This document shows positions 1 to 54,048 of a DNA stretch of 54,048 nt, piece by piece. Position numbers and translations under genes: made by a program. Source of the stretch: Verrucomicrobiia bacterium (GTDB taxonomy: Bacteria; Verrucomicrobiota; Verrucomicrobiia; Limisphaerales; UBA11358); the NCBI GenBank assembly GCA_035943555.1, contig DASZCA010000366.1:1-54048 (forward strand), written 5' to 3'. The notes under the pieces were generated by a model. That model had not been told where the DNA came from. It searched no databases and saw nothing but the letters and a program-made list of their open reading frames with translations. The first letter of the stretch is position 1; every line of letters begins with the position of its first letter.

Positions 1-2087
1 AACGCATTGATAAATTCCTCGCTACGGATCGTCGCCGCCTCCGGCATCTGCCCCTTCTCCAAACTCGCCTCCGCCAGCTTGAACGACACATCACTGACAT
101 TCAGCGAGAACGTCGAGAACGCATTGTCAGTCGTCAAAACCTCCGGCTGCGGCACCGGTGCATTGGCCGGCGACCGGCGCACCGGTTTATCTGCCTTTAA
201 ATTATCTGCTATCTCTACCAGTGTGCTCTCCGGCACTCCTCCAGCAGCGTTGGCTTGGTTCTGCGGAACCGCCTTTATAATGTTGTCGCCCACGGCAACC
301 AGGGAAATATTGTCTTTTGCCAGCGCGAGCTGAACGGCTTGGATGGCAGTTTCTTTTGAGACGGCCGTTTGAATTTCAATCGGTGCCGCTGCTGGCAAAG
401 AAGATCTCAAAATGGTCTTCCCTGTAAGTTTTGCATAGCGGTCAAGCGCTTGATTAATATCCAACGTCTCCATGCCATTTGAGGCCACCGTATTAGTCGC
501 GAAGATATAACGCAAACCATCGGTATCATCCTGGGCCAACCCGGTTTTAAAAGTGTCCACGGTAGCTCCGTCAGTCAAAGAATGAGCACTGCCCAACTTC
601 ATTTCATTGCCGATATTTACGGACTTTGATTGATCAAATGACGACGCGGGCATCCCGAGGTCGCTGCGGTCATTTCCAGCGATATCGCCCGCGACTGGTG
701 TGCTGTTCGGTTGCGCTTGCTGCAACCCGCTAGTTAAAACCTGGTTCGCCGGCACATCAGGCATCGCCAGCGTGGCAGGCGAGTCGTATGTGGCTGCAGC
801 TGGTGCCCTGAGACCCGGCAGCGGAGTCACCTTGGAAAACCCACGACGGGCGCGTGACGCCGGTTCGGTGCTATGCAACTGTGACGCCCCTTTTGTGATT
901 TCACCGGCGTCATATTTTTTATCAAGCGCAAACTGTCCCGGCTGGTCGGCGGTAGACGCACCAGGAAAATGTCCGAGCGGAATTGATTCGGGCAAGGCAG
1001 CACTTTGCGTCTTCTGCGCGTCAAAATCGGTGCTGGCAAACCCACTGAGACTTTGAGATGAACCGCCACCACCGCCACCCTGATTGCGCAAACCGCCCGC
1101 ACCACCGGACGCGCTGGCAATCCCACTAATTGAGGCTGGCGACACGCTTGGCTCCTGCTGTTTTTCCACCTGTTTCAGGCTCAACAAGACATCAGCTTGA
1201 TGACTGTTTTGATCGCGTGTTGACGCGGCTTGGTCATCAAGCGCCAGATAGTACGCCGCCGCTGCGTCATTTGGGTTCTTGGCCAGAGCCTTGTTTAGCT
1301 TGTCCTTTGATTCTTCAAGTTTGCCCATTTCATACAAGAGCTTGCCATCCTGCACCAAACTGTCGGCAGGTTTGCTTTTAGCAACGATCTCCGTGACAGT
1401 CGCGGGGGTGCTGTCGGCTCTCAACCCATTAACATTTCTATAAAAACTTTGCGTGCTTCCAGATATGCCCCCAATGGCCGCGATATGTTCGCCACCTGAC
1501 GCATTGACTCCACCAACAGCCACCGTAGGTTCAGCCGCAGGCAAAACGATCGGCGCTGGCGGCGCTGCCAGCACAGGTGCGGTTGCCACCGTGACCACGG
1601 TGGGTGCAGCCGGAGCGGGCGTCGCTGCCGAAGTCTCTTCTTTCGATGACGATTTCATCGAAGACATGAATTCAAAATCCCCGGCCTTGCCCATTGATTT
1701 GCGTTTCGCCCCGCTCAAAACCGATAACGACATACCTGCCAGCACGGCCACAATCACAATCACCGCCAACACCGGCAGCAACGCCGGAAGCTTCATCGGC
1801 CGGATCCAAAACGATTCCTGCGGCCGCGGCGTCTTGAAATGCGCCAGCAACTTCTCGCGACGGTCGCCCGATAATTTAAGCGCGGCCTCTGCCGAGGCCG
1901 CCGGGGTTTTTTCCACCTCACGTACCAGACCGATGGTTGATTGCAATTCATCATGCAATTTCTTCAAGGAGACGTCCTGCGCGATCTGTTGCCGCAGCAC
2001 CGCCGCCTCATCCGCCGGCAGTTCGCCCAGCAGCAGCATTGTGATCCGCAATTCGAGTTCTTCGCGTGAGGAATTTTGCGGGTTCAT
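1..2087 (-). CDS. Anti-sigma-factor-like single-pass membrane protein, partial (C-terminus lies beyond the window start). Contains a TPR-like segment, a secretin-N0/STN-like domain and the N-terminal motif of YfbK-type vWA proteins.
   Basis: Absent from the supplied ORF track because it has no stop in the window. I translated the minus strand from ATG 2087-2085 down to base 1 and found no stop in about 695 codons. The ATG overlaps the sigma gene stop (ATGA at 2084-2087). N-terminus: MNPQNSSREELELRITMLLLGELPADEAAVLRQQIAQD. TM segment: LPALLPVLAVIVIVAVLAGM. N0-like segment: ETLDINQALDRYAKLTGKTILRSS...AIQAVQLALAKDNISLVAVGDNIIKAVP. The window edge reads FSTFSLNVSDVSFKLAEASLEKGQMPEAATIRSEEFINAF, the motif that precedes vWA domains. 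Confidence 0.75.
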   Translation of the reverse strand, partial: MNPQNSSREELELRITMLLLGELPADEAAVLRQQIAQDVSLKKLHDELQSTIGLVREVEKTPAASAEAALKLSGDRREKLLAHFKTPRPQESFWIRPMKLPALLPVLAVIVIVAVLAGMSLSVLSGAKRKSMGKAGDFEFMSSMKSSSKEETSAATPAPAAPTVVTVATAPVLAAPPAPIVLPAAEPTVAVGGVNASGGEHIAAIGGISGSTQSFYRNVNGLRADSTPATVTEIVAKSKPADSLVQDGKLLYEMGKLEESKDKLNKALAKNPNDAAAAYYLALDDQAASTRDQNSHQADVLLSLKQVEKQQEPSVSPASISGIASASGGAGGLRNQGGGGGGSSQSLSGFASTDFDAQKTQSAALPESIPLGHFPGASTADQPGQFALDKKYDAGEITKGASQLHSTEPASRARRGFSKVTPLPGLRAPAAATYDSPATLAMPDVPANQVLTSGLQQAQPNSTPVAGDIAGNDRSDLGMPASSFDQSKSVNIGNEMKLGSAHSLTDGATVDTFKTGLAQDDTDGLRYIFATNTVASNGMETLDINQALDRYAKLTGKTILRSSLPAAAPIEIQTAVSKETAIQAVQLALAKDNISLVAVGDNIIKAVPQNQANAAGGVPESTLVEIADNLKADKPVRRSPANAPVPQPEVLTTDNAFSTFSLNVSDVSFKLAEASLEKGQMPEAATIRSEEFINA

Positions 2088-2653
2088 GACACAACTCCCG
2101 TCTTCGCCAGCTCGGTGGCGATGGTTTTCAGCGCGTGATGTAAAATAAATCCGACATTGCCCACGGTCAGCCCCGTCCGCTTCGCGATATCCTTGTAGGA
2201 CAGGTCATCGGTGAATTTCAGCCGCACTAGTTCCCGGCTGCGTTCATCCAACGCGGCCAGGCTGATACGCACCAACCCGATGCCTTCCACCCGCAGCATC
2301 TGTTCATCGGGCGGCAGGGCGGAGTCAACCGGCTCGGCGAGAGCGGAAGAGTTTTCAGAATCAGAAGGAGGTTCCAGCGAAACCGTTTTGCCCGCCGCGC
2401 GCCGCTGGTTCAGCGCGAGATTGTGAACGGTGCGATACAGCCACGGGCGTGGCTTCTCGACCTGTTCAAATTGGGCATGCAGTTTCATGAACGCTTCCTG
2501 CACGACATCCTCCGCTTGCGCGCGGGCGCCAGTGTACCGCAGCGCATAGGCCAATAGCGGAGGCTCCAGAGCTGAGAACAGCTCCTCGATCGTCTCCCAC
2601 CCGGGCACTTCCGCGCTGGCTTCGTCTGGTCGCATCACGGCCATTTTCGGCAA
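2084..2653 (-). CDS. ECF-type RNA polymerase sigma-70 family factor
   Basis: 189 aa. Region 2 motifs DVVQEAFMKLH and RPWLYRTVHNLALNQRR. Region 4 HTH LSYKDIAKRTGLTVGNVGFILHHALKTI. 4-nt overlap with the downstream anti-sigma-like gene. Confidence 0.93.
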   Translation of the reverse strand: MPKMAVMRPDEASAEVPGWETIEELFSALEPPLLAYALRYTGARAQAEDVVQEAFMKLHAQFEQVEKPRPWLYRTVHNLALNQRRAAGKTVSLEPPSDSENSSALAEPVDSALPPDEQMLRVEGIGLVRISLAALDERSRELVRLKFTDDLSYKDIAKRTGLTVGNVGFILHHALKTIATELAKTGVVS

Positions 2654-3045
2654 AACTCCATGGTCAGGCTGGGCTGATACTTCACCGTCTCATCCCCAAA
2701 GGACATCGTGTACATAGGCTACGACACGCCAACGGACGGTTTATTAGAAGAAATCACTGGAAGCGAGCACATGTCACGGTCAAACCGGCTTTTTTGTTCA
2801 AAAAGACCGTAAAATCACATTGGTCGGAGCAAATCGGCTTCCCCCCAACGACAGATATCAGCTTCCTTGATTCAACAGCACATTGCTCAAGTCGAACGAT
2901 CATGCGGCGGTTGGTAAGCGGAAGGACTAGATCTGCTACCAATGACGATGATGCAACGTGGCCGGAAATCACGAATGTTTGTCTTGTAGCCATAAAAGGC
3001 CACATGACCATCCCCGGTTGAAGTGCGATTATGCTGGCCTAAACC

Positions 3046-4179
3046 ATGAAACCCTTGTCCGCCCGATTCCTTTCATCTCGTGCTGCCGCGATCGTTTTGG
3101 CGATTTTTTCCATCCTTTGCCGGGCCGATGCGCAATCCCCTTGGCCGGTGGACAAGGCCAACGCTTGGCAAGACCGGCATACTTGGCTTGTCGGTTGCAA
3201 TTTCACGCCCAGCACCGCCATCAACCAGTTGGAAATGTGGCAGGCAGACACCTTTGATCCCGCCACCATCGACCGTGAACTTGGCTGGGCCCAGCAGATC
3301 GGCTTCACCAGCGTCCGCGTCTTCTTGCACAACCTCCTCTGGCAGCAAGATTCCAAAGGTTTTCTCAAGCGGATCGATAAATTTCTCGCCCTCGCCCACC
3401 AGCATCATATCGGCGTGACCTTTGTGATCTTTGATTCCTGCTGGAATCCGTATCCCAAACTGGGCAAGCAACCGGACCCCACGCCCTTCACGCATAACTC
3501 CGGCTGGGTGCAAAGCCCCGGCCAGGAAATTCTAGATCACCCGGAGCGTTATGTGGAATTAAAAGCCTACGTCCAAGGCGTCATCGGCCATTTCAAGAAT
3601 GATTCCCGCATCGACCTGTGGGATGTGTTCAATGAACCGGATAACATGAACGATCCGGCCTACAACAAATTGGAATCGCCTGTGAAACGGGATTTCGCGC
3701 TGATCCTGTTGCAAGATACGTTCGCTTGGGCGCGCGAAATGAACCCGTCTCAACCGCTCACTTCCGGCGTGTGGCTCGGCCCTTGGGCGGATCCGAAAAA
3801 ATTGTCCGCCATGGAACGCGTCCAGTTGCAGAACTCCGACGTCATCTCCTTCCATAACTACGACCGGCTTCCCACCTTGCGAAAATGCGTGGAAAACCTC
3901 CGACGCTATCAGCGCCCCATCGTCTGCACCGAATACATGGCGCGCCCCGTCGGCAGCACCTTCGATCCCAACCTGAAATACCTGCACGACCAGCATGTCG
4001 CCGCCTACAACTGGGGCTTTGTCTCCGGCAAAACCCAGACGATTTACCCGTGGGATTCTTGGACCAAAACATACACCGCTGAACCGCCGCTGTGGTTTCA
4101 CGATATTTTCCGCAACGACGGATCACCTTATGACTCAAAAGAAGTTTCCTACATCAAATCTGTCACCGCTGAAAAATAG
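3046..4179 (+). CDS. Secreted clan GH-A (GH5-like) TIM-barrel glycoside hydrolase
   Basis: 377 aa. Signal peptide MKPLSARFLSSRAAAIVLAIFSILCRADA. NFTPSTAINQLEMWQADTFD...GFTSVRVFLH. Acid/base-type motif LWDVFNEPDN. Later TEYMA (nucleophile-like Glu). Confidence 0.85.
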   Translation: MKPLSARFLSSRAAAIVLAIFSILCRADAQSPWPVDKANAWQDRHTWLVGCNFTPSTAINQLEMWQADTFDPATIDRELGWAQQIGFTSVRVFLHNLLWQQDSKGFLKRIDKFLALAHQHHIGVTFVIFDSCWNPYPKLGKQPDPTPFTHNSGWVQSPGQEILDHPERYVELKAYVQGVIGHFKNDSRIDLWDVFNEPDNMNDPAYNKLESPVKRDFALILLQDTFAWAREMNPSQPLTSGVWLGPWADPKKLSAMERVQLQNSDVISFHNYDRLPTLRKCVENLRRYQRPIVCTEYMARPVGSTFDPNLKYLHDQHVAAYNWGFVSGKTQTIYPWDSWTKTYTAEPPLWFHDIFRNDGSPYDSKEVSYIKSVTAEK

Positions 4180-7100
4180 CTTTCCACTGACTGGCCGCTT
4201 AACGACGCGTCTCATCCTGGCCTTGGCCTTTTTGGCCACGGTCCATGTTGCTTTTGCTGCGACACCGCTCGTCTGGCTCAAGGCCGATGCCATCACCGGC
4301 ATCACCAGCGGATCGACCCTGCAAGCCTGGGTGGATTCCAGCGGCAACGGTTACCACGCCACCAACGGTGTCGCCGCCCAACGTCCCACCTATGTGACCA
4401 ATGCCATGGGCGGCAAACCCGTCGTCCGTTTCAATGCCGGCTCCAGCACCTCGCTCGCGTTTGCGCGCCCCGTACAGGATGATTTTACCATCGTCTGCAT
4501 CTTCCAAGGCACAGTGGGGCTTAATTCTGGCAGCTTGTTTTATCAGGGTGCCGGTCTGGTGAACGCCGAGATGCCCGGCGTCGTGAACGACTTCGGCAGC
4601 TGTCTCTTTGCGAACGGCTCGCTTTGCGCCGGCACTGGCAATCCCGATGTCGCCGTCAATTCCGCTGCCGGCTACGCCGATGGTCGCCCGCATGTCCTCA
4701 GCTTTGAACGCGTCCGCTCGACGGGCCTCGTTTCGCTGTATGTGGATGGCGCACCCGCTGGCACCGTCACCGGTGGCACGCAATCACTGACCTCCCCCGG
4801 CCGGCTGGTTTTGGGCGCACAACAGACCGCGCTCAACTATTTCACCGGCGATATCGCCGAAGTCCAAATTTTTAACACCGCCCTGTCCGGCACGGACCGG
4901 CAAGGTGTTGAAACCGTTTTGTATCAAAAATATGGCATTCCGCCGCCGGCGCCCACGGGGCTTTACCTCCAGTTTCAAGGCGGGCAACCGGCCCTCACTT
5001 GGCTCTCCAGCCCGGGGGCGACCAATTATTATGTGAAGCGTGCCACTTCTGCGGCCGGTCTCTTCACCACCATCGCCACGAATCTCGCCACTTCGTTCAC
5101 CGATAACACTGCCGCTTCCACGCAGGTTTATTATTACGTCGTTTCCGCCATCAACACCGTCGGTGAAAGCGCCAATTCAGTTGTCGTCGGGACGGATGCC
5201 CTCTTGGGTTCGCATGATGGCGCCGGGCCTTCCAGTCGCACGACCCCGATCGCCTTCTCTGAGATCATGTATAAACCGGCAACGCGGACGGACGGAAAAA
5301 ACCTGGAGTTCATCGAATTATATAACTCCAATCCCTGGTATCACGATATCAGCGGCTACCAGATCACCTGTGCGGATGTGACTTACAAATTTCCAGCAGG
5401 CACGGTGATTCCCGGTGCCAGCTATCTGGTCGTGGCCGCCGCGCCGGCGGATGTCCAATCCATCTACGGCATCACGAATGTCATGGGGCCATACATTGGC
5501 AGCTTGAAAAAATCCGAGACGCTCCAACTGATTGATGAACAGGGCGCCGTCTTGCTGACCGTGCCTTACTCGAATATTTATCCCTGGCCCGTCGCCGCCA
5601 CCAGCACCGGTCACTCCATCGTCCTCTCCAACCCCACCTACGGGGAAGGCGATCCGCGCGCTTGGGACATCAGCGACATCACCGGCGGTTCGCCCGGAAC
5701 GGCTGAATCCTTCCGCCCCGGTCCGTTGCGCAATGTGGTCATCAATGAAATCCTGCCGCATTCTGAAAATCCGCTGGTGCCGCAATTCATCGAGCTCTAC
5801 AACCACAGCACCCAAAGCAACGACGTGTCAGGCTGCATTTTGACAGACAATATCACGACAAACAAATTTACCGTGCCCGCCGGGACGGTGATCGCTCCCG
5901 CTGGCTTCGTTGCGTTCACCCAGTTTGGTTTCACCCTGAACGGCGCAGGTGGCACGTTGTATCTCATAAAGCCGGACGGCAGCCGCATCTTGGATGCCGT
6001 GCAATATGCCGGCCAGGCGGACGGTGTCTCCTACGGCCGTTGGCCGGATGGGGCGAATGATTTTTACGCCTTCACCACCAACACCCCGGCCACCAACAAC
6101 AGCGCCATTTTGGTCGGCGACATCGTCATCAACGAGTTGATGTACGACCCGATCAGTGAGAATGATGACGACCAATACATCGAGCTATACAACAAAGGCA
6201 CCAATTCCGTAAGCCTCGCTGGCTGGCAGTTCACCGCCGGCGTCACCTTCACCTTCCCCAGCATCACGCTGGCGTCAAACAGCTATCTGGTGGTCAGCCG
6301 CAACACAACCAACCTGATCGCCAAGCATCCGGCTTTGAACAATGCGAACACCGTGGGCAATTTCACCGGCAAACTGTCACACAACGGCGAACTCGTCGCC
6401 CTCGCCCGCCCGGCCACCTTGTACGGCACGAACATTCTCGTGGAGGACGATGAAGTGACCTACGGCACCGGCGGACGTTGGGGCGAATGGTCGGGTGGTG
6501 GCGGCAGCAGTCTCGAATTGATTGATCCAAAATCCAACCATCGCCTTGCTGCAAACTGGGCGGACAGCGATGAGACGCACAAGTCCGCGTGGACGAACAT
6601 CACCTTCACCGGCACGGTGGATAACGGGGCCAATTATGGTTCATCCATCGGTTACGCCCAGATCGGCGTCCTCGATATCGGCGAAGCGCTCGTGGACAAC
6701 CTCAGCCTCACTTCCGGTGGCGGCGCGAACTTGGTGTTCAATCCTGATTTTGAGGGCGGCAACCTGAACAACTGGAGTTTGCAGGGCGACCATGTGCGCT
6801 CCACCGTGGAAGGCCCCGGCGATGCTAGCAACTATGCCCTGCACCTGCGCGCTTTTGATCATGTTTTCGACGGTGATAATTCTGCCGAAATGACCTTGGC
6901 AGCCAACAGCCTTGCCTCCGGTCAGACCGCGACCATGGGTTTCGCCGCCCGCTGGCTGCACGGCTGGCCGGAAGTTTTGATGCGCCTCAATGGCGGCTGG
7001 CTGGAAGCGACCGGACGCCTGCCGGTGCCGGATGATCTGGGTTCGCCCGGAGTGACGAACAGCCGCGGGGTGGTGAACGCCGGTCCGGCGATTTATAATG

Positions 7101-9811
7101 TCACCCATTTTCCAGCGGTGCCGGCGGTGAACCAGCCCGCCGTCATCAGCGCCCGGGTCAGCGATCCGAACGGCATCCAAAATTTGACGTTATATTACCG
7201 GTTGGATCCGTCCACCAGTTACACCACCGTCCTGATGAAGGACGATGGCACCGGCGGGGATGCGGTTCCGAACGATGGCATTTTCAGCGCCACCATCCCC
7301 GGTCAGGCCGCCAACCAGATCGCCGCTTTTTATATCTCCGCCACCGACGGCCTGAATGCCACCAACCGCTTCCCGTCCTTGCGGCCGGCCGACAATGAAC
7401 CGCCCCGCGAATGCGTGGTGTTGTTTGGTGACGGCCAGCCCGGCGGCAGCTTCGGCACCTATCATCTGTGGCTGACGCAAACCAACGCCACCCGCTGGGC
7501 GAACCTCGGCAACCTGAGCAATGAAGGTATCGACTGCACCATGGTCACCGGCAACCGTGTGATCTACAACGCCCAGGCGCACTATGCCGGCAGCCCGGTG
7601 CATCAAGATTACGACATACCCAACGGTTCGCCCTGCACTTACAAATGGATGTTTAATGATGACGACAAATTGCTGGGCGCAACGTCCTTCAACAAAATCC
7701 ATTGGCCCGGCAACACCGCGGATGATCCGACCATTCAACGCGAACAATTCGCCAACACCTTCTTGCGTGCGCTGGGTGTGCCCTGGCTGAACCGCCGCTA
7801 TGTCGCCGTCTTTGTGAACGGCACCCGCCGCGGGCCGCTCATGGAAGATGCGCAGACGCCGGATGGCGACATGGTGAAAGAATATTTTCCTGCCGATACG
7901 GGTGGCTGGCTTTACAAGGTCGCACGGTGGTATGAGTTCACCGCGTTCCCCTCCGGCTACTCCATCGCCGACTCCTTGAAATCAGAAGCGATGCTGCTGC
8001 CTTACAACACCAGCGATGGCACCAAGAAAGTCGCGCGTTACCGCACCACTTTTGAAAATCGTCGCACGCCCACCTCGGTCAGCGATTACTCCAGTCTCTT
8101 TTCCCTGATCGATGCGGCCAGCACCTCGGGCCAGGCAAACTATGTTGCCAACCTGCAAAGCCAGGCGGACATGGAGAATTGGATGCGCGTCTTCGCCGCC
8201 AACCACGCCGCCGGCAACTGGGATTGCTTCGGCTCGGCCAGCGGACAAAATCTTTACATGTACGCCGGCACCCTCGGCACCAAATGGTCGCTCATGATGT
8301 TCGATTTCAACATCGGCCTGGGCATCGACGGCAGTTATTCACCCGGCCAAAGCCTGTTCACGACCTTGTCCGGCGATACCAACATCGCCGCCATGTATGC
8401 CGAGCCCACCTTCCGCCGCATGTACTGGCGCGCGTTGCAGGAACTGTGCACCACCGGCCCGCTCAACCTCGCCAACAGCCTGCCGTTGATCAATGCCAAG
8501 TACGCCATCTTCAAGACGAATGGACTGGCCGTCGAAGACCCGAATCTCAACCTGGTTCCGTGGGTCACCCAGGCCGCCAGCAGCATCGCCGCGCAGGTGG
8601 CTGCCATCAACCCGGCGAATTTCACCACCAACCCGTCGGTGCAAGTTTTCGGTAATCTGGCCTATGTCAGCGGCGTGGCGCCGTTCAATATCGCCACCAT
8701 TTTGATCAACGGCACCCCCTATCCGCTGACTTGGACCACCATCACCAATTGGACCCTTATCGTGCCGGCCTCCGTCATGACTAACCAGCCGTCCTTGGCC
8801 GCGTTGGATCACAACGGCAATGTCATCATCGGCACGCTGGCCAACTCAGCCATCCCTTATAATTTGCCGGGCGCCGTCTATTCGCAAAACTTCGACTCAT
8901 TGCCCAACCCCGGCGCCGTTTCAGTGAATGCCAACAACCCCGTCACCATCAAAAGCAACACCTGCTCGCTGGGCGATCCGTTTGACTTCGCCTTCGCGCC
9001 ATCTGCCACCGGCAACGGCGGCCTCGGCGTGGCAGCGCTGTCTGGCTGGCACGGTTACGGCACCCTGGCCGCCCAATTTGGCGCGACTGCCGGCGATCAG
9101 ACCACTGGCGGCAACATCAGCTTCGGTCTCGCCAACAGCTCCAACCGCGCCCTCGGCCTGCTGGCGACCAGTTCCACCGCCGGCACGGCTTTCGGCGCCA
9201 AGCTCATCAATAACACCGGCGCGAATTTGAATTACATCAACTTGAATTACACCGGCGAAGTTTGGCGGCAGTCGGACACGGCGAAGACCTTGCAATTCTA
9301 TTACTGGGTGGATACCACCGCCACCAATGCCTGGCCCACCGCTTCGACGGCCTACCTCCCCGCGTTGAACGTCAACTTTGCGACCATCAAAGCGGACAAG
9401 GGCGGCGTGGCCGTGGATGGTACCGCTTCCATCAATCGAACCAATCTCGGAGTGCTCAATCAAACCATCACCAACTGGCCGGCTGGCGCCGCCTTGTGGC
9501 TGGTCTGGCAGATGACCGACTCCACCGGCAAGGCCCAAGGCCTCGCGATCGATAACTTTAATTTTTCCGCGACCACCCTGCCGGTCAACTCATTCGGTCC
9601 CATCAACCTTGGGGTGGCTGGCAGAAATATCACCTTGGGCTGGCCGACCGTTTCGGGCGCCACCTATCGGATCCAGTTCAAAAACAATCTCACGGACACC
9701 GTCTGGTCAAACATGGCGCCGGATCAAACGGGAACCGGCAACCCGCTCTCGCTGCCGGTTGATACCGCGACGAATCTCCAGCGCTATTACCGTATTCAGC
9801 GGGTGAATTAA
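4130..9811 (+). CDS. Giant secreted multidomain protein: LamG-like lectin, FN3, three lamin-tail domains (LTD), CBM-like module, Ig-like module, CotH kinase-family domain, an unnamed module and the shared C-terminal module
   Basis: The track ORF is 3995..9811. I prefer ATG 4130 (MTQKKF...RLILALAFLATVHVAFA signal), which overlaps the GH gene by 50 nt. LTD cores: FSEIMYKP..LEFIELYN (~5254), INEILPHS..QFIELYN (~5740), INELMYDP..QYIELYN (~6128). CotH-like region ~7440-8480 (YHLWLTQTNATRW, FNKIHWPGNTADDPT, NWDCFG..QNLYMY). Ends in YYRIQRVN. Confidence 0.9.
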   Translation: MTQKKFPTSNLSPLKNSFPLTGRLTTRLILALAFLATVHVAFAATPLVWLKADAITGITSGSTLQAWVDSSGNGYHATNGVAAQRPTYVTNAMGGKPVVRFNAGSSTSLAFARPVQDDFTIVCIFQGTVGLNSGSLFYQGAGLVNAEMPGVVNDFGSCLFANGSLCAGTGNPDVAVNSAAGYADGRPHVLSFERVRSTGLVSLYVDGAPAGTVTGGTQSLTSPGRLVLGAQQTALNYFTGDIAEVQIFNTALSGTDRQGVETVLYQKYGIPPPAPTGLYLQFQGGQPALTWLSSPGATNYYVKRATSAAGLFTTIATNLATSFTDNTAASTQVYYYVVSAINTVGESANSVVVGTDALLGSHDGAGPSSRTTPIAFSEIMYKPATRTDGKNLEFIELYNSNPWYHDISGYQITCADVTYKFPAGTVIPGASYLVVAAAPADVQSIYGITNVMGPYIGSLKKSETLQLIDEQGAVLLTVPYSNIYPWPVAATSTGHSIVLSNPTYGEGDPRAWDISDITGGSPGTAESFRPGPLRNVVINEILPHSENPLVPQFIELYNHSTQSNDVSGCILTDNITTNKFTVPAGTVIAPAGFVAFTQFGFTLNGAGGTLYLIKPDGSRILDAVQYAGQADGVSYGRWPDGANDFYAFTTNTPATNNSAILVGDIVINELMYDPISENDDDQYIELYNKGTNSVSLAGWQFTAGVTFTFPSITLASNSYLVVSRNTTNLIAKHPALNNANTVGNFTGKLSHNGELVALARPATLYGTNILVEDDEVTYGTGGRWGEWSGGGGSSLELIDPKSNHRLAANWADSDETHKSAWTNITFTGTVDNGANYGSSIGYAQIGVLDIGEALVDNLSLTSGGGANLVFNPDFEGGNLNNWSLQGDHVRSTVEGPGDASNYALHLRAFDHVFDGDNSAEMTLAANSLASGQTATMGFAARWLHGWPEVLMRLNGGWLEATGRLPVPDDLGSPGVTNSRGVVNAGPAIYNVTHFPAVPAVNQPAVISARVSDPNGIQNLTLYYRLDPSTSYTTVLMKDDGTGGDAVPNDGIFSATIPGQAANQIAAFYISATDGLNATNRFPSLRPADNEPPRECVVLFGDGQPGGSFGTYHLWLTQTNATRWANLGNLSNEGIDCTMVTGNRVIYNAQAHYAGSPVHQDYDIPNGSPCTYKWMFNDDDKLLGATSFNKIHWPGNTADDPTIQREQFANTFLRALGVPWLNRRYVAVFVNGTRRGPLMEDAQTPDGDMVKEYFPADTGGWLYKVARWYEFTAFPSGYSIADSLKSEAMLLPYNTSDGTKKVARYRTTFENRRTPTSVSDYSSLFSLIDAASTSGQANYVANLQSQADMENWMRVFAANHAAGNWDCFGSASGQNLYMYAGTLGTKWSLMMFDFNIGLGIDGSYSPGQSLFTTLSGDTNIAAMYAEPTFRRMYWRALQELCTTGPLNLANSLPLINAKYAIFKTNGLAVEDPNLNLVPWVTQAASSIAAQVAAINPANFTTNPSVQVFGNLAYVSGVAPFNIATILINGTPYPLTWTTITNWTLIVPASVMTNQPSLAALDHNGNVIIGTLANSAIPYNLPGAVYSQNFDSLPNPGAVSVNANNPVTIKSNTCSLGDPFDFAFAPSATGNGGLGVAALSGWHGYGTLAAQFGATAGDQTTGGNISFGLANSSNRALGLLATSSTAGTAFGAKLINNTGANLNYINLNYTGEVWRQSDTAKTLQFYYWVDTTATNAWPTASTAYLPALNVNFATIKADKGGVAVDGTASINRTNLGVLNQTITNWPAGAALWLVWQMTDSTGKAQGLAIDNFNFSATTLPVNSFGPINLGVAGRNITLGWPTVSGATYRIQFKNNLTDTVWSNMAPDQTGTGNPLSLPVDTATNLQRYYRIQRVN

Positions 9812-9821
9812 AAAGCCCGGC

Positions 9822-9974
9822 CTATTTAAGAAATTTTGCCACCGCTTCGGTGCGCGAATGGACGTGCAACTTTTCATAGATGCGCCGCACATAGCTGCGC
9901 ACCGTGTGCGGGCTCACGTTCAAACTGTCGGCGATCTGCTTGTAGACCTGCCCGGCCGCGAGTTGCTGCCCTGC
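9822..9974 (-). pseudogene. Remnant of a LuxR/GerE-type HTH (C-terminal ~50 codons of a NarL-class regulator); no start codon or receiver domain
   Basis: My own minus-strand translation gives AGQQLAAGQVYKQIADSLNVSPHTVRSYVRRIYEKLHVHSRTEAVAKFLK*, with the stop at 9822-9824. The frame is closed by a stop at 9975-9977 in the middle of the first HTH helix. There is no Met and no upstream REC domain. Confidence 0.55.
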
Positions 9975-10116
9975 TTAATTCGAATTGCCCAAGCGAAACT
10001 GAGCCTTGTTGATTCTATCCATTTTAAGGCTTTGCCAAATGAGCTTGCCGCGAACGCGAATTCGGGGATAATAGCTCCGGTGATCAAAACCACTTTTGAT
10101 CGCCAATCAAACGGTT

Positions 10117-10206
10117 GGAAGGGTGGCTGAGTGGTTAAAGGCATCTGACTCGAAATCAGAAGTAGGGGTAACCCTACCGGGGGTTCGAATCCCTCCCCTT
10201 CCGCCA
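10117..10206 (+). tRNA. tRNA-Ser (anticodon CGA), class II with long variable arm, CCA encoded
   Basis: Acceptor GGAAGGG pairs with CCCTTCC. Anticodon stem TCTGA/TCAGA with loop CTCGAAA (anticodon CGA). Variable arm TAGGG-GTAA-CCCTA. T-arm GGGGG-TTCGAAT-CCCTC. Discriminator G followed by CCA. Confidence 0.93.
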
Positions 10207-10297
10207 AATTGAAACCGGATTGCGACGGTTTAGTGAAAGATCCCCACTTGGCGCCAAAAGGATGGACGCGGACGCCCGCTTGGCGTAAAACAGCTTC

Positions 10298-10849
10298 ATG
10301 ATCGTCATCATCAGCGGCACCAACCGGCCGGGCAGCAATACACGCAAGGTCACCACCCATGTCGAAGCCATCTACAAGGCGCTCGGCATAAAAACCCAAG
10401 TGCTGGACCTGGCAGAGTTGCCGCCGGAAATCTTTTCATCCTCGTCGTATGGCGAAAAACCGGCGGCGTTCAAGAAATTCACCGATGCCGTACTGGCATC
10501 GGATGGCCTGGTGGTCATCACGCCGGAATATAACGGCAGCGTGCCGGGCATCTTGAAATATTTCATCGACATGCTGCCGTTCCCGGAAAGTTTTGAGCAA
10601 CGGCCCGTCTGTTTCGTGGGGCTGGCGGCGGGACTTTGGGGCGCGCTGCGGCCGGTGGAGCAATTGCAGGCGATCTTTGGTTATCGCAACGCCTTCATTT
10701 ATCCGGAACGCGTTTTCATGCCTGGCATCGGCAAGGTGCTGAACGAATCTGGCCAGTTCACCAGTCCGGACTTGGAGAAGCGTTTGAAAGCGCAGGCGGA
10801 AGGTTTCACCGGCTTTGTGGAAAAATTGCGGGGCAAGAAACTTCGTTGA
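10298..10849 (+). CDS. NADPH-dependent FMN reductase family oxidoreductase
   Basis: 183 aa. MIVIISGTNRPGSNTRKV (flavodoxin-like N-terminus). VVITPEYNGSVPGILKYFID is typical of the family. Confidence 0.9.
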   Translation: MIVIISGTNRPGSNTRKVTTHVEAIYKALGIKTQVLDLAELPPEIFSSSSYGEKPAAFKKFTDAVLASDGLVVITPEYNGSVPGILKYFIDMLPFPESFEQRPVCFVGLAAGLWGALRPVEQLQAIFGYRNAFIYPERVFMPGIGKVLNESGQFTSPDLEKRLKAQAEGFTGFVEKLRGKKLR

Positions 10850-10882
10850 TAACCCGCCTGAAACCGGCATGCGAAAGAGCCT

Positions 10883-11347
10883 TCAAAGCGCATCCGCCCG
10901 CAATTTCATAAAATAGACATCACTCAACGGCTGGCCGCCCAGCTTCACGTAGAAGGCTGCCGCAAGTTCGTTGGCACGATAGACGGACCAGATCAATTCT
11001 TTGGCATCCGCTGCACGGGCAATGCGAGCCGCCTCCACCATGAGGGCGCGACCCATGCCACGCCGCCGGGTACCGGCTTCCACATAAAGATCGGCCACAT
11101 AAAAGGTTCGTGCAGCGGCGTCCGAATCGTAGCCGAAGTGATAGAGCAAGTAGCCGGTCACCACACCATCATCCTCGGCCACGATTCCGGAAAAGGCCGG
11201 TTGCGCACCAAAGCCATCCCGCAAATAAGTTTCCGCGTTGAGGTTGAAATCAGAGTTGTCGCCCAAGCCGCGCAGATAAGCGGCGAATTGTTGCGCGAGG
11301 GCGCCGATGGCTTGGGCATCATCGGCGCGGGCTGGTCGGGTGGCCAT
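10883..11347 (-). CDS. GNAT family N-acetyltransferase
   Basis: 154 aa. Acetyl-CoA motif A: LYVEAGTRRRGMGRALMVEAARIA. Convergent with the FMN reductase gene. Confidence 0.9.
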   Translation of the reverse strand: MATRPARADDAQAIGALAQQFAAYLRGLGDNSDFNLNAETYLRDGFGAQPAFSGIVAEDDGVVTGYLLYHFGYDSDAAARTFYVADLYVEAGTRRRGMGRALMVEAARIARAADAKELIWSVYRANELAAAFYVKLGGQPLSDVYFMKLRADAL

Positions 11348-11469
11348 GATTGGTGTTCCAAGTGTCGGATGAAACGCAAAAACCTTACACTAAATCAACA
11401 ATAACCCGCCCGGCACCCGCCAGTTCAGTCTTGATATGAACAAACCCTCCGCATACTCGTTTTAGTGAC

Positions 11470-14400
11470 ATGGCCGAACCAATCCATGACCGTCCGACGG
11501 ATACCTCCATCTTTCTACGCCAGCAGGCGGTGATGAGCGATGCCATGCGGCGCGACATGTTGCGGGCCAACACGGCGGTGGTGATGGTGCTGGTGGCGGT
11601 GCTGGTGATGGCGTTGATTGCGATGTTCGCCGGGTGGCGGGCGGCGAAAAACTTGCGCCGGGCGGAAACAGCAGAATCCAAGGGCCGGGAACGGTTGCGG
11701 CTGGCTTACACGGAGGAAGCCCGGGCGATCCGCGTCGCTGCCGACGCCGGCGGCCGCATGGCCGCACTGATCGCAATCAGCAACGCGGTGGCGATCCAAC
11801 CTTCGCCCGAACTCCGGACCGAGGCCACCGCCTGCCTCGCCCTCTCGGATCTGGTGCAAGAAGGCGCCATGGTGCCGGCTCCGAAAGATCTGGCGCGGTT
11901 GTTAATGGATCCGCAGATGAAATATTTTGCGACCGGTGACATGGTGGGAAATGTCCAGATCTTCAGCCTGGTGGATGGCAGCCAGGCATTTGAATTTCCG
12001 GCGGCGAGCCTGGGTGTCAGGACGCATCAACCGATCATTGACCTGACCTTCAGCCCGGACAGTTCGATGATCGCAACACGCTTTGACAACGGTGCGGTCG
12101 CGGTCTGGAATCTGCAAACCTGCCGGGCCATTTTCACCAACAGCGTGGAGGCGACGAACACAATGATCGCGCGTCTGCCAACCGGGCTGGTTTTTTCAGC
12201 GGATTCAAAACAATTGATCTTCGGCGACGTCGCAGAGCAGGGCCAGATATCCATTTATGACCTGACAACAGGGCAAAAAATTTCAAGCGCGATCAATGTC
12301 ATCGGCAAGACCTACCGCATGCGTCCGGACCTCAAGCAAGTGGCGGTCATCACAGATAACCGCGTGGAGGTGTTTGATTATCCAGCGGGAACAAAACAAG
12401 GCGCGCTGGCGCATTCGGCCCATGTCGAGATGGTGGAGTGGTCACCGGACGGCCTGCGATTGGCGGTTTCCGGATTTGACGGGGATGTCTTTCTGTGGGA
12501 GCGGGACACCGACGTGCAGCGGCATTTTGCCGGGCACAGCGAACGGAGCATCCGGCTTAATTTTAATTTTGACGGCACGCGGCTTTTTTCCAGTTCGCGT
12601 GATGGCAGAACCCGGCTCTGGGATGTCACCCTCGGCCGACTGATCGCGGTGGGGGAAGGGTTCGGCTGCACCTTCACAGCAGACGGCCAGCGGATCGGTT
12701 ATTGGCGGCCGGTGGCCGGCTTCGGAACGTGGCGGTTGATGCCGAGCAAAGTATTCGCCTTGCATGAATGTGACAAAGCCGAGGGCTCCCTGCTATCCAT
12801 CGACCTTTCACCCAGCGGCCGATGGTGCGTGGTAACGCAGGGCAAGGGTTTTCGTCTCTGGGACCTGATGAACGGTGACCGGGAAACATATGTCCCGGGA
12901 ACATTTTACAATGTGCGGATGGCCATGGATGAAAAATCGCTTTTTGTCTGCAAAACCAACGGCCTGGAAACGTGGCCGCTGACCATGGATGGATCTGGTG
13001 CATTGGAATTATCCCAGGCACAGGCGAAAAAAATTCCGCTGCCGGATGACTTGGGTGCCCGGGCCGTGGCTTTGAGCCAGGATGATCGTTGGGCGGCGGT
13101 GGAACTGATGGACCGGCGGATGGTGCGGATTGACCTGACCGGCCATGCGCCGGTGGTGGAATTAAAAGGCCGGTGGCGTGGTTTGAATTACAAGGGTCCG
13201 GGCAGCGTGACCGGCGCGGGGCGGTTCGTCATCAGCCCGGATGGCAACTGGGTGGTGACCGGATTTGATTTTGAAAGTTATGGCCCCCGCGTCTGGAACG
13301 CGAACACCGGCGAGCTGGCCGCGGAACTGCCGGCGGGAAGCTCATTGGCCAGCTTCACGCAAGACGGTCGCTGGCTCGGGCTTTCGGGGGTCAGCCGGTA
13401 CTCGATCTGGTCGGTGGGCGACTGGCATTTGCAAAAAGAGTTCATCCGCGACGAGGCCACATTGGTGCATGGCGCGCTGGCCTTTATGCCCGATGCCGGA
13501 ACGCTCGCCATTTCACAGACCCGGCAACTCGTGCAATTGCGCGACTGGCAGACGGATGAAAAGATCGGTGACCTGATTCCGCCAGCCGCGCAGAGCATCA
13601 ATACGATCCGGGTGTCGTTGAACGGAGCCATGCTGGTCATGGCGACAGGCAATGACATGGTGGAAGTGTGGCGGCTGAGCCCATTGCGGGAGGCGCTGGC
13701 GGCGATGGGACTTGATTGGAACACTTCGTCTCCGGGTACGGCGGCAGCCATCGCCACGTTGCGTCCGGCCGGAAGCCCGGAAATGATTTTCCTCGCGAGC
13801 CTGGGCGGATTTGCGCTGGTGGCGATCCTGGTTTTGCTGACATTGCGCCGGCACCGGACTGCGATCGAACGGTTTGTGGTGGCGGAAGCCAGCGCGGCGC
13901 AGCGCAACCGCGAGCTGGACCTGGCCAAAGTGGAATTGATGCACAGCCAGAAGATGCAGGCGCTGGGAACGTTGGCCACCGGCATCGCCCACGATTTCAA
14001 CAACCTGCTCTCCGTGGTGCGCATGTCCAACAAGCTGATCGCCCGGCAAGCTCCTGATGATCCGGAAATCCAGGAACACGTGACGGGCATCGAACAGGCG
14101 GTGTTGCAGGGAAAAAGCGTGGTGAGCTCGGTCTTGGGCTATGCGCGGCCGGGAAAAGACACCGGGGAATTTGCCGATGTCAGCGCCGTGGTGAACGAGG
14201 TGGTGGCGTTGTTAAGCCGCGAGTTTTTGAGCGGAATCGAACTGACCTTGGAACTGGATCGCAATGCGCCCCGGGCCCGGGTCGCCCGCGGGCCGCTGGA
14301 GCAGGTGCTGTTGAACCTGCTGGTGAACGCTTCCGAAGCGATGCAAGGCGAAGGACATTTGAAAATCGTTTTGCATGCGTGCGCGGCCTTGCCGCCGGGT

Positions 14401-14706
14401 GCCTATATTCTGCGACCGTCTCCGGCGGGGGAATATGTGGAACTGAACGTGGTGGATACCGGCCCGGGCATTGCGCCGGAAATCCGTGACCGGCTGTTCG
14501 AGCCTTTTTTTACAACCAAGCAGAAAGCTGCCAAGGCCGGAACGGGCCTGGGTCTTTCACTGGTCTATTCCATCGCGCAACAGACCGGCATCGGGTTGAG
14601 CTTGGAAAGCGAACCTGGCAAGGGCGCCCGGTTCACGCTGTTCATTCCGGCCGGCGGCACGGCTGTGCGCCAAATGCACAGTGCCAAAATCAACGACCCG
14701 GCTTAA
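11470..14706 (+). CDS. Sensor histidine kinase with a ~720-aa extracytoplasmic WD40/beta-propeller region between two TM helices
   Basis: 1078 aa. TM1 VVMVLVAVLVMALIAMFAGW. WD-like blades: VQIFSLVDG, VAVWNLQT, VFLWERDT, TRLWDVTLG, FRLWDLMNG, VEVWRL. TM2 MIFLASLGGFALVAILVLLTL (~13783-13845). HisKA MQALGTLATGIAHDFNNLL. N box LLNLLVNASEAM. G1 VVDTGPGI. G2 GTGLGLSLV. Confidence 0.9.
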   Translation: MAEPIHDRPTDTSIFLRQQAVMSDAMRRDMLRANTAVVMVLVAVLVMALIAMFAGWRAAKNLRRAETAESKGRERLRLAYTEEARAIRVAADAGGRMAALIAISNAVAIQPSPELRTEATACLALSDLVQEGAMVPAPKDLARLLMDPQMKYFATGDMVGNVQIFSLVDGSQAFEFPAASLGVRTHQPIIDLTFSPDSSMIATRFDNGAVAVWNLQTCRAIFTNSVEATNTMIARLPTGLVFSADSKQLIFGDVAEQGQISIYDLTTGQKISSAINVIGKTYRMRPDLKQVAVITDNRVEVFDYPAGTKQGALAHSAHVEMVEWSPDGLRLAVSGFDGDVFLWERDTDVQRHFAGHSERSIRLNFNFDGTRLFSSSRDGRTRLWDVTLGRLIAVGEGFGCTFTADGQRIGYWRPVAGFGTWRLMPSKVFALHECDKAEGSLLSIDLSPSGRWCVVTQGKGFRLWDLMNGDRETYVPGTFYNVRMAMDEKSLFVCKTNGLETWPLTMDGSGALELSQAQAKKIPLPDDLGARAVALSQDDRWAAVELMDRRMVRIDLTGHAPVVELKGRWRGLNYKGPGSVTGAGRFVISPDGNWVVTGFDFESYGPRVWNANTGELAAELPAGSSLASFTQDGRWLGLSGVSRYSIWSVGDWHLQKEFIRDEATLVHGALAFMPDAGTLAISQTRQLVQLRDWQTDEKIGDLIPPAAQSINTIRVSLNGAMLVMATGNDMVEVWRLSPLREALAAMGLDWNTSSPGTAAAIATLRPAGSPEMIFLASLGGFALVAILVLLTLRRHRTAIERFVVAEASAAQRNRELDLAKVELMHSQKMQALGTLATGIAHDFNNLLSVVRMSNKLIARQAPDDPEIQEHVTGIEQAVLQGKSVVSSVLGYARPGKDTGEFADVSAVVNEVVALLSREFLSGIELTLELDRNAPRARVARGPLEQVLLNLLVNASEAMQGEGHLKIVLHACAALPPGAYILRPSPAGEYVELNVVDTGPGIAPEIRDRLFEPFFTTKQKAAKAGTGLGLSLVYSIAQQTGIGLSLESEPGKGARFTLFIPAGGTAVRQMHSAKINDPA

Positions 14707-14717
14707 AATCCGGATGG

Positions 14718-15383
14718 ATGACTGAAACGATGGAAATACTGGCTTCAATATTGATCGTGGAAGACGACCCGCGGCAATTGAGGCTGTATGCCCAGGCTTT
14801 GCGTGCGTACCGGCTGACGTGCGTTGCCACCGGCACCGCCGCGCTGAAAGCGATGAGTGAAATGAAACCGGACCTCATCATCCTGGATAATGTGCTGGAT
14901 GCCGGCGAGCGCGGGGTGGATTTTTTGCCCAAGCTCAAAAGCGCGGCGGCCCATGTGCCCATCATCCTCATTTCCGGCACGTTAAAAATTCATGAGCAGA
15001 TGGCGGCATTGCAAGGTCCGCGCTCGGCCCATTTCACATTGGACAAGCCGATCGACCTGGATGAACTGGATCGCACGGTGGAGATCGCGCTGACGGAGTG
15101 CGGTTTCGGGGAGACGGTCGCGGCGCTGCAATCGCTGGAACGGGCGGAAAAGATCGAGGCATCCGAACCGGACCGGCGCTTCACGGAGCGCCTGGCACGG
15201 CAATACGAAATGATCAAGCGTCTGCGCGGCGCCGCGGCACGACCCAATATTTCTGAATTGTCGCGCGAGTTCAATGTCGCCCGGAAGACCATCATCCGCG
15301 ACCTGCAGGACTTGATCAAACGCGGCCAGTTGCCCGGGGAGATCTATCCGGAGTGGAACCAGGAAAACACCGGCGAGGAATAG
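14718..15383 (+). CDS. Response regulator: receiver domain plus a C-terminal DeoR/winged-helix-like HTH
   Basis: 221 aa, 11 nt after the kinase gene. ILIVEDD, phospho-acceptor context DLIILDNVL, conserved Lys in LDKP. C-terminal HTH: NISELSREFNVARKTIIRDLQDLIKRGQL. Confidence 0.88.
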   Translation: MTETMEILASILIVEDDPRQLRLYAQALRAYRLTCVATGTAALKAMSEMKPDLIILDNVLDAGERGVDFLPKLKSAAAHVPIILISGTLKIHEQMAALQGPRSAHFTLDKPIDLDELDRTVEIALTECGFGETVAALQSLERAEKIEASEPDRRFTERLARQYEMIKRLRGAAARPNISELSREFNVARKTIIRDLQDLIKRGQLPGEIYPEWNQENTGEE

Positions 15384-15464
15384 CCGGCGCCAGGATTTCT
15401 TTGGCGCCCCCTGTGCGTCACTCGCACAGTATTGCGAGGGACTTTACCGTGGTACAAGAGGGGC

Positions 15465-18400
15465 ATGGAAAATCACAATTCCGTTCCAGCCCGGGTTATT
15501 TTATTCTTCACCTGCTGCTTTGTCTGGCTGGCTTTTCCGGTGCGCGGCAACACGCTGACCTGGACGGGCACCGGCGCCAATGCGTATTGGAACAACAGCG
15601 CCAACTGGGGCGGCTTCGGCATTCCAGCCAACGGCGATACGTTGATTTTCACCGGCTTCACCAACTATGTGAACACAAACAACATCGCCAACCTGACGTT
15701 GAATTCGATCAAGTTTTATGACTTTTCCAGCAGTTTCGACCTGCGCGGCAACGCGTTCACCCTGACGAACAGCATCATCGACACAAACTTCGTCGGCAGC
15801 GCGATCATCGAAAACAACATCACACTGGCAACTGCGGATGTGCTGCTGCGGGTCGACAGCATTTTTTCCACCCTGACCTTGGAAGGTCAACTCACAGGCT
15901 CCGTGGGCGTGAACAAGACCGGGACGGGACGGTTGCTCTACCAGTATGGCGGGAACAACACGTATACCGGCACCACGCTGGTGGGCAACGGCTATCTGGA
16001 ACTGAACGTGAGCGGGAGCAGCGCCTTTGGCGGGCCGCTGGTGATCGGCGACGGTTCGGGCAGCAACAGCATAGTGCAGTTGCTACAGAGCGTGGAAATC
16101 TCGACCGCCGCAGACATCAGCCTGAACAAGGATGGCTTGCTGGATCTGAACGGGTTTTACCAGACCATCGGCACCAACGTGCTTTTCAACGGCACCGCCA
16201 GCGCTATTTTTAGCGGGAGCGGCGGGCTGTCCTTGTTGCCCAATTGCACGATCACTTTGGCCACCGGCGTGGTGGGCAGCATCACTGGCAACCTTAACAT
16301 CGGGTCCGGCACCTTGAACATTGTGGGCGATAACGGCCCGCTATTCAGCCAGGCCATTTTTTCCGTGTCTGCGAATGTGAGCGGTTCGGCCAATATCACG
16401 CAAAACGGATGGGTCGACAGTCAATGGTCGGGCACCAATACTTACTCGGCCATTTATACCGCCAACGGCCCCAGTTTCATCGTGTTGGCCAATTCCCAGG
16501 CATTGGGCAATCCGACCAACACCATGACGCTCAACGGGCGGTCCGCGGTGCAGCTAAGCGGCAACATCCACGTCACCAACCAGTGGCTGACCATCAACAG
16601 CACCAATGTCGCCTACGACTATGCCCTGTCGGTTGAATCCACCTCGACCAATTCCTGGCAGGCCAATTTTTTGCTCGGCACAAATGTGATGGTGGATGTC
16701 GCGACGAACTGTTCTTTGATACTCAACATCAACAGTTCCATCACCGGCCCGGGCGGCATCATCAAATCCGATAAGGGCGGCCTAACGCTGGCGGGAGGAA
16801 TCAATGTGAGCAGCTACATTGGGGATACGACGGTCCTGGGCGGAACGTTATTCTTGGATTCCGTCAATGTCATCCGTTATGGAAGGCTGACGGTGGGCTC
16901 CGGCTCCGGCCAACCCAAGGCAACTGCCGTACGATATCTGGCGAATTCGTGCATTTATGGCGGGCCCGGTGGATCCACCGTTTTGCTTAATGAAGACGGC
17001 TGGCTGGATCTGAACGGATTTTTTGATGATGTGGGGCCGATCGCGATGGACGGGGCGACCATCACCACGGGGGCGGGAATGTTATCGCTGTTTCCGCCGC
17101 TGACAGCCGTCGCCGGCGGCCATGGCAGCGCGTTCGTCTACGGAAACATGCAATTGACGGGCAACAGCGCGCTAGTGGCGTCCAACGCGTTGGTGGTGTA
17201 CGCCCAGGTCTCCAGTTCCGGCAACTACACGCTCACCAAGAGCGGCCCCAGTTTTCTGTTTTTGTTGGCGAGCAATTCTTATGCGGGCACAAATATCGTC
17301 CAGCAAGGCTGGCTCAGCCTGGGCAACGGCTCGGCTTTGGGCAGCGCGAACAACAGCACGATCGTCAGCAATGGCGCGACCCTGACCATGAACGGAAATT
17401 TCACGGTGACGCAGGCATTGCTCACCTTGAACGGGCCGGGCGAGCCGAGCTGGGGTTCTTTGGATTCGGAAACCATCGGCGGCACGAACGTCTGGATGGG
17501 GCCGATCGTTTTGAATGCGGACAGCAATTTTTCGCCGGACCAGGAGGGCACGACCCTCCGGCTGATCAGCCAGATCAGCGGGCCCGGCGGGTTCACACAA
17601 TTCAATGACGCGGGCGATACCAACAGCGTACTCTCGCTGGAAGGCAATGCGGTCAATTCGTATGGCGGGACCACCATCGTCAATGGCGGCACCTTGATGT
17701 TGAGCAAAGCTTCCGGGCAAGCGGTGCCGGGCAACTTGGTGATCAATAATCAAAGCGTGGCCCGGCTGGGGTACTACACGCAAAACGCCCAGACAGCCGA
17801 TGTGCTGGTGAACAGCGGCGGCCTGTTCGACCTGTCCATCTACTATACCTATATCGATACGCTGCACGGTACCGGCCAGGTAAACTTTGGCACCCAAGGA
17901 TGGATCGAAGTGGGCTTTAACAACGGTAGCAGCACGTTTGCCGGGGTGATGACCGGCACGGGCTATACATCCGGCGGTTATACGGTGGCCAAGCGCGGTT
18001 CTGGTACGTTCACGTTGACAGGCAATAACACCTTCACCGCCGGGGCGACCCATGTTTTCTCGCCGGGCAAACTCATCATCAACGGCAGCCAGGCGCAGGT
18101 GCCGGCCATCGTGGATGCGGGCGCGACATTGGGCGGCACGGGCACAGTCGGCGCGATCACGGCGAACGGCGTGATCTCCCCCGGCACCAACGGACCGGGC
18201 GTTCTTGGCAGCGGCACGGTGACCTACGGCAGCACAGGCAGCCTGGCCGTGATGCTCAATGGCACAACGGTCGGAAGTGGCTACAGCGAGTTGAACGTGG
18301 CCGGGACGGTCAACTTGGCCAGCGCCACGTTATCGGTGATTCCGGGAACGCCGGGGGCGATCAACAATCAGTATACAATTCTCAATAATGATCTTTTCGA

Positions 18401-18761
18401 TGCGGTCAGCGGCACCTTTGCCGGACTGGCGGAAGGCGCCACGGTGGTGGCGAACAATGGCGCGCTGTACACGATCAGTTATCATGGCGGCTCGGGCAAT
18501 GACGTGGTGTTGACACAGATTGCGCTGCCATCGTTGCCGAAATTCACGGGCATCCAGAAATTGATGGGCGGTGCCTTACAGATCAACGGCATCGGCATCA
18601 GCAATCTGACTTACACGGTGCAGGCCAACACGAATCTGGCCACGACGAACTGGGTCGCCATCGGCACGACCACGCCGCCCGCGAACACCAACACCTTGCA
18701 GTTCACGGATTTCAACGCCATCAGTTTTCCGCAGCGGTTCTATCGTTTCTATCTGCCTTGA
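15465..18761 (+). CDS. Secreted autotransporter-associated beta-strand-repeat (passenger-like beta-helix) protein. It has no beta-barrel translocator and ends in the shared C-terminal module.
   Basis: The track ORF starts at TTG 15432. ATG 15465 gives MENHNSVPARVILFFTCCFVWLAFPVRG. TWTGTGANAYWNNSANWGG. Repeats of the type GGNNTYTGTTLVGNGYLELN, NSYAGTNIVQQGWLSLGNGSALGS, NSYGGTTIVNGGTLMLSK. Passenger-end-like YTISYHGGSGNDVVLT. C-terminus ...YTVQANTNLATTNWVAIG...QRFYRFYLP*. Confidence 0.88.
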   Translation: MENHNSVPARVILFFTCCFVWLAFPVRGNTLTWTGTGANAYWNNSANWGGFGIPANGDTLIFTGFTNYVNTNNIANLTLNSIKFYDFSSSFDLRGNAFTLTNSIIDTNFVGSAIIENNITLATADVLLRVDSIFSTLTLEGQLTGSVGVNKTGTGRLLYQYGGNNTYTGTTLVGNGYLELNVSGSSAFGGPLVIGDGSGSNSIVQLLQSVEISTAADISLNKDGLLDLNGFYQTIGTNVLFNGTASAIFSGSGGLSLLPNCTITLATGVVGSITGNLNIGSGTLNIVGDNGPLFSQAIFSVSANVSGSANITQNGWVDSQWSGTNTYSAIYTANGPSFIVLANSQALGNPTNTMTLNGRSAVQLSGNIHVTNQWLTINSTNVAYDYALSVESTSTNSWQANFLLGTNVMVDVATNCSLILNINSSITGPGGIIKSDKGGLTLAGGINVSSYIGDTTVLGGTLFLDSVNVIRYGRLTVGSGSGQPKATAVRYLANSCIYGGPGGSTVLLNEDGWLDLNGFFDDVGPIAMDGATITTGAGMLSLFPPLTAVAGGHGSAFVYGNMQLTGNSALVASNALVVYAQVSSSGNYTLTKSGPSFLFLLASNSYAGTNIVQQGWLSLGNGSALGSANNSTIVSNGATLTMNGNFTVTQALLTLNGPGEPSWGSLDSETIGGTNVWMGPIVLNADSNFSPDQEGTTLRLISQISGPGGFTQFNDAGDTNSVLSLEGNAVNSYGGTTIVNGGTLMLSKASGQAVPGNLVINNQSVARLGYYTQNAQTADVLVNSGGLFDLSIYYTYIDTLHGTGQVNFGTQGWIEVGFNNGSSTFAGVMTGTGYTSGGYTVAKRGSGTFTLTGNNTFTAGATHVFSPGKLIINGSQAQVPAIVDAGATLGGTGTVGAITANGVISPGTNGPGVLGSGTVTYGSTGSLAVMLNGTTVGSGYSELNVAGTVNLASATLSVIPGTPGAINNQYTILNNDLFDAVSGTFAGLAEGATVVANNGALYTISYHGGSGNDVVLTQIALPSLPKFTGIQKLMGGALQINGIGISNLTYTVQANTNLATTNWVAIGTTTPPANTNTLQFTDFNAISFPQRFYRFYLP

Positions 18762-18808
18762 AGAATTTAAAAACCTCGCACGCCGGACATCAAAAAAAAC
18801 ATACACCC

Positions 18809-21604
18809 ATGAAACTCAAAAAAACAATCATCTTGGCTGCGTCCTTTCTTGGCGCAGCGCTGACGTGCCCGGCCCAAGGCACGGCTTTCACCTATCAAGG
18901 CCGTTTAAACAACGGCGGCGCGCTGGCGAACGGCAGCTATGACATGGCGTTCACGCTCTATGCCACGAACGTGACGGGCAGCGCGATCGCCGGGCCGGTA
19001 ACGAACACGGCGGTGGCGGTGAGCAACGGCCTGTTCACGACCACGGTGGATCTGGGCGGTGCTTTTAACGGCACGAGCAACTGGTTGCAGATCGCCGTGA
19101 GCACGAACAGTGCGAATGTGTTCAGCACACTCACGCCCCGCCAGCGGCTGACGCCGGTGCCTTACGCGCTGTATTCCACCATGGCAGGCTATGCCACCAC
19201 CGCCGGCCTGGCCGCGAGTGTGCCGCCGGACAGCATCACGGCGGCCATGCTGGCGCCGGGCGCGGCCTCGGTGCTGGGCACGCCGAATGGAACGGCAACC
19301 AATGCGGTGACCGTCAATAACAACGGGCTGGTGGGCATCGGCACCGGATCCGCCACGCCGGCGGCGGGTTTGCAGATCAACTCCGGGGGCACTGAAGCCA
19401 TCTTGCCGGTGTTGTTTGAAGTGCAAAATGGCATCGGGGGATACACAAATATCAGTTCCGCAATCATGCCGGCCGTAAAAAATAATCTGCTGGCGGTCGC
19501 CGGCGGCGGCGGCATCACGTTGGTGAGCCTCACCAATCCGGCCGCACCGCAGTTGCTGGCACAATCGACGGGCAACGGGATTTTCACCAACCTCAACACC
19601 CCGACCGGCCTGGCCTGGGCCGGATCAAATCTGATCGTCGCCGCCCAATCATCCAGCGCGCTGACCATTTTCTCGTGCACGAATCCGGCCAATCCCGTGG
19701 CCATCGCGCAAGAACTGAACGGCGTAGGCGGCTGGAACTATTTGAGCGCGGCCTCGGGCGTGGCCGTTTCGGGCAATTTGCTGGCCGTCGCATCCGCGGG
19801 AAGCAGTGCGGTCACGCTGGGTGACGTTTCGACCCCGGCCGCGCCGGTGTTAAAAAGCACCATGGTGAACGGCACCTTTGGCTTCACCAACTTGGGCGGC
19901 TCATTTTCCGTGGCCCTGTCCGGCAACGTGCTGGCGATCGGCGCTTTTTATTCCAACGCGGTGACGTTGGTGAATGTCGCAGATCCGACGAATCCGCAGA
20001 AGCTGGCCGAGCTCCGCAACGGCGTGGGCGGGTTCACCAACCTGTCCGGGGTCTATGCGGTGGCGCTGTCCGGCAACTTGCTGGCCGTGGCGGGGGTCTA
20101 TAGCAGTGCGGTGACGCTGGTGGATGTGAGCAATCCGTCAAATCCGGTCAAGCTGTCGGAAATACGGGACGGTGTGGGCGGCTATTCCTTGCTTGAAGCA
20201 TTATCGGTGGCCATTTCCGGCAACCGGTTGATCATCGGCAGCCTGGGCGCCAACACGGTTACCTTGGTAGACATCAGCAATCCGGCCAACCCGGTCTTGA
20301 TGGCCACGGCCAGAAATGGCCTGAACGGCGCCAACTATCTGGTTTCACCGGAAGGTTTGGCGTTCGCCGGCACCAATTTTGTGTCCTGCGCCAGCTCCGG
20401 GGCTTTCACCATTTTTGGTGTCGCGACACAATCCGTGGGACTGGCCAGCGCGGGCTGGGTGGGAATCGGCACCACGCAACCGCAGGCGGCCTTGGACGTG
20501 GAGGGAGATGTCGTGGTGGAAAACGCGGCGCATTTCACGGCCAGCGCTCCTCAAGTGGCCATAGGTTTAAATGCCATCGCCGGCGGGTACCAATCCGCCG
20601 CGCTGGGTGATAACGCGGTGGCCAGCGGCACCAATTCACTGGCCTTGGGCGGCAACGCGCTGGCGAGCGGTACTTATTCAACGGCCCTGGGTTTCTATGC
20701 TGTCGCCTCTGGATTTGATTCCGACGCGTTTGGCACCTACGCCCAAGCCCTTGGCCAGCAATCCGCCGCAGTGGGCCATGCGACATCTGCCAGCGGCGAT
20801 TATTCGGTGGCCGTGGGCAACACGGCGTACGCACAGGCCGCCTCCGCCGTGGCCGTGGGCAGCGGCGTAACCGCCTCCGCCCTAGATTCCATGGCTTTCG
20901 GCGTCAACGCGAATGCGTTGGCAGAAAATGCCGCCGCGCTGGGTTATTTCGCGGCCGCAAGCAACACCAATGCCATGGCGCTGGGATGCCAGACATCGGC
21001 CAACGGCCAAAATGCAACGGCATTGGGATATTTTACAAAGGCGAACGGGGATAATTCCCTCGCGGCCGGATATTTCGCCAACGCCACCAACCGGGGTTCG
21101 ATTATTTTGGCCGATGGCACCGCCTTGGTGGCCTTCAATTCCACAAACAACAACGAGTTCGCCGTGCGCGCCACCGGGGGCGTGCGCCTGGTGACGGCGG
21201 TGGACGGCGGCGGCAATCCCACCGCCGGCGTAAAACTTTTCCCCGGCGGCACGGCTTGGGCCACCATTTCGGATCAGAACGCCAAGAAAAATTTCGTGCC
21301 GGTCAACTGCGCGGAAGTCCTGGACAAGCTCACGGCGGTCCCGATCCAGAAATGGAATTACAAATGGGAAGCCGATTCCAGCACGCCAAACATCGGTCCC
21401 ATGGCGCAGGCGTTCAAGGCCGCCTTCTATCCCGGCCGCGATGATAAATCCATCACCACGCTTGAATTTGACGGTGTGGAACTGGCGGCCATCGAGGGAC
21501 TGAATCAAAAACTGGAAGCGCAAAAAACCGAAAATGCGGCGTTAAAAGAACGCCTGGAGAAGCTGGAAGAATTCATCAACAAACGGACCGGAGGCGCCAA
21601 ATGA
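18809..21604 (+). CDS. Phage-tail-fibre-like secreted protein: conserved N-terminal fibre module, LVIVD-repeat beta-propeller, YadA-head (Hep_Hag)-like repeats, C-terminal peptidase S74 intramolecular-chaperone domain
   Basis: ATG 18809 gives MKLKKTIILAASFLGAALTCPAQG. TAFTYQGRLNNGGALANGSYDMAFTLY. LVIVD-like blades such as GNLLAVAGVYSSAVTLVDVSNPSNPVKL (~19480-20420). 7/14-residue repeats ALGDNAVASGTNSLALGGNALASGTYSTALG (~20560-21110). S74-like domain from SDQNAKKNF (21269), with a coiled-coil tail ENAALKERLEKLEEFI. Confidence 0.85.
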   Translation: MKLKKTIILAASFLGAALTCPAQGTAFTYQGRLNNGGALANGSYDMAFTLYATNVTGSAIAGPVTNTAVAVSNGLFTTTVDLGGAFNGTSNWLQIAVSTNSANVFSTLTPRQRLTPVPYALYSTMAGYATTAGLAASVPPDSITAAMLAPGAASVLGTPNGTATNAVTVNNNGLVGIGTGSATPAAGLQINSGGTEAILPVLFEVQNGIGGYTNISSAIMPAVKNNLLAVAGGGGITLVSLTNPAAPQLLAQSTGNGIFTNLNTPTGLAWAGSNLIVAAQSSSALTIFSCTNPANPVAIAQELNGVGGWNYLSAASGVAVSGNLLAVASAGSSAVTLGDVSTPAAPVLKSTMVNGTFGFTNLGGSFSVALSGNVLAIGAFYSNAVTLVNVADPTNPQKLAELRNGVGGFTNLSGVYAVALSGNLLAVAGVYSSAVTLVDVSNPSNPVKLSEIRDGVGGYSLLEALSVAISGNRLIIGSLGANTVTLVDISNPANPVLMATARNGLNGANYLVSPEGLAFAGTNFVSCASSGAFTIFGVATQSVGLASAGWVGIGTTQPQAALDVEGDVVVENAAHFTASAPQVAIGLNAIAGGYQSAALGDNAVASGTNSLALGGNALASGTYSTALGFYAVASGFDSDAFGTYAQALGQQSAAVGHATSASGDYSVAVGNTAYAQAASAVAVGSGVTASALDSMAFGVNANALAENAAALGYFAAASNTNAMALGCQTSANGQNATALGYFTKANGDNSLAAGYFANATNRGSIILADGTALVAFNSTNNNEFAVRATGGVRLVTAVDGGGNPTAGVKLFPGGTAWATISDQNAKKNFVPVNCAEVLDKLTAVPIQKWNYKWEADSSTPNIGPMAQAFKAAFYPGRDDKSITTLEFDGVELAAIEGLNQKLEAQKTENAALKERLEKLEEFINKRTGGAK

Positions 21605-22050
21605 AAAACCGCGCGTTCCTCGTTCTTATTGTCCTTCACTTCGTTTTCGGCTTCAGCTTGCGAAGCGTGGCGCAAAGCCATTCCATCGACTGGTACAAGG
21701 TCGCCGGAGGCGGCGGGACAAGCACCAACGGGCTGTATTCGCTGAGCGGGACCATCGGCCAACCGGATGCCGGCGGGGCGATGAGCGGCGGGAACTTTTC
21801 GGTGACGGGCGGTTTTTGGGCGCTCATCAATGTGGTGCAGACGCCGGGGGCGCCGCCTTTGTACATCAGCCACAGCGGCAACGTGGTAACGGTGTATTGG
21901 CAGAATCTTGGCAGCTGGACATTGCAACAAAATGGCAGCCTCACGGTTCCGCCGGGCTGGAACAACAGCAGCGGCGTCAACCTGATCGGTGGCACCAACT
22001 ATCTGGCGATCACCAATCCGGCGGGCACGCAGTTTTTTCGGTTGAAATAA
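21601..22050 (+). CDS. Small secreted protein (149 aa): Gly-rich GTIGQPDAG...GGFW motif plus the shared C-terminal module
   Basis: ATGA overlap with the tail-fibre-like gene (21601-21604). Signal MKNRAFLVLIVLHFVFGFSLRSVAQ. GGGGTSTNGLYSLSGTIGQPDAGGAMSGGNFSVTGGFWAL. Ends in TQFFRLK*. Confidence 0.7.
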   Translation: MKNRAFLVLIVLHFVFGFSLRSVAQSHSIDWYKVAGGGGTSTNGLYSLSGTIGQPDAGGAMSGGNFSVTGGFWALINVVQTPGAPPLYISHSGNVVTVYWQNLGSWTLQQNGSLTVPPGWNNSSGVNLIGGTNYLAITNPAGTQFFRLK

Positions 22051-22063
22051 CCAGCCAAACAGA

Positions 22064-24601
22064 ATGACTTCCTTCAAAAAGGAGCCGGGTTTTTGGCAAA
22101 ATTCAAGCGGTGACGACGCGCATGATGTACACTGCGCGGTGCAAATCCGGCGTTTGAAAAAAAGCCTGTCTCTCGGTGTTCTTTTTCTGCTGCCCATGCT
22201 GCTGCTGGCCGGGCCAACGAATGCCATTCTTTTTGTCACGCAACTTCCGGTGCCGGAAGATTTCACGACCGTCGGGTCGGTTTTCGGGAATCAATTGCCG
22301 GATCTGGATTCGTGCGGACGGGGTGGCGATCTTTATATCCGTTATCCGGACGGTTCGGTGAAAAATCTTACGCTGGCGGCGGGCTACGGCCAGACGGGTT
22401 TGCAGACGACGAACGCCATCGCCGTGCGGCAACCATCCGTGTTTTGGGATGGCACGAGGGCGGTTTTCAGCATGGTCATCGGCGCGCCGGAGCATCAATT
22501 CGATTATTCCTCCAACCCGGTGTGGCAATTGTATGAAGTCACCAACTTCACCGATCCCAATGCGCTGCCGGTGATCACGAAGGTGCCGAACCAGCCGACG
22601 AATTTTAACAATATCTCGCCTATCTACGGTTCGGATGACCGGATCATCTTTGCCAGCGACCGGCCGCGCAGCGGGCAGATGAACCTGTATCCGCAACTGG
22701 ATGAATATGAGGAGGCGCCGACGGTCACCGGGTTGTGGAGCTTGCAGCCGACGAACGGTGACCTGTTCCTGATCAATCATTCACCGAGCGGCTCATTCTC
22801 GCCGCAGATCGACAGCGCGGGGCGCATCGTGTTCTCGCGCTGGGACCATTTACAACGCGACCAGCAGGCAGACACGGACTGGTATGAGGGCAGTGATGTT
22901 TATGGCACTTTTAATTGGAGCGATGAATCCGCCAATTCCGTGATGACGACGAACCAGACCGAGGTGTTTCCCGAGCCGCGCAACGTCCGCACGGATCTGC
23001 TGGCGGGCACGGGGTTGTCTGGCGAAGATTTTAACCAGTTTTTCCCGTGGGCGATCGACCAGGACGGGACGGACGAGGAAACGGTGAACCACATCGGCCG
23101 GCACGAAATCGGCGGCAGCTATCTCAACGCGGCCTACACAAACGATCCGAACATCCAGGACCGGTATGATTTCGCCATCAATTACAATACGAACACGGTG
23201 GAGAATTTTCTGATGATCCACGAAGACCCGCACACCCCAGGATTGTATTATGGCATCGACGCGCCGGAGTTCGGCACGCACAGCGGCGGGCAGCTTGTTT
23301 CGCTGACGGGCGCGACGAACATCAACGCGTTCTACATGCGCATCAATTATCTTACGCCGCGCTCGACGCATACCTATGCCGATTCGTACACGAACATTCC
23401 GCCCGATCACACCGGATTTTATCGTAATCCGCTGATGACTTCGGACGGCTACATGATCGCCGCGCACACGTCTTATGCTCTATATGCGGAGAATACCGGC
23501 ACAGACACCAACCCGGCCACACCGTATCATTTTCGGATCAAAATTTTGAATTTCACCAACGGCTTTTACGTGCCGGGCCAGCCGCTGACACCGGGATTCA
23601 TCAAGACGGTTTCGTATTGGACCCCGGATGAGCTGATCGAAGAAACCAACCAGTTATGGGAGTTGGATCCGGTGGAAGTGATTGCGCGCCCGCGACCCGT
23701 ACCATTCACGGTGCCGGTGCCGCAGCCGGAGCTGGATGCATTCGCCACGGCCAAGGTGGATGTGCAGCAATTTCAAAATTATCTCCGCACGCATCAGCTT
23801 GCGCTGCTCGTCAGCCGGGATGTGACCACGCGCGATGAAGCCGACCAGCAACAGCCGTTCAACCTGCAAGTCGCGGGCACGAGCCATTTGACGACCGGGG
23901 CGGGCGGAAAAATTTATGACATCGCGTGGCAGCAATTTTTCCAGGCCGACCAGTTGCGCAGTGAAAACTTTGGCGATCCGGGCAATCCGCGCGAAGGGCG
24001 GCGCGTGCTGGCGCAATATCTGCCCGATCCGGCGGTGGACAATCCGCCAGCGGCGGCGCTATCCAGCGTGCGCATCGGCGCGGACGGCTCGACGGCGGCG
24101 CTGGTGCCGGCGCGGCGGGCGATGACATGGCAGCTTACTGACACGAACAACGTGGGCGTGGTGCGCGAGCGTTATTGGCTAAGTTTTGCGCCGGGTGAAA
24201 TCCGTTCATGCACCAGCTGTCACGGCATCAACGTCGCGACGCAAGCCGGGCATCCCGCGCCGACGAACATGCCGCTCGCACTGGTAAGCCTGTTGAATTA
24301 TTGGAAGACGGCCACGAAGATCCAGCCCGACGTGGTGACAAATCTGGGAACGAAATATTTTCAAATCACCTTTCAACGCCATTCGGTGGAACCGGGGGTG
24401 ACGTATCATGTGCAATCTTCGACGAACATGGTGACGTGGTCTGACATCGCGACGTATGCGGGTTCGAATACCGTGATCAACGCGGGGGCGATGGATGTTT
24501 CCGGCAGCGGATCGACAAATGGATGTGTGACAGTACGCGAAACGACGAAGATTAATGGGGCGACGGCGAAATTTTTAAGGGTGAGCGTGACGCAGCCGTA
24601 G
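22064..24601 (+). CDS. Secreted propeller-like (TolB/PD40-like by motif) protein with a single CxxCH motif and the shared C-terminal module
   Basis: 845 aa from ATG 22064. Alternative GTG 22139 gives a clean signal (M)QIRRLKKSLSLGVLFLLPMLLLAGPTNA. PD40-like strands RIIFASDRP and RIVFSRWDH. SCTSCHGINVATQAGHPAP. C-terminus VTYHVQSSTNMVTWSDI...AKFLRVSVTQP*. Confidence 0.75.
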   Translation: MTSFKKEPGFWQNSSGDDAHDVHCAVQIRRLKKSLSLGVLFLLPMLLLAGPTNAILFVTQLPVPEDFTTVGSVFGNQLPDLDSCGRGGDLYIRYPDGSVKNLTLAAGYGQTGLQTTNAIAVRQPSVFWDGTRAVFSMVIGAPEHQFDYSSNPVWQLYEVTNFTDPNALPVITKVPNQPTNFNNISPIYGSDDRIIFASDRPRSGQMNLYPQLDEYEEAPTVTGLWSLQPTNGDLFLINHSPSGSFSPQIDSAGRIVFSRWDHLQRDQQADTDWYEGSDVYGTFNWSDESANSVMTTNQTEVFPEPRNVRTDLLAGTGLSGEDFNQFFPWAIDQDGTDEETVNHIGRHEIGGSYLNAAYTNDPNIQDRYDFAINYNTNTVENFLMIHEDPHTPGLYYGIDAPEFGTHSGGQLVSLTGATNINAFYMRINYLTPRSTHTYADSYTNIPPDHTGFYRNPLMTSDGYMIAAHTSYALYAENTGTDTNPATPYHFRIKILNFTNGFYVPGQPLTPGFIKTVSYWTPDELIEETNQLWELDPVEVIARPRPVPFTVPVPQPELDAFATAKVDVQQFQNYLRTHQLALLVSRDVTTRDEADQQQPFNLQVAGTSHLTTGAGGKIYDIAWQQFFQADQLRSENFGDPGNPREGRRVLAQYLPDPAVDNPPAAALSSVRIGADGSTAALVPARRAMTWQLTDTNNVGVVRERYWLSFAPGEIRSCTSCHGINVATQAGHPAPTNMPLALVSLLNYWKTATKIQPDVVTNLGTKYFQITFQRHSVEPGVTYHVQSSTNMVTWSDIATYAGSNTVINAGAMDVSGSGSTNGCVTVRETTKINGATAKFLRVSVTQP

Positions 24602-25015
24602 GCCACGCGCTGCGGCTGGTCCCCTTCTCCCCAACACAGCCGCCGCCCATTGAGTCGACGGTATTAGAAGAGTCTCTACAGCTCTGCACCCTATCGGCGC
24701 CCGACCGAAGCACCACTCTATGAGATGTGGCGGGCATTTTCTAAAAGGATTGCCAAATTCCTTTAAACACATCGGTTTCATGGCGAACTGCCTGAAAAAA
24801 TGATTTTTGCGTGCATTTTGCACGGAGAAATCGTGAAAAAATGGCGCGTTCGTGCTTAAAACTTCGGAAATGGGGGGTGGCATGTAAGGAGCTAAGTACA
24901 TTTCGAAGCGAACGGACAGGTTGAGAGGCTCAACATCATTCAAACCTCCTGAACCATAAAGGCCGATGACCTGCCCGCTGCTTCCAAATTTTTAAAACTA
25001 AAACACGAAAATTTT

Positions 25016-25138
25016 ATGCACGCCTTATTTGATCCCATGCTCGGAGCGATCGGGTATTCCCTGATTTACCTGCTGTTCGGCGGCGGTCTCGGCGGGGCGG
25101 TATTTATTTTCATCATCGCCAAAATGTTTGGCAAATGA
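25016..25138 (+). CDS. Possible 40-aa small membrane protein
   Basis: Below the ORF-track size cutoff. ATG 25016 gives MHALFDPMLGAIGYSLIYLLFGGGLGGAVFIFIIAKMFGK*. One Gly-rich TM helix. 42 nt upstream of the BON gene. No clear SD. Confidence 0.3.
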   Translation: MHALFDPMLGAIGYSLIYLLFGGGLGGAVFIFIIAKMFGK

Positions 25139-25180
25139 GCCGAGTTCACTGACAACCAAAAACAACTGAAAACAAACCAT

Positions 25181-25516
25181 ATGAAAACATCACATAACCT
25201 CCCGAAAATCCTCACCCTGGCCCTCTGCGTGGCGGCCTTGCCGGTGATCACCTTCACCACCGGCTGCGCCGGCGACCGTTATCACCAGAGCACGGGCGAG
25301 GCGATCGATGACCACGCCATCTCGATGCGCGTGAAGAGCGCCTTGGGCAATGACAATGAATACAAGTACGAGGGCGTTTCCGTGACGACCTTCAAAGGCA
25401 CCGTGCAACTGAGCGGTTTCGTGGATACGCATGCGCAAAAGAGCAAGGCGGCCACGATCGCGAAGGGTGTCGAAGGCGTGCGCGATGTGGAAAACAACAT
25501 CACGGTCAAGGACTGA
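25181..25516 (+). CDS. BON domain lipoprotein (OsmY-like)
   Basis: 111 aa. Lipobox ITFTTGC. BON core VSVTTFKGTVQLSGFVDTHAQKSKAATIAKGVEGVRDVENNITV. Confidence 0.9.
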   Translation: MKTSHNLPKILTLALCVAALPVITFTTGCAGDRYHQSTGEAIDDHAISMRVKSALGNDNEYKYEGVSVTTFKGTVQLSGFVDTHAQKSKAATIAKGVEGVRDVENNITVKD

Positions 25517-25578
25517 ACCCATTGTTGAGTTGAAGCAGGCGGGGATGACCCGCCTGCTTCATCCAACTCCAAAAATTT

Positions 25579-25776
25579 ATGTCACTCATCTCCCTCGTCG
25601 TGACGTTGATCGTCGTCGGCGTTCTGCTGTGGCTGGTGAACACGTACATCCCGATGGATGGCAAGATCAAACAGATTTTGAACATCGTCGTGGTCATCTG
25701 CGTCGTGATCTGGTTGCTGTATGCCTTCGGCATCATCAGCCATGCGGATACGATCCGTGTGCCACAGGTACATTAA
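25579..25776 (+). CDS. Small two-TM membrane protein (resembles the Thivi_2564-type small membrane protein family)
   Basis: 65 aa. MSLISLVVTLIVVGVLLWLVNTYIPMDGKIKQILNIVVVICVVIWLLYAFGI. The family match is recalled from memory and was not searched. Confidence 0.7.
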   Translation: MSLISLVVTLIVVGVLLWLVNTYIPMDGKIKQILNIVVVICVVIWLLYAFGIISHADTIRVPQVH

Positions 25777-25795
25777 ACAAAGCTGACAGGGGCGG

Positions 25796-25818
25796 GGTCG
25801 CGGCGGGCTGCCGCGACC
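25796..25818 (+). terminator. GC-rich hairpin after the small membrane protein gene (possible terminator, no clear U-tract)
   Basis: GGTCGCGGC-gggct-GCCGCGACC: perfect 9-bp stem with a 5-nt loop, 20 nt after the stop. The following sequence is gggaaggcgggatttcatttcc. Confidence 0.35.
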
Positions 25819-26061
25819 GGGAAGGCGGGATTTCATTTCCATCAGGGTTCTTTTCTTCAAATTCTTATTTTTCGCGGTAAAAGAAGTTATCGATTCATAA
25901 AACTGCATAGCTTCGTTCCTGGGGCGTTGCCCCAGTCTGGCATGGGTCGCGCTGTGGGCGCTTGAAGGGGGCAATGAATTTGCGCTTTCGGGAATCTAAG
26001 GAATATTGCAGGGCTTTTATTTTGAGGCCGGCCGATCGTCAGCCCACCTATTTACACACCT

Positions 26062-27048
26062 ATGAAACAACGAAAACTGGGAACGCAGGGATTGACGGTA
26101 TCGGCTCTTGGCCTTGGTTGCATGGGCATGTCGGAATTTTACGGAGTCAAAGACGACCAGGAATCCGTGGCGACGATCCACCGGGCGCTCGATCTGGGCA
26201 TCAACTTTCTCGATACGGCGGACATGTACGGCTGTGGGGAGAATGAAATATTGGTGGGCCGGGCCATCAAGGACCGACGGGCAGAAGTGATTTTGGCGAC
26301 CAAGTTCGGCAATGTGCGGGATGCGCAGGGAAAATTTATGGGCGTGAACGGCCGCCCGGAATATGTACGCGCGTCTTGTGACAGCAGTTTGCAGCGGCTG
26401 GGGGTGGAGCAGATCGACTTGTATTACCAGCACCGCGTGGACCCGGCGGTCCCAATCGAGGAAACGGTGGGGACGATGGCGGAACTGGTTCGTTCGGGCA
26501 AGGTGCGGTTCCTGGGTCTTTCAGAAGCCGCCCCGGCGACAATCCGGCGGGCGGCGAAGGTGCATCCGATCAGCGCCCTGCAGACGGAATATTCTTTGTG
26601 GTCGCGCGATGTTGAGGCCGAAATTTTAGCAACGTGCCGGGAACTGGGCATCGGCTTTGTCCCTTACAGCCCGCTGGGACGCGGATTCTTGACGGGAAAA
26701 ATTCAAAAAGCGGACGATCTGCCGACAAACGATTGGCGACGGAACGGCCCGCGCTTTCAGGGAGAAAATTTAACGCAAAACCTGGCGTTGGTGCGCCGCT
26801 TGGAAGCGTTGGCGCAGAAACACAAGTGCAAGCCAGCACAACTGGCGCTGGCGTGGGTTCTGGCGCAAGGTGAAGACATCGTACCGATCCCCGGAACTAA
26901 ACGGCGGACGTATCTGGAGGAAAACGCGGGGGCGGTGAAGATTGAACTCTCCCCGGCTGACCTGGCGGATTTGAATGAGGTGGCGCCGGCGGAGGGGATT
27001 GCGGGAGCGCGTTATCCGGCGGCGAGCATGGCGGCGGTGAACAGGTAG
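26062..27048 (+). CDS. Aldo/keto reductase
   Basis: 328 aa. [53 protein letters not shown]-like [23 protein letters not shown]. Confidence 0.95.
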
Positions 27049-27301
27049 TTGATGGTTGAGAGGGGCGGCAGCCGGTAGATCTCTGCCATGCGCAGTGGGA
27101 TTGGCTGATCCGAGCAATATTTTAAACGAGGAATATGCCGCCCCATACGGGGGCTGGAGATTTTAATTAAATTGGTTTCTACAAAGATGACGTACCTACG
27201 GTACTGAAGCAGGAAATTGGCCGGCAAAAATCGCGTGGCTATTCGTCAGTTTCCATCCGCCGGGCTTCCGCCTTCGCTGCGCCATGGCGCGACAGGGAGC
27301 A

Positions 27302-27328
27302 TCCTCCTTCGCCAAAGCTACGGGAGGA
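27302..27328 (+). promoter_or_regulatory. Hairpin able to sequester the Shine-Dalgarno sequence of the 27335 ORF
   Basis: TCCTCC (27302-27307) is the exact reverse complement of GGAGGA (27323-27328). The GGAGGA lies 6 nt upstream of ATG 27335. The loop is 15 nt. Confidence 0.3.
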
Positions 27329-27334
27329 CAGAAG

Positions 27335-28885
27335 ATGTCTGACGCCATTTACGGATCCTTGTTGAGTTTTTTGCGGGGAAAAATTATTGTCGCGGGGTAC
27401 GAGGGCTGGCGGCGGGTGTTTCATCGCAAGTTGCATTCCGTAGATTTATTTGTGCGGCATTTTTTCACAGTCACATTTCTTTTGATCTTAGCCGGGTCGC
27501 CATTCCGGACGGAGGCGGCGACGACGTATCGCATCGGCGACGTGGCCGCAGCGGATGTGACGACACCGGTGGCGCTGGAGGTGCCGGATGCAGCGGCGAC
27601 GGCGGCTTTGCGGGCGGCCAAGGCAAAAGAGGTGCCGGTGGTGTTCCGGAGTTTTCCGGTGGCGACGAACGGGTTGACGGTGGAATTTCTGGCGGTCTTC
27701 ACGCGGGCACAGGCAAATTTTCTCTCGGCGATGGCGGCAAGTTTTCACTCGCAGACGGTGACGGCAGCGGTGATCGGTTCCCCGGAATTCGGGACGTTCT
27801 TCACGGCTTTCAACGAAAAAAACCCTCACTTTCCGGTGACGGTGGAATTGGCGGCGGCCTGGGCGCAGGGCGGCGATGGCGCCGAGGTGCGCGACAGACT
27901 GCTGGCGCACCTGCAGCAGGTTTCCGCAGGTTCGTTGCGACCGGATGAATTGCCCGAAGGTTTCTTGCCGGGCAAAATGGTGCGCCTGGTGCCGGTAACG
28001 ACCGTGAATCAAAAGCTGTCGCTATATGAAGTGCAGCGGGGACGGTTAGTGCCGGGATCGGAATTGATGCCAGTGGCGCAGGCACAAAAGATTTTCATCG
28101 ATGGTTTTCCGGCGACGGAACAGCCGTATGCGCGGGCGGTGGCCGTATTGTTGAAGCCAAATTGTTTTCCGGATGCGCCGTTCACGGAATTGGTAAGCGG
28201 GATCGCGGTGAGCCAATTGGTGGCGACGGAGCATATCGAGGCGGGTGAGACGATTTTACATCGCGGTGACCGGGTGGATGAAAAGGCCAAGGCGGCGCTG
28301 GATCTCATGGCCGCGATGCCGGCACCGGCGCCGGTCATCGCAAAAGCACCCCTATCGCCAACGCCATCAGTGAAAGCTGCCGTACCGAAGCCGGTGGTGA
28401 TTCCGACAGCCTCACCGGCCACGCCAACCAGCCGGGGCCATATCGGTTGGTTGATCTTAGTTTTGGCCGGCATTTCAATCGGGGCGCTTTTATTCGCAGG
28501 GTGGCAGGCGCTGGTGGGGCGAAAACAATCAGCCACCGCACCGGCTCCAGCATCGACGGCGATGACGCTCGCCCAACCGGCAGATCAGGTGGCGAACATG
28601 GCGCAGGGCTTGCGCGATGCGATCATGCAGGAACTCGCCTGGCAACGGCGGGAATTGTTGATCTCCCAACAGGCGGCGGCGGAAGAAATCTCATCGCTGG
28701 TGCGGCGGCTGGATGACTTGCAATTGCCGATGCAGGACCGGGAAAGGACTTACGAGGCCCGCATCAAGGCACTGGAAGAAGAATTGGCGGCGCGCACGGA
28801 GGAGAACCGGGAACTGCTCAAACTGAAACTGGAAAGCGTCCGGAGGCAGTTGCAGACGGAGCGGGCGGCGAATACCAATAACTGA
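27335..28885 (+). CDS. Hypothetical bitopic membrane protein: extracytoplasmic domain, Pro-rich linker, TM helix, cytoplasmic coiled coil
   Basis: The track ORF starts at 27284 inside a palindromic element. ATG 27335 has GGGAGGA upstream. Signal/TM FFTVTFLLILAGSPFRTEA. YRIGDVAAADVTTPVALEVPD resembles the start of 7TM-receptor extracellular domains. TM IGWLILVLAGISIGALLFAGW. Coiled coil EARIKALEEELAARTEENRELLKLKLESVRRQLQ. Confidence 0.7.
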   Translation: MSDAIYGSLLSFLRGKIIVAGYEGWRRVFHRKLHSVDLFVRHFFTVTFLLILAGSPFRTEAATTYRIGDVAAADVTTPVALEVPDAAATAALRAAKAKEVPVVFRSFPVATNGLTVEFLAVFTRAQANFLSAMAASFHSQTVTAAVIGSPEFGTFFTAFNEKNPHFPVTVELAAAWAQGGDGAEVRDRLLAHLQQVSAGSLRPDELPEGFLPGKMVRLVPVTTVNQKLSLYEVQRGRLVPGSELMPVAQAQKIFIDGFPATEQPYARAVAVLLKPNCFPDAPFTELVSGIAVSQLVATEHIEAGETILHRGDRVDEKAKAALDLMAAMPAPAPVIAKAPLSPTPSVKAAVPKPVVIPTASPATPTSRGHIGWLILVLAGISIGALLFAGWQALVGRKQSATAPAPASTAMTLAQPADQVANMAQGLRDAIMQELAWQRRELLISQQAAAEEISSLVRRLDDLQLPMQDRERTYEARIKALEEELAARTEENRELLKLKLESVRRQLQTERAANTNN

Positions 28886-29337
28886 CGGGCAGGAATGACG
28901 AATGGGAGGGTGAACGCGGCTTGAGGGACGTAAAAGCCTCATTTGAGGCAGGAGAACATGATTTTTTCATTTTCGAAAACCACTCAATTTCCAAGCAAAC
29001 ACGAAGTTTTTTGCCTGGTGGCGTTTTTCATCACAGCAATTATAGCCAATATCAACAAGGTGATTATGATTTTCCAGGGATTTTTTTGGTCGGACCCCCT
29101 TCCCACTCGGGTTTTTTGAAAATAAATGGCATAAATCTGCCAGTTACATTCTCCACACGAATTCAGGTTTTAAGGAGGTGTGCTATAAGGAGGGGAGCAT
29201 GACATTTACGATATACGATTTTCGATTAACGCCACAGTCGGCAGGAGGGTGTGGCCCGCCGGTGAGCGAGCGTCACTTCGCCGGCGGCCCAGGAATGGCG
29301 GGAATGCCTCCGTGGAATCGTTCGGAGAACAAGGCCG

Positions 29338-29367
29338 TTAGCCATTATTAGCCTTTATTAGCCCAAA
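29338..29367. repeat. 3 x 10-bp phased direct repeat, core TTAGCC
   Basis: TTAGCCATTA / TTAGCCTTTA / TTAGCCCAAA, starting at 29338, 29348 and 29358. Confidence 0.8.
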
Positions 29368-29512
29368 AATATTCCGAAGAAAGAATTGAGAATGAAGAAT
29401 AGCACGTTTGGTGAAGATGGAGATCGCGATTGCACGCCATGTGCGGTGGCTGATCCCGCCCGGAGCGGGACGGGCAGCCGCGCTCCGTTCTTTGCGGGTG
29501 TCGCTGGAGGGT

Positions 29513-29542
29513 CCGTTGGGCCTTGTTGGGCTTTGTTGGACC
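29513..29542. repeat. 3 x 10-bp phased direct repeat, core GTTGG
   Basis: (c)cGTTGGGcct / tGTTGGGctt / tGTTGGAcca, with cores at 29515, 29525 and 29535. Confidence 0.8.
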
Positions 29543-29630
29543 AAAAAAAATCCGAAGAAACTTACGAATGGCGATTTCTGAATTTCACACAGAGGAAGCG
29601 GAAGACACAGAGGAGTGACCAGGCGAGGCG

Positions 29631-29680
29631 ATTTCCAATGGATTCCAATCGTTTCCAATGATTTCAAACCGTTTCCAATC
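29631..29680. repeat. 5 x 10-bp phased direct repeat, core TTTCCAAT
   Basis: ATTTCCAATG / GATTCCAATC / GTTTCCAATG / ATTTCAAACC / GTTTCCAATC. Exact 10-bp register, ~330 bp upstream of the response-regulator gene at 30007. Confidence 0.85.
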
Positions 29681-30006
29681 ACTTTTTGTAAAAATTTAAA
29701 ATGCGGGCAGAGCCCGATTTGCGGGAGGCACGGAATGATGTGAGACAATTTTCCGGTCTGCTCTTTGACATGTAAAATGACGAGTGATGGGTGATGGGGC
29801 GAGAAACGGTGGCGAGTGCGCTTTCGCTTCGACGAAGCGCGCTCGCGCCGTGGTCGCATGTTGCGAATGTTTAAGGCGGTTTCGATCATCGTGGATCGAG
29901 CCGGCAGAAAATCTTTTGCCCGCTGTGGCCCGGAAAGGGGGATGACTTCCCCAAGGGGCAGTTGCCGTTTGCCCACAAGCGGGGATAGGTTGTCATTGAA
30001 AATTCC

Positions 30007-30444
30007 ATGAACCCAAACGCCACTCTTTCCGGTTCTTACGTGGAATCCTATCCACCCCAGACAGTGATGGTCGATCATCCGCGCATCCTGTGTGTGGATG
30101 ATAATGCGCTGATCCGCGATGCCATCTCGCTGGGTCTCATGAGAAAAGGCTGGGATTATAAAAGTGCGGGCAGCGGAGCGGAGGCGCTGCATTGGCTGGC
30201 GGAAAGCCTTGATCCCATTGACATCATCATCACGGACCACCAAATGCCGGAGATGAACGGTTTGGAATTCGTCAGCCGCCTGCGGGCGACCGGTTTTGCC
30301 GGCCAGATCCTGGTGTATTCAACGATGTTGACCGCCCAAGAGTGCGCGGCTTATGAAGAAATGAATGTCGGCGCGATCGTGCCCAAGGATGGCAATTTTG
30401 AACGATTGGCGAGGGCGATCGTGCGTTTGCAACATCATCACTAA
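30007..30444 (+). CDS. Stand-alone receiver-domain response regulator (CheY-like)
   Basis: 145 aa. ILCVDDN, DIIITDHQMPEMNG, VYSTM, IVPKDG. No output domain. Confidence 0.85.
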   Translation: MNPNATLSGSYVESYPPQTVMVDHPRILCVDDNALIRDAISLGLMRKGWDYKSAGSGAEALHWLAESLDPIDIIITDHQMPEMNGLEFVSRLRATGFAGQILVYSTMLTAQECAAYEEMNVGAIVPKDGNFERLARAIVRLQHHH

Positions 30445-30461
30445 GCAATCAAAGGTCTGCC

Positions 30462-30647
30462 ATGAGGCCCAAAAGATGCAACGCTTGCGAAAGACAGTGG
30501 TTCGGCAGCGGCAACGCATGCCCCGGCTGCGGTGAAGTCCGGCACAGCCGGTCCGCTGCGCGCGAACAACGCAATCCATATGTAAAAAATGTTTTGTGGG
30601 TGGCCGCCGCTTTGACCCTGCTGATCGTACTTTTAAAAATCGCCTGA
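30462..30647 (+). CDS. Possible zinc-ribbon protein with a C-terminal TM anchor
   Basis: 61 aa, 17 nt after the receiver gene. CNAC-x10-CPGC ribbon (RCNACERQWFGSGNACPGCGE), then VLWVAAALTLLIVLLKIA. Weak SD. Confidence 0.45.
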   Translation: MRPKRCNACERQWFGSGNACPGCGEVRHSRSAAREQRNPYVKNVLWVAAALTLLIVLLKIA

Positions 30648-30673
30648 GCAAGACAGGTCAAGCCAAGGAGGTG

Positions 30674-31765
30674 TCACGAGCGGAGCCAGGCGGACAATTT
30701 ATCCGCCTTGCGCGCCCATTTTTCAAATAGCCGGTATTTGCTGCTGAGGCCACGCTGAGGCGCGCGTTTGAATGACGGCAAAGAGGATTGAAAATAAATT
30801 CCGGCAGCGCGCGATTCGGCGGCTGGATCAGACGGGGTTTCGCGCTGTTCGGCGATGGCATCCGCATAAAGCTCCACGATCCGGTCCACCGTATGATGCA
30901 TGTCGGCCTCGGTGCGGATGCGCGCAGAGACGGCGGTGGCATCGGCGGCATCATATTGCGCGATCTGGCTGGCGATGAAATCGACGGTGACATCGCTGCG
31001 GCCGGTGCGGTACCCGAAATTTAACCGGCGCAACGTGTCGAAATTTTTCAAGGAAACCAACGGGCCGCAGCCCCGGCCGGTGAACGGGATGACGGCGCAG
31101 CCGACGGCCATGGATTCGAGGGCGGCGCGGCCCTTGGCAAAAATGAGATCGTAGCGAGGCAGAATCTTTTCCGGCGCGCCGACCGTGTTCGTGGCCAGAT
31201 TACCGAGGATATCGAGTTCGAGGCCGGCACCGGCACAGGCCGCGCGGATGGTTTTTTCGATATCCGGATTGCCGACGCTGTAGATGAGCGCGCGGTGCGG
31301 TTTAATGGGGAGCGGCGGGCGTGGTTGAAACCTCTTCAAATCCACAAAGTTCAGCAACGTGGTAATCTTCTCTTCGGGAATGCCCTGTTCGCAGATCATC
31401 CGTTCAAAACATGCCTGGTCAACGGCGACGTAGCGCCGGATACGCGGAAATGACGGGGCATTTTCCTGCCAAGGCAGCGCGCCGTGACAAAAATAAACCG
31501 CTGGAACGCCGGGCAGGCAAAGCAGGGCGGTCATCGTTTCCAGATGATGCTGGCCATGGATGATGTCCGGCTGGAAGGGAAGCCGCGTGAGATCATCCAC
31601 CACCGGGATGCCGGCGACGCGGATGGCTTCCGCCGCGACGCCGAGTTCCGAACTGTAGGCGACGGGCATGTGGCCGAGTGCTTGCAGGCGGCGGGCGACA
31701 TCCAAGACATACATCTCCGTGCCGCCGCGCCAGCGAAGCGTGTTATTGGTCAAAAGAATACGCAT
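30674..31765 (-). CDS. Glycosyltransferase family 4 (GT-B fold)
   Basis: 363 aa. MRILLTNNTLRWRGGTEMYVLDVARRLQALGH, IIHGQHH. C-terminal half has the E-x7-E-like region FAKGRAALESMAVGCAVI. Confidence 0.9.
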   Translation of the reverse strand: MRILLTNNTLRWRGGTEMYVLDVARRLQALGHMPVAYSSELGVAAEAIRVAGIPVVDDLTRLPFQPDIIHGQHHLETMTALLCLPGVPAVYFCHGALPWQENAPSFPRIRRYVAVDQACFERMICEQGIPEEKITTLLNFVDLKRFQPRPPLPIKPHRALIYSVGNPDIEKTIRAACAGAGLELDILGNLATNTVGAPEKILPRYDLIFAKGRAALESMAVGCAVIPFTGRGCGPLVSLKNFDTLRRLNFGYRTGRSDVTVDFIASQIAQYDAADATAVSARIRTEADMHHTVDRIVELYADAIAEQRETPSDPAAESRAAGIYFQSSLPSFKRAPQRGLSSKYRLFEKWARKADKLSAWLRS

Positions 31766-31780
31766 GTGAAAAGGAATGAT

Positions 31781-32552
31781 TTAGCGCGTGGCAAAACTCC
31801 ACATCGCTTCCGCCAGCGGCAGCATGTGTTCACTGACGCGGATGACATGCTGATAATGTCCGGCGGCTTTTTGTTTTTCGCCGTGCGTTTCGTAAAACGG
31901 CTTCGCCTGCGTGGGGCTCAAGCCAGCGTCATTCGCCACCGGCCGGAGCCATTCTTGGGCAAAGATTTCTTCACCGAACTGCTTCAAGGCGGACTCGACC
32001 TCGTGTTGCAACTCCGGATAGGTCGCGGCCGCGGCAAGTTTGCGCTTGATGGCCATCTCGTCGAGTTGCAAGTGGATGGCCTGGGCGCGCACCGGTTCTG
32101 GACATTCATCCGGCCGGCCGGTGAGCAGAAAATCGTAATTTGGCAGAGGGCGGCCGGTCCGGCGGCGAACGAGTTCACAGGCGGCCCCGGTCAGGTAGCG
32201 GCAGAGTTCATGGGACGTATTGTAACCCTCGAGCGCGTCCCCCCGCGACGAGGTCGAATTGCCCGGCGACCAGCCAATCGGCCGTCTCTTGGAGAAGTTT
32301 TACCGTGACGTCGGTGTTGCCGGTGAGCATCACCTGGTAGAGTGCGGCATCGGTGAACCGGCCATAAATGGGTCCGGGCGTGGCACCGGCGTTTTGCAAT
32401 ACTCTCGTCGTCGAGGGCAGGCGGGATTGGTTGGTGCGGCCCGAGCCGTCGGTCAAAACCAGCACCTCCGGCCGCGCGGTTTCCAGCCAGTGATATACGC
32501 GCAATTCATGACCCGGATGCGCAATGATCATGGCCGCCCTGGCTGATTTCAT
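31781..32552 (-). pseudogene. Frameshifted gene (tentatively a PIG-L/LmbE-like deacetylase fold), split into track ORFs 32208..32552 and 31781..32092
   Basis: The upstream frame reads ...QFDLVAGGRARGLQYVP*. In the -1 frame I read an open continuation, GDALEGYNTSHELCRYLTGAACELVRRRTGRPLPNYDFLLTGRPDECPEPV, which joins the 103-aa ORF. The junction is a C6 run at 32239-32244 (G6 on the coding strand). Removing one base gives ...DLVAGDALEGYNTSHE... The N-terminus IIAHPGHE loosely resembles the AHPDDE motif. Confidence 0.8.
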
Positions 32553-32669
32553 CGAAGGAAATTAGACCAAGCACCCAGTCAAACAAGCAGAAACTCCCCG
32601 ACGCGTGAGCTGCAAACGATACTTGCCTTGCCCGGCAATGCGCCTAGGATTTGGGGCAGCCGCAACATC

Positions 32670-33668
32670 ATGATCCGTTCATTTGCATTCAATACCGCAG
32701 GCAAGCTGCATACGAAGGACATCGAGCCTTTCCTCATGCCGACACTGCTGGCGGACACGAATCTTTTTCTCTGGGTCGATCTCGAACAACCCACGCAAGC
32801 GGAATGGAAAGAAGTCTTGGAGATGATTTTCCATTTCCATCCGCTTTCCATCGAGGATTGCGTCCAGCCCAGTCCGTCGCCCAAGGTTGAGGAATATTCG
32901 CCCAAGGAGGGTGATCTCTTCACCCAATATCTGTTCATGGTCATTCACGCGGTGGATTACAGCCGCAAGGACGGCTGTTTTGGCACGAGCGAACTCGATT
33001 TTTTTCTCGGCAAAAATTTTCTGGTCACCTATCACGAAAAGCCGTTGCGCAGCGTTTCCGCGGTGGAAGAGCGCGCGGTGAACGGCACGATGGGCATCGC
33101 GCGTGCGCCCGACCGCGTGGCGCATTCGCTGCTCGATAATTTGGTGGATAATTATAAGCCCGCGCTTGATGAACTGGGGCTGGAGATCGCCGATCTTGAA
33201 CAAGAGGCGTTGCAAAGCCCCACCAAGGAGACGCTCAACAAGATTTTGCAAGTCAAAAAGGAAGTGCAACACCTGCGCCGGATCATCGGGCCGCAACGCG
33301 AAGTGTTGAGCCGCTTTGCGCAAGGGGAATTCAAGCTCGTCCGGCCGCAGTTGGTGCCGTATTTCCGGGACGTGTACGATGGATTGTTCCAGATCAGCGA
33401 ACTGGCGCAAAGCTACGCGGACTCGCTCACGGGCATCTTGCAGGTCTACTTGAACATGTCTTCCAACCAGACTGGCGAAGTGGTCAAAGTGCTTACGCTG
33501 ATCACGGTAATCACGACCCCGCTGATGATGATCGGGACGTGGTACGGGATGAATTTCAAGGACATGCCGGAGCTGGATTATCAACACGCCTATCCGATCG
33601 CCGCTGGCGCGATGATTCTTTCCACGGCGGCCACGTATCTATATTTCAAGAAGCGGAAGTGGTTTTAA
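32670..33668 (+). CDS. corA: Magnesium/cobalt transporter CorA
   Basis: The track ORF starts at 32628. ATG 32670 (MIRSFAFNTAG) fits the family length. The signature YGMNF is followed by two C-terminal TM helices and KKRKWF. Confidence 0.93.
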   Translation: MIRSFAFNTAGKLHTKDIEPFLMPTLLADTNLFLWVDLEQPTQAEWKEVLEMIFHFHPLSIEDCVQPSPSPKVEEYSPKEGDLFTQYLFMVIHAVDYSRKDGCFGTSELDFFLGKNFLVTYHEKPLRSVSAVEERAVNGTMGIARAPDRVAHSLLDNLVDNYKPALDELGLEIADLEQEALQSPTKETLNKILQVKKEVQHLRRIIGPQREVLSRFAQGEFKLVRPQLVPYFRDVYDGLFQISELAQSYADSLTGILQVYLNMSSNQTGEVVKVLTLITVITTPLMMIGTWYGMNFKDMPELDYQHAYPIAAGAMILSTAATYLYFKKRKWF

Positions 33669-33724
33669 GTTTGGCGGACTGTGACGGCATCGCGGCACGG
33701 ATCTTCTTCAAGGCCGGCCATTTC

Positions 33725-35227
33725 TTATTGGTGAAACCAATTGAATTGACTCGCGAAGACCGGCAGATCAGCCGTTATTTCACACACGAGCATGAAGCCG
33801 AGCAGAACCACCAGCAGAAAAAATTTGGTCGCCATCTGAAAGTTCAACATAAGCCGTTCCAGCCCCGCCGCGAACAGCAATAAAAACGGGATCAACATCC
33901 CCAGCATCAGCCGCCCGGAGACAAAAAAGGGATGTTCGCGTGACGGATAAAAGCAGTCTTGGAAATCATATTTTACCGACAGCAGCGCAAAAAATGCCAG
34001 CATGGCAGCACCGCAGAGAAAACCAAAAGACAGCGCACGGCGTTGCGGCGTGGTGAAGCCGGAACGGGGACGCAGCAGCGCCGCCAAGGCCGTTGCCAGC
34101 ACTCCTAAAGTGAGAGCCACATAAGTAAAGCTCACCGCGGGGCTTGCCAGCGGTTGGAAATGCCACAATTGTTCGCCCTGCCAAAACGTCGCGATCGTGT
34201 TTTTCAAAAAGAACCAGAAACCATGGACCGTGAACAGCGGATGATGCAGCCATTCGCCGGGCGGCTTGTTTGTCCAGTTAAGGAATTTGATCTTCTGCGC
34301 GGTACCGGTCAGGTCGCCGAAGTTGGTTTGGCACCAAGCCATCCATGCCGCCATGGGCACGGCGGCACAAATGAACAAAGCTGCGAGCGGTGGCACGGCC
34401 GGACGTAGCCCGCCCGCCCGCCATAAATCCGCAATTTTCAGCACCAAAAAAAGACCGGCAACAGCCAGCAGCGGCAGGTTGCTGATCTTGGTCAGAAACA
34501 CGGCGGCGACCGCCAAGCCCGTTGCTGCCGCCAAGCCAAGCCCGGGCTTTTCCGTTTCATAAAATTTTAGCAGGAGCAGAAATGCCATGCCAAAGACCAG
34601 CGGACAAAGCACATCATTGTTGATCGCGTAAAACAAAGATTGGGGGAAAAAGGCGGCCAGCGCCGGCATGGCCAACTGGATAAACCGGTTGCCGGGAAAA
34701 ATTTTGATCGAGGTAACGCCCGCGAGCCAGACGACCGTCGCCACGATCAGCGCGTTTAGACAGCGTAACCATTGCAATAGCAGGCTGTCTCTCAGGCCCA
34801 TGGTCTCGCCGAGGCGCCACCAACCGCCGGCCAATATATAATAGAGCGGCGGTTGTGAGGCTTCGTGATTTACAGCCACTTCCTGCCAAAATTGCCGGCG
34901 CGGGGCCATCCATTCCTTGATCTCTTCCGGGGCCAGTTTCCAAGGCGGGCGGAACACCCCGCCCGGTTGTGATTCCGCCGTATGCAAATATTCCGGCGTG
35001 CTGAAGCAGACGATGTAAGGCAGCGCCACCTTGCTGGTGTGGGATAATGTCCGCGGTGGCCGCCCTTCCGCATAATGCGTCACCAGATCAAAGTGCGCCT
35101 GCTCATCCACCACGCTAAAAAACGGAAATGCAGCGGAGAACACGAGCACATGGGCGGCGGCCAGCAGACAGAACAACAACAAAAATTTCCGGTCCCCGGT
35201 TTTGGATTGGTTGATGTCGATATTCAA
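33725..35227 (-). CDS. Polytopic membrane protein, GT-C-type (family 39/83 or DUF2142-like) glycosyltransferase candidate
   Basis: 500 aa with more than 10 predicted TM helices. An early DEQAHF loop motif after TM1, and QPPLYYILAGGWW typical of ArnT/PMT-like enzymes. The function is tentative. Confidence 0.65.
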   Translation of the reverse strand: MNIDINQSKTGDRKFLLLFCLLAAAHVLVFSAAFPFFSVVDEQAHFDLVTHYAEGRPPRTLSHTSKVALPYIVCFSTPEYLHTAESQPGGVFRPPWKLAPEEIKEWMAPRRQFWQEVAVNHEASQPPLYYILAGGWWRLGETMGLRDSLLLQWLRCLNALIVATVVWLAGVTSIKIFPGNRFIQLAMPALAAFFPQSLFYAINNDVLCPLVFGMAFLLLLKFYETEKPGLGLAAATGLAVAAVFLTKISNLPLLAVAGLFLVLKIADLWRAGGLRPAVPPLAALFICAAVPMAAWMAWCQTNFGDLTGTAQKIKFLNWTNKPPGEWLHHPLFTVHGFWFFLKNTIATFWQGEQLWHFQPLASPAVSFTYVALTLGVLATALAALLRPRSGFTTPQRRALSFGFLCGAAMLAFFALLSVKYDFQDCFYPSREHPFFVSGRLMLGMLIPFLLLFAAGLERLMLNFQMATKFFLLVVLLGFMLVCEITADLPVFASQFNWFHQ

Positions 35228-35241
35228 AAGGTGCCGTCAAG

Positions 35242-35748
35242 TTAAACCCCGCCGTCCGGAGTTCCAAGAAATTCCCAATGCGAAAACATCGCCGCCTGCC
35301 CACAGCAAAACCCGCCTTCATCAATCAGGTTCCAAACCGTCGCTTGGGCGATACGAAAACGTCTGCCGGTTTTTGAGATGCGGATGCCGGAATAGTCGTC
35401 AATGAAACCATTGGCGGTCACCGCCGCCAGCAAGCGCGCGCGTTCCTCACGGTTGGGCGCCTCGGCTGTGAGACGCGATGGCGTGCGTGTGAGTTCATCC
35501 CAAGACATTTCCCACAGCGCCAGCGCAGTGGCGTTGCCGTAATTCAAAACAGGGTCAGTTTCCGTCCCGTGGGAAACTTGTACAAAAGGCGCGTGAAAGA
35601 GTTTTCTGGCAAACTCTTCGGGCGATCCGCCGGGAGCAAAACCCGGCAGCAGTTCGCGACCGGTCCAGTGCTTCAAACTTCGGGCGAGAGTTTGTGCGTG
35701 GGCAATCAGTGATGGATTTTTCCAAGATGGGTCCATGTTAGCATTCAC
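35242..35748 (-). CDS. MEKHLA domain protein (PAS-like)
   Basis: 168 aa from GTG 35748 (overlaps the ADH stop), or ATG 35736. NYGNATALALWEMSWDELTRTPSRLTAEAPNREERARLLAAVTANGFIDDYSGIRISKTGRRFRIAQATVWNLIDEGG matches the MEKHLA pattern. Confidence 0.8.
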   Translation of the reverse strand: MNANMDPSWKNPSLIAHAQTLARSLKHWTGRELLPGFAPGGSPEEFARKLFHAPFVQVSHGTETDPVLNYGNATALALWEMSWDELTRTPSRLTAEAPNREERARLLAAVTANGFIDDYSGIRISKTGRRFRIAQATVWNLIDEGGFCCGQAAMFSHWEFLGTPDGGV

Positions 35749-36899
35749 AACGCCAGTCGTAATGTCGCCGCCAGTTCATCGGGTGTCAGCGCGATGGGAT
35801 TTGCCTTCATGCTGCTCGCGTTCGCGGCCTTCGCGACAATGTCGGCCACGTGTTCCTCGCAGATGCCATAAGAGCCGAGCCTGGCCACCGGCAAATCTGA
35901 AACCAGCTTTTGCACCCATTCCATGCCAGCCTCGGCGGTGGCATTGGGATTGCCGGTGAGCAGCGAGGCCACGTGATAATAGCGGCGGAAAGCGGAGCTA
36001 TCCGGGTTTCGCGCGCGAAGGGCGCGAAGGTTTGCCGCCATGACGTGGGGCAATAGTGCGGCGCAGACGGCTCCATGCGGCGCGGTGAACATTCCACCAA
36101 TCGGCCCCGCAAATCCATGCACCGCCCCCAACCCGGCGTTGGCCAACGCCAAGCCGCCGAACAAACTTGCCAATGCCATGTCCTCGCGCGCGGCTTTGTT
36201 TTGACCGTTGAAGACGGCTTCACGCAATGACCGTGCCACGCGGCGGATGCCATCGTCGCAAAAATTGTCCGTCATGGGGTTTGCGCGGAGACAGACGTAT
36301 GGCTCGATAAGTTGCGTCAAGGCATCGAGTCCGGTGGCGGCGGTCAAGGCCGGCGGCAGGTCGTAAGTTAGTTCAGGATCGATGATGGCAAGGCGCGGCA
36401 ACATCGCTGCGCTGCGCAAGCTGACTTTCACCTTATGTTCCGGAGAAGCGAGAACGGCATTGCGCGTGACCTCGGCGCCGGTGCCGGCGGTGGTAGGGAT
36501 GGCGACGAAGGGAGCCGGCCGTTTTGTGAGGGGCTGGCCGCGGCCGATGATTTCGAGATGGTCGAACAGCGCGCCATGGTTGGTCATCATGGCGGCGATG
36601 GCCTTGCCGGCATCAATGACGCTGCCGCCACCAAAACTGATGACGAAATCGCATGCTTCGCGTTTAGCGAAGGCGACACCGTTTTCCACGGTGGAAATTT
36701 CCGGCTCGCCGGTGACGGCGAAAGTGGTTGTGCTGATTCCTGTGGTTGAAAGGATGGCCAACAGTTTTTCAGCGCGGGCTGGGTTGGCGCCGGTCACCAC
36801 CAACGCATGCCGGCCATAACCCTTCACATTTACGCCGGTGTGGCTGATGGCATCCGGACCGAAGATGATCCGCGTGGCAGTAGCGAATTCAAAGTTCAT
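35745..36899 (-). CDS. Iron-containing (group III) alcohol dehydrogenase
   Basis: I prefer ATG 36899 (MNFEFATATRIIFG), which is preceded by AAGGAG. GGGSVIDAGKA, IPTTAGTGAEVT, and a His-rich metal site region GAVHGFAGPIG...HGAVCAALLPHV. Confidence 0.93.
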   Translation of the reverse strand: MNFEFATATRIIFGPDAISHTGVNVKGYGRHALVVTGANPARAEKLLAILSTTGISTTTFAVTGEPEISTVENGVAFAKREACDFVISFGGGSVIDAGKAIAAMMTNHGALFDHLEIIGRGQPLTKRPAPFVAIPTTAGTGAEVTRNAVLASPEHKVKVSLRSAAMLPRLAIIDPELTYDLPPALTAATGLDALTQLIEPYVCLRANPMTDNFCDDGIRRVARSLREAVFNGQNKAAREDMALASLFGGLALANAGLGAVHGFAGPIGGMFTAPHGAVCAALLPHVMAANLRALRARNPDSSAFRRYYHVASLLTGNPNATAEAGMEWVQKLVSDLPVARLGSYGICEEHVADIVAKAANASSMKANPIALTPDELAATLRLAL

Positions 36900-36909
36900 G
36901 CCGCTCCTT

Positions 36910-37215
36910 TCACACGCTTCTGACATCCGGAAAAATGTCCGCGTACTTTGTGCTCGTGCGCGCCACCGCCATCAGGGACGCGGCTGTGTCGCGCCAGGCA
37001 AAATAATGCGCCGTTTCCCGGTGCGCCGCTTGTGCAGCGGCATCACGATAGATTTCGACGAGCACAAACCTTGACGGGTCATCGGTCTGTTGGAGGACAT
37101 CGAACCGTATTACTCCGTGTTCCTGCCTGCTGGCGCAGGCATTGAGCCGCGTTGCCACCATGAACGCTTCGAGCGCTTCCGGTTTCACCTGGATATGAAC
37201 GTGGACAATGAGCAT
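36910..37215 (-). CDS. Antibiotic-biosynthesis-monooxygenase (ABM) family protein / putative quinol monooxygenase
   Basis: MLIVHVHIQVKPEALEAFMVAT...GVIRFDVLQQTDDPSRFVLVEIYRDAAAQAAHRETAHY. The track start at 37248 is a GTG extension. Confidence 0.85.
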   Translation of the reverse strand: MLIVHVHIQVKPEALEAFMVATRLNACASRQEHGVIRFDVLQQTDDPSRFVLVEIYRDAAAQAAHRETAHYFAWRDTAASLMAVARTSTKYADIFPDVRSV

Positions 37216-37293
37216 CGGTGCGTGATAGCGGAAATTTTTTGCCGGCACAAGCGCGCTGGCAAATTAATCAGCTTTTGATATGCTGCCGGCATC

Positions 37294-38187
37294 ATGGCTG
37301 CCAAAATTGTGATCCCCGAGGAACTAAAAAAGGACCTGCCACAATCCCGTTGGGGGAAAATCTTGGGTGCGACGCCCATCGTGATGGCGGTCATCGCCAC
37401 CATGCTCGCCGGTCTCGCCTCCAGCGAGATGACCAAGGCGCAGTACGACCGCTCCCTCGCCGCCCAGCTCCAGTCCAAGGCCGGCGACCAGTGGAGCTAT
37501 TACCAGGCAAAAAAATTGCGCAGTTCCGTTGCCCGGAACACGATGGATCTCCTCGCCGCCACGGCCACCGGTGGAATAACCCCGCTCGATGCCGCTGTTT
37601 TGGAGAAAGCCGATGGTGTAACCATCGCCGCGCTCACCAAGGGCGAAGTTCCCGCCGCCATGCCCGCCAAGTTCGATAACAATGTCCAAGCCGCGCTGGA
37701 TGCCGTGGAAAGCTCCAACCCGGAAGCCGAAATTGAAGGACTGCTGGTCAAAGTGGATGTTAAGACGCTGGCGGACTCGCTTGCGGCCGCGCAGGACGCG
37801 GCAAACAAATTTGACGACGCGACCAAATCCATCAACAAAGCTTCGGACAAGTTCGACGAGAAGTTGATGGCGGGTGACCAAGGCGTGTTCCGCGGTTTCA
37901 GCGCGGCCCGGCTGCGCTACACGGCGGCGCGTTATGATACCGAAGCCCGGTTAAACCAATCCATCGCCAGCATCTATGAGTTGCAGGTGCGCAAGGGAAA
38001 CATGTCGGCCGAAAAACATCACAAGCGCAGCGGAAAGTTTTTCTTCGGAATGCTCGCGGCGCAGATGGCGGTCATCATCTCCACGTTCGCGATCGCCGCA
38101 CGACAGAAGAATTTTCTGTGGTCCATCGCCGCCGCCGCCGGTGCCGCCGCCGTGTCCTTCTCGGTCTACGTCTATCTGTACGTCTGA
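37294..38187 (+). CDS. DUF4337-like membrane protein
   Basis: 297 aa. TM VMAVIATMLAGLASS, the hallmark-like AGDQWSYYQAKKLR, and a C-terminal pair of TM helices FFFGMLAAQMAVIISTFAIAA / LWSIAAAAGAAAVSFSVYVYLYV. Confidence 0.7.
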   Translation: MAAKIVIPEELKKDLPQSRWGKILGATPIVMAVIATMLAGLASSEMTKAQYDRSLAAQLQSKAGDQWSYYQAKKLRSSVARNTMDLLAATATGGITPLDAAVLEKADGVTIAALTKGEVPAAMPAKFDNNVQAALDAVESSNPEAEIEGLLVKVDVKTLADSLAAAQDAANKFDDATKSINKASDKFDEKLMAGDQGVFRGFSAARLRYTAARYDTEARLNQSIASIYELQVRKGNMSAEKHHKRSGKFFFGMLAAQMAVIISTFAIAARQKNFLWSIAAAAGAAAVSFSVYVYLYV

Positions 38188-38212
38188 ACCAGAGTAGCGA
38201 CGAAAACAGATT

Positions 38213-39484
38213 TTAAGCACCGACTTTATCCGCCGCTACACGGCAGGTCAGCCGAAATTTGCCCGAGGCTGTCGGCACGAGTGTGGTCATCGCTTCCCCT
38301 TTGATGGCGGTGCGTGTCTGCAACAATGTTTCCAATTGCGCCGTCACACCATTCACGGCTTGCTCCGTGGGCCCAATGGTGTCAGGAATGAAACGCAACA
38401 TGCAGTCGCCGGTTTCGTTCTGTCGTAGTTCGTAGTGCGCGATGCCTTCTGCCTCCGTCAGGCACTGGTCTACCTGCCAAGTGGTCACCCGCGAGCCGTC
38501 GCCAGACGTCAGCGCATCCCGGATGCGGCCATGGACGATGAAGGTGTTGCCATTGGGACGGGTGATGCGTTCGGCGAGATCGCCGATGCGGTAGCGTAAC
38601 AGCGGCATGTAGTGGTTGCTTAAAGTCGTCACAATCAAATCACCGACATTGTGTGCATCGGCATCCACCGTCTCCAAAAAGGCCGTGCCCAAACTTTGTT
38701 TCATTTCCCCGGTTTCATTTTCCATGAGCAAGTGGCCGGTTTCAGTCGAACCATACAGGTTGAACACAGGCACTCCGAACACGCGCGCCAAAATTTTCCG
38801 ATGAACGACGCTCGTAAATTCATAGCTGCACAGGATGAACTTGAGCGACGGGAATTTGATCCCCTGCCGTTCGCAATAGAGGGCTAACCACACTGCGTGG
38901 ACCGGATCGGTATCGAGAAAGACAGGCGACCATTCGGTAATTTCTTCTGCCATACGCGCCAAGTCTGCCTCGCTGATCAAAAAAGGAATTCGCGCCAGGT
39001 TCACAAACAGGGATTGCTTGATGACGCGTTGTTCGCGCGACATCCAAACAGTGGGGCAGGTCAAACCGTTGCAAGAAGGGGAGGTGATGGTCACGCGACG
39101 GGCCTGAGGGTTTTCATCCAGAATTTTGGCCACCACGGGATTTAGCCGTAAGGCGCGTTGTTCCTGCTCGTCCCACCATGTGCGCCCAAAAATCACCGGC
39201 AACCGGTCCGACGTGGTGCCGGAAGTATGTTCCAATTCGATCAGATTTTTTTCCTGCAACGCTTCCAGCGAGGCGTTCTCGCCGAGAAAATTGCGCGGGA
39301 AATTCTCCCGCATGGAATTTTTGCCGAGCAGCGGAATTTTTTTAAATTGGTTGGGGGTGATGATGGCGTTGCCGAACGGAGCGAGGGCCTCACGGTAAAT
39401 GGGAGCGGAGCGCCAGCGCGACAACAGTTCGGCCAGATGTGCGGGTAGTCCCGTTTCAGGAATGATTTCCAGTGGTGCCAGCAT
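38213..39484 (-). CDS. Adenylate-forming enzyme of the phenylacetate-CoA ligase / coenzyme F390 synthetase-like family
   Basis: 423 aa. AMP-binding core variant LEHTSGTTSDRLPV, YGSTETG, and a C-terminal small domain. Confidence 0.85.
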   Translation of the reverse strand: MLAPLEIIPETGLPAHLAELLSRWRSAPIYREALAPFGNAIITPNQFKKIPLLGKNSMRENFPRNFLGENASLEALQEKNLIELEHTSGTTSDRLPVIFGRTWWDEQEQRALRLNPVVAKILDENPQARRVTITSPSCNGLTCPTVWMSREQRVIKQSLFVNLARIPFLISEADLARMAEEITEWSPVFLDTDPVHAVWLALYCERQGIKFPSLKFILCSYEFTSVVHRKILARVFGVPVFNLYGSTETGHLLMENETGEMKQSLGTAFLETVDADAHNVGDLIVTTLSNHYMPLLRYRIGDLAERITRPNGNTFIVHGRIRDALTSGDGSRVTTWQVDQCLTEAEGIAHYELRQNETGDCMLRFIPDTIGPTEQAVNGVTAQLETLLQTRTAIKGEAMTTLVPTASGKFRLTCRVAADKVGA

Positions 39485-39685
39485 GGGTGGAAATATACAC
39501 GGGATTGCCGAAAATCAAATTGCCATGCCCGCTCAAATTGGGTGGAAGGCTGGCGAAATTTGCGGTGTGAAACCATTTGCTAGAATCAAAAACTAGGTTA
39601 TGGTATCAGCTGCCTTACTAATCAGCCGGTAGGGGCAAAGAAATCAACAATCCTAATCACCATTTGTCATTGGTCTTAAGCGACA

Positions 39686-42058
39686 ATGAAAAATGGAGCA
39701 GTAGTTATTATGAATGCCCTGATCGGAAATCCTTTTAGTTCACGCTGCCGCGTTTTTTTGCCACTTTTCGTGGCGGTGATGGGCATTTTTATCCCCCTCA
39801 AAACTCTGGCTACGCCGCCGCCCGGTTATTATTTGGTATGGAGCGATGAATTCAACGGCAACGGATTGGATTTCTCCAAATGGTATTACTTTAACCAAGT
39901 CTCCCAAGATACGGTAGACACCATTGATGCGATCACGGTCACCAACGGCTATCTGACCATCAATACGTACACAACGAATGGCGTCAATTATAGCGGAATC
40001 ATCGGCAATGACGGTCATTACCGGTCGTTCTACGGCTATTATGAGTCCAGCATATCATTCGTTGACACCAACAGCACATGGTCGGCGTTTTGGTTGCAAT
40101 CGCCTACCGAGGGCCAGCACATCGGTGATCCGTCCGCCTCGGGCGCGGAAGTGGACATGGCCGAACACCGGTATGTTGATGTGAACACAAACCTGGTCTG
40201 GGATTCCGTGCAGGAAACCCTGCATTGGGATGGATATGCCGGTGCCGAACAAACGGTCAATCCGGGCCAGGAAGGCTCGGGGTTAAATGCGGGTTTTCAC
40301 ACCTACAGTGTGTTATGGACGCCGGTCGATTACGAATATGGCATTGATGGGGTTACAAATCTGGTAACGACCGCCGGGCATTCGGACCGGACCGAGGTCA
40401 TCATGTTCAGCGCGCAGTCGCAGACGCCATCTTGGGCGGGAAAAGCACCGCCCGGAGGCTTTGGCCCGCTGGGTGTGAGCGCTGTGAAAACGACGGTGGA
40501 TTATGTGCGCTATTATGCCCCGCCCCAGATGATCATCTGGACTGGAGCGGGTTCTTCAGATTGGAGTGATACAAACAACTGGTTTGCGAACATGAAGGCC
40601 ACGGCGACCAACGACGTAGTGTTCAACTGGTTGAGCACCGGTAATTTTAACATCCCGCTGGCGCAACCCACGGCCGTGAATTCATTGAACATCCAGGAAA
40701 CGCCGCCGATGGACTTCAGTGGCAGCACGCTGACAATCGGCAAGGGTGGCATCAACATGCTATCAGCGCTCAACAATTCTGTCATCGAAGCGCCGTTGAA
40801 CTTGGCGGCGGATCAATCTTGGAAGACCGCATCAGGAACCCAGTTGACTGTTAAAAACCAGATCACCGGCCCGGGCGTCCTGACCGTGGGTGGCTGGGGT
40901 ACGGTGGAAATCGCGGGGACAAATTCATGTGTCATGGTCCCCCTGAACGGCTTGGTGTCGGTTTCGGGCAAAAACGCCAACGCCATCTACATGGGCGGCG
41001 GGACGCTGACGGGCACCGGATTGTTTACCGGTTTTATCCAGGTTAATGGTGGAACTTTGGCGGTTAATCTAGGCACGCAAGTCACCATCAGCAATGCCTT
41101 GGTCATTCAAGGATATGGCACCGCGACATTTGCGGTTGATGCCACAGCTAATGCTGCTGGTAAAATCGCCGGACTTTCTTCTGTCAACTATGGCGGCACC
41201 CTCATTCTGAACAACGTTTCTGGTCCTTTTGCAGCAACCAACACTTTTAAATTATTTGACGCCGCGGGTTACGCGGGCAGTTTTGCCAGTATCGTACCTT
41301 CCGTCCCGGGCTATCTGCTGGCTTGGGATACCAGTACGCTGACCAATGACGGCACTTTGCGGATAAAATCTGTTGTGCCCGTGGCCACCACCAATGTGGT
41401 GGAAAGCCGTTCCGGCAACAGCACCACGGGTGCAAATAATCCGGCATTTTCTTATACCGGATTTTCCAGCACGATCTCCGCGACTTTTAGCACGGCAGCC
41501 GGTTGCACGGCCACCAGCAGCCGCTTTTCCAATACCGCCCAGCCGACAACCGCCTTTTCCGTTACCCCGACGCTTTTGGTCGGGCCGACTTATAATGTCG
41601 ATGTCACTTGGGGGAAAAATACAGGCACTTCCATGGAGGCAAACACCCTGACCATCGCCCCCAGCGCCAGCGGCGTTTCCGCCACCACCTTTCCCGCCTC
41701 AACACTGGCTTTTTCCAGCGGTCCGGCCAACACCACAAACAGCGTCTGGAAAAACATCGGCACCATCACCCCCACTACAACTTCGCCCACGGTCACCTTC
41801 ACCTACGTCAGCGGCATGGGTACCGGTCGCTTCTATGCCACGGCTGTCCGTTTTACTTCCGTTTTGCCAACGCCGGGCACTATGTCCTTTGCCATGGCGG
41901 GCAGTACGAACATGGTCTTGAACTGGTCGGGCACTTTTACGCTGCAGAGTTCTACCAATGTGGCCGGGCCTTACGTGGACGTTCCGGGACCGGTGATCAA
42001 CGGCCCTTACACAAATGCCATGAACAGCGGACAACAATTCTTCCGCTTGCATAATTGA
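39686..42058 (+). CDS. Secreted GH16-family glycoside hydrolase fused to autotransporter-associated beta-strand repeats, a golvesin-C-like module and the shared C-terminal module
   Basis: 790 aa. YYLVWSDEFNGNGLDFSKW and the catalytic-type motif GAEVDMAEH (ExDxxE). IWTGAGSSDWSDTNNWF. Repeats GGGTLTGTGLFTGFIQVNGGTLAV. YNVDVTWGKN...RFYATAVRFTSV. Ends in FTLQSSTNVAGPYVDV...QQFFRLHN*. Confidence 0.88.
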   Translation: MKNGAVVIMNALIGNPFSSRCRVFLPLFVAVMGIFIPLKTLATPPPGYYLVWSDEFNGNGLDFSKWYYFNQVSQDTVDTIDAITVTNGYLTINTYTTNGVNYSGIIGNDGHYRSFYGYYESSISFVDTNSTWSAFWLQSPTEGQHIGDPSASGAEVDMAEHRYVDVNTNLVWDSVQETLHWDGYAGAEQTVNPGQEGSGLNAGFHTYSVLWTPVDYEYGIDGVTNLVTTAGHSDRTEVIMFSAQSQTPSWAGKAPPGGFGPLGVSAVKTTVDYVRYYAPPQMIIWTGAGSSDWSDTNNWFANMKATATNDVVFNWLSTGNFNIPLAQPTAVNSLNIQETPPMDFSGSTLTIGKGGINMLSALNNSVIEAPLNLAADQSWKTASGTQLTVKNQITGPGVLTVGGWGTVEIAGTNSCVMVPLNGLVSVSGKNANAIYMGGGTLTGTGLFTGFIQVNGGTLAVNLGTQVTISNALVIQGYGTATFAVDATANAAGKIAGLSSVNYGGTLILNNVSGPFAATNTFKLFDAAGYAGSFASIVPSVPGYLLAWDTSTLTNDGTLRIKSVVPVATTNVVESRSGNSTTGANNPAFSYTGFSSTISATFSTAAGCTATSSRFSNTAQPTTAFSVTPTLLVGPTYNVDVTWGKNTGTSMEANTLTIAPSASGVSATTFPASTLAFSSGPANTTNSVWKNIGTITPTTTSPTVTFTYVSGMGTGRFYATAVRFTSVLPTPGTMSFAMAGSTNMVLNWSGTFTLQSSTNVAGPYVDVPGPVINGPYTNAMNSGQQFFRLHN

Positions 42059-42179
42059 GCGGCAACGTGGTTGCCAAGGCTGTCAGCCAGCGCGGGTCGT
42101 TCGGCAGTCAAATTGCTTTGACTAAGGAAGGCATGAATGTTTCCTTTTCGCCGGCAAACCATATCAGAACAATAATCCA

Positions 42180-42803
42180 ATGATCAAAAAACTGCTTACC
42201 ACATCCGCGGCCGTCCTCGCTCTGTTCATTCTCACGTCCACGCTATCCGCCCAGAGTGTCAAACTGGAATCCGGCGACCTTGGATTTTTGAAAGGCGGAA
42301 CGACCTTAAATGTCGAATTTGTCTACGACGGTCTCACAGTCGGCAAACTGACCGAGCAAGCATACATTGATAAACGCGTTTCCGAGGCAAACGCCAAGCA
42401 GGCTGGCACCGGTGACCAGTGGCTGGTAAAATGGAAGGCCGATCGCACGGAACATTTTGAGCCGAAGTTTGCCGAACTGATGAACAAGCAGTTCACGGAT
42501 CGTAAAACGACATTGAAATTAGACCGTGACCCCGCTGCGAAATATACTTTGGTGCTCAAAACCACCAATCTCGACCCGGGTTATAACATCGGCATCATGC
42601 GCGCGCCGGCTTCCGTCAGCACGACAGCTGAGTTCTATGATACTAAAGACCGTAGCAAAACGCTCGCGGTGGTTAACATCCTCAAGGCACCCGGTCGCGA
42701 TGGCATGGGCTATGACTTCGACGCCGGATATCGGTTGCAGGAAGGTTACGCCAAGACCGGCAAAGAACTAGGGAACCTCATCTGTAAAAAAGTCGCGAAC
42801 TGA
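42180..42803 (+). CDS. Hypothetical secreted protein
   Basis: 207 aa. Signal MIKKLLTTSAAVLALFILTSTLSAQ. Good coding look. No family recognised. Confidence 0.7.
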   Translation: MIKKLLTTSAAVLALFILTSTLSAQSVKLESGDLGFLKGGTTLNVEFVYDGLTVGKLTEQAYIDKRVSEANAKQAGTGDQWLVKWKADRTEHFEPKFAELMNKQFTDRKTTLKLDRDPAAKYTLVLKTTNLDPGYNIGIMRAPASVSTTAEFYDTKDRSKTLAVVNILKAPGRDGMGYDFDAGYRLQEGYAKTGKELGNLICKKVAN

Positions 42804-42826
42804 ACGGTTACAGATTCAACAAGAAT

Positions 42827-42861
42827 AACGGCGGGGATGAAAATCCGCGCCGTTTTTATTT
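42827..42861. terminator. Bidirectional rho-independent-type terminator between convergent genes
   Basis: AACGGCG-g-GGAT-GAAA-ATCC-g-CGCCGTT: 6+4 bp stem with one G/G mismatch and a GAAA tetraloop, followed by TTTTTATTT. It overlaps the stop of the minus-strand gene (42856-42858). Confidence 0.6.
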
Positions 42862-43587
42862 GCCGGCGTCCACCGGTTTCGCGGGCGCCTCTGCCTTGGC
42901 CGCCTTCTCGGCCTTTTGCTTCGCGGCGAAATCTTTCCGTGCCTGCGCCGCGTCGATGCCCTGCGTCACAAAGTATTCTTCCTCGATCTTGATTTTGTAT
43001 TTCTTGAAAAACGCGGACATCTCTTTGACGTCCACGCAATCGAGCGATTCTTCTGCCGCCGCCTTCATGTTTTTTAACACCACTGCCTTTTGTTCCTCGG
43101 TCAGTTTCGGGAAGATCTGGAGGTAAACAGCGTAGGTTACCTTCACCTTGTTGATGCTATATGCCTCTTTGACCGCCTCAACCTGCTCCGGGGTTAGTAA
43201 TGCCCCCAAATCCGCCACGAATTTTTCATGCTGTGGCTGAATCGCGGCATAGACGCCGGCGATTTTATCCAGCGCGGCGTTGGCAGCGGTTACATTTTTG
43301 GCAGAACGGGCCTTGTCGAATTCACTCCACAAGTCCTTGATCTGGGTATCGTTGGCCGTGTGCCATGCCTGAAGCATTTTGAACCGGCTGGCGAGAATTT
43401 CATGAACCTTCGATTCTTTGTCCGCGTCGGAAAGCTTCAGGGCCGCCAGTTCGGGTTTGATGTGTTTTTCAACCGTGGCTTGCTCTTTATCGGCCACGGC
43501 GTCCGTTCTGTTGGTTTGGGCGTGAACCAGATGCGGGGTAGCCAGCGTGACGCCGATGAGCAGCGCAATGGGGAGGATGTGTTTCAT
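42856..43587 (-). CDS. DUF3826-like secreted protein with a Lys/Ala-rich tail
   Basis: ATG 43587 gives MKHILPIALLIGVTLATPHLVHA (the track start at 43599 is TTG). KVKVTYAVYLQIFPKLTEEQKAVVLKNMKAAAEESLDCVDVKEMSAFFKKYKIKIEEEY follows the DUF3826 pattern as I recall it. Confidence 0.72.
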   Translation of the reverse strand: MKHILPIALLIGVTLATPHLVHAQTNRTDAVADKEQATVEKHIKPELAALKLSDADKESKVHEILASRFKMLQAWHTANDTQIKDLWSEFDKARSAKNVTAANAALDKIAGVYAAIQPQHEKFVADLGALLTPEQVEAVKEAYSINKVKVTYAVYLQIFPKLTEEQKAVVLKNMKAAAEESLDCVDVKEMSAFFKKYKIKIEEEYFVTQGIDAAQARKDFAAKQKAEKAAKAEAPAKPVDAGK

Positions 43588-43686
43588 GGCTATATACAAG
43601 GTCCGCTGCTCTGCAAAGTCAATGGCAAGACCCCGGCGAAAGTGCCAAAAAACATGAAGAAACTGAATGCCAGAAGCAGAGCCGGT

Positions 43687-44985
43687 TCATAATTTTGGCA
43701 GTTTGCCACCGCGCGCCAGTTGCAGATTGCGGTTTAAAGTTTCCGGCGAGAGCTCCTTTTCCCAACGGCTGATAACTACAGTAGCCACGCCGTTGCCGAT
43801 AAAATTGGTGAGCGCCCGGCACTCGCTCATGAACCGGTCAACTCCCACCAGCAACGCCAATGATTCGACCGGGATGCCCGGCACCGCCTGCAAAGTTGCT
43901 GCCAGCGTGATAAAGCCCGCGCCTGTGACACCGCTCGCGCCCTTGGAGGTGATCATCGCAATGACCAACAGGCTGATTTGCGCGCCCAAAGTCAGCGGCG
44001 TGTTGGTCGCTTGGGCGAGGAATACCGCGGCCATGGCCATATAGATGTTTGTGCCATCAAGATTAAAGCTGTAGCCGGTTGGCACCACCAAGCCCACGGT
44101 GGATTTGGTGCAGCCAAGCCGCTGCATCTTTTCGATCAATCCCGGCAACGCCGGTTCAGAAGAGCTGGTCCCAAGGATGAGGAATAACTCATCTTTGAGA
44201 AATGCCAGCAGTCGGAAAATGGAGAAGCCACACCACCAGGCGATGGAGCCCAACACCACGACGACAAACAATCCTGAGGTCAGGTAAATACCCGCCAATA
44301 GCAGCAGCAGTTTATTTAAAGTCCCCATGCCATGTGCGCCCACGGTGTACGCCATGGCTCCGAATGCACCGATGGGCGCCGCTTTCACGACGATATGCAT
44401 TACGCCAAAAAACATCTGGGCGCCATATTCGATGCCCCGCAACACGGGTTGCCCACGTTCACCCATGCCGGCGATCGCGAATGCCACCAAAGCCGCCACC
44501 AGTAACACCTGCAAGAGATCGCCCGAAACAAACGCGCTGAAAAGCGTGTTCGGGATGATGTTCAGAACAAACTCCGTGGCGCTGGGCGCATGGGCCTTGT
44601 CGTCATAAACGTGTCCGGCATCCAAAGCAGACGGGCCGGTGTGAAATTTCTCGCCCGGCGGCGTCAGGCCCGCGCCCGGTTGCAGTACATTTACCACCAC
44701 AAGTCCGATGATCAGCGCGATGGTGGAAACGGTCTCGAAATACAATAGCGTCTTCAGGCCGGTGCGCCCGAGTTTTTTCAGATCACCCACGGCCGCAACG
44801 CCGTGAACGACCGTGCAAAAAATGATCGGCCCGATGAGCATCTTCACCAGCTTGATGAAGCCATCACCGAGCGGTTTCATTGAAGTTCCGAAATCCGGAA
44901 AGAGGGAGCCGACTACAACACCCGCGCCGACGGCGAGCAGCACCTGCAAGTAGAGAATTTTATACCAGGGTTTACCGGCGGGCAT
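43687..44985 (-). CDS. dctA: C4-dicarboxylate / dicarboxylate-amino acid:cation symporter (DAACS family)
   Basis: 432 aa. WYKILYLQVLLAVGAGVVVG, LIKMLIGPIIFCTVVHG, SSSEPALP, GYSFNLDGT, ITSKGASGVTGAGFI. Confidence 0.95.
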   Translation of the reverse strand: MPAGKPWYKILYLQVLLAVGAGVVVGSLFPDFGTSMKPLGDGFIKLVKMLIGPIIFCTVVHGVAAVGDLKKLGRTGLKTLLYFETVSTIALIIGLVVVNVLQPGAGLTPPGEKFHTGPSALDAGHVYDDKAHAPSATEFVLNIIPNTLFSAFVSGDLLQVLLVAALVAFAIAGMGERGQPVLRGIEYGAQMFFGVMHIVVKAAPIGAFGAMAYTVGAHGMGTLNKLLLLLAGIYLTSGLFVVVVLGSIAWWCGFSIFRLLAFLKDELFLILGTSSSEPALPGLIEKMQRLGCTKSTVGLVVPTGYSFNLDGTNIYMAMAAVFLAQATNTPLTLGAQISLLVIAMITSKGASGVTGAGFITLAATLQAVPGIPVESLALLVGVDRFMSECRALTNFIGNGVATVVISRWEKELSPETLNRNLQLARGGKLPKL

Positions 44986-45060
44986 GCCGATGTTTAACGA
45001 CTGCCACCGGCCGGGTCAAGACCGGGTAAACTCGGGAGGGAAGATGATTCGGGGCACCGG

Positions 45061-45741
45061 TTACCAAGGACGGTCAAGATCGTGGCCCCGTTTGCGGGTC
45101 TTGGGCCGGTCCGGTTCTATAATTTCTTCGGGGACCGCCTGCGATTGGATGGCCGTCATCATTTCATCGATCACGCCCAGCAACTCCTGCCGCCCCTGGG
45201 CCGTGTTGGCCGAGCAGGTAAAAGTGGTTGGCGACTGGACGAACCACGATGCAATGGCCGCCATGAACGCGGCGATATTCGCCTGTGCGGCCGCCGTCGT
45301 CACCTTGTCCAGCTTGGTGAAGACGAGGACGAACGGCACTTCGTTGCGAACAAGCCACTCGATGAATTCCAAGTCGATCTCCTGCGGCGTCAGCCCGGAA
45401 TCTACCAAGGCGAAGACCAGGGAAAGGTTGGCGCGATGCTTGAGATAATTCGCCACCGCCTTGTTGAATTTCTTGCTTTCCTTCTTGGCGCCTTCGGCGA
45501 AGCCATACCCCGGCAAATCCACCAGTCGCCATGTTTTGTTGATGGTGAAAATGTTGATCATCTTCGTGAATCCTGGCTTGGGCGAAACACGCGCCAGACC
45601 CTGTTCGCCTGCCAGCATGTTTAACAACGACGATTTGCCCACGTTCGAGCGGCCGATGAACGCGAACTCAGGCAACGACTCGTCCGGACATGCGTCCAGA
45701 TCCGGCGCGCTGCAATGAAAAATGGCGGATGAAATTTGCAC
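45061..45741 (-). CDS. engB: Ribosome-biogenesis GTPase EngB/YihA with a C-terminal basic extension
   Basis: 226 aa. G1 FIGRSNVGKSSLLN, G3 LVDLPGYG, G4 TKLDK. Confidence 0.93.
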   Translation of the reverse strand: MQISSAIFHCSAPDLDACPDESLPEFAFIGRSNVGKSSLLNMLAGEQGLARVSPKPGFTKMINIFTINKTWRLVDLPGYGFAEGAKKESKKFNKAVANYLKHRANLSLVFALVDSGLTPQEIDLEFIEWLVRNEVPFVLVFTKLDKVTTAAAQANIAAFMAAIASWFVQSPTTFTCSANTAQGRQELLGVIDEMMTAIQSQAVPEEIIEPDRPKTRKRGHDLDRPW

Positions 45742-45773
45742 GATAAAAACCGAGCCCTGATTGTCGCACTAAA

Positions 45774-46319
45774 TCACCCTAACGGCGACAGATAATACGC
45801 CCGATAATAGCGTCGGCTGAAAATGGCCGTATTGGTCTCAACAAACGTGAACGGCGCGGTGTTGGTCAGAAGGGAAGTCCACCTCACCATGTTCGTGGAG
45901 GCTTGCACCACATAGTGGGAGCCGATCGCGCCCGTAACGGTAAAACTGAATTGCTTGCCCGTCTTCTTCGCGGCACCCAGCGCGGACCGCAAAGTGTAGG
46001 ATGCTTCGCTGGAAAACACGCTTTCATGCCCAGCGCGGTCGTAAGTTGTTGCTGCGAAATAATACGTCTGACCTTGGGCCAGTCCGGTAATGGTGATGTT
46101 GGTCGCGGTGCCGGTTACATTCGTGGTGGTGTAGTGGTGGCTCGTGGTGCCGGTATAAATTTTATAACCGGCAACATTTGTGGCTTTGCTCAGACTCCAG
46201 GTCAAAGTGACGCTTTGGGTGGCAAGAGCGGGAAGTTGAGCCAACAACATCAGTGCGGTACACATAAACAAGCCGAAGATGGTCAGCCGGCCTTGAGGGC
46301 GAACATTTTTAAACAACAT
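45774..46319 (-). CDS. Small secreted FN3-domain protein with the shared C-terminal module (paralog A)
   Basis: 181 aa. Signal ...LFMCTALMLLAQLPALA. FN3 SVTLTWSLSKATNVAGYKIYTG...TYYFAATTYDRAGHES. Ends in YVVQASTNMVRWTSL...RRYYRAYYLSPLG*. Confidence 0.8.
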   Translation of the reverse strand: MLFKNVRPQGRLTIFGLFMCTALMLLAQLPALATQSVTLTWSLSKATNVAGYKIYTGTTSHHYTTTNVTGTATNITITGLAQGQTYYFAATTYDRAGHESVFSSEASYTLRSALGAAKKTGKQFSFTVTGAIGSHYVVQASTNMVRWTSLLTNTAPFTFVETNTAIFSRRYYRAYYLSPLG

Positions 46320-46545
46320 GTCCGGTACAAGTCAGCAAGTTCTTCCGGCGTGCGAATTTGCTAAGACAGACAGCGGAATTGAGCAAATTTAGCGGCTGCG
46401 TTATCACGGCGATCACGATCCGGGCGGATAAAATTATTTTCATCGGGGCGGGACAATACTTGCCTCCTTTGCGGAAGAAAAGTCTTTCCATCAAAATTAT
46501 CCGGCCAAAAACACGCTCTCCGCGCGGGAATTTCCGCCGCGATTT

Positions 46546-47100
46546 TTATGGCGACAGATAATATGTCCGGTAATAGCGCTGGCTGAAACAAGCCGCCTTC
46601 GTGTCCACAAACATGAAGGGCGCGGTGTTGGTTTGGAGAGAAACCCAGTTCACCAGGTTGGTGGAGGCCTGCACGACATATTGGGAACCGGTTGCGCCTG
46701 AAACCGAGAAACTGAACTGCGAGCCGGCCCGTGCCGGCGCGCCAAGTGCAACCGGGGGCACGGGCACGGTGTAGGACGTCTCACTGGAAAAGGCGCTTTC
46801 ATTTCCGGCGCTGTCATACGTCGTCGCGGCAAAATAATACGTCCGGCCTTCCACCAAGCTGGAAATGGTCGTGTTGGTGGCGGCGCCGATGATGTTCGTA
46901 GTGGCATAGCTGTGGCTGGCCGTGCCGCTGTAGACCCTATAACCGGCGACATTCGTGGCGACACTCGGATTCCAAGTCAGCGTTACGCTTTGAGCGGCCT
47001 GAACGGGGAGCTGGGCGGACAACATCAGCGCGCCGCAAAAAAACAAACCAAAGACCGGCCACCGGCATGTCCGAACAACACTAAATTTGTTTAACATCAT
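46546..47100 (-). CDS. Small secreted FN3-domain protein with the shared C-terminal module (paralog B)
   Basis: 184 aa. About two-thirds identical to paralog A by eye (SVTLTWNPSVATNVAGYRVYSG...TYYFAATTYDSAGNES...YVVQASTNLVNWVSL...QRYYRTYYLSP*). Confidence 0.8.
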   Translation of the reverse strand: MMLNKFSVVRTCRWPVFGLFFCGALMLSAQLPVQAAQSVTLTWNPSVATNVAGYRVYSGTASHSYATTNIIGAATNTTISSLVEGRTYYFAATTYDSAGNESAFSSETSYTVPVPPVALGAPARAGSQFSFSVSGATGSQYVVQASTNLVNWVSLQTNTAPFMFVDTKAACFSQRYYRTYYLSP

Positions 47101-47451
47101 GCGCCCCTAACGCAGCCGGTTTGCCAACGCAGCAAGCAGCGCCAAAAAATGCGCTTCCGAAAATTTTCAAAGATTTTTTTCCGACAAAATCATGCGGGGG
47201 AAAAAGTCGTGAACAGTTGAAATGAATGCACTTGCAGAAGCTCCGGCGACCCCTCCTTTTCTCTTGCCGATTTTTATCGGTGAACCGTACCAGAAAAAGG
47301 GTAGATAATTTTCAATTTAGCACCTCAAAAAAGACGGGGGGTTTTCAGTTCACCACGGCCCAGTACCCGAAAGAAGGTAGGAAGCTTTTTTTCGCGCGCC
47401 GGACTTGTCTTGATAAAAGGCAGGAGGTGTCCCGCGAAAATAATTTTTAGA

Positions 47452-47898
47452 TCAGCGGGGCAGGCTCTGGTTCACATTCAACCAGTAGTGGCCAATCTCG
47501 CCAACGACCGCCATGAACTCCTGCGCGTCCGCCGGTTTGATCACATAACTGTTAACGCCCAGGTTGTAGCTCTCAATCATTTCAATATCCCGTTCAGAAG
47601 AGGTGAAGACCACCACGGGGATGGTCCGCGCCCGGATGTCCGCCTTGAGCTGTCGCAACACATCAAGGCCATTGGTGGTCTTGAGCTTGAGGTCGAGCAG
47701 GATGACCTTGGGGATTTTGATTTCGTGCCAATTGGAATAGAGGCTGGCGAGGAAGATAGAATCCAGCAACTGATCTCCGTCCGACACATGAACGACCTCG
47801 CCGGGAATGTTTCGGTTCCTCAGGGCTGTCTGGGCCAGCTCTGCGTCGTTGGCGTTATCTTCCACCAATAATATGTCGGCTGAAAACTGCGGTTGCAT
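47452..47898 (-). CDS. Stand-alone receiver-domain response regulator
   Basis: 148 aa. ILLVEDNANDAEL, VILLDLKLKTTNG, VVVFTSS, SYVIKP. Confidence 0.9.
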   Translation of the reverse strand: MQPQFSADILLVEDNANDAELAQTALRNRNIPGEVVHVSDGDQLLDSIFLASLYSNWHEIKIPKVILLDLKLKTTNGLDVLRQLKADIRARTIPVVVFTSSERDIEMIESYNLGVNSYVIKPADAQEFMAVVGEIGHYWLNVNQSLPR

Positions 47899-48039
47899 AA
47901 AACACCCTGTTCCCCAATTTAATTTCCGGATTGACCTGTTCTGAGCAAACTCGAAAGGCTTGGCAGTCTGCGTGCCTAAATTGCCCCCAAGGCCGCCTCA
48001 AAGCGAGAACAATTTAGGGTACGAGAATATCGATAATGA

Positions 48040-48055
48040 GGTTCATAAATGAACC
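48040..48055. promoter_or_regulatory. Perfect 16-bp palindrome in a divergent intergenic region (candidate operator)
   Basis: GGTTCAT-AA-ATGAACC. Lies between the receiver gene (start 47898, minus strand) and the basic-protein gene (start 48205, plus strand). Confidence 0.3.
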
Positions 48056-48204
48056 AAGGCCGACAGACATGACCAGATCCGCCGCGAATTGTAACCTTTG
48101 GCGGCTTGCTATTTTGAAGGCCTGGGTGTTTTCTCCCCCATATTCCGCAACCGGAAGCCGCCAAGGCAGCCGGCGGTAAAAAATCCCATTACAAAAGACC
48201 GGCC

Positions 48205-48663
48205 ATGAATATCACACTGCTTTTGAACAAGGCCCGCAAAGAGCTTGGCATAGCCAAAGTCCATGCGGAGCATGACGCCAAAACGGCGAAGGCCGCACGG
48301 CAGACTGCCATCGCTGCGAAGAAAAAACTGAAACAAACCCGTAAACTGCAAAAATTCACCCGCAAGATCGCGCGCAAGGCTGAGGATCAGGCAGAAATCG
48401 CGCTGGAAAAACTGGAGCAAGCGCGGGCACGGGTGGAAAAATTAGAAAAGCGTGCCCGCAAAGAAGCGCGTCAGCAGAAGTCGCCCGCCACCGCCAAGTC
48501 CGTGCCCAAAACAAAGCCGTCGCTGCGCCCTAAAGCGCACGTCGTAAAGACCAAGATTGCGTCTGCCAAGGTCACCCGACCGTTACCTCGCAAGCCGGTC
48601 AGAAAGCCGGCACCGCCGGCCCGTCCGCTTGACGGTGCTCGACCCCATTTCCGCCCCGGATGA
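48205..48663 (+). CDS. Highly basic Lys/Arg/Ala/Pro-rich protein (coiled-coil N-half, histone-H1-tail-like C-half)
   Basis: 152 aa, roughly 27 Lys and 17 Arg by my count. KAARQTAIAAKKKLKQTRKLQKFTRKIARKAEDQ... then KSPATAKSVPKTKPSLRPKAHVVKTKIASAKVTRPLPRKPVRKPAPPARP. Confidence 0.55.
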   Translation: MNITLLLNKARKELGIAKVHAEHDAKTAKAARQTAIAAKKKLKQTRKLQKFTRKIARKAEDQAEIALEKLEQARARVEKLEKRARKEARQQKSPATAKSVPKTKPSLRPKAHVVKTKIASAKVTRPLPRKPVRKPAPPARPLDGARPHFRPG

Positions 48664-48836
48664 ATTGCCAGCTGATATCTCGGCACCAGCCGCAGAATCA
48701 CCCGGCACACCCGGCGACGCTGCCGCAGCATAAACATTCGCGGGGCGTTAGTTTTAGGGCCAAGATTGATTTTGCCGATATTACAATCGGATTTATCAAT
48801 TAACATCCCGGCAGACATCTGCGCTATAACGGGACC

Positions 48837-48962
48837 ATGAAAACCGCCCGCGCTTCCGCCAACGCCAGCCTTGAGTCCTATGTCCCCCGCATCATCGCCC
48901 TAGGCCTGTTGATAGTTTTTCTGTTGCTGGCCTTCACTGGTTGTCAGAACGCTTCTCCCTGA
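48837..48962 (+). CDS. 41-codon ORF encoding a lipoprotein-type signal peptide with only a 6-residue mature part (a possible gene stub)
   Basis: MKTARASANASLESYVPRIIALGLLIVFLLLAFTGCQNASP*. Lipobox LAFTGC. Below the track cutoff. Confidence 0.25.
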   Translation: MKTARASANASLESYVPRIIALGLLIVFLLLAFTGCQNASP

Positions 48963-49058
48963 TCCGGCGCAAGGAAGTGCCTGCTATTTTGGGTTGCTTT
49001 ATCGCCGGTTCCGAGTTCAATAACGTCTTTCCCAGAAGGTTGTTCAAACCCGAAAATC

Positions 49059-49740
49059 ATGCACTTGGATTCCGCCTTCATCAACCGGCTGCTCGTCGGC
49101 AACATCGAATACATCCTGCTGGTCATCTCCATGATGATGACGCGCATGGTCTGGCTGCGCGTCCTCGCCATCGCCTCCGGTGTGGCAGGTTTTATTTACA
49201 GCGCCGGATGGTTGCACGACCCAGTGGGCGTCTTTTGGGAAACCATCTTCACCTTGGTCAATGTCCATTCAGCTTGTCCTGATCAAATACCGCCACTATG
49301 CCGCCCGCTTCAATGCCAAGGATCGCAATTTTTACGACCTCGTCTTTCCCCGACTGGAACCGTGGCAAATGCGGCGTCTCCTCAAAACCGGCCAATGGCT
49401 TACCGGCCCGGCTGGGATCGCTTTAACGCACCAAGGCACGGTGGTTACGCATCTCTGCTATCTGCATTCCGGCTGTTTGGAGGTGCGGGGCAACAATTCC
49501 ATCGTCGGCGTGTGCGACCCGAAAAGTTTGATCGGCGAAATCAGCATCGCCAGCAGATAACCGGCCACTGTGACCGTTGTCGCCCGGGATGAGATCCGTT
49601 ATCTTGCCTTGGAACGCGAGGCCCTGCACAAGCTGATTAAGGCCGATGCCGAGATAGCCCACGCCGTCGAAAGCAGCCTCCGGCGCAACCTTGAAACCAC
49701 GCTCATCATGCGTACCAAGCCGGCCACTAGCGGTATTTAA
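49059..49740 (+). pseudogene. Decayed gene for a membrane-anchored cyclic-nucleotide-binding-domain protein (one frameshift plus one in-frame stop)
   Basis: Frame A gives MHLDSAFINRLLVGNIEYILLVISMMMTRMVWLRVLAIASGVAGFIYSAGWLHDPVGVFWETIFTLVNV. The sense then continues in the +1 frame as IQLVLIKYRHYAARFNAKDRNFYDLVFPRLEPWQMRRLLKTGQW...LIGEISIASR. A TAA follows at 49558-49560. The same frame then continues PATVTVVARDEIRYLALEREALHKLI...*. The extra base is at ~49265-49266. Confidence 0.7.
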
Positions 49741-49746
49741 AAACAT

Positions 49747-50907
49747 ATGAAGACAAAAACGATCCGTGAAACCGCGCTGTTATGCGCGGCATTGAGTTTG
49801 TTGGCGGGCGTAAATGCGGCTTGGGCCCAAACCACCTTTGCCACGAACTTGTCGGTCATCCGTCCGGCGCGCCCCGCGCCACCCACGCGCGATCCCCATA
49901 CGCCCGGCTATGTTACTGCCCAGGAGCTGCCAGATGGAACCATGCCATCGGTGACAGCAGAGGGTGATTTTATCATTGGCCCCACGCATGACCGGGCGCC
50001 GGAGATGACGGCGCAGACCAATGTACCGGCGGGCAAAGTTTATGAACTCACGATGAGTTCGGCAGACAGCAAAATCTTTCCTGGTATTGCCCGCGAGCCA
50101 AAAACTTTCGGCACGTCTGATCCCGCCGATCCGACCAAACTTATCGTGACGACCAGCCATCCGGCGCCCTACACGCGGCATGTGGCGGTGTATGTGCCCG
50201 CGCAATATGTTCCCGGCACGGCAGCCCCGTTCATCGTCGGGGCGGATGGGCCCGACCGAAACCTGTTCACCGCGCTGGATAATTTGATTGCGCAACATCG
50301 CGTCCCCGCGATGGTTGCCATCTCCATCGGCAACGGCAGCGGTGATGCCCAAGGCAGCGAACGCGGGCTGGAATATGACACCATGTCCGGCGCGTACGCT
50401 GAGTTTGTCGAGAGCGAAGTGCTGCCGCTCGTTGAAAAACAATGCGGTGTAAAATTGACCAAGGATCCCGAGGGTCGCGCGACCATGGGCGGGAGTTCCG
50501 GCGGTTCCTGCGCGCTCATCATGGCGTGGTATCATCCTGAACTGTACCATCGCGTTCTGACATATTCCGGCACCTATGTGAACCAGCAATGGCCGCATTC
50601 AGACGTCACGCCGCATGGCGCCTGGGAATTTCACGAGCACCTCATCCCGGAAAATCCGGCCAAACCGTTGCGCTTGTGGCTGGAGGTCGGTGATCGCGAC
50701 CTTTACAACCCCAACAGCATGCACGACAACATGCATGATTGGGTCGTGGCAAACGAAAACATGGCAAGGGTTCTGGCGGCAAAAGGCTATCATTACCAGT
50801 TTGTCTTCGCCCGCAACGCCGGACATACGGACGGCAAAGTGAAGCAACAGACTTTGCCCGAGGCTTTAGAGTGGCTGTGGCAGGGATATCATCCGGCGAT
50901 AAAGTAA
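49747..50907 (+). CDS. Secreted alpha/beta-hydrolase esterase (enterochelin-esterase / CE1-like 'putative esterase' family)
   Basis: 386 aa. Signal MKTKTIRETALLCAALSLLAGVNAAWA. Nucleophile elbow MGGSSGGSCAL. Also HPELYHRVLTYSGTY and ARNAGHTDG. Confidence 0.9.
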   Translation: MKTKTIRETALLCAALSLLAGVNAAWAQTTFATNLSVIRPARPAPPTRDPHTPGYVTAQELPDGTMPSVTAEGDFIIGPTHDRAPEMTAQTNVPAGKVYELTMSSADSKIFPGIAREPKTFGTSDPADPTKLIVTTSHPAPYTRHVAVYVPAQYVPGTAAPFIVGADGPDRNLFTALDNLIAQHRVPAMVAISIGNGSGDAQGSERGLEYDTMSGAYAEFVESEVLPLVEKQCGVKLTKDPEGRATMGGSSGGSCALIMAWYHPELYHRVLTYSGTYVNQQWPHSDVTPHGAWEFHEHLIPENPAKPLRLWLEVGDRDLYNPNSMHDNMHDWVVANENMARVLAAKGYHYQFVFARNAGHTDGKVKQQTLPEALEWLWQGYHPAIK

Positions 50908-50919
50908 CTGTCGCGCCGC

Positions 50920-51615
50920 CTACTCGCCGCCCTCCATGTGGAAATACATCGTTTGTAGCGCCACCTTGCCTGGTCCCGTGAACCGGTTCCAAACGAGCTG
51001 GCCCGCGCTGGCAAACAGCCCCGTCGAGAGCCGTTGAAACATCGTCTGCATTTGTACCGTGCGTTCCTTGTAAATCCAGCCGCCGGGCTCGATATCGATC
51101 TGTTCGCCCGGAGCCAGCGTCACTTCGAACACGTTGCCGAAGCCGTGCAGCCACAGGATGCCTTCACGTGACGGGGCCGAAAAGGTGTCGATGAAAAATC
51201 CCGTGCCGCCCAGCAACATGTTGGCCGCACCGCGCACACGCGTGAACGTATATTCAACATTATCCGTGGCCGCCAGCCATTGATGTTCCCGCACATCCAC
51301 GCTCTCGCCCGGATTGAGGTGCAAACCGAACACATGGCCCGCACCATCGCGGCTGAAAGCGATGCGGCCCGGCCCGTTCGCGCCGGTCAGCAAAAACGGC
51401 ATGCCCGCCAGCATCCGCTTGAACGCCCCTTTCATTGGTCGCAACGCGATCTGCACCGCCGGATCTTTCCAGAGCAAAATGTGATGTTCGAAATAAATAC
51501 CCGTGTTGCTCAGTTCCAGATGCAAGGCTGGCACCAGTTCGCCCTCGATGTGATACGTCACGCCGCCGAAGGTTTCGTTCTGCACATTGGTGGTCAATTG
51601 GACAGGTACGGCCAT
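50920..51615 (-). CDS. AIM24 / TIGR00266-family protein
   Basis: 231 aa. YHIEGELVPALHLEL, GAFKRMLAGMPFLLT, GESVDVREHQWLAAT, GGTGFFIDTF. Confidence 0.9.
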   Translation of the reverse strand: MAVPVQLTTNVQNETFGGVTYHIEGELVPALHLELSNTGIYFEHHILLWKDPAVQIALRPMKGAFKRMLAGMPFLLTGANGPGRIAFSRDGAGHVFGLHLNPGESVDVREHQWLAATDNVEYTFTRVRGAANMLLGGTGFFIDTFSAPSREGILWLHGFGNVFEVTLAPGEQIDIEPGGWIYKERTVQMQTMFQRLSTGLFASAGQLVWNRFTGPGKVALQTMYFHMEGGE

Positions 51616-51716
51616 AATTATGATTGGGTTGGGTTGAAGATGACGTTCGCACGAATGTGAACCTCATCCCGCCGTGCCGTCAAGCACATCCCAGCCCGGC
51701 AAACAAACACTGCGGT

Positions 51717-52334
51717 CTAGGGCGACTCAAGACCATTTGTCGGTCCGGAGAATTCGGATGATTTGACGAACGCATCGAGCACTTGCAGATAACCATCGAT
51801 CGAATCATCGGCATCCGGGCCGAGATCGCGTTTGAGGGCGCGTAATTGGACCACATCCGCCTGTGCCTCCCGGCGCACATCGTCCACGTTTAGACTGCCG
51901 CTCAAGAGACCGCTCACCATCTGGTCATATTTAGCCGCCGCCGCCGGGCTCCCCGCCAACATCTGCTCTCGGATCTGGTTGACGACATTGGTACCTGCGC
52001 CGACGGGATGAATCGTAGCGGAGGGGTTCGGGCTGTTGTGTCCGGGCGTACCCAGGCCGGTCAGGTTGGAAAAATTTGTTGGGCCGGCGGCAGGTGTGTT
52101 CCGGACCGTGTTCTGAACTGCCATCACCACGGCATTGGTGCCAAATGCCAGGGCTGACACGTTCTTGCGCGGCACGTTCAACTTGCCCAGTATATCGCTC
52201 TGCAATACCACCGTATCACCGGATACCGACAACACCTTGCCGATATATCGGTCCCCATTTTGCATGTCCACTTCGTCAGCCCGTACCGTCAAGGCTGCGG
52301 CCAGCAGAAAAATGATGCGGATCCGGATTCGCAT
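51717..52334 (-). CDS. Hypothetical secreted protein
   Basis: 205 aa. Signal MRIRIRIIFLLAAALTVRA. No family recognised. Confidence 0.7.
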   Translation of the reverse strand: MRIRIRIIFLLAAALTVRADEVDMQNGDRYIGKVLSVSGDTVVLQSDILGKLNVPRKNVSALAFGTNAVVMAVQNTVRNTPAAGPTNFSNLTGLGTPGHNSPNPSATIHPVGAGTNVVNQIREQMLAGSPAAAAKYDQMVSGLLSGSLNVDDVRREAQADVVQLRALKRDLGPDADDSIDGYLQVLDAFVKSSEFSGPTNGLESP

Positions 52335-52405
52335 GGCCAGACACTAGCCCATCACTTGACTCGATGCAAATGAGCGCGCTTTTGCCGGCCGGCCGGCCGG
52401 TTGGA

Positions 52406-53146
52406 TCACTGCTTGACCGCGATCGGGCGAATCTTGATGTTCCGGAAAGAAACACTTCCGTGATCGCCTTGCAGGCCGATATTCCCAACGTCAGATTTCG
52501 CAAAATTAGGCATCTTGCCGAATTTGCTCGCCGCGACCCGCGCATTGAAATCGTCACTGTGCAGCACGTATTCGAAATATTTGACGCCATTGACCTCATG
52601 CACGCATTTTTCCGGCGTGACCAGCAGGCGGATATGATTCCATTGCCCCACCGGCTTGGTGGCGTCCAGCGTCATGCCCGTGGCCGGATTGGTGGGCGGC
52701 TGGTAAAGTGCATAAAGCCAGCCGCAACGGATCTTGTCCGCCGCTTTTTCATTATCCTCAAGCTGGAACTCCGGGCCGGTCGCCCACATGGCGCCGCCGT
52801 CATCGGTCACGTGATACATGATGCCGCTGTTGCCCGCTTCCGAGATGTTGTAGTCCAATTGCAATTCAAACCAGTCAAACCGGTTGCTGGTCACGATATC
52901 TCCCGCGTTGTGGGGATCCACGCACACCAACGCGCCGTCCTGAACCTGCCAGCCCGGACGCACGCCGTCTTTCTTGAAGTTATGCCATCCGGCGAAATCG
53001 GTGCCGTCAAACAGCAGTTGCCAGCCGGCGGCTTTTTCAGCCTTGGTCAATGTGTTGGCCTTGATTTCACAGTGCGAGCAATGGGTGGCGCAACCGGTGA
53101 AACTTAAGGCGGCGGCGGTAAAAGTGATGAGCAACAGGTGTTTCAT
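52406..53146 (-). CDS. DUF1080 (3-keto-disaccharide hydrolase-like, concanavalin-fold) lipoprotein
   Basis: 246 aa. Lipobox LSFTGC. GWQLLFDGTDFAGWHNF, NSGIMYHV, GPEFQLEDNE, IGLQGDHGSVSFRNIKIRPI. Confidence 0.92.
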   Translation of the reverse strand: MKHLLLITFTAAALSFTGCATHCSHCEIKANTLTKAEKAAGWQLLFDGTDFAGWHNFKKDGVRPGWQVQDGALVCVDPHNAGDIVTSNRFDWFELQLDYNISEAGNSGIMYHVTDDGGAMWATGPEFQLEDNEKAADKIRCGWLYALYQPPTNPATGMTLDATKPVGQWNHIRLLVTPEKCVHEVNGVKYFEYVLHSDDFNARVAASKFGKMPNFAKSDVGNIGLQGDHGSVSFRNIKIRPIAVKQ

Positions 53147-53208
53147 GATTGGGTTAAATTAACTGACATTGGCGCGGCGGCAATTGTAAAAAGCGGGTAC
53201 TCGGGGCG

Positions 53209-54048
53209 TCATTTTAAAAGTTTATCCGCCCGCAATTGACCGCAACCGGCGGCGACATCGATGCCTCGCCGTTGCCGGACCGTGCTCGGTATGCCTGCCA
53301 CCTGTAATGCCTGCTGAAACGCCTTCGCCCCGTCAGAGCGCGTGGCAGTTCCGGCAAAACCGCCGGTGGGATTGAGCGGAATCAGGTTTACGTGGGCGTC
53401 CAGTCCGGCCAGCAGTGTGGCGAGCCGGCCAGCTTGCTCAGGTGAATCATTCGCCCCGGCGATTAGCGTCCATTCGAAAAAGATGCGCCGGCCCGTTTGA
53501 TCAAAATAAGTACGGCAAGCCGACATTAATTCCGCCAAAGGCCAGCGGCGGCTGGCAGGAACGAGCGCCGAACGCTCGGCTTCGGTAGCGCCATGCAGAC
53601 TGACGGCCAGATGATATGGCCGCTGTTCGGCTGCCAATCGCAATATGCCCGGCACTACGCCGACCGTACTGATGGTGATCCTGCCCGGGCCGATGTTAAA
53701 TCCTCGTCGATCGGTAATGATTTCCAGCGCCGTCATCACCGCGTCATAATTATGCAACGGTTCGCCCATCCCCATGAGCACCAAGTTACGCAGTCCGTCT
53801 TGGTTGGCCACTCGTGCCGCCAATTCCGCCTGTCGCACTTGGGCGACGATCTCCCCGGGCCGCAGATGCCGCACGAAACCCATTTGGCCCGTCGCGCAAA
53901 AAACACAACCCATCGCACAGCCGGCTTGGGTGCTGAGGCAGGCGGTATGGCGACCTTTGAAACCCATCAAAACGGTTTCGATCGTCTGGCCATCGGCGAG
54001 GCGGAGCAGAAATTTACGCGTCAATCCGTCCGTGCTGGCAATGTCAGC
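53209..54048 (-). CDS. rlmN: 23S rRNA/tRNA (adenine-C2)-methyltransferase RlmN, radical SAM; partial (N-terminus lies beyond the window end)
   Basis: The frame is open to base 54048 (…ADIASTDGLTRKFLL). The track 'M' at 54024 is a TTG. Radical-SAM cluster motif GCAMGCVFCATG, plus MGMGEPLHN, ISTVG and the C-terminal GIDVAAGCGQL. Confidence 0.93.
   Translation of the reverse strand, partial: ADIASTDGLTRKFLLRLADGQTIETVLMGFKGRHTACLSTQAGCAMGCVFCATGQMGFVRHLRPGEIVAQVRQAELAARVANQDGLRNLVLMGMGEPLHNYDAVMTALEIITDRRGFNIGPGRITISTVGVVPGILRLAAEQRPYHLAVSLHGATEAERSALVPASRRWPLAELMSACRTYFDQTGRRIFFEWTLIAGANDSPEQAGRLATLLAGLDAHVNLIPLNPTGGFAGTATRSDGAKAFQQALQVAGIPSTVRQRRGIDVAAGCGQLRADKLLK

Follow-up and report, generated by a model that had tools for sequence, protein, structure and literature searches.

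A conserved kinase-regulator pair, a putative palindromic operator and variable secreted cargo in a Limisphaerales genome

The host of the DNA analysed here is a Limisphaerales/Pedosphaera-type Verrucomicrobium from soil or freshwater, and the nearest relatives of one of the genes described below (gene 6) are found in Verrucomicrobiia/Limisphaerales metagenome-assembled genomes. The window, i.e. the whole stretch of 54,048 nucleotides (54 kb), contains six closely spaced open reading frames (ORFs) on the + strand, whose coordinates agree with those of the initial annotation. The genes and the other features of the locus are the following, with the means of recognition in brackets.

11470..14706, + strand: gene 1, sensor histidine kinase (Pfam, NCBIfam, translation, hydrophobic segments)
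14664..14680, no strand: putative operator site 1, TGTGCGCCAAATGCACA, with one mismatch to TGTGCG-N5-CGCACA, within the last kinase codons
14718..15383, + strand: gene 2, response regulator composed of a REC domain and, C-terminally, an HTH_11/DeoR-like winged helix (Pfam and translation)
15386..15408, + strand: 9-bp hairpin without a T-run, directly after the regulator stop codon (RNAfold)
15412..15428, no strand: putative operator site 2, exact TGTGCGTCACTCGCACA, upstream of gene 3 and separated from its ATG by 36 nt
15465..18761, + strand: gene 3, secreted 1098-aa beta-helix protein of the PATR-repeat type; its C-terminal Fn3-like module is encoded at 18534-18758 (Pfam, NCBIfam)
18809..21604, + strand: gene 4, secreted fibre-like protein of 931 aa (Pfam, NCBIfam, PDB sequence matches)
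21601..22050, + strand: gene 5, secreted 149-aa partner, translationally coupled to gene 4 (no family match)
22154..24601, + strand: gene 6, secreted 815-aa protein resembling hydrazine synthase alpha, from its most likely start (the ORF opens at 22064)

The borders of the cluster were also as annotated, i.e. a 122-nt divergent region upstream and a 414-nt gap downstream that extends to a 40-aa ORF at 25016. The inter-gene gaps of 11, 81, 47 and -4 nt were borne out, and the 13-nt gap given before gene 6 was not. Gene 6 is recorded in the database as encoding 815 aa, as against 845 aa for the ORF that opens at 22064, and the 120 homologues listed for it are ~815 aa long; for this reason its true start is most likely the TTG at 22154, giving a product that begins with MKKSLSLGVLFLLP..., a predicted signal peptide, and the gap between genes 5 and 6 would then be 103 nt. 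An exact-sequence look-up of the 845-aa ORF returned no match because the recorded gene begins 30 codons later. The products of genes 3-6 each open with a signal-peptide-like sequence, in agreement with their earlier description as secreted proteins. A GGAGG lies 8 nt upstream of the ATGA overlap that joins genes 4 and 5. A tRNA-Ser gene is located 1.3 kb upstream of the cluster, and an Rfam search of the whole window found nothing beyond a tRNA. No clear terminator was found after gene 6, and a scan of positions 10800-25600 for consensus sigma-70 promoters and terminators gave counts no higher than those in shuffles, and no intergenic site.

Genes 1 and 2 had been read as a WD40-type sensor kinase and a response regulator, and both readings hold: WD40-type repeats, HisKA and HATPase_c were found in gene 1 by Pfam/NCBIfam, and the two genes together qualify as a two-component system. 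The kinase has transmembrane segments at residues 35-56 and 772-792, on either side of a periplasmic WD40-type beta-propeller region of ~715 aa, and C-terminal to the propeller come HisKA (24.1 bits, slightly below the cut-off of 26.9, with the H-box GIAHDFNN visible in the sequence) and then HATPase_c (80.3 bits, cut-off 26.4). In gene 2, Response_reg scored 57.4 bits (cut-off 30.2) and HTH_11 21.1 bits, under the cut-off of 25. Wherever a homologue of the kinase (42-81% identity) lies in a locus with room for both genes, a homologue of gene 2 always comes next, and these regulators are 70-90% identical across ~24 loci. The NCBIfam models for PrsK and PorX gave scores in the cluster of 78.9 and 25.3 bits, respectively, below the cut-off of 300 of each.

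Hybrid two-component systems of Bacteroides, e.g. BT4663, control polysaccharide utilisation loci via periplasmic beta-propeller sensors. Like the pair described here, they combine a membrane kinase with a large beta-propeller sensor in the periplasm and adjoin secreted or surface proteins presumably under their control, with cargo that varies from locus to locus. Unlike them, the present system consists of a classical kinase and a separate REC/HTH_11-like winged-helix regulator without a fused AraC output; there is no SusC/SusD pair, and the cargo is mostly beta-helix and fibre proteins rather than glycoside hydrolases. The likeness seen is one of architecture.

The pair is accompanied by a 17-bp palindrome, TGTGCG-N5-CGCACA. 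The window and the related loci, 895 kb in all, contain 31 exact copies, where base composition predicts 0.08 and 5 shuffles yielded none, and 59 copies with at most one mismatch, as against 1-5 in the shuffles; two-mismatch matches in the window are at chance expectation. Site 1, located 37-54 nt upstream of the regulator ATG, recurs in all distinct kinase-regulator loci without a change of relative position, and encodes the conserved kinase tail V-R-[EQ]-[TM]-H-S. Of 22 loci, 17 have homologues of site 2 between the regulator gene and the first cargo gene, 23-390 nt past the regulator stop codon, as one copy or two, often in pairs 21 bp apart; the loci are kin to one another, and these counts are therefore not independent events. 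In the closest relative, a copy stands before each downstream transcription unit, and in L001 additional exact palindromes precede an LRR gene and the fibre gene. The downstream operator is missing in the other 5 of the 22 loci, some of which still have secreted genes downstream (L046). The palindrome is also missing at L070, which has a different two-component system, and at the fibre-partner pairs of L035, L037 and L038. In the window, a search ahead of genes 4 and 6 found no operator with at most one mismatch, and gene 6 likewise has none of its own in 12 of 13 other loci. In L013 the HZS-like gene (the gene 6 homologue) is among the putative targets of the palindrome. In single-mismatch palindromes the other arm carries no compensating change, a pattern that fits protein-DNA recognition better than an RNA hairpin, and we infer that the palindrome is a putative target of the gene 2 regulator.

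In related loci, the position of the hairpin at 15386..15408 is occupied by a canonical intrinsic terminator, CGGCGCGG-N4-6-CCGCGCCGTTTT. Since most relatives have such a strong terminator between regulator and cargo, a single six-gene transcript is unlikely; the window, however, has a single downstream copy of the operator, and its hairpin lacks a T-run, so that transcription may here run on from the kinase promoter. Genes 3-5 are tightly spaced and neither gene 4 nor gene 6 is preceded by an operator, which fits one transcript from a gene 3 promoter.

Gene 3 is, as annotated, a barrel-less beta-helix protein: PATR (28.2 bits) and TIGR02601 were its sole matches, its C-terminus is the Fn3-like module, and the 12-stranded beta-barrel translocator of classical type Va autotransporters was not found by Pfam or NCBIfam. 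It shares the PATR passenger repeat with classical autotransporters but lacks the C-terminal membrane beta-barrel that defines them. The C-terminal module is common to three of the four secreted products, as first described, namely those of genes 3, 5 and 6; however, it is a generic Fn3-like domain and not particular to the cluster. In the window it occurs on four unrelated proteins and, outside the cluster, on GH16, LTD/CotH and fn3 proteins; the secreted proteins carrying it number 7 in 54 kb, and it is found in 6,676 protein clusters, often in 2-11 tandem copies. Pfam searches at E up to 10 returned nothing for the C-terminal modules or for gene 5, and NCBIfam gave no match for the modules either, its T9SS CTD (TIGR04183/TIGR04131) and PEP-CTERM (TIGR02595) models included. 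T9SS CTD with PorXY, and PEP-CTERM with PrsK/PrsR, are likewise cases of a small C-terminal beta-sandwich on unrelated secreted proteins with a two-component system nearby; the module differs from them in matching neither model and in being often tandem, and no sorting machinery was identified.

The product of gene 4 was confirmed as tail-fibre-like with a self-cleaving-type chaperone domain, on the basis of LVIVD, five YadA_head repeats and Peptidase_S74. A signal peptide is followed by an N-terminal domain, fibN (~residues 19-135), LVIVD repeats, YadA-head repeats (~590-790) and the chaperone domain, and the protein has neither a membrane anchor nor the C-terminal module. YadA_head scored 93.5 bits over 5 stretches, with PDB sequence matches to BpaC (7e-22) and YadA (1p9h, 2e-7). 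Peptidase_S74 (PF13884) scored 34.8 bits (cut-off 22) at residues 821-873, where Ser821 and Lys826 lie five residues apart in ISDQNAKK (Ser codon 21269-21271). A catalytic Ser-Lys dyad of this family has been described in phage tailspikes and fibres with an intramolecular chaperone (PMC3742443), and the dyad of gene 4 predicts trimerisation-dependent self-cleavage. YadA-head repeats are shared with trimeric autotransporter adhesins (YadA, BpaC, Ata), but the C-terminal membrane anchor of these adhesins is absent; Pfam and NCBIfam found no YadA-type anchor beta-barrel, and the C-terminus is Peptidase_S74. Since genes 3 and 4 both lack a C-terminal membrane barrel or anchor, their products are not type V secretion substrates. 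The C-terminal Peptidase_S74 domain is held in common with phage fibres and tailspikes (the endosialidase K1F type) and also with MYRF. Gene 4 differs from phage fibres in its chromosomal, non-phage context, its Sec export, its body of LVIVD and YadA-head repeats, its N-terminal domain, which is common to other host secreted proteins, and its coupled partner, which has no phage counterpart. Across homologues fibN is conserved and the fibre body is variable; a phmmer search of fibN against PDB sequences gave no match at E up to 10.

Gene 5 encodes, as annotated, a 149-aa partner coupled to gene 4 through the -4 (ATGA) overlap. It consists of an invariant Gly-rich segment (~residues 26-73), modelled at low confidence, and the Fn3-like module (residues 74-148, encoded at 21844-22047); Foldseek of the model gave weak Fn3/Ig-like matches only, the best at E = 0.09. 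The family comprises at least 7,968 clusters. Six distinct contexts have a family member directly downstream of a large protein devoid of the C-terminal module; the two genes show the -4 overlap in four of these contexts, and fibN was recognised in five of the six large proteins. The view of gene 5 as the constant partner of module-less fibN proteins is weakened by the S74 fibre of L070, which has no gene 5 homologue, and by the Kelch-fibN protein of L035, which is coupled to a 265-aa gene unrelated to gene 5.

In the initial annotation no metabolic enzyme domain had been recognised in the four secreted products, the S74 module apart; gene 6, however, carries the enzyme-type domain PF18582, HZS_alpha (33.4 bits, cut-off 26.6, residues 666-720 of the 845-aa ORF). 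The 815-aa protein comprises a beta-propeller, a middle domain with CxxCH at residues 686-690 (encoded at 24209-24223) and the Fn3-like module (24347-24598), and the CxxCH is, as annotated, the only one. Its structural model, of moderate quality (pLDDT 69), has chains A and D of 5C2V as top Foldseek match (E = 2e-17 over 776 columns, at 13% identity), the next match being at 1e-6, and phmmer against PDB sequences returned no match at E up to 1. Hydrazine synthase alpha of anammox bacteria (PDB 5C2V, PF18582) shares with gene 6 the propeller, the middle domain and the invariant CxxCH. Gene 6, however, has one haem motif instead of two, the Fn3-like domain replaces the C-terminal cytochrome domain with the second bis-His haem c, no genes for the beta or gamma subunits stand beside it, and the lineage is not anammox. 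No other haem-motif protein was found in the cluster, and the domains of the neighbours are unrelated. Homologues of hydrazine synthase alpha outside anammox bacteria are already known, without a tested function (PMC12758564). Those of gene 6 extend across four phyla, occurring in Deinococcales, Caldilineaceae and Nitrospira as a gene on its own with ~50% identity; the CxxCH does not vary among 81 homologues, and no intact full-length homologue found in the other phyla lacks it. The neighbours of the HZS-like genes in Deinococcales, Nitrospira and Caldilineaceae provided no conserved context that would suggest a function, and the homologue stands alone in 4 of 11 Verrucomicrobial contexts (L002, L007, L008 and L013). 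By sequence and model, the product looks like a putative mono-haem enzyme-like protein and not an adhesin. As gene 6 has no operator, is 103 nt away and is often found elsewhere in the genome, its membership of the array is uncertain.

A check across related genomes for a conserved six-gene order found no relative with this set of six genes. Constancy is confined to two pairs, i.e. kinase-regulator (~24 loci) and fibre plus 149-aa partner (6 contexts, usually with the ATGA overlap), and what lies between the regulator and gene 6 is different in each of the related genomes. The cargo consists for the most part of PATR beta-helix proteins, of fibres and of other secreted proteins with the tag; it differs among the window, L001, L014, L039, L041, L046, L053, L059, L061 and L065, with PATR-type cargo recurring in L055, L059, L070 and L035. 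For instance, L001 has three other genes in place of gene 3 and a different fibre body, L014 has a single 1870-aa protein and a PEP-CTERM protein, and L070 has, in that order, its different two-component system, a PATR protein, an S74 fibre and an HZS-like protein. In the literature we found no description of such a locus type, of the C-terminal module or of the gene 5 family.

We consider it fairly probable that the locus is a conserved regulatory module with exchangeable secreted cargo, and not a fixed six-gene machine. The initial proposal that the two-component pair controls the adjacent secreted proteins gains support from the conserved pair, from the palindrome in ~24 loci and from its copy before gene 3. 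According to this model, the membrane kinase with its periplasmic beta-propeller sensor would phosphorylate the REC-winged-helix regulator, which would bind TGTGCG-N5-CGCACA. Autoregulation is suggested by the copy within the last kinase codons, shortly before the regulator gene, and the further copies, ~35-60 nt before the first downstream start codon, would probably overlap the cargo promoter. The operator would thus govern a variable array of Sec-exported proteins, many of them ending in a lineage-wide Fn3-like domain; in the window, the array would comprise the barrel-less PATR beta-helix protein, a trimeric self-cleaving fibre and its small coupled partner, possibly joined through read-through by the mono-haem HZS alpha-like protein. 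The net effect would be a set of secreted or surface proteins that changes with the signal, not the building of one six-part machine. What the sequences show is the gene and domain content, the constancy of the two pairs, the variation of the cargo, and where and in what excess the palindrome occurs; binding of the palindrome by the regulator, the sign of the regulation, the signal, the co-transcription of genes 3-5 (and 6) and the surface localisation belong to the model.

It is also conceivable, but rather unlikely, that the arrangement is a coincidence, the two-component system regulating only itself or distant genes and independent secreted genes gathering near a conserved haem-enzyme gene. 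Module-bearing secreted proteins are indeed common, as the 7 in the window show, the regulator gene is followed by a terminator in most relatives, L048, L067 and L045 have no same-strand secreted genes past the regulator, and the tRNA-Ser gene 1.3 kb upstream together with a transposase flanking the L070 array hints at a plastic region. However, in 17 of 22 loci the operator sits past that terminator and adjoins the first cargo gene on its upstream side, whichever gene this is, and it is repeated ahead of inner cargo units in L001, while L048 and L067, which have no downstream cargo, have no downstream operator either. Furthermore, module-bearing ORFs are enriched about four-fold downstream of the regulator (9/33 versus 17/240; Fisher p = 0.0013).

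The initial interpretation of all six genes as one dedicated, co-inherited, signal-controlled machine for a surface fibre, adhesion or contact-dependent function, in which every product is obligatory, fares worse and appears improbable. The same-strand genes are tightly packed, L070 resembles the window in gene content and order, its two-component system being a different one, fibN proteins occur in L035 together with a homologue of gene 5, a PATR-like protein and a paralogue of the HZS-like gene, and in 7 of 11 Verrucomicrobial contexts the HZS-like gene has a two-component system or large secreted proteins next to it. Against this stand the cargo, which varies so that no relative has the same six genes (L001, L014 and L070 differ), the terminator of the relatives, an HZS-like gene that is isolated in the four Verrucomicrobial loci named above and solitary in Deinococcales, Caldilineaceae and Nitrospira, the generic nature of the shared module and the resemblance of gene 6 to a haem enzyme; in addition, components for secretion, anchoring and assembly were not found among the window ORFs scanned. 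That genes 4 and 5 are a tail fibre and its assembly chaperone left by a prophage or tailocin is hardly credible, since the S74 domain with its intact Ser-Lys dyad, the small coupled gene reminiscent of phage fibre-chaperone pairs and weak PHROG matches in the gene 4 repeat regions are set against the absence of capsid, tail, baseplate, terminase, integrase and lysis genes among the window ORFs scanned, PHROG matches of gene 4 that are all to function-unknown families on LVIVD/YadA-type repeats, the lack of any PHROG match in genes 3, 5 and 6, the Sec signal peptides of genes 4 and 5, and a gene 5 C-terminal domain identical in kind to that on ordinary secreted enzymes of the host.

The reading of a regulatory module with exchangeable cargo could be carried further, in a form that we regard as speculative and unlikely as a whole: the loci would form an undescribed Limisphaerales regulon of swappable surface cassettes, in which fibres with fibN as their common N-terminal docking domain bear interchangeable distal domains, gene 5 tethers or escorts the auto-cleaved fibres and supplies them with an Fn3-like domain, the HZS-like protein is a linked extracellular redox enzyme, and the Fn3-like domain could be the tag recognised by a Verrucomicrobial surface-sorting pathway.

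Soil and freshwater harbour abundant Verrucomicrobia of the Limisphaerales/Pedosphaera group, yet to our knowledge almost nothing is known of their cell-surface biology. The kinase, the regulator and the 17-bp operator constitute a testable code, which could predict regulated surface proteins in hundreds of uncultured genomes. The fibre with a self-cleaving chaperone and its widespread small partner are an uncharacterised two-gene module, the C-terminal domain is an unannotated one on thousands of secreted proteins, and the relative of hydrazine synthase alpha is a strongly conserved, uncharacterised haem protein of four phyla. Current ideas are not overturned by these results; rather, each part offers a way into uncharacterised protein families.

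All six plus-strand ORFs of the initial annotation are present as described, and its spacings for genes 1 to 5 (11, 81, 47 and -4 nt), its 122-nt divergent region ahead of the cluster and its 414-nt gap behind it all hold. The 13-nt gap that it placed between genes 5 and 6 is most likely 103 nt instead: the ORF of gene 6 opens at 22064, and since the database gene is of 815 aa and the best 120 homologues are also about 815 aa long, translation most likely begins at the TTG at 22154, from where the product has a clean signal peptide. Genes 4 and 5 overlap in an ATGA, and a GGAGG lies 8 nt 5' of the overlap. The features are as follows.

10117-10206, +, tRNA-Ser (anticodon CGA)
11470-14706, +, gene 1, kinase
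14664-14680, putative operator site 1, one mismatch to the palindrome
14718-15383, +, gene 2, regulator
15412-15428, putative operator site 2, exact palindrome, 36 nt 5' of the gene 3 ATG
15465-18761, +, gene 3, PATR-repeat protein
18809-21604, +, gene 4, fibre
21601-22050, +, gene 5, 149-aa partner
22154-24601, +, gene 6, hydrazine synthase (HZS)-like protein

Genes 1 and 2 are a bona fide two-component system. Gene 1 encodes a membrane histidine kinase, in which a periplasmic WD40-type propeller region of ~715 aa lies between two transmembrane segments (residues 35-56 and 772-792) and is followed by HisKA and HATPase_c, while gene 2 encodes a REC domain with an HTH_11/DeoR-like winged helix; both score far under the cut-offs of every named equivalog in NCBIfam. 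In Bacteroides, propeller-sensor two-component systems control adjacent surface-protein loci, and these are the closest functional analogy, though an analogy only, to the arrangement seen here. Among the homologous loci of other genomes (L-numbers) that were anchored on the kinase, the regulator gene always directly follows the kinase gene. What comes after the regulator varies, including PATR proteins (L055, L059), fibres with the N-terminal domain of gene 4, hereafter fibN (L039, L061), and assorted proteins bearing the C-terminal module described below (L041, L046, L053, L065, L066); L045, L048, L050 and L067 have no same-strand secreted genes there.

When the DNA 3' of the regulator stop codon was compared across loci, most relatives proved to have two elements in succession. 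The first is a strong intrinsic terminator, CGGCGCGG-N4-6-CCGCGCCGTTTT, to which 8 loci have an exact match and others a similar hairpin; the second is the palindrome TGTGCG-N5-CGCACA, present once or twice, with 21 bp between paired copies. In every locus compared, the palindrome is also found within the last kinase codons, 37-54 nt 5' of the regulator ATG, where it explains the conserved kinase tail V-R-[EQ]-[TM]-H-S; the constraint on this tail appears to come from the DNA palindrome that encodes it rather than from protein function, with a putative operator embedded in coding sequence. Over the 895 kb of the window plus loci, 31 exact copies occur against 0.08 expected, and 59 copies with at most one mismatch against 1-5 in shuffles. 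Since the single-mismatch variants show no compensating change in the other arm, a protein-binding DNA site is favoured over an RNA hairpin. Being near start codons, the putative operator may overlap the core promoter. L001 holds additional exact palindromes 5' of an LRR gene and of the fibre gene, and in L013 an exact copy (9913-9929) lies 88 nt 5' of the otherwise isolated HZS-like gene, with no kinase-regulator pair within 10 kb, which suggests that the regulon reaches unlinked genes in some genomes. The palindrome is absent from L070, whose two-component system differs, and from the fibre-partner pairs of L035, L037 and L038.

Conservation does not extend to the six-gene set as a whole. 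L001 keeps homologues of gene 6 (81%), the kinase (78%), the regulator (90%) and gene 5 (76%); its gene 3 is swapped for three genes (345 aa, 284 aa and a 562-aa LRR protein), and its fibre resembles gene 4 only over the initial 170 residues (51%) and one short segment further on. In L014 the kinase and regulator are followed by a 1870-aa module protein, a 220-aa PEP-CTERM protein and the HZS-like gene. The two-component system of L070 is another one, with a NarL-type regulator; behind it come a PATR protein (33% identity to gene 3), a fibre with fibN and Peptidase_S74 (S74) and the HZS-like gene, and the locus has no gene 5 homologue. A large module-bearing protein is encoded immediately 5' of the HZS-like gene in L009 and L072, an unrelated two-component system lies in divergent orientation in L006, and in L002, L007, L008 and L013 the HZS-like gene stands amid unrelated genes. 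Because the kinase-, gene 5- and gene 6-anchored loci vary otherwise, the kinase-regulator and fibre-partner pairs are the constant units. A second array type was observed in L035 (ERZ27313598 k141_90880, 1-16400), where the genes adjoining a divergent CHASE-domain kinase encode, in this order, a Kelch-fibN protein, a coupled 265-aa product, a DUF7452-fibN protein, a gene 5 homologue, a PATR-like protein, a Big_9 protein and an HZS_alpha+Flg_new_2 protein (42-49% identity to gene 6); this array has no copy of the palindrome.

The base composition of the cluster shows no departure from the remaining window, the flanking genes are ordinary chromosomal ones (GNAT, aldo-keto reductase, CorA, Fe-ADH, SDF transporter), and the closest relatives are Verrucomicrobiia/Limisphaerales/Pedosphaera MAGs. 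The tRNA-Ser gene, the sole RNA family match in the window, 1.3 kb 5' of the kinase gene, and a DDE transposase directly 3' of the HZS-like gene in L070 are possible signs of genomic plasticity in the region. A stand-alone MEKHLA-domain protein (35242-35748, -; 189 bits) adjoins an iron-containing alcohol dehydrogenase; the domain is more familiar from plant HD-ZIP III proteins.

Genes 3 and 4 share passenger repeats with autotransporters, but as the barrels that define these are missing, neither product is a type V substrate; in gene 3, Pfam and NCBIfam scans found no beta-barrel. The gene 4 product consists of a signal peptide, fibN, LVIVD repeats, YadA-head repeats (matching BpaC, 7e-22) and Peptidase_S74, whose Ser821 and Lys826 have the spacing of the catalytic Ser-Lys dyad of endosialidases and MYRF (PMC3742443); it belongs to the class of S74 chaperone-domain proteins, although its surroundings are not those of a phage. 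The fibN domain (residues ~19-135; 18863-19213), for which the PDB gave no sequence matches, is common to neighbouring secreted proteins with unlike bodies (Kelch, DUF7452, S74 fibres and others), as in L035 (1550-4771, 5490-7985), L037 (5425-8004, 11563-13647) and L038 (5593-8004, 8614-8952, 11714-13330). The pattern is reminiscent of a shared docking domain to which different distal parts can be fitted.

For gene 5, searches of Pfam, NCBIfam and PHROGs gave no family match. In its AlphaFold model, predicted as a monomer, a signal helix precedes a Gly-rich stretch of low confidence (residues 26-71), and residues 74-148 form a confident beta-sandwich. Despite the low confidence, the Gly-rich stretch is the best-conserved part of the family, with W31, K33, GGG37-39, GTxGQxDA50-57 and TGGxW69-73 invariant. 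The family comprises at least 7,968 clusters (60-86% identity, proteins of ~145-155 aa), and the many members on very short contigs suggest multi-copy genes that break assemblies. Family loci include the window, L001, L035, L037, L038 and L053. In six distinct contexts a homologue lies directly 3' of the gene for a large protein, with a 4-nt overlap in four; five of the six upstream proteins carry fibN, and that of L053 matched solely the gene 4 repeat region. We speculate that a fibre which loses its own C-terminus by cleavage obtains a C-terminal domain from gene 5: the C-terminal module is missing from each of the six upstream partners, but the S74 fibre of L070 has no gene 5-type partner.

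This module, an Fn3-like beta-sandwich of ~65-90 aa ending in F/Y-F/Y-R-L/V/I, is common to genes 3, 5 and 6. It occurs at the following positions in seven otherwise unrelated secreted proteins.

18534-18758, +, gene 3
21844-22047, +, gene 5
24347-24598, +, gene 6
9596-9808, +, 1938-aa LTD/CotH protein (3995-9811)
41864-42055, GH16 protein (39686-42058)
45777-45974, -, small fn3 protein (45774-46319)
46549-46746, -, small fn3 protein (46546-47100)

The 1938-aa protein, encoded shortly 5' of the cluster on the same strand, also has three lamin-tail (LTD) domains, a CotH kinase-like domain and LamG; the two small proteins (181 and 184 aa), adjacent and paralogous, consist of one fn3 and the module each. 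No Pfam or NCBIfam model matches the module, and its fold is Fn3/Ig-like, though no solved structure matched significantly in Foldseek. A profile from the seven copies retrieved 6,676 representative clusters; tandem sets of 2-11 copies are frequent among them, usually with one copy at the extreme C-terminus. The module may serve for anchoring or sorting, or may just be a common structural unit; being generic, it is no evidence that genes 3, 5 and 6 form one system. Within the 8 kb 3' of the regulator, module-bearing ORFs show roughly four-fold enrichment (9/33 vs 17/240, p = 0.0013, counted on a crude ORF set from phylogenetically non-independent loci).

Gene 6 matches PF18582 (hydrazine synthase alpha middle domain) above cut-off, and the top Foldseek match to its model (pLDDT 69, pTM 0.71) is hydrazine synthase (5C2V chains A and D, E = 2e-17, 776 columns), the second being eleven orders of magnitude weaker; the product is thus a predicted structural relative of hydrazine synthase alpha. 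Because the second haem and the partner subunits are missing, it is not a hydrazine synthase. The single CxxCH is invariant across 81 homologues, and the 67-81% identity among Verrucomicrobial homologues suggests that the protein is enzyme-like and strongly constrained. Homologues in Deinococcales, Trueperaceae, Caldilineaceae and Nitrospira MAGs (L015-L034; ~50% identity over residues 25-720) keep the CxxCH whenever intact and full-length, end soon after it without the module, and are solitary, with no conserved gene context found. The family is a widespread mono-haem propeller protein; hundreds of HZS-alpha-like proteins are found outside anammox bacteria, none with tested function (PMC12758564).

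A dedicated six-gene apparatus is therefore not upheld, as the gene set is not conserved and the shared module is generic. The best reading of the cluster is a conserved sensor/regulator/putative operator module ahead of an exchangeable secreted-protein array. Since the spacing is tight and no operator was found 5' of gene 4 or gene 6 in the window, genes 3-5 would probably be co-transcribed from the operator-controlled promoter, and gene 6 may be transcribed by read-through or independently. The position of the HZS-like gene at the 3' end of such arrays in 7 of 11 contexts, together with the L013 operator, argues for some link of gene 6 to the arrays; the solitary homologues argue against an obligatory one. 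The searchable literature yielded no account of the regulatory module, of the gene 5 family or of the C-terminal domain. The original idea of two-component regulation of the adjacent secreted genes holds, and the conserved palindrome, as a candidate operator, renders it concretely testable.

Follow-up and report, generated by a model that had tools for sequence, protein, structure and literature searches.

The type A CTD of T9SS cargo (Por_Secre_tail, TIGR04183/PF18962) is one of the closest described systems for the C-terminal module reported here. It forms a seven-strand Ig-like sandwich in a 3+4 arrangement in which one loop and the last strand, with its basic residue, are conserved, and T9SS has been described for Bacteroidota (PMC11285876). 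This CTD is present as a single copy, is always the last domain and is found on diverse Sec-exported cargo of hosts that encode the T9SS machinery (SprA/Sov, PorV, PorU, GldKLMN). C-terminal elements on unrelated secreted proteins of one lineage are also represented by PEP-CTERM/exosortase, LPXTG, GlyGly-CTERM and MYXO-CTERM signals, with PEP-CTERM-type signals being built from a motif, a TM-helix and a basic cluster. Furthermore, GW, choline-binding and SLH-type anchors, CBMs and PPC domains (PF04151) terminate secreted enzymes in one to several copies, variable in number, and afford retention or substrate binding or aid secretion. For Verrucomicrobiota, we are not aware of a described route by which large Sec-exported proteins reach the outer membrane or pass it.

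The window analysed here, a stretch of 54,048 nucleotides from a Verrucomicrobiia bacterium (GCA_035943555.1, DASZCA010000366.1:1-54048), contains about 45 genes, seven of which encode an [FY][FYL]R motif within their last 12 residues (binomial P ~2e-7, given a background frequency of 0.9% for a stretch of 12 residues). A preliminary description of this DNA had assigned these seven termini to one recurring module on secreted proteins. All seven ORFs are indeed present at the positions and with the ends given in that description, and their N-termini are all signal-peptide-like by inspection. Leave-one-out HMMs built from the seven tails linked the beta-helix, propeller and FN3 copies only; since such a profile is too small, a homology profile derived from 359 database domains, none of them from the window, was used instead. 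With this profile, the assignment to one module holds for five proteins (E 4e-5 to 1.6e-27) and, by hhalign, extends to the GH16 protein, whereas the small protein shares the motif only. As judged from sequence comparison, five copies are thus firm, that of the GH16 protein is probable and that of the small protein is unproven.

On the plus strand, a copy at 9533..9808 terminates a 1938-aa protein with CotH, lamin-tail-domain and Laminin_G_3 domains as assigned from Pfam (ORF 3995-9811, ending in ...QRYYRIQRVN before the stop codon); here, the profile matches with E 4e-5 and an envelope of residues 1853-1944 of the stop-to-stop frame. A 1109-aa PATR-repeat beta-helix protein (ORF 15432-18761, plus strand, ending in ...QRFYRFYLP) carries the module at 18471..18758 (E 6.7e-17). 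The 845-aa HZS_alpha-type propeller protein (ORF 22064-24601, plus strand, ending in ...AKFLRVSVTQP) has a variant with an inserted hairpin at 24275..24598. Because of this insertion, the match (E 4.5e-8 over the entire ORF and 2.5e-7 over the part matched) covers the first half of the module only, with a profile envelope of 24275-24520, and tails of the type ...FLRVSVT.P recur in propeller orthologues (P0027, P0032, P0044 and others). The remaining firm copies belong to two FN3 paralogs on the minus strand, both composed of signal peptide, FN3 and module. Paralog a (181 aa, ORF 45774-46319, FN3 at residues 34-99) carries its copy at 45777..46043 and ends in ...RRYYRAYYLSPLG (E 6e-23, envelope 45786-46043), while paralog b (184 aa, ORF 46546-47100), with its copy at 46549..46818, ends in ...QRYYRTYYLSP (E 1.6e-27, envelope 46552-46818); in both cases, the part beyond the envelope was added by extension to the last codon. 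The protein family to which paralog b belongs provides 62 further carriers, distributed over 60 related loci.

The two other copies, both on the plus strand, were matched neither by the database-derived profile nor after iterating it over 1.3 Mb of related loci, a search that converged. The copy at 41879..42055 of the 790-aa GH16 protein (ORF 39686-42058, ending in ...QQFFRLHN) is a shortened variant that is also seen in P0084 and in 1319-aa proteins of two related loci (L057 and L058). An alignment of these sequences against the main family gave an hhalign probability of 89.6% (E 1.9e-6). The C-terminal half (21856..22047) of the small secreted protein of 149 aa (ORF 21601-22050, ending in ...TQFFRLK) has motif order (..VYW.., W.LQQN..L, ..FFRLK) and a predicted beta-sandwich in common with the module; neither hhalign nor profile searches linked this half or its family to the module. 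AlphaFold2 places beta-strands within residues 74-148, and Foldseek returned weak FN3/CBM-like matches of a generic sandwich only. The small protein is a member of a large conserved family of its own.

The module is a new extracellular domain family, a repeatable domain predicted as beta-sandwich, and not a proven sorting tag. In the AlphaFold2 model of the beta-helix protein copy (residues encoded by 18555-18758), it is a sandwich of about 65 residues and 5-6 strands predicted with a pLDDT of 92.7; five main strands and one short strand within 68 residues are located at 2-4, 7-13, 20-25, 34-39, 47-52 and 62-66. Its signature reads G..Y.[VI]Q.S[TD][ND]L..W ... F.D ... RFYR, followed by 4-6 more residues. 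When clustered at 50% identity, the family amounts to 45,517 clusters for E<=1e-3 (8,874 for E<=1e-10), and across these clusters and unrelated cargo polar residues of the module (Q, S/T, N and two Arg) are strongly conserved. A reading of the STNL motif as N- or O-glycosylation sequon was rejected, since no consistent sequon is present. All named matches stem from Verrucomicrobiota, mostly Limisphaerales; the genome scan used a narrow subfamily pattern and hence under-sampled diversity, and a word-indexed search for taxonomic breadth beyond this phylum yielded 7 matches among 92 candidates only. In agreement with the preliminary description, which knew of no named signal of this kind, no curated Pfam or NCBIfam model matches the module consistently; the literature searched contained no description of it, and a PDB sequence search with the module profile gave no significant relative. 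Foldseek with the module model likewise returned no match at E<=1e-3. The top 50 PDB matches all had E above 0.1 and point to a generic beta-sandwich, with weak FN3, Ig and CBM21/48 matches at query-normalised TM <=0.58 among the matches listed; no carbohydrate- or envelope-binding domain was matched significantly, CBM21/CBM48-like ones having E above 1.

The position of the module within its carriers is strongly biased, as seen in the 54-kb window and in related loci of 20 kb. In 80 related loci, of which one carrier family accounts for 62 of 106 ORFs, the module is last in 100 of the 106 carrier ORFs (94%), compared with 2 of 63 (3%) for FN3 in the same loci. It is also last in 133 of the 149 top representatives, a set of 150 being listed with a bias towards multi-copy proteins, and in 23 of 28 independent carrier families, or 24 if the propeller protein of the window is counted as C-terminal. 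Motifs of the [FY][FYL]R type were observed at 135 C-termini against 32 expected, and 92 of these 135 are profile matches. The tail after the Arg measures 4-6 residues in 103 of 126 terminal copies, often ends in Pro and has no hydrophobic segment. According to a crude test, 64% of carriers have signal peptides compared with 18% of control ORFs. Cargo is diverse, as had been claimed: apart from the two FN3 paralogs, the other carrier domains are unrelated, with CotH/LTD, PATR beta-helix, HZS_alpha propeller, GH16 and FN3 in the window and GH9, DUF11 and LVIVD/TIG elsewhere. Many small carriers consist of a signal peptide, FN3 and one or more modules only.

In contrast, the strictly C-terminal position stated in the preliminary description had to be given up, as had a linear tag. 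Tandem arrays of 2-8 copies are found at C-termini, and in a minority of carriers other domains (CBM96, LamG-like or FGE-like) follow the module. The module itself is a folded domain, predicted as beta-sandwich, and FYR is found in 73% of its internal copies as compared with 82% of the terminal ones; as internal copies share it, the motif is part of the last strand and not a signal of the C-terminus. Copies within one array have diverged to a median identity of 48%, so that arrays are maintained and not products of recent slippage.

Membership of the T9SS type A CTDs was rejected on sequence, strand count, copy number and position. Both are small Ig-like sandwiches, the module by prediction, located C-terminally on diverse Sec-exported cargo, with a conserved loop and a conserved basic last strand. 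However, only 5-6 strands are predicted for the module of about 65 residues, instead of seven (3+4), and its arrays, internal copies and following domains are at odds with the single, always terminal CTD; its hosts are Verrucomicrobiota, in which no T9SS has been described. TIGR04183 and PF18962 matched none of the seven window tails or 47 aligned modules, even at E<=10. The suggested PEP-CTERM-like behaviour is not borne out either. While those signals comprise motif, TM-helix and basic cluster, the module folds as a domain of 65 residues with 4-6 residues after FYR, has neither a transmembrane segment nor a basic tail, and differs from the genuine PEP-CTERM tails seen in related loci. With FN3 (PF00041) and Big_x the module shares extracellular location and capacity for tandem repetition and, going by its predicted fold and weak Foldseek matches, perhaps the general fold class; it often directly follows FN3. 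It nevertheless has fewer strands and a C-terminal bias of 94% against 3% for FN3; no FN3, Ig or Big profile matched the module itself, and hhalign against FN3 of the same proteins gave a probability of 3%. A classical autotransporter (T5SS) was excluded for the beta-helix protein, which has the PATR repeat but ends in a 68-residue sandwich; Pfam and NCBIfam gave no translocator barrel domain, in line with the absence of a barrel noted in the preliminary description. Finally, none of the GW, choline-binding, SLH, CBM or PPC (PF04151) families of Pfam matched the module tails, and the module resides in a diderm Verrucomicrobium, unlike these repeats.

Our preferred, albeit tentative, reading is that the module is an autonomously folding, previously unmodelled domain, for which we infer non-covalent binding or retention as the most likely function. 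The module would then be the last unit, single or arrayed, of Sec-exported multidomain proteins, with [FY][FY]R as core of the final beta-strand and the protein ending at the domain boundary. It might tether adhesin-like proteins and enzymes of various kinds to one shared ligand, for instance an envelope glycan or matrix of the cell itself or perhaps a polymer from outside, and array length could tune avidity by analogy with C-terminal binding repeats of other bacteria; it would not act as a cleaved linear sorting peptide. Binding or retention is favoured over a signal because arrays at the C-terminus contain diverged copies and internal and terminal copies share their motifs, and because many carriers have nothing but signal peptide, FN3 and modules, while CBM96, LamG-like or FGE-like domains may follow. 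The sorting or anchoring role put forward initially is consistent with the C-terminal bias and the signal-peptide enrichment but finds no sortase, peptidase or outer-membrane partner nearby; of the two hypotheses, anchoring or binding is more easily reconciled with the tandem arrays.

A purely structural role would also account for tandem arrays. Accordingly, a doubtful but serious competitor is a generic Ig-like spacer or folding cap devoid of targeting or binding, whose bias would stem from duplication or appending of domains at the 3'-end of genes. The beads-on-a-string repeat with short linkers is what such a spacer would look like, the Ig/FN3 likeness of the fold is generic only, and copies resemble others of their own protein more closely than those of different proteins (48% versus 32% identity), which indicates internal duplication. 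Yet a spacer at the extreme end joins nothing, and FN3 of the same genomes shows no such bias (2/63). Moreover, polar residues are strongly conserved over all 45,517 clusters and irrespective of cargo, as would be expected of an interaction surface common to the family.

Somewhat less probable still is an export or attachment signal. Here, the terminal copy would be recognised by dedicated Verrucomicrobial outer-membrane machinery in the manner of a T9SS CTD, and might subsequently be removed or covalently linked; equally improbable, in our estimate, is the wider proposal that the module represents the cargo tag of an undescribed pathway of outer-membrane export or surface attachment in Verrucomicrobiota, a functional counterpart of the T9SS CTD. 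What speaks for recognition of the terminus is that the last copy sits at the extreme C-terminus (94% of carrier ORFs, 133/149 and about 24/28 versus 3% for FN3), on functionally diverse, Sec-exported cargo and with a tightly constrained tail length; the PATR beta-helix cargo also has no autotransporter barrel match in Pfam or NCBIfam. In addition, the loop and the last strand with its invariant basic residue have counterparts in the two motifs on which T9SS CTDs depend for function, a likeness that keeps the export reading among the candidates (PMC11285876). On the other hand, arrays are common, internal copies have identical motifs and other domains are able to follow the module. Neither a T9SS CTD model nor any of the top 50 Foldseek matches connects the module with these CTDs, and the literature describes T9SS for Bacteroidota/FCB only (PMC11285876, PMC10515386). 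Neighbourhood clustering over 80 loci combined with Pfam on recurrent neighbours gave no sortase, peptidase, outer-membrane or secretion partner; conserved neighbours are housekeeping synteny (MnmA, GltB, PheS/PheT) and sensor kinases, none of them secretion-related. A PHROGs scan of a four-gene block named no phage function.

Chance or compositional likeness of short motifs in Thr/Asn/Ser-rich secreted proteins without common origin is hardly credible. HMMER profiles do miss the small protein and, less so, the GH16 protein, but independent profile matches in five window proteins (E 4e-5 to 1.6e-27), a confidently predicted fold and the excess of terminal motifs (135 versus 32 expected, 92 of the 135 being profile matches) disprove this reading for five or six of the seven, leaving it conceivable for the small protein only.

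A family of tens of thousands of sequence clusters without curated model or solved structure constitutes an annotation gap. Soil and peat are rich in such genomes, and a single profile would suffice to mark the C-termini of a considerable fraction of their secreted proteins, as exemplified by 6-7 of about 45 genes in the window. The strong C-terminal bias on unrelated cargo also offers a concrete approach to the question of how glycoside hydrolases, CotH-type proteins and adhesin-like beta-helices are displayed or retained by Limisphaerales. Should the module prove to be a binding domain, its ligand would tell what these bacteria fix their exoenzymes to; should it serve export or anchoring as a signal, a new sorting system would be defined by it, and in case of an export tag the large size of the family (45,517 clusters) could make the machinery findable by phylogenetic profiling. 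Related loci also contain PEP-CTERM proteins and an exosortase gene, and these PEP-CTERM proteins differ from the module carriers.

The module, a beta-sandwich domain of about 65 residues with the signature Q.S[TD][ND]L..W ... RFYR, represents a domain family that is new, although domains of this type are familiar. All seven ORFs for which the preliminary description had proposed a shared C-terminal sorting or anchoring tag are present in the window with the ends it quoted: the CotH/LTD giant (3995-9811, +), the PATR beta-helix protein (15432-18761, +), a small protein (21601-22050, +), the HZS_alpha propeller protein (22064-24601, +), the GH16 protein (39686-42058, +) and the signal peptide-FN3 paralogs a (45774-46319, -) and b (46546-47100, -). 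Signal-peptide-like N-termini were found by inspection in 7/7, and according to domain searches the remaining domains of these carriers share no relationship, as had been claimed. The motif [FY][FYL]R lies at most 12 residues before the stop in seven of the ~45 window genes, compared to a background of 0.9% (P ~2e-7).

Since a profile built from the seven window tails alone, as originally proposed, is too weak, the main profile was constructed from 359 domains derived exclusively from database proteins. This replacement reaches five window proteins, namely FN3 paralogs b (E 1.6e-27) and a (E 6e-23), the beta-helix protein (E 6.7e-17), the propeller protein (E 4.5e-8 for the whole ORF) and the CotH giant (E 4e-5), the propeller copy being matched over its first half only because of an inserted hairpin. 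Neither the GH16 nor the small protein was matched by it, nor after iteration. The GH16 tail represents a shorter module variant, which also occurs in database protein P0084 and in 1319-aa proteins of the related loci L057 and L058, and which aligns with the main family at an hhalign probability of 89.6% (E 1.9e-6). For the small protein, profile and hhalign comparisons gave no support, and its C-terminal half is predicted to form a beta-sandwich with the motif order of the module. The proposed unity of the seven copies is thus firm for five, probable for GH16 and unproven for the small protein. The CotH/LTD giant (1938 aa) additionally contains Laminin_G_3, three lamin-tail domains, a CotH kinase domain and a short choice-of-anchor X motif preceding the module; in its apparent homologue P0202 (1944 aa), the module profile matches two stretches.

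In the AlphaFold2 model of the 68-residue beta-helix protein tail (pLDDT 92.7), five main beta-strands and one short strand are formed, with Q.STNL..W as the loop leading strand B into strand C and RFYR as the final strand. No consistent Pfam or NCBIfam match was obtained with window tails, 47 aligned modules (E<=10) or tandem-array proteins, a PDB sequence search found no relative, and no description was found in the literature, in agreement with the earlier statement that no named sorting signal fits the motif. That the module might score as an ordinary FN3 domain is not borne out, as profile-profile comparison with FN3 domains of the same proteins gave no similarity (probability 3%). Foldseek revealed generic sandwich likeness only (best E 0.26, TM normalised to query up to 0.59), and T9SS CTD structures, the export-signal domains of Bacteroidota type IX cargo, were absent from the top 50 matches. 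The model (window 18555-18758) came closest to the C-terminal domain of human Nir2 (Foldseek probability 0.99, E 0.26, TM normalised to query 0.58), and one aligned module weakly matched the Pfam PITM1-3 beta-sandwich (E 0.028), by its name presumably the Nir2/PITPNM family; both searches seem to point to one eukaryotic domain, each below significance.

The C-terminal excess of the module is confirmed by comparison with FN3: within the window and 1.3 Mb of related loci, 100/106 carrier ORFs have a last module that ends <=15 residues from the stop, compared to 2/63 FN3 domains in the same DNA. As 62 of these 106 carriers belong to one protein family, counting was repeated per family after masking the module, which gave a C-terminal position in 23 of 28 families, or 24 with the window propeller protein, added because its profile envelope stops short. 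Nearly all of 93 short matches stop 1-7 residues past FYR, typically as RFYRxxxxP followed by the stop. Signal-peptide-like N-termini are likewise enriched, at 64% in carriers versus 18% in control ORFs; the test used was crude and misses non-ATG starts.

In the top 150 representatives, 2-8 modules stand in tandem, with the array extending to the C-terminus in 133/149, and array copies are diverged (median identity 48% within an array versus 32% between proteins). FYR is present in 73% of internal and 82% of terminal copies, and 103/126 terminal copies end 4-6 residues beyond the Arg; since internal copies carry the same FYR, the motif belongs to the last strand and the protein ends at a domain boundary. 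In some proteins other domains do follow, such as CBM96 downstream of the array in P0102, or LamG-like, FGE-like and another recurrent domain (L039, L017, L069, P0107, P0169, P0179, P0198); several further cases that seem to break the rule are probably gene calls with frameshifts. In P0107, P0169, P0179 and P0198, the last 90 residues form a different recurrent domain (...LFSTGG...F.V......G.HPFYA......G...RT...) after the arrays, without Pfam match in P0107, the one scanned.

When 1.84 billion representative proteins were searched exhaustively with HMMER, 45,517 matched the module at E<=1e-3 and 8,874 at E<=1e-10. The family is real and very large, without a curated model and strongly biased to the C-terminal end of exported proteins. 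It is apparently lineage-restricted: named matches are nearly all from Verrucomicrobiota, with a partial 'Dongiaceae' MAG protein as single exception. A narrow subfamily pattern, run against genomes representing species, gave 271 confirmed sites, 80 of which were kept, nearly all in Verrucomicrobiae/Limisphaerales/Pedosphaera MAGs of soil and peat origin; the few with other taxon labels look like mis-binned contigs. Accordingly, the window itself is assigned to a Limisphaerales-like Verrucomicrobium.

Regarding its role, we infer that a terminal binding or retention module fits best, because of the tandem arrays, identical internal motifs, tolerated following domains and small proteins consisting of FN3 plus module only. 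Bacteria usually keep their secreted proteins attached to surfaces or substrates by C-terminal binding repeats of variable copy number. A T9SS-CTD-like export signal is possible, as C-terminal bias, diverse cargo and two conserved elements, a loop and a final strand bearing a basic residue, have parallels in T9SS CTDs (PMC11285876). Against a strictly C-terminal sorting tag stand the arrays, internal FYR copies and following domains. The original observation was largely right, and its sorting-tag reading is partly supported only. Three defining T9SS CTD features were tested and none was found, and the module is therefore not a member of that family. As a third possibility, the module may serve a structural purpose alone.

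A search for a partner among recurrent carrier neighbours turned up housekeeping genes and sensor kinases. Related loci also encode PEP-CTERM proteins, which are separate from the module carriers, and an exosortase; the module is thus no stand-in for PEP-CTERM in genomes without it. Genuine PEP-CTERM tails (..VPEPS, helix, RR/K) are found in L057 (14160-15068, -) and L058 (14214-15125, -), in both directly downstream of the short-variant carrier, and in L015, L056, L062 and L067, and L086 (16425-18218) carries exosortase EpsH and EpsI genes.

In the window (11470-24601, +) and in L081 (1058-18398), a two-component system lies beside 3-6 consecutive large secreted proteins, several of which have the module at their C-terminus; the arrangement looks like a regulated surface-protein cassette. 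In the window, a WD40-sensor histidine kinase and response regulator are located upstream on the same strand, with stop/start overlaps at 18758/18761 and 21601/21604 in the cassette; in L081, a CHASE kinase and GerE regulator are divergently transcribed.

The small protein (149 aa) belongs to a very large and tightly conserved family (at least 7968 matches, ~65% identity, 145-155 aa) with an invariant motif in the N-terminal half, GGGGTS..G.Y..SGTIGQPDA..SGG.Y.VTGGFW, for which AlphaFold2 gives no fold (residues 24-71, pLDDT <50). In 4/4 contexts (window 21601-22050, +; L081 10001-10471; L085 10001-10597; L086 10001-10462), its gene lies directly 3' of a fibre-like protein gene, with stop/start overlap in the window and L085, and the neighbour carries Peptidase_S74 and/or YadA_head in three contexts and DUF7452 in the fourth. 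The window neighbour (18758-21604, +), to which no PHROG of known function matches, resembles a phage tail fibre in domain make-up, comprising LVIVD, YadA_head repeats and a C-terminal Peptidase_S74 intramolecular-chaperone domain. Its mature N-terminus shares the motif QGTAFTYQGRLN.GG..A.G.YD with those of two L081 proteins (3550-6771 and 7628-9985).
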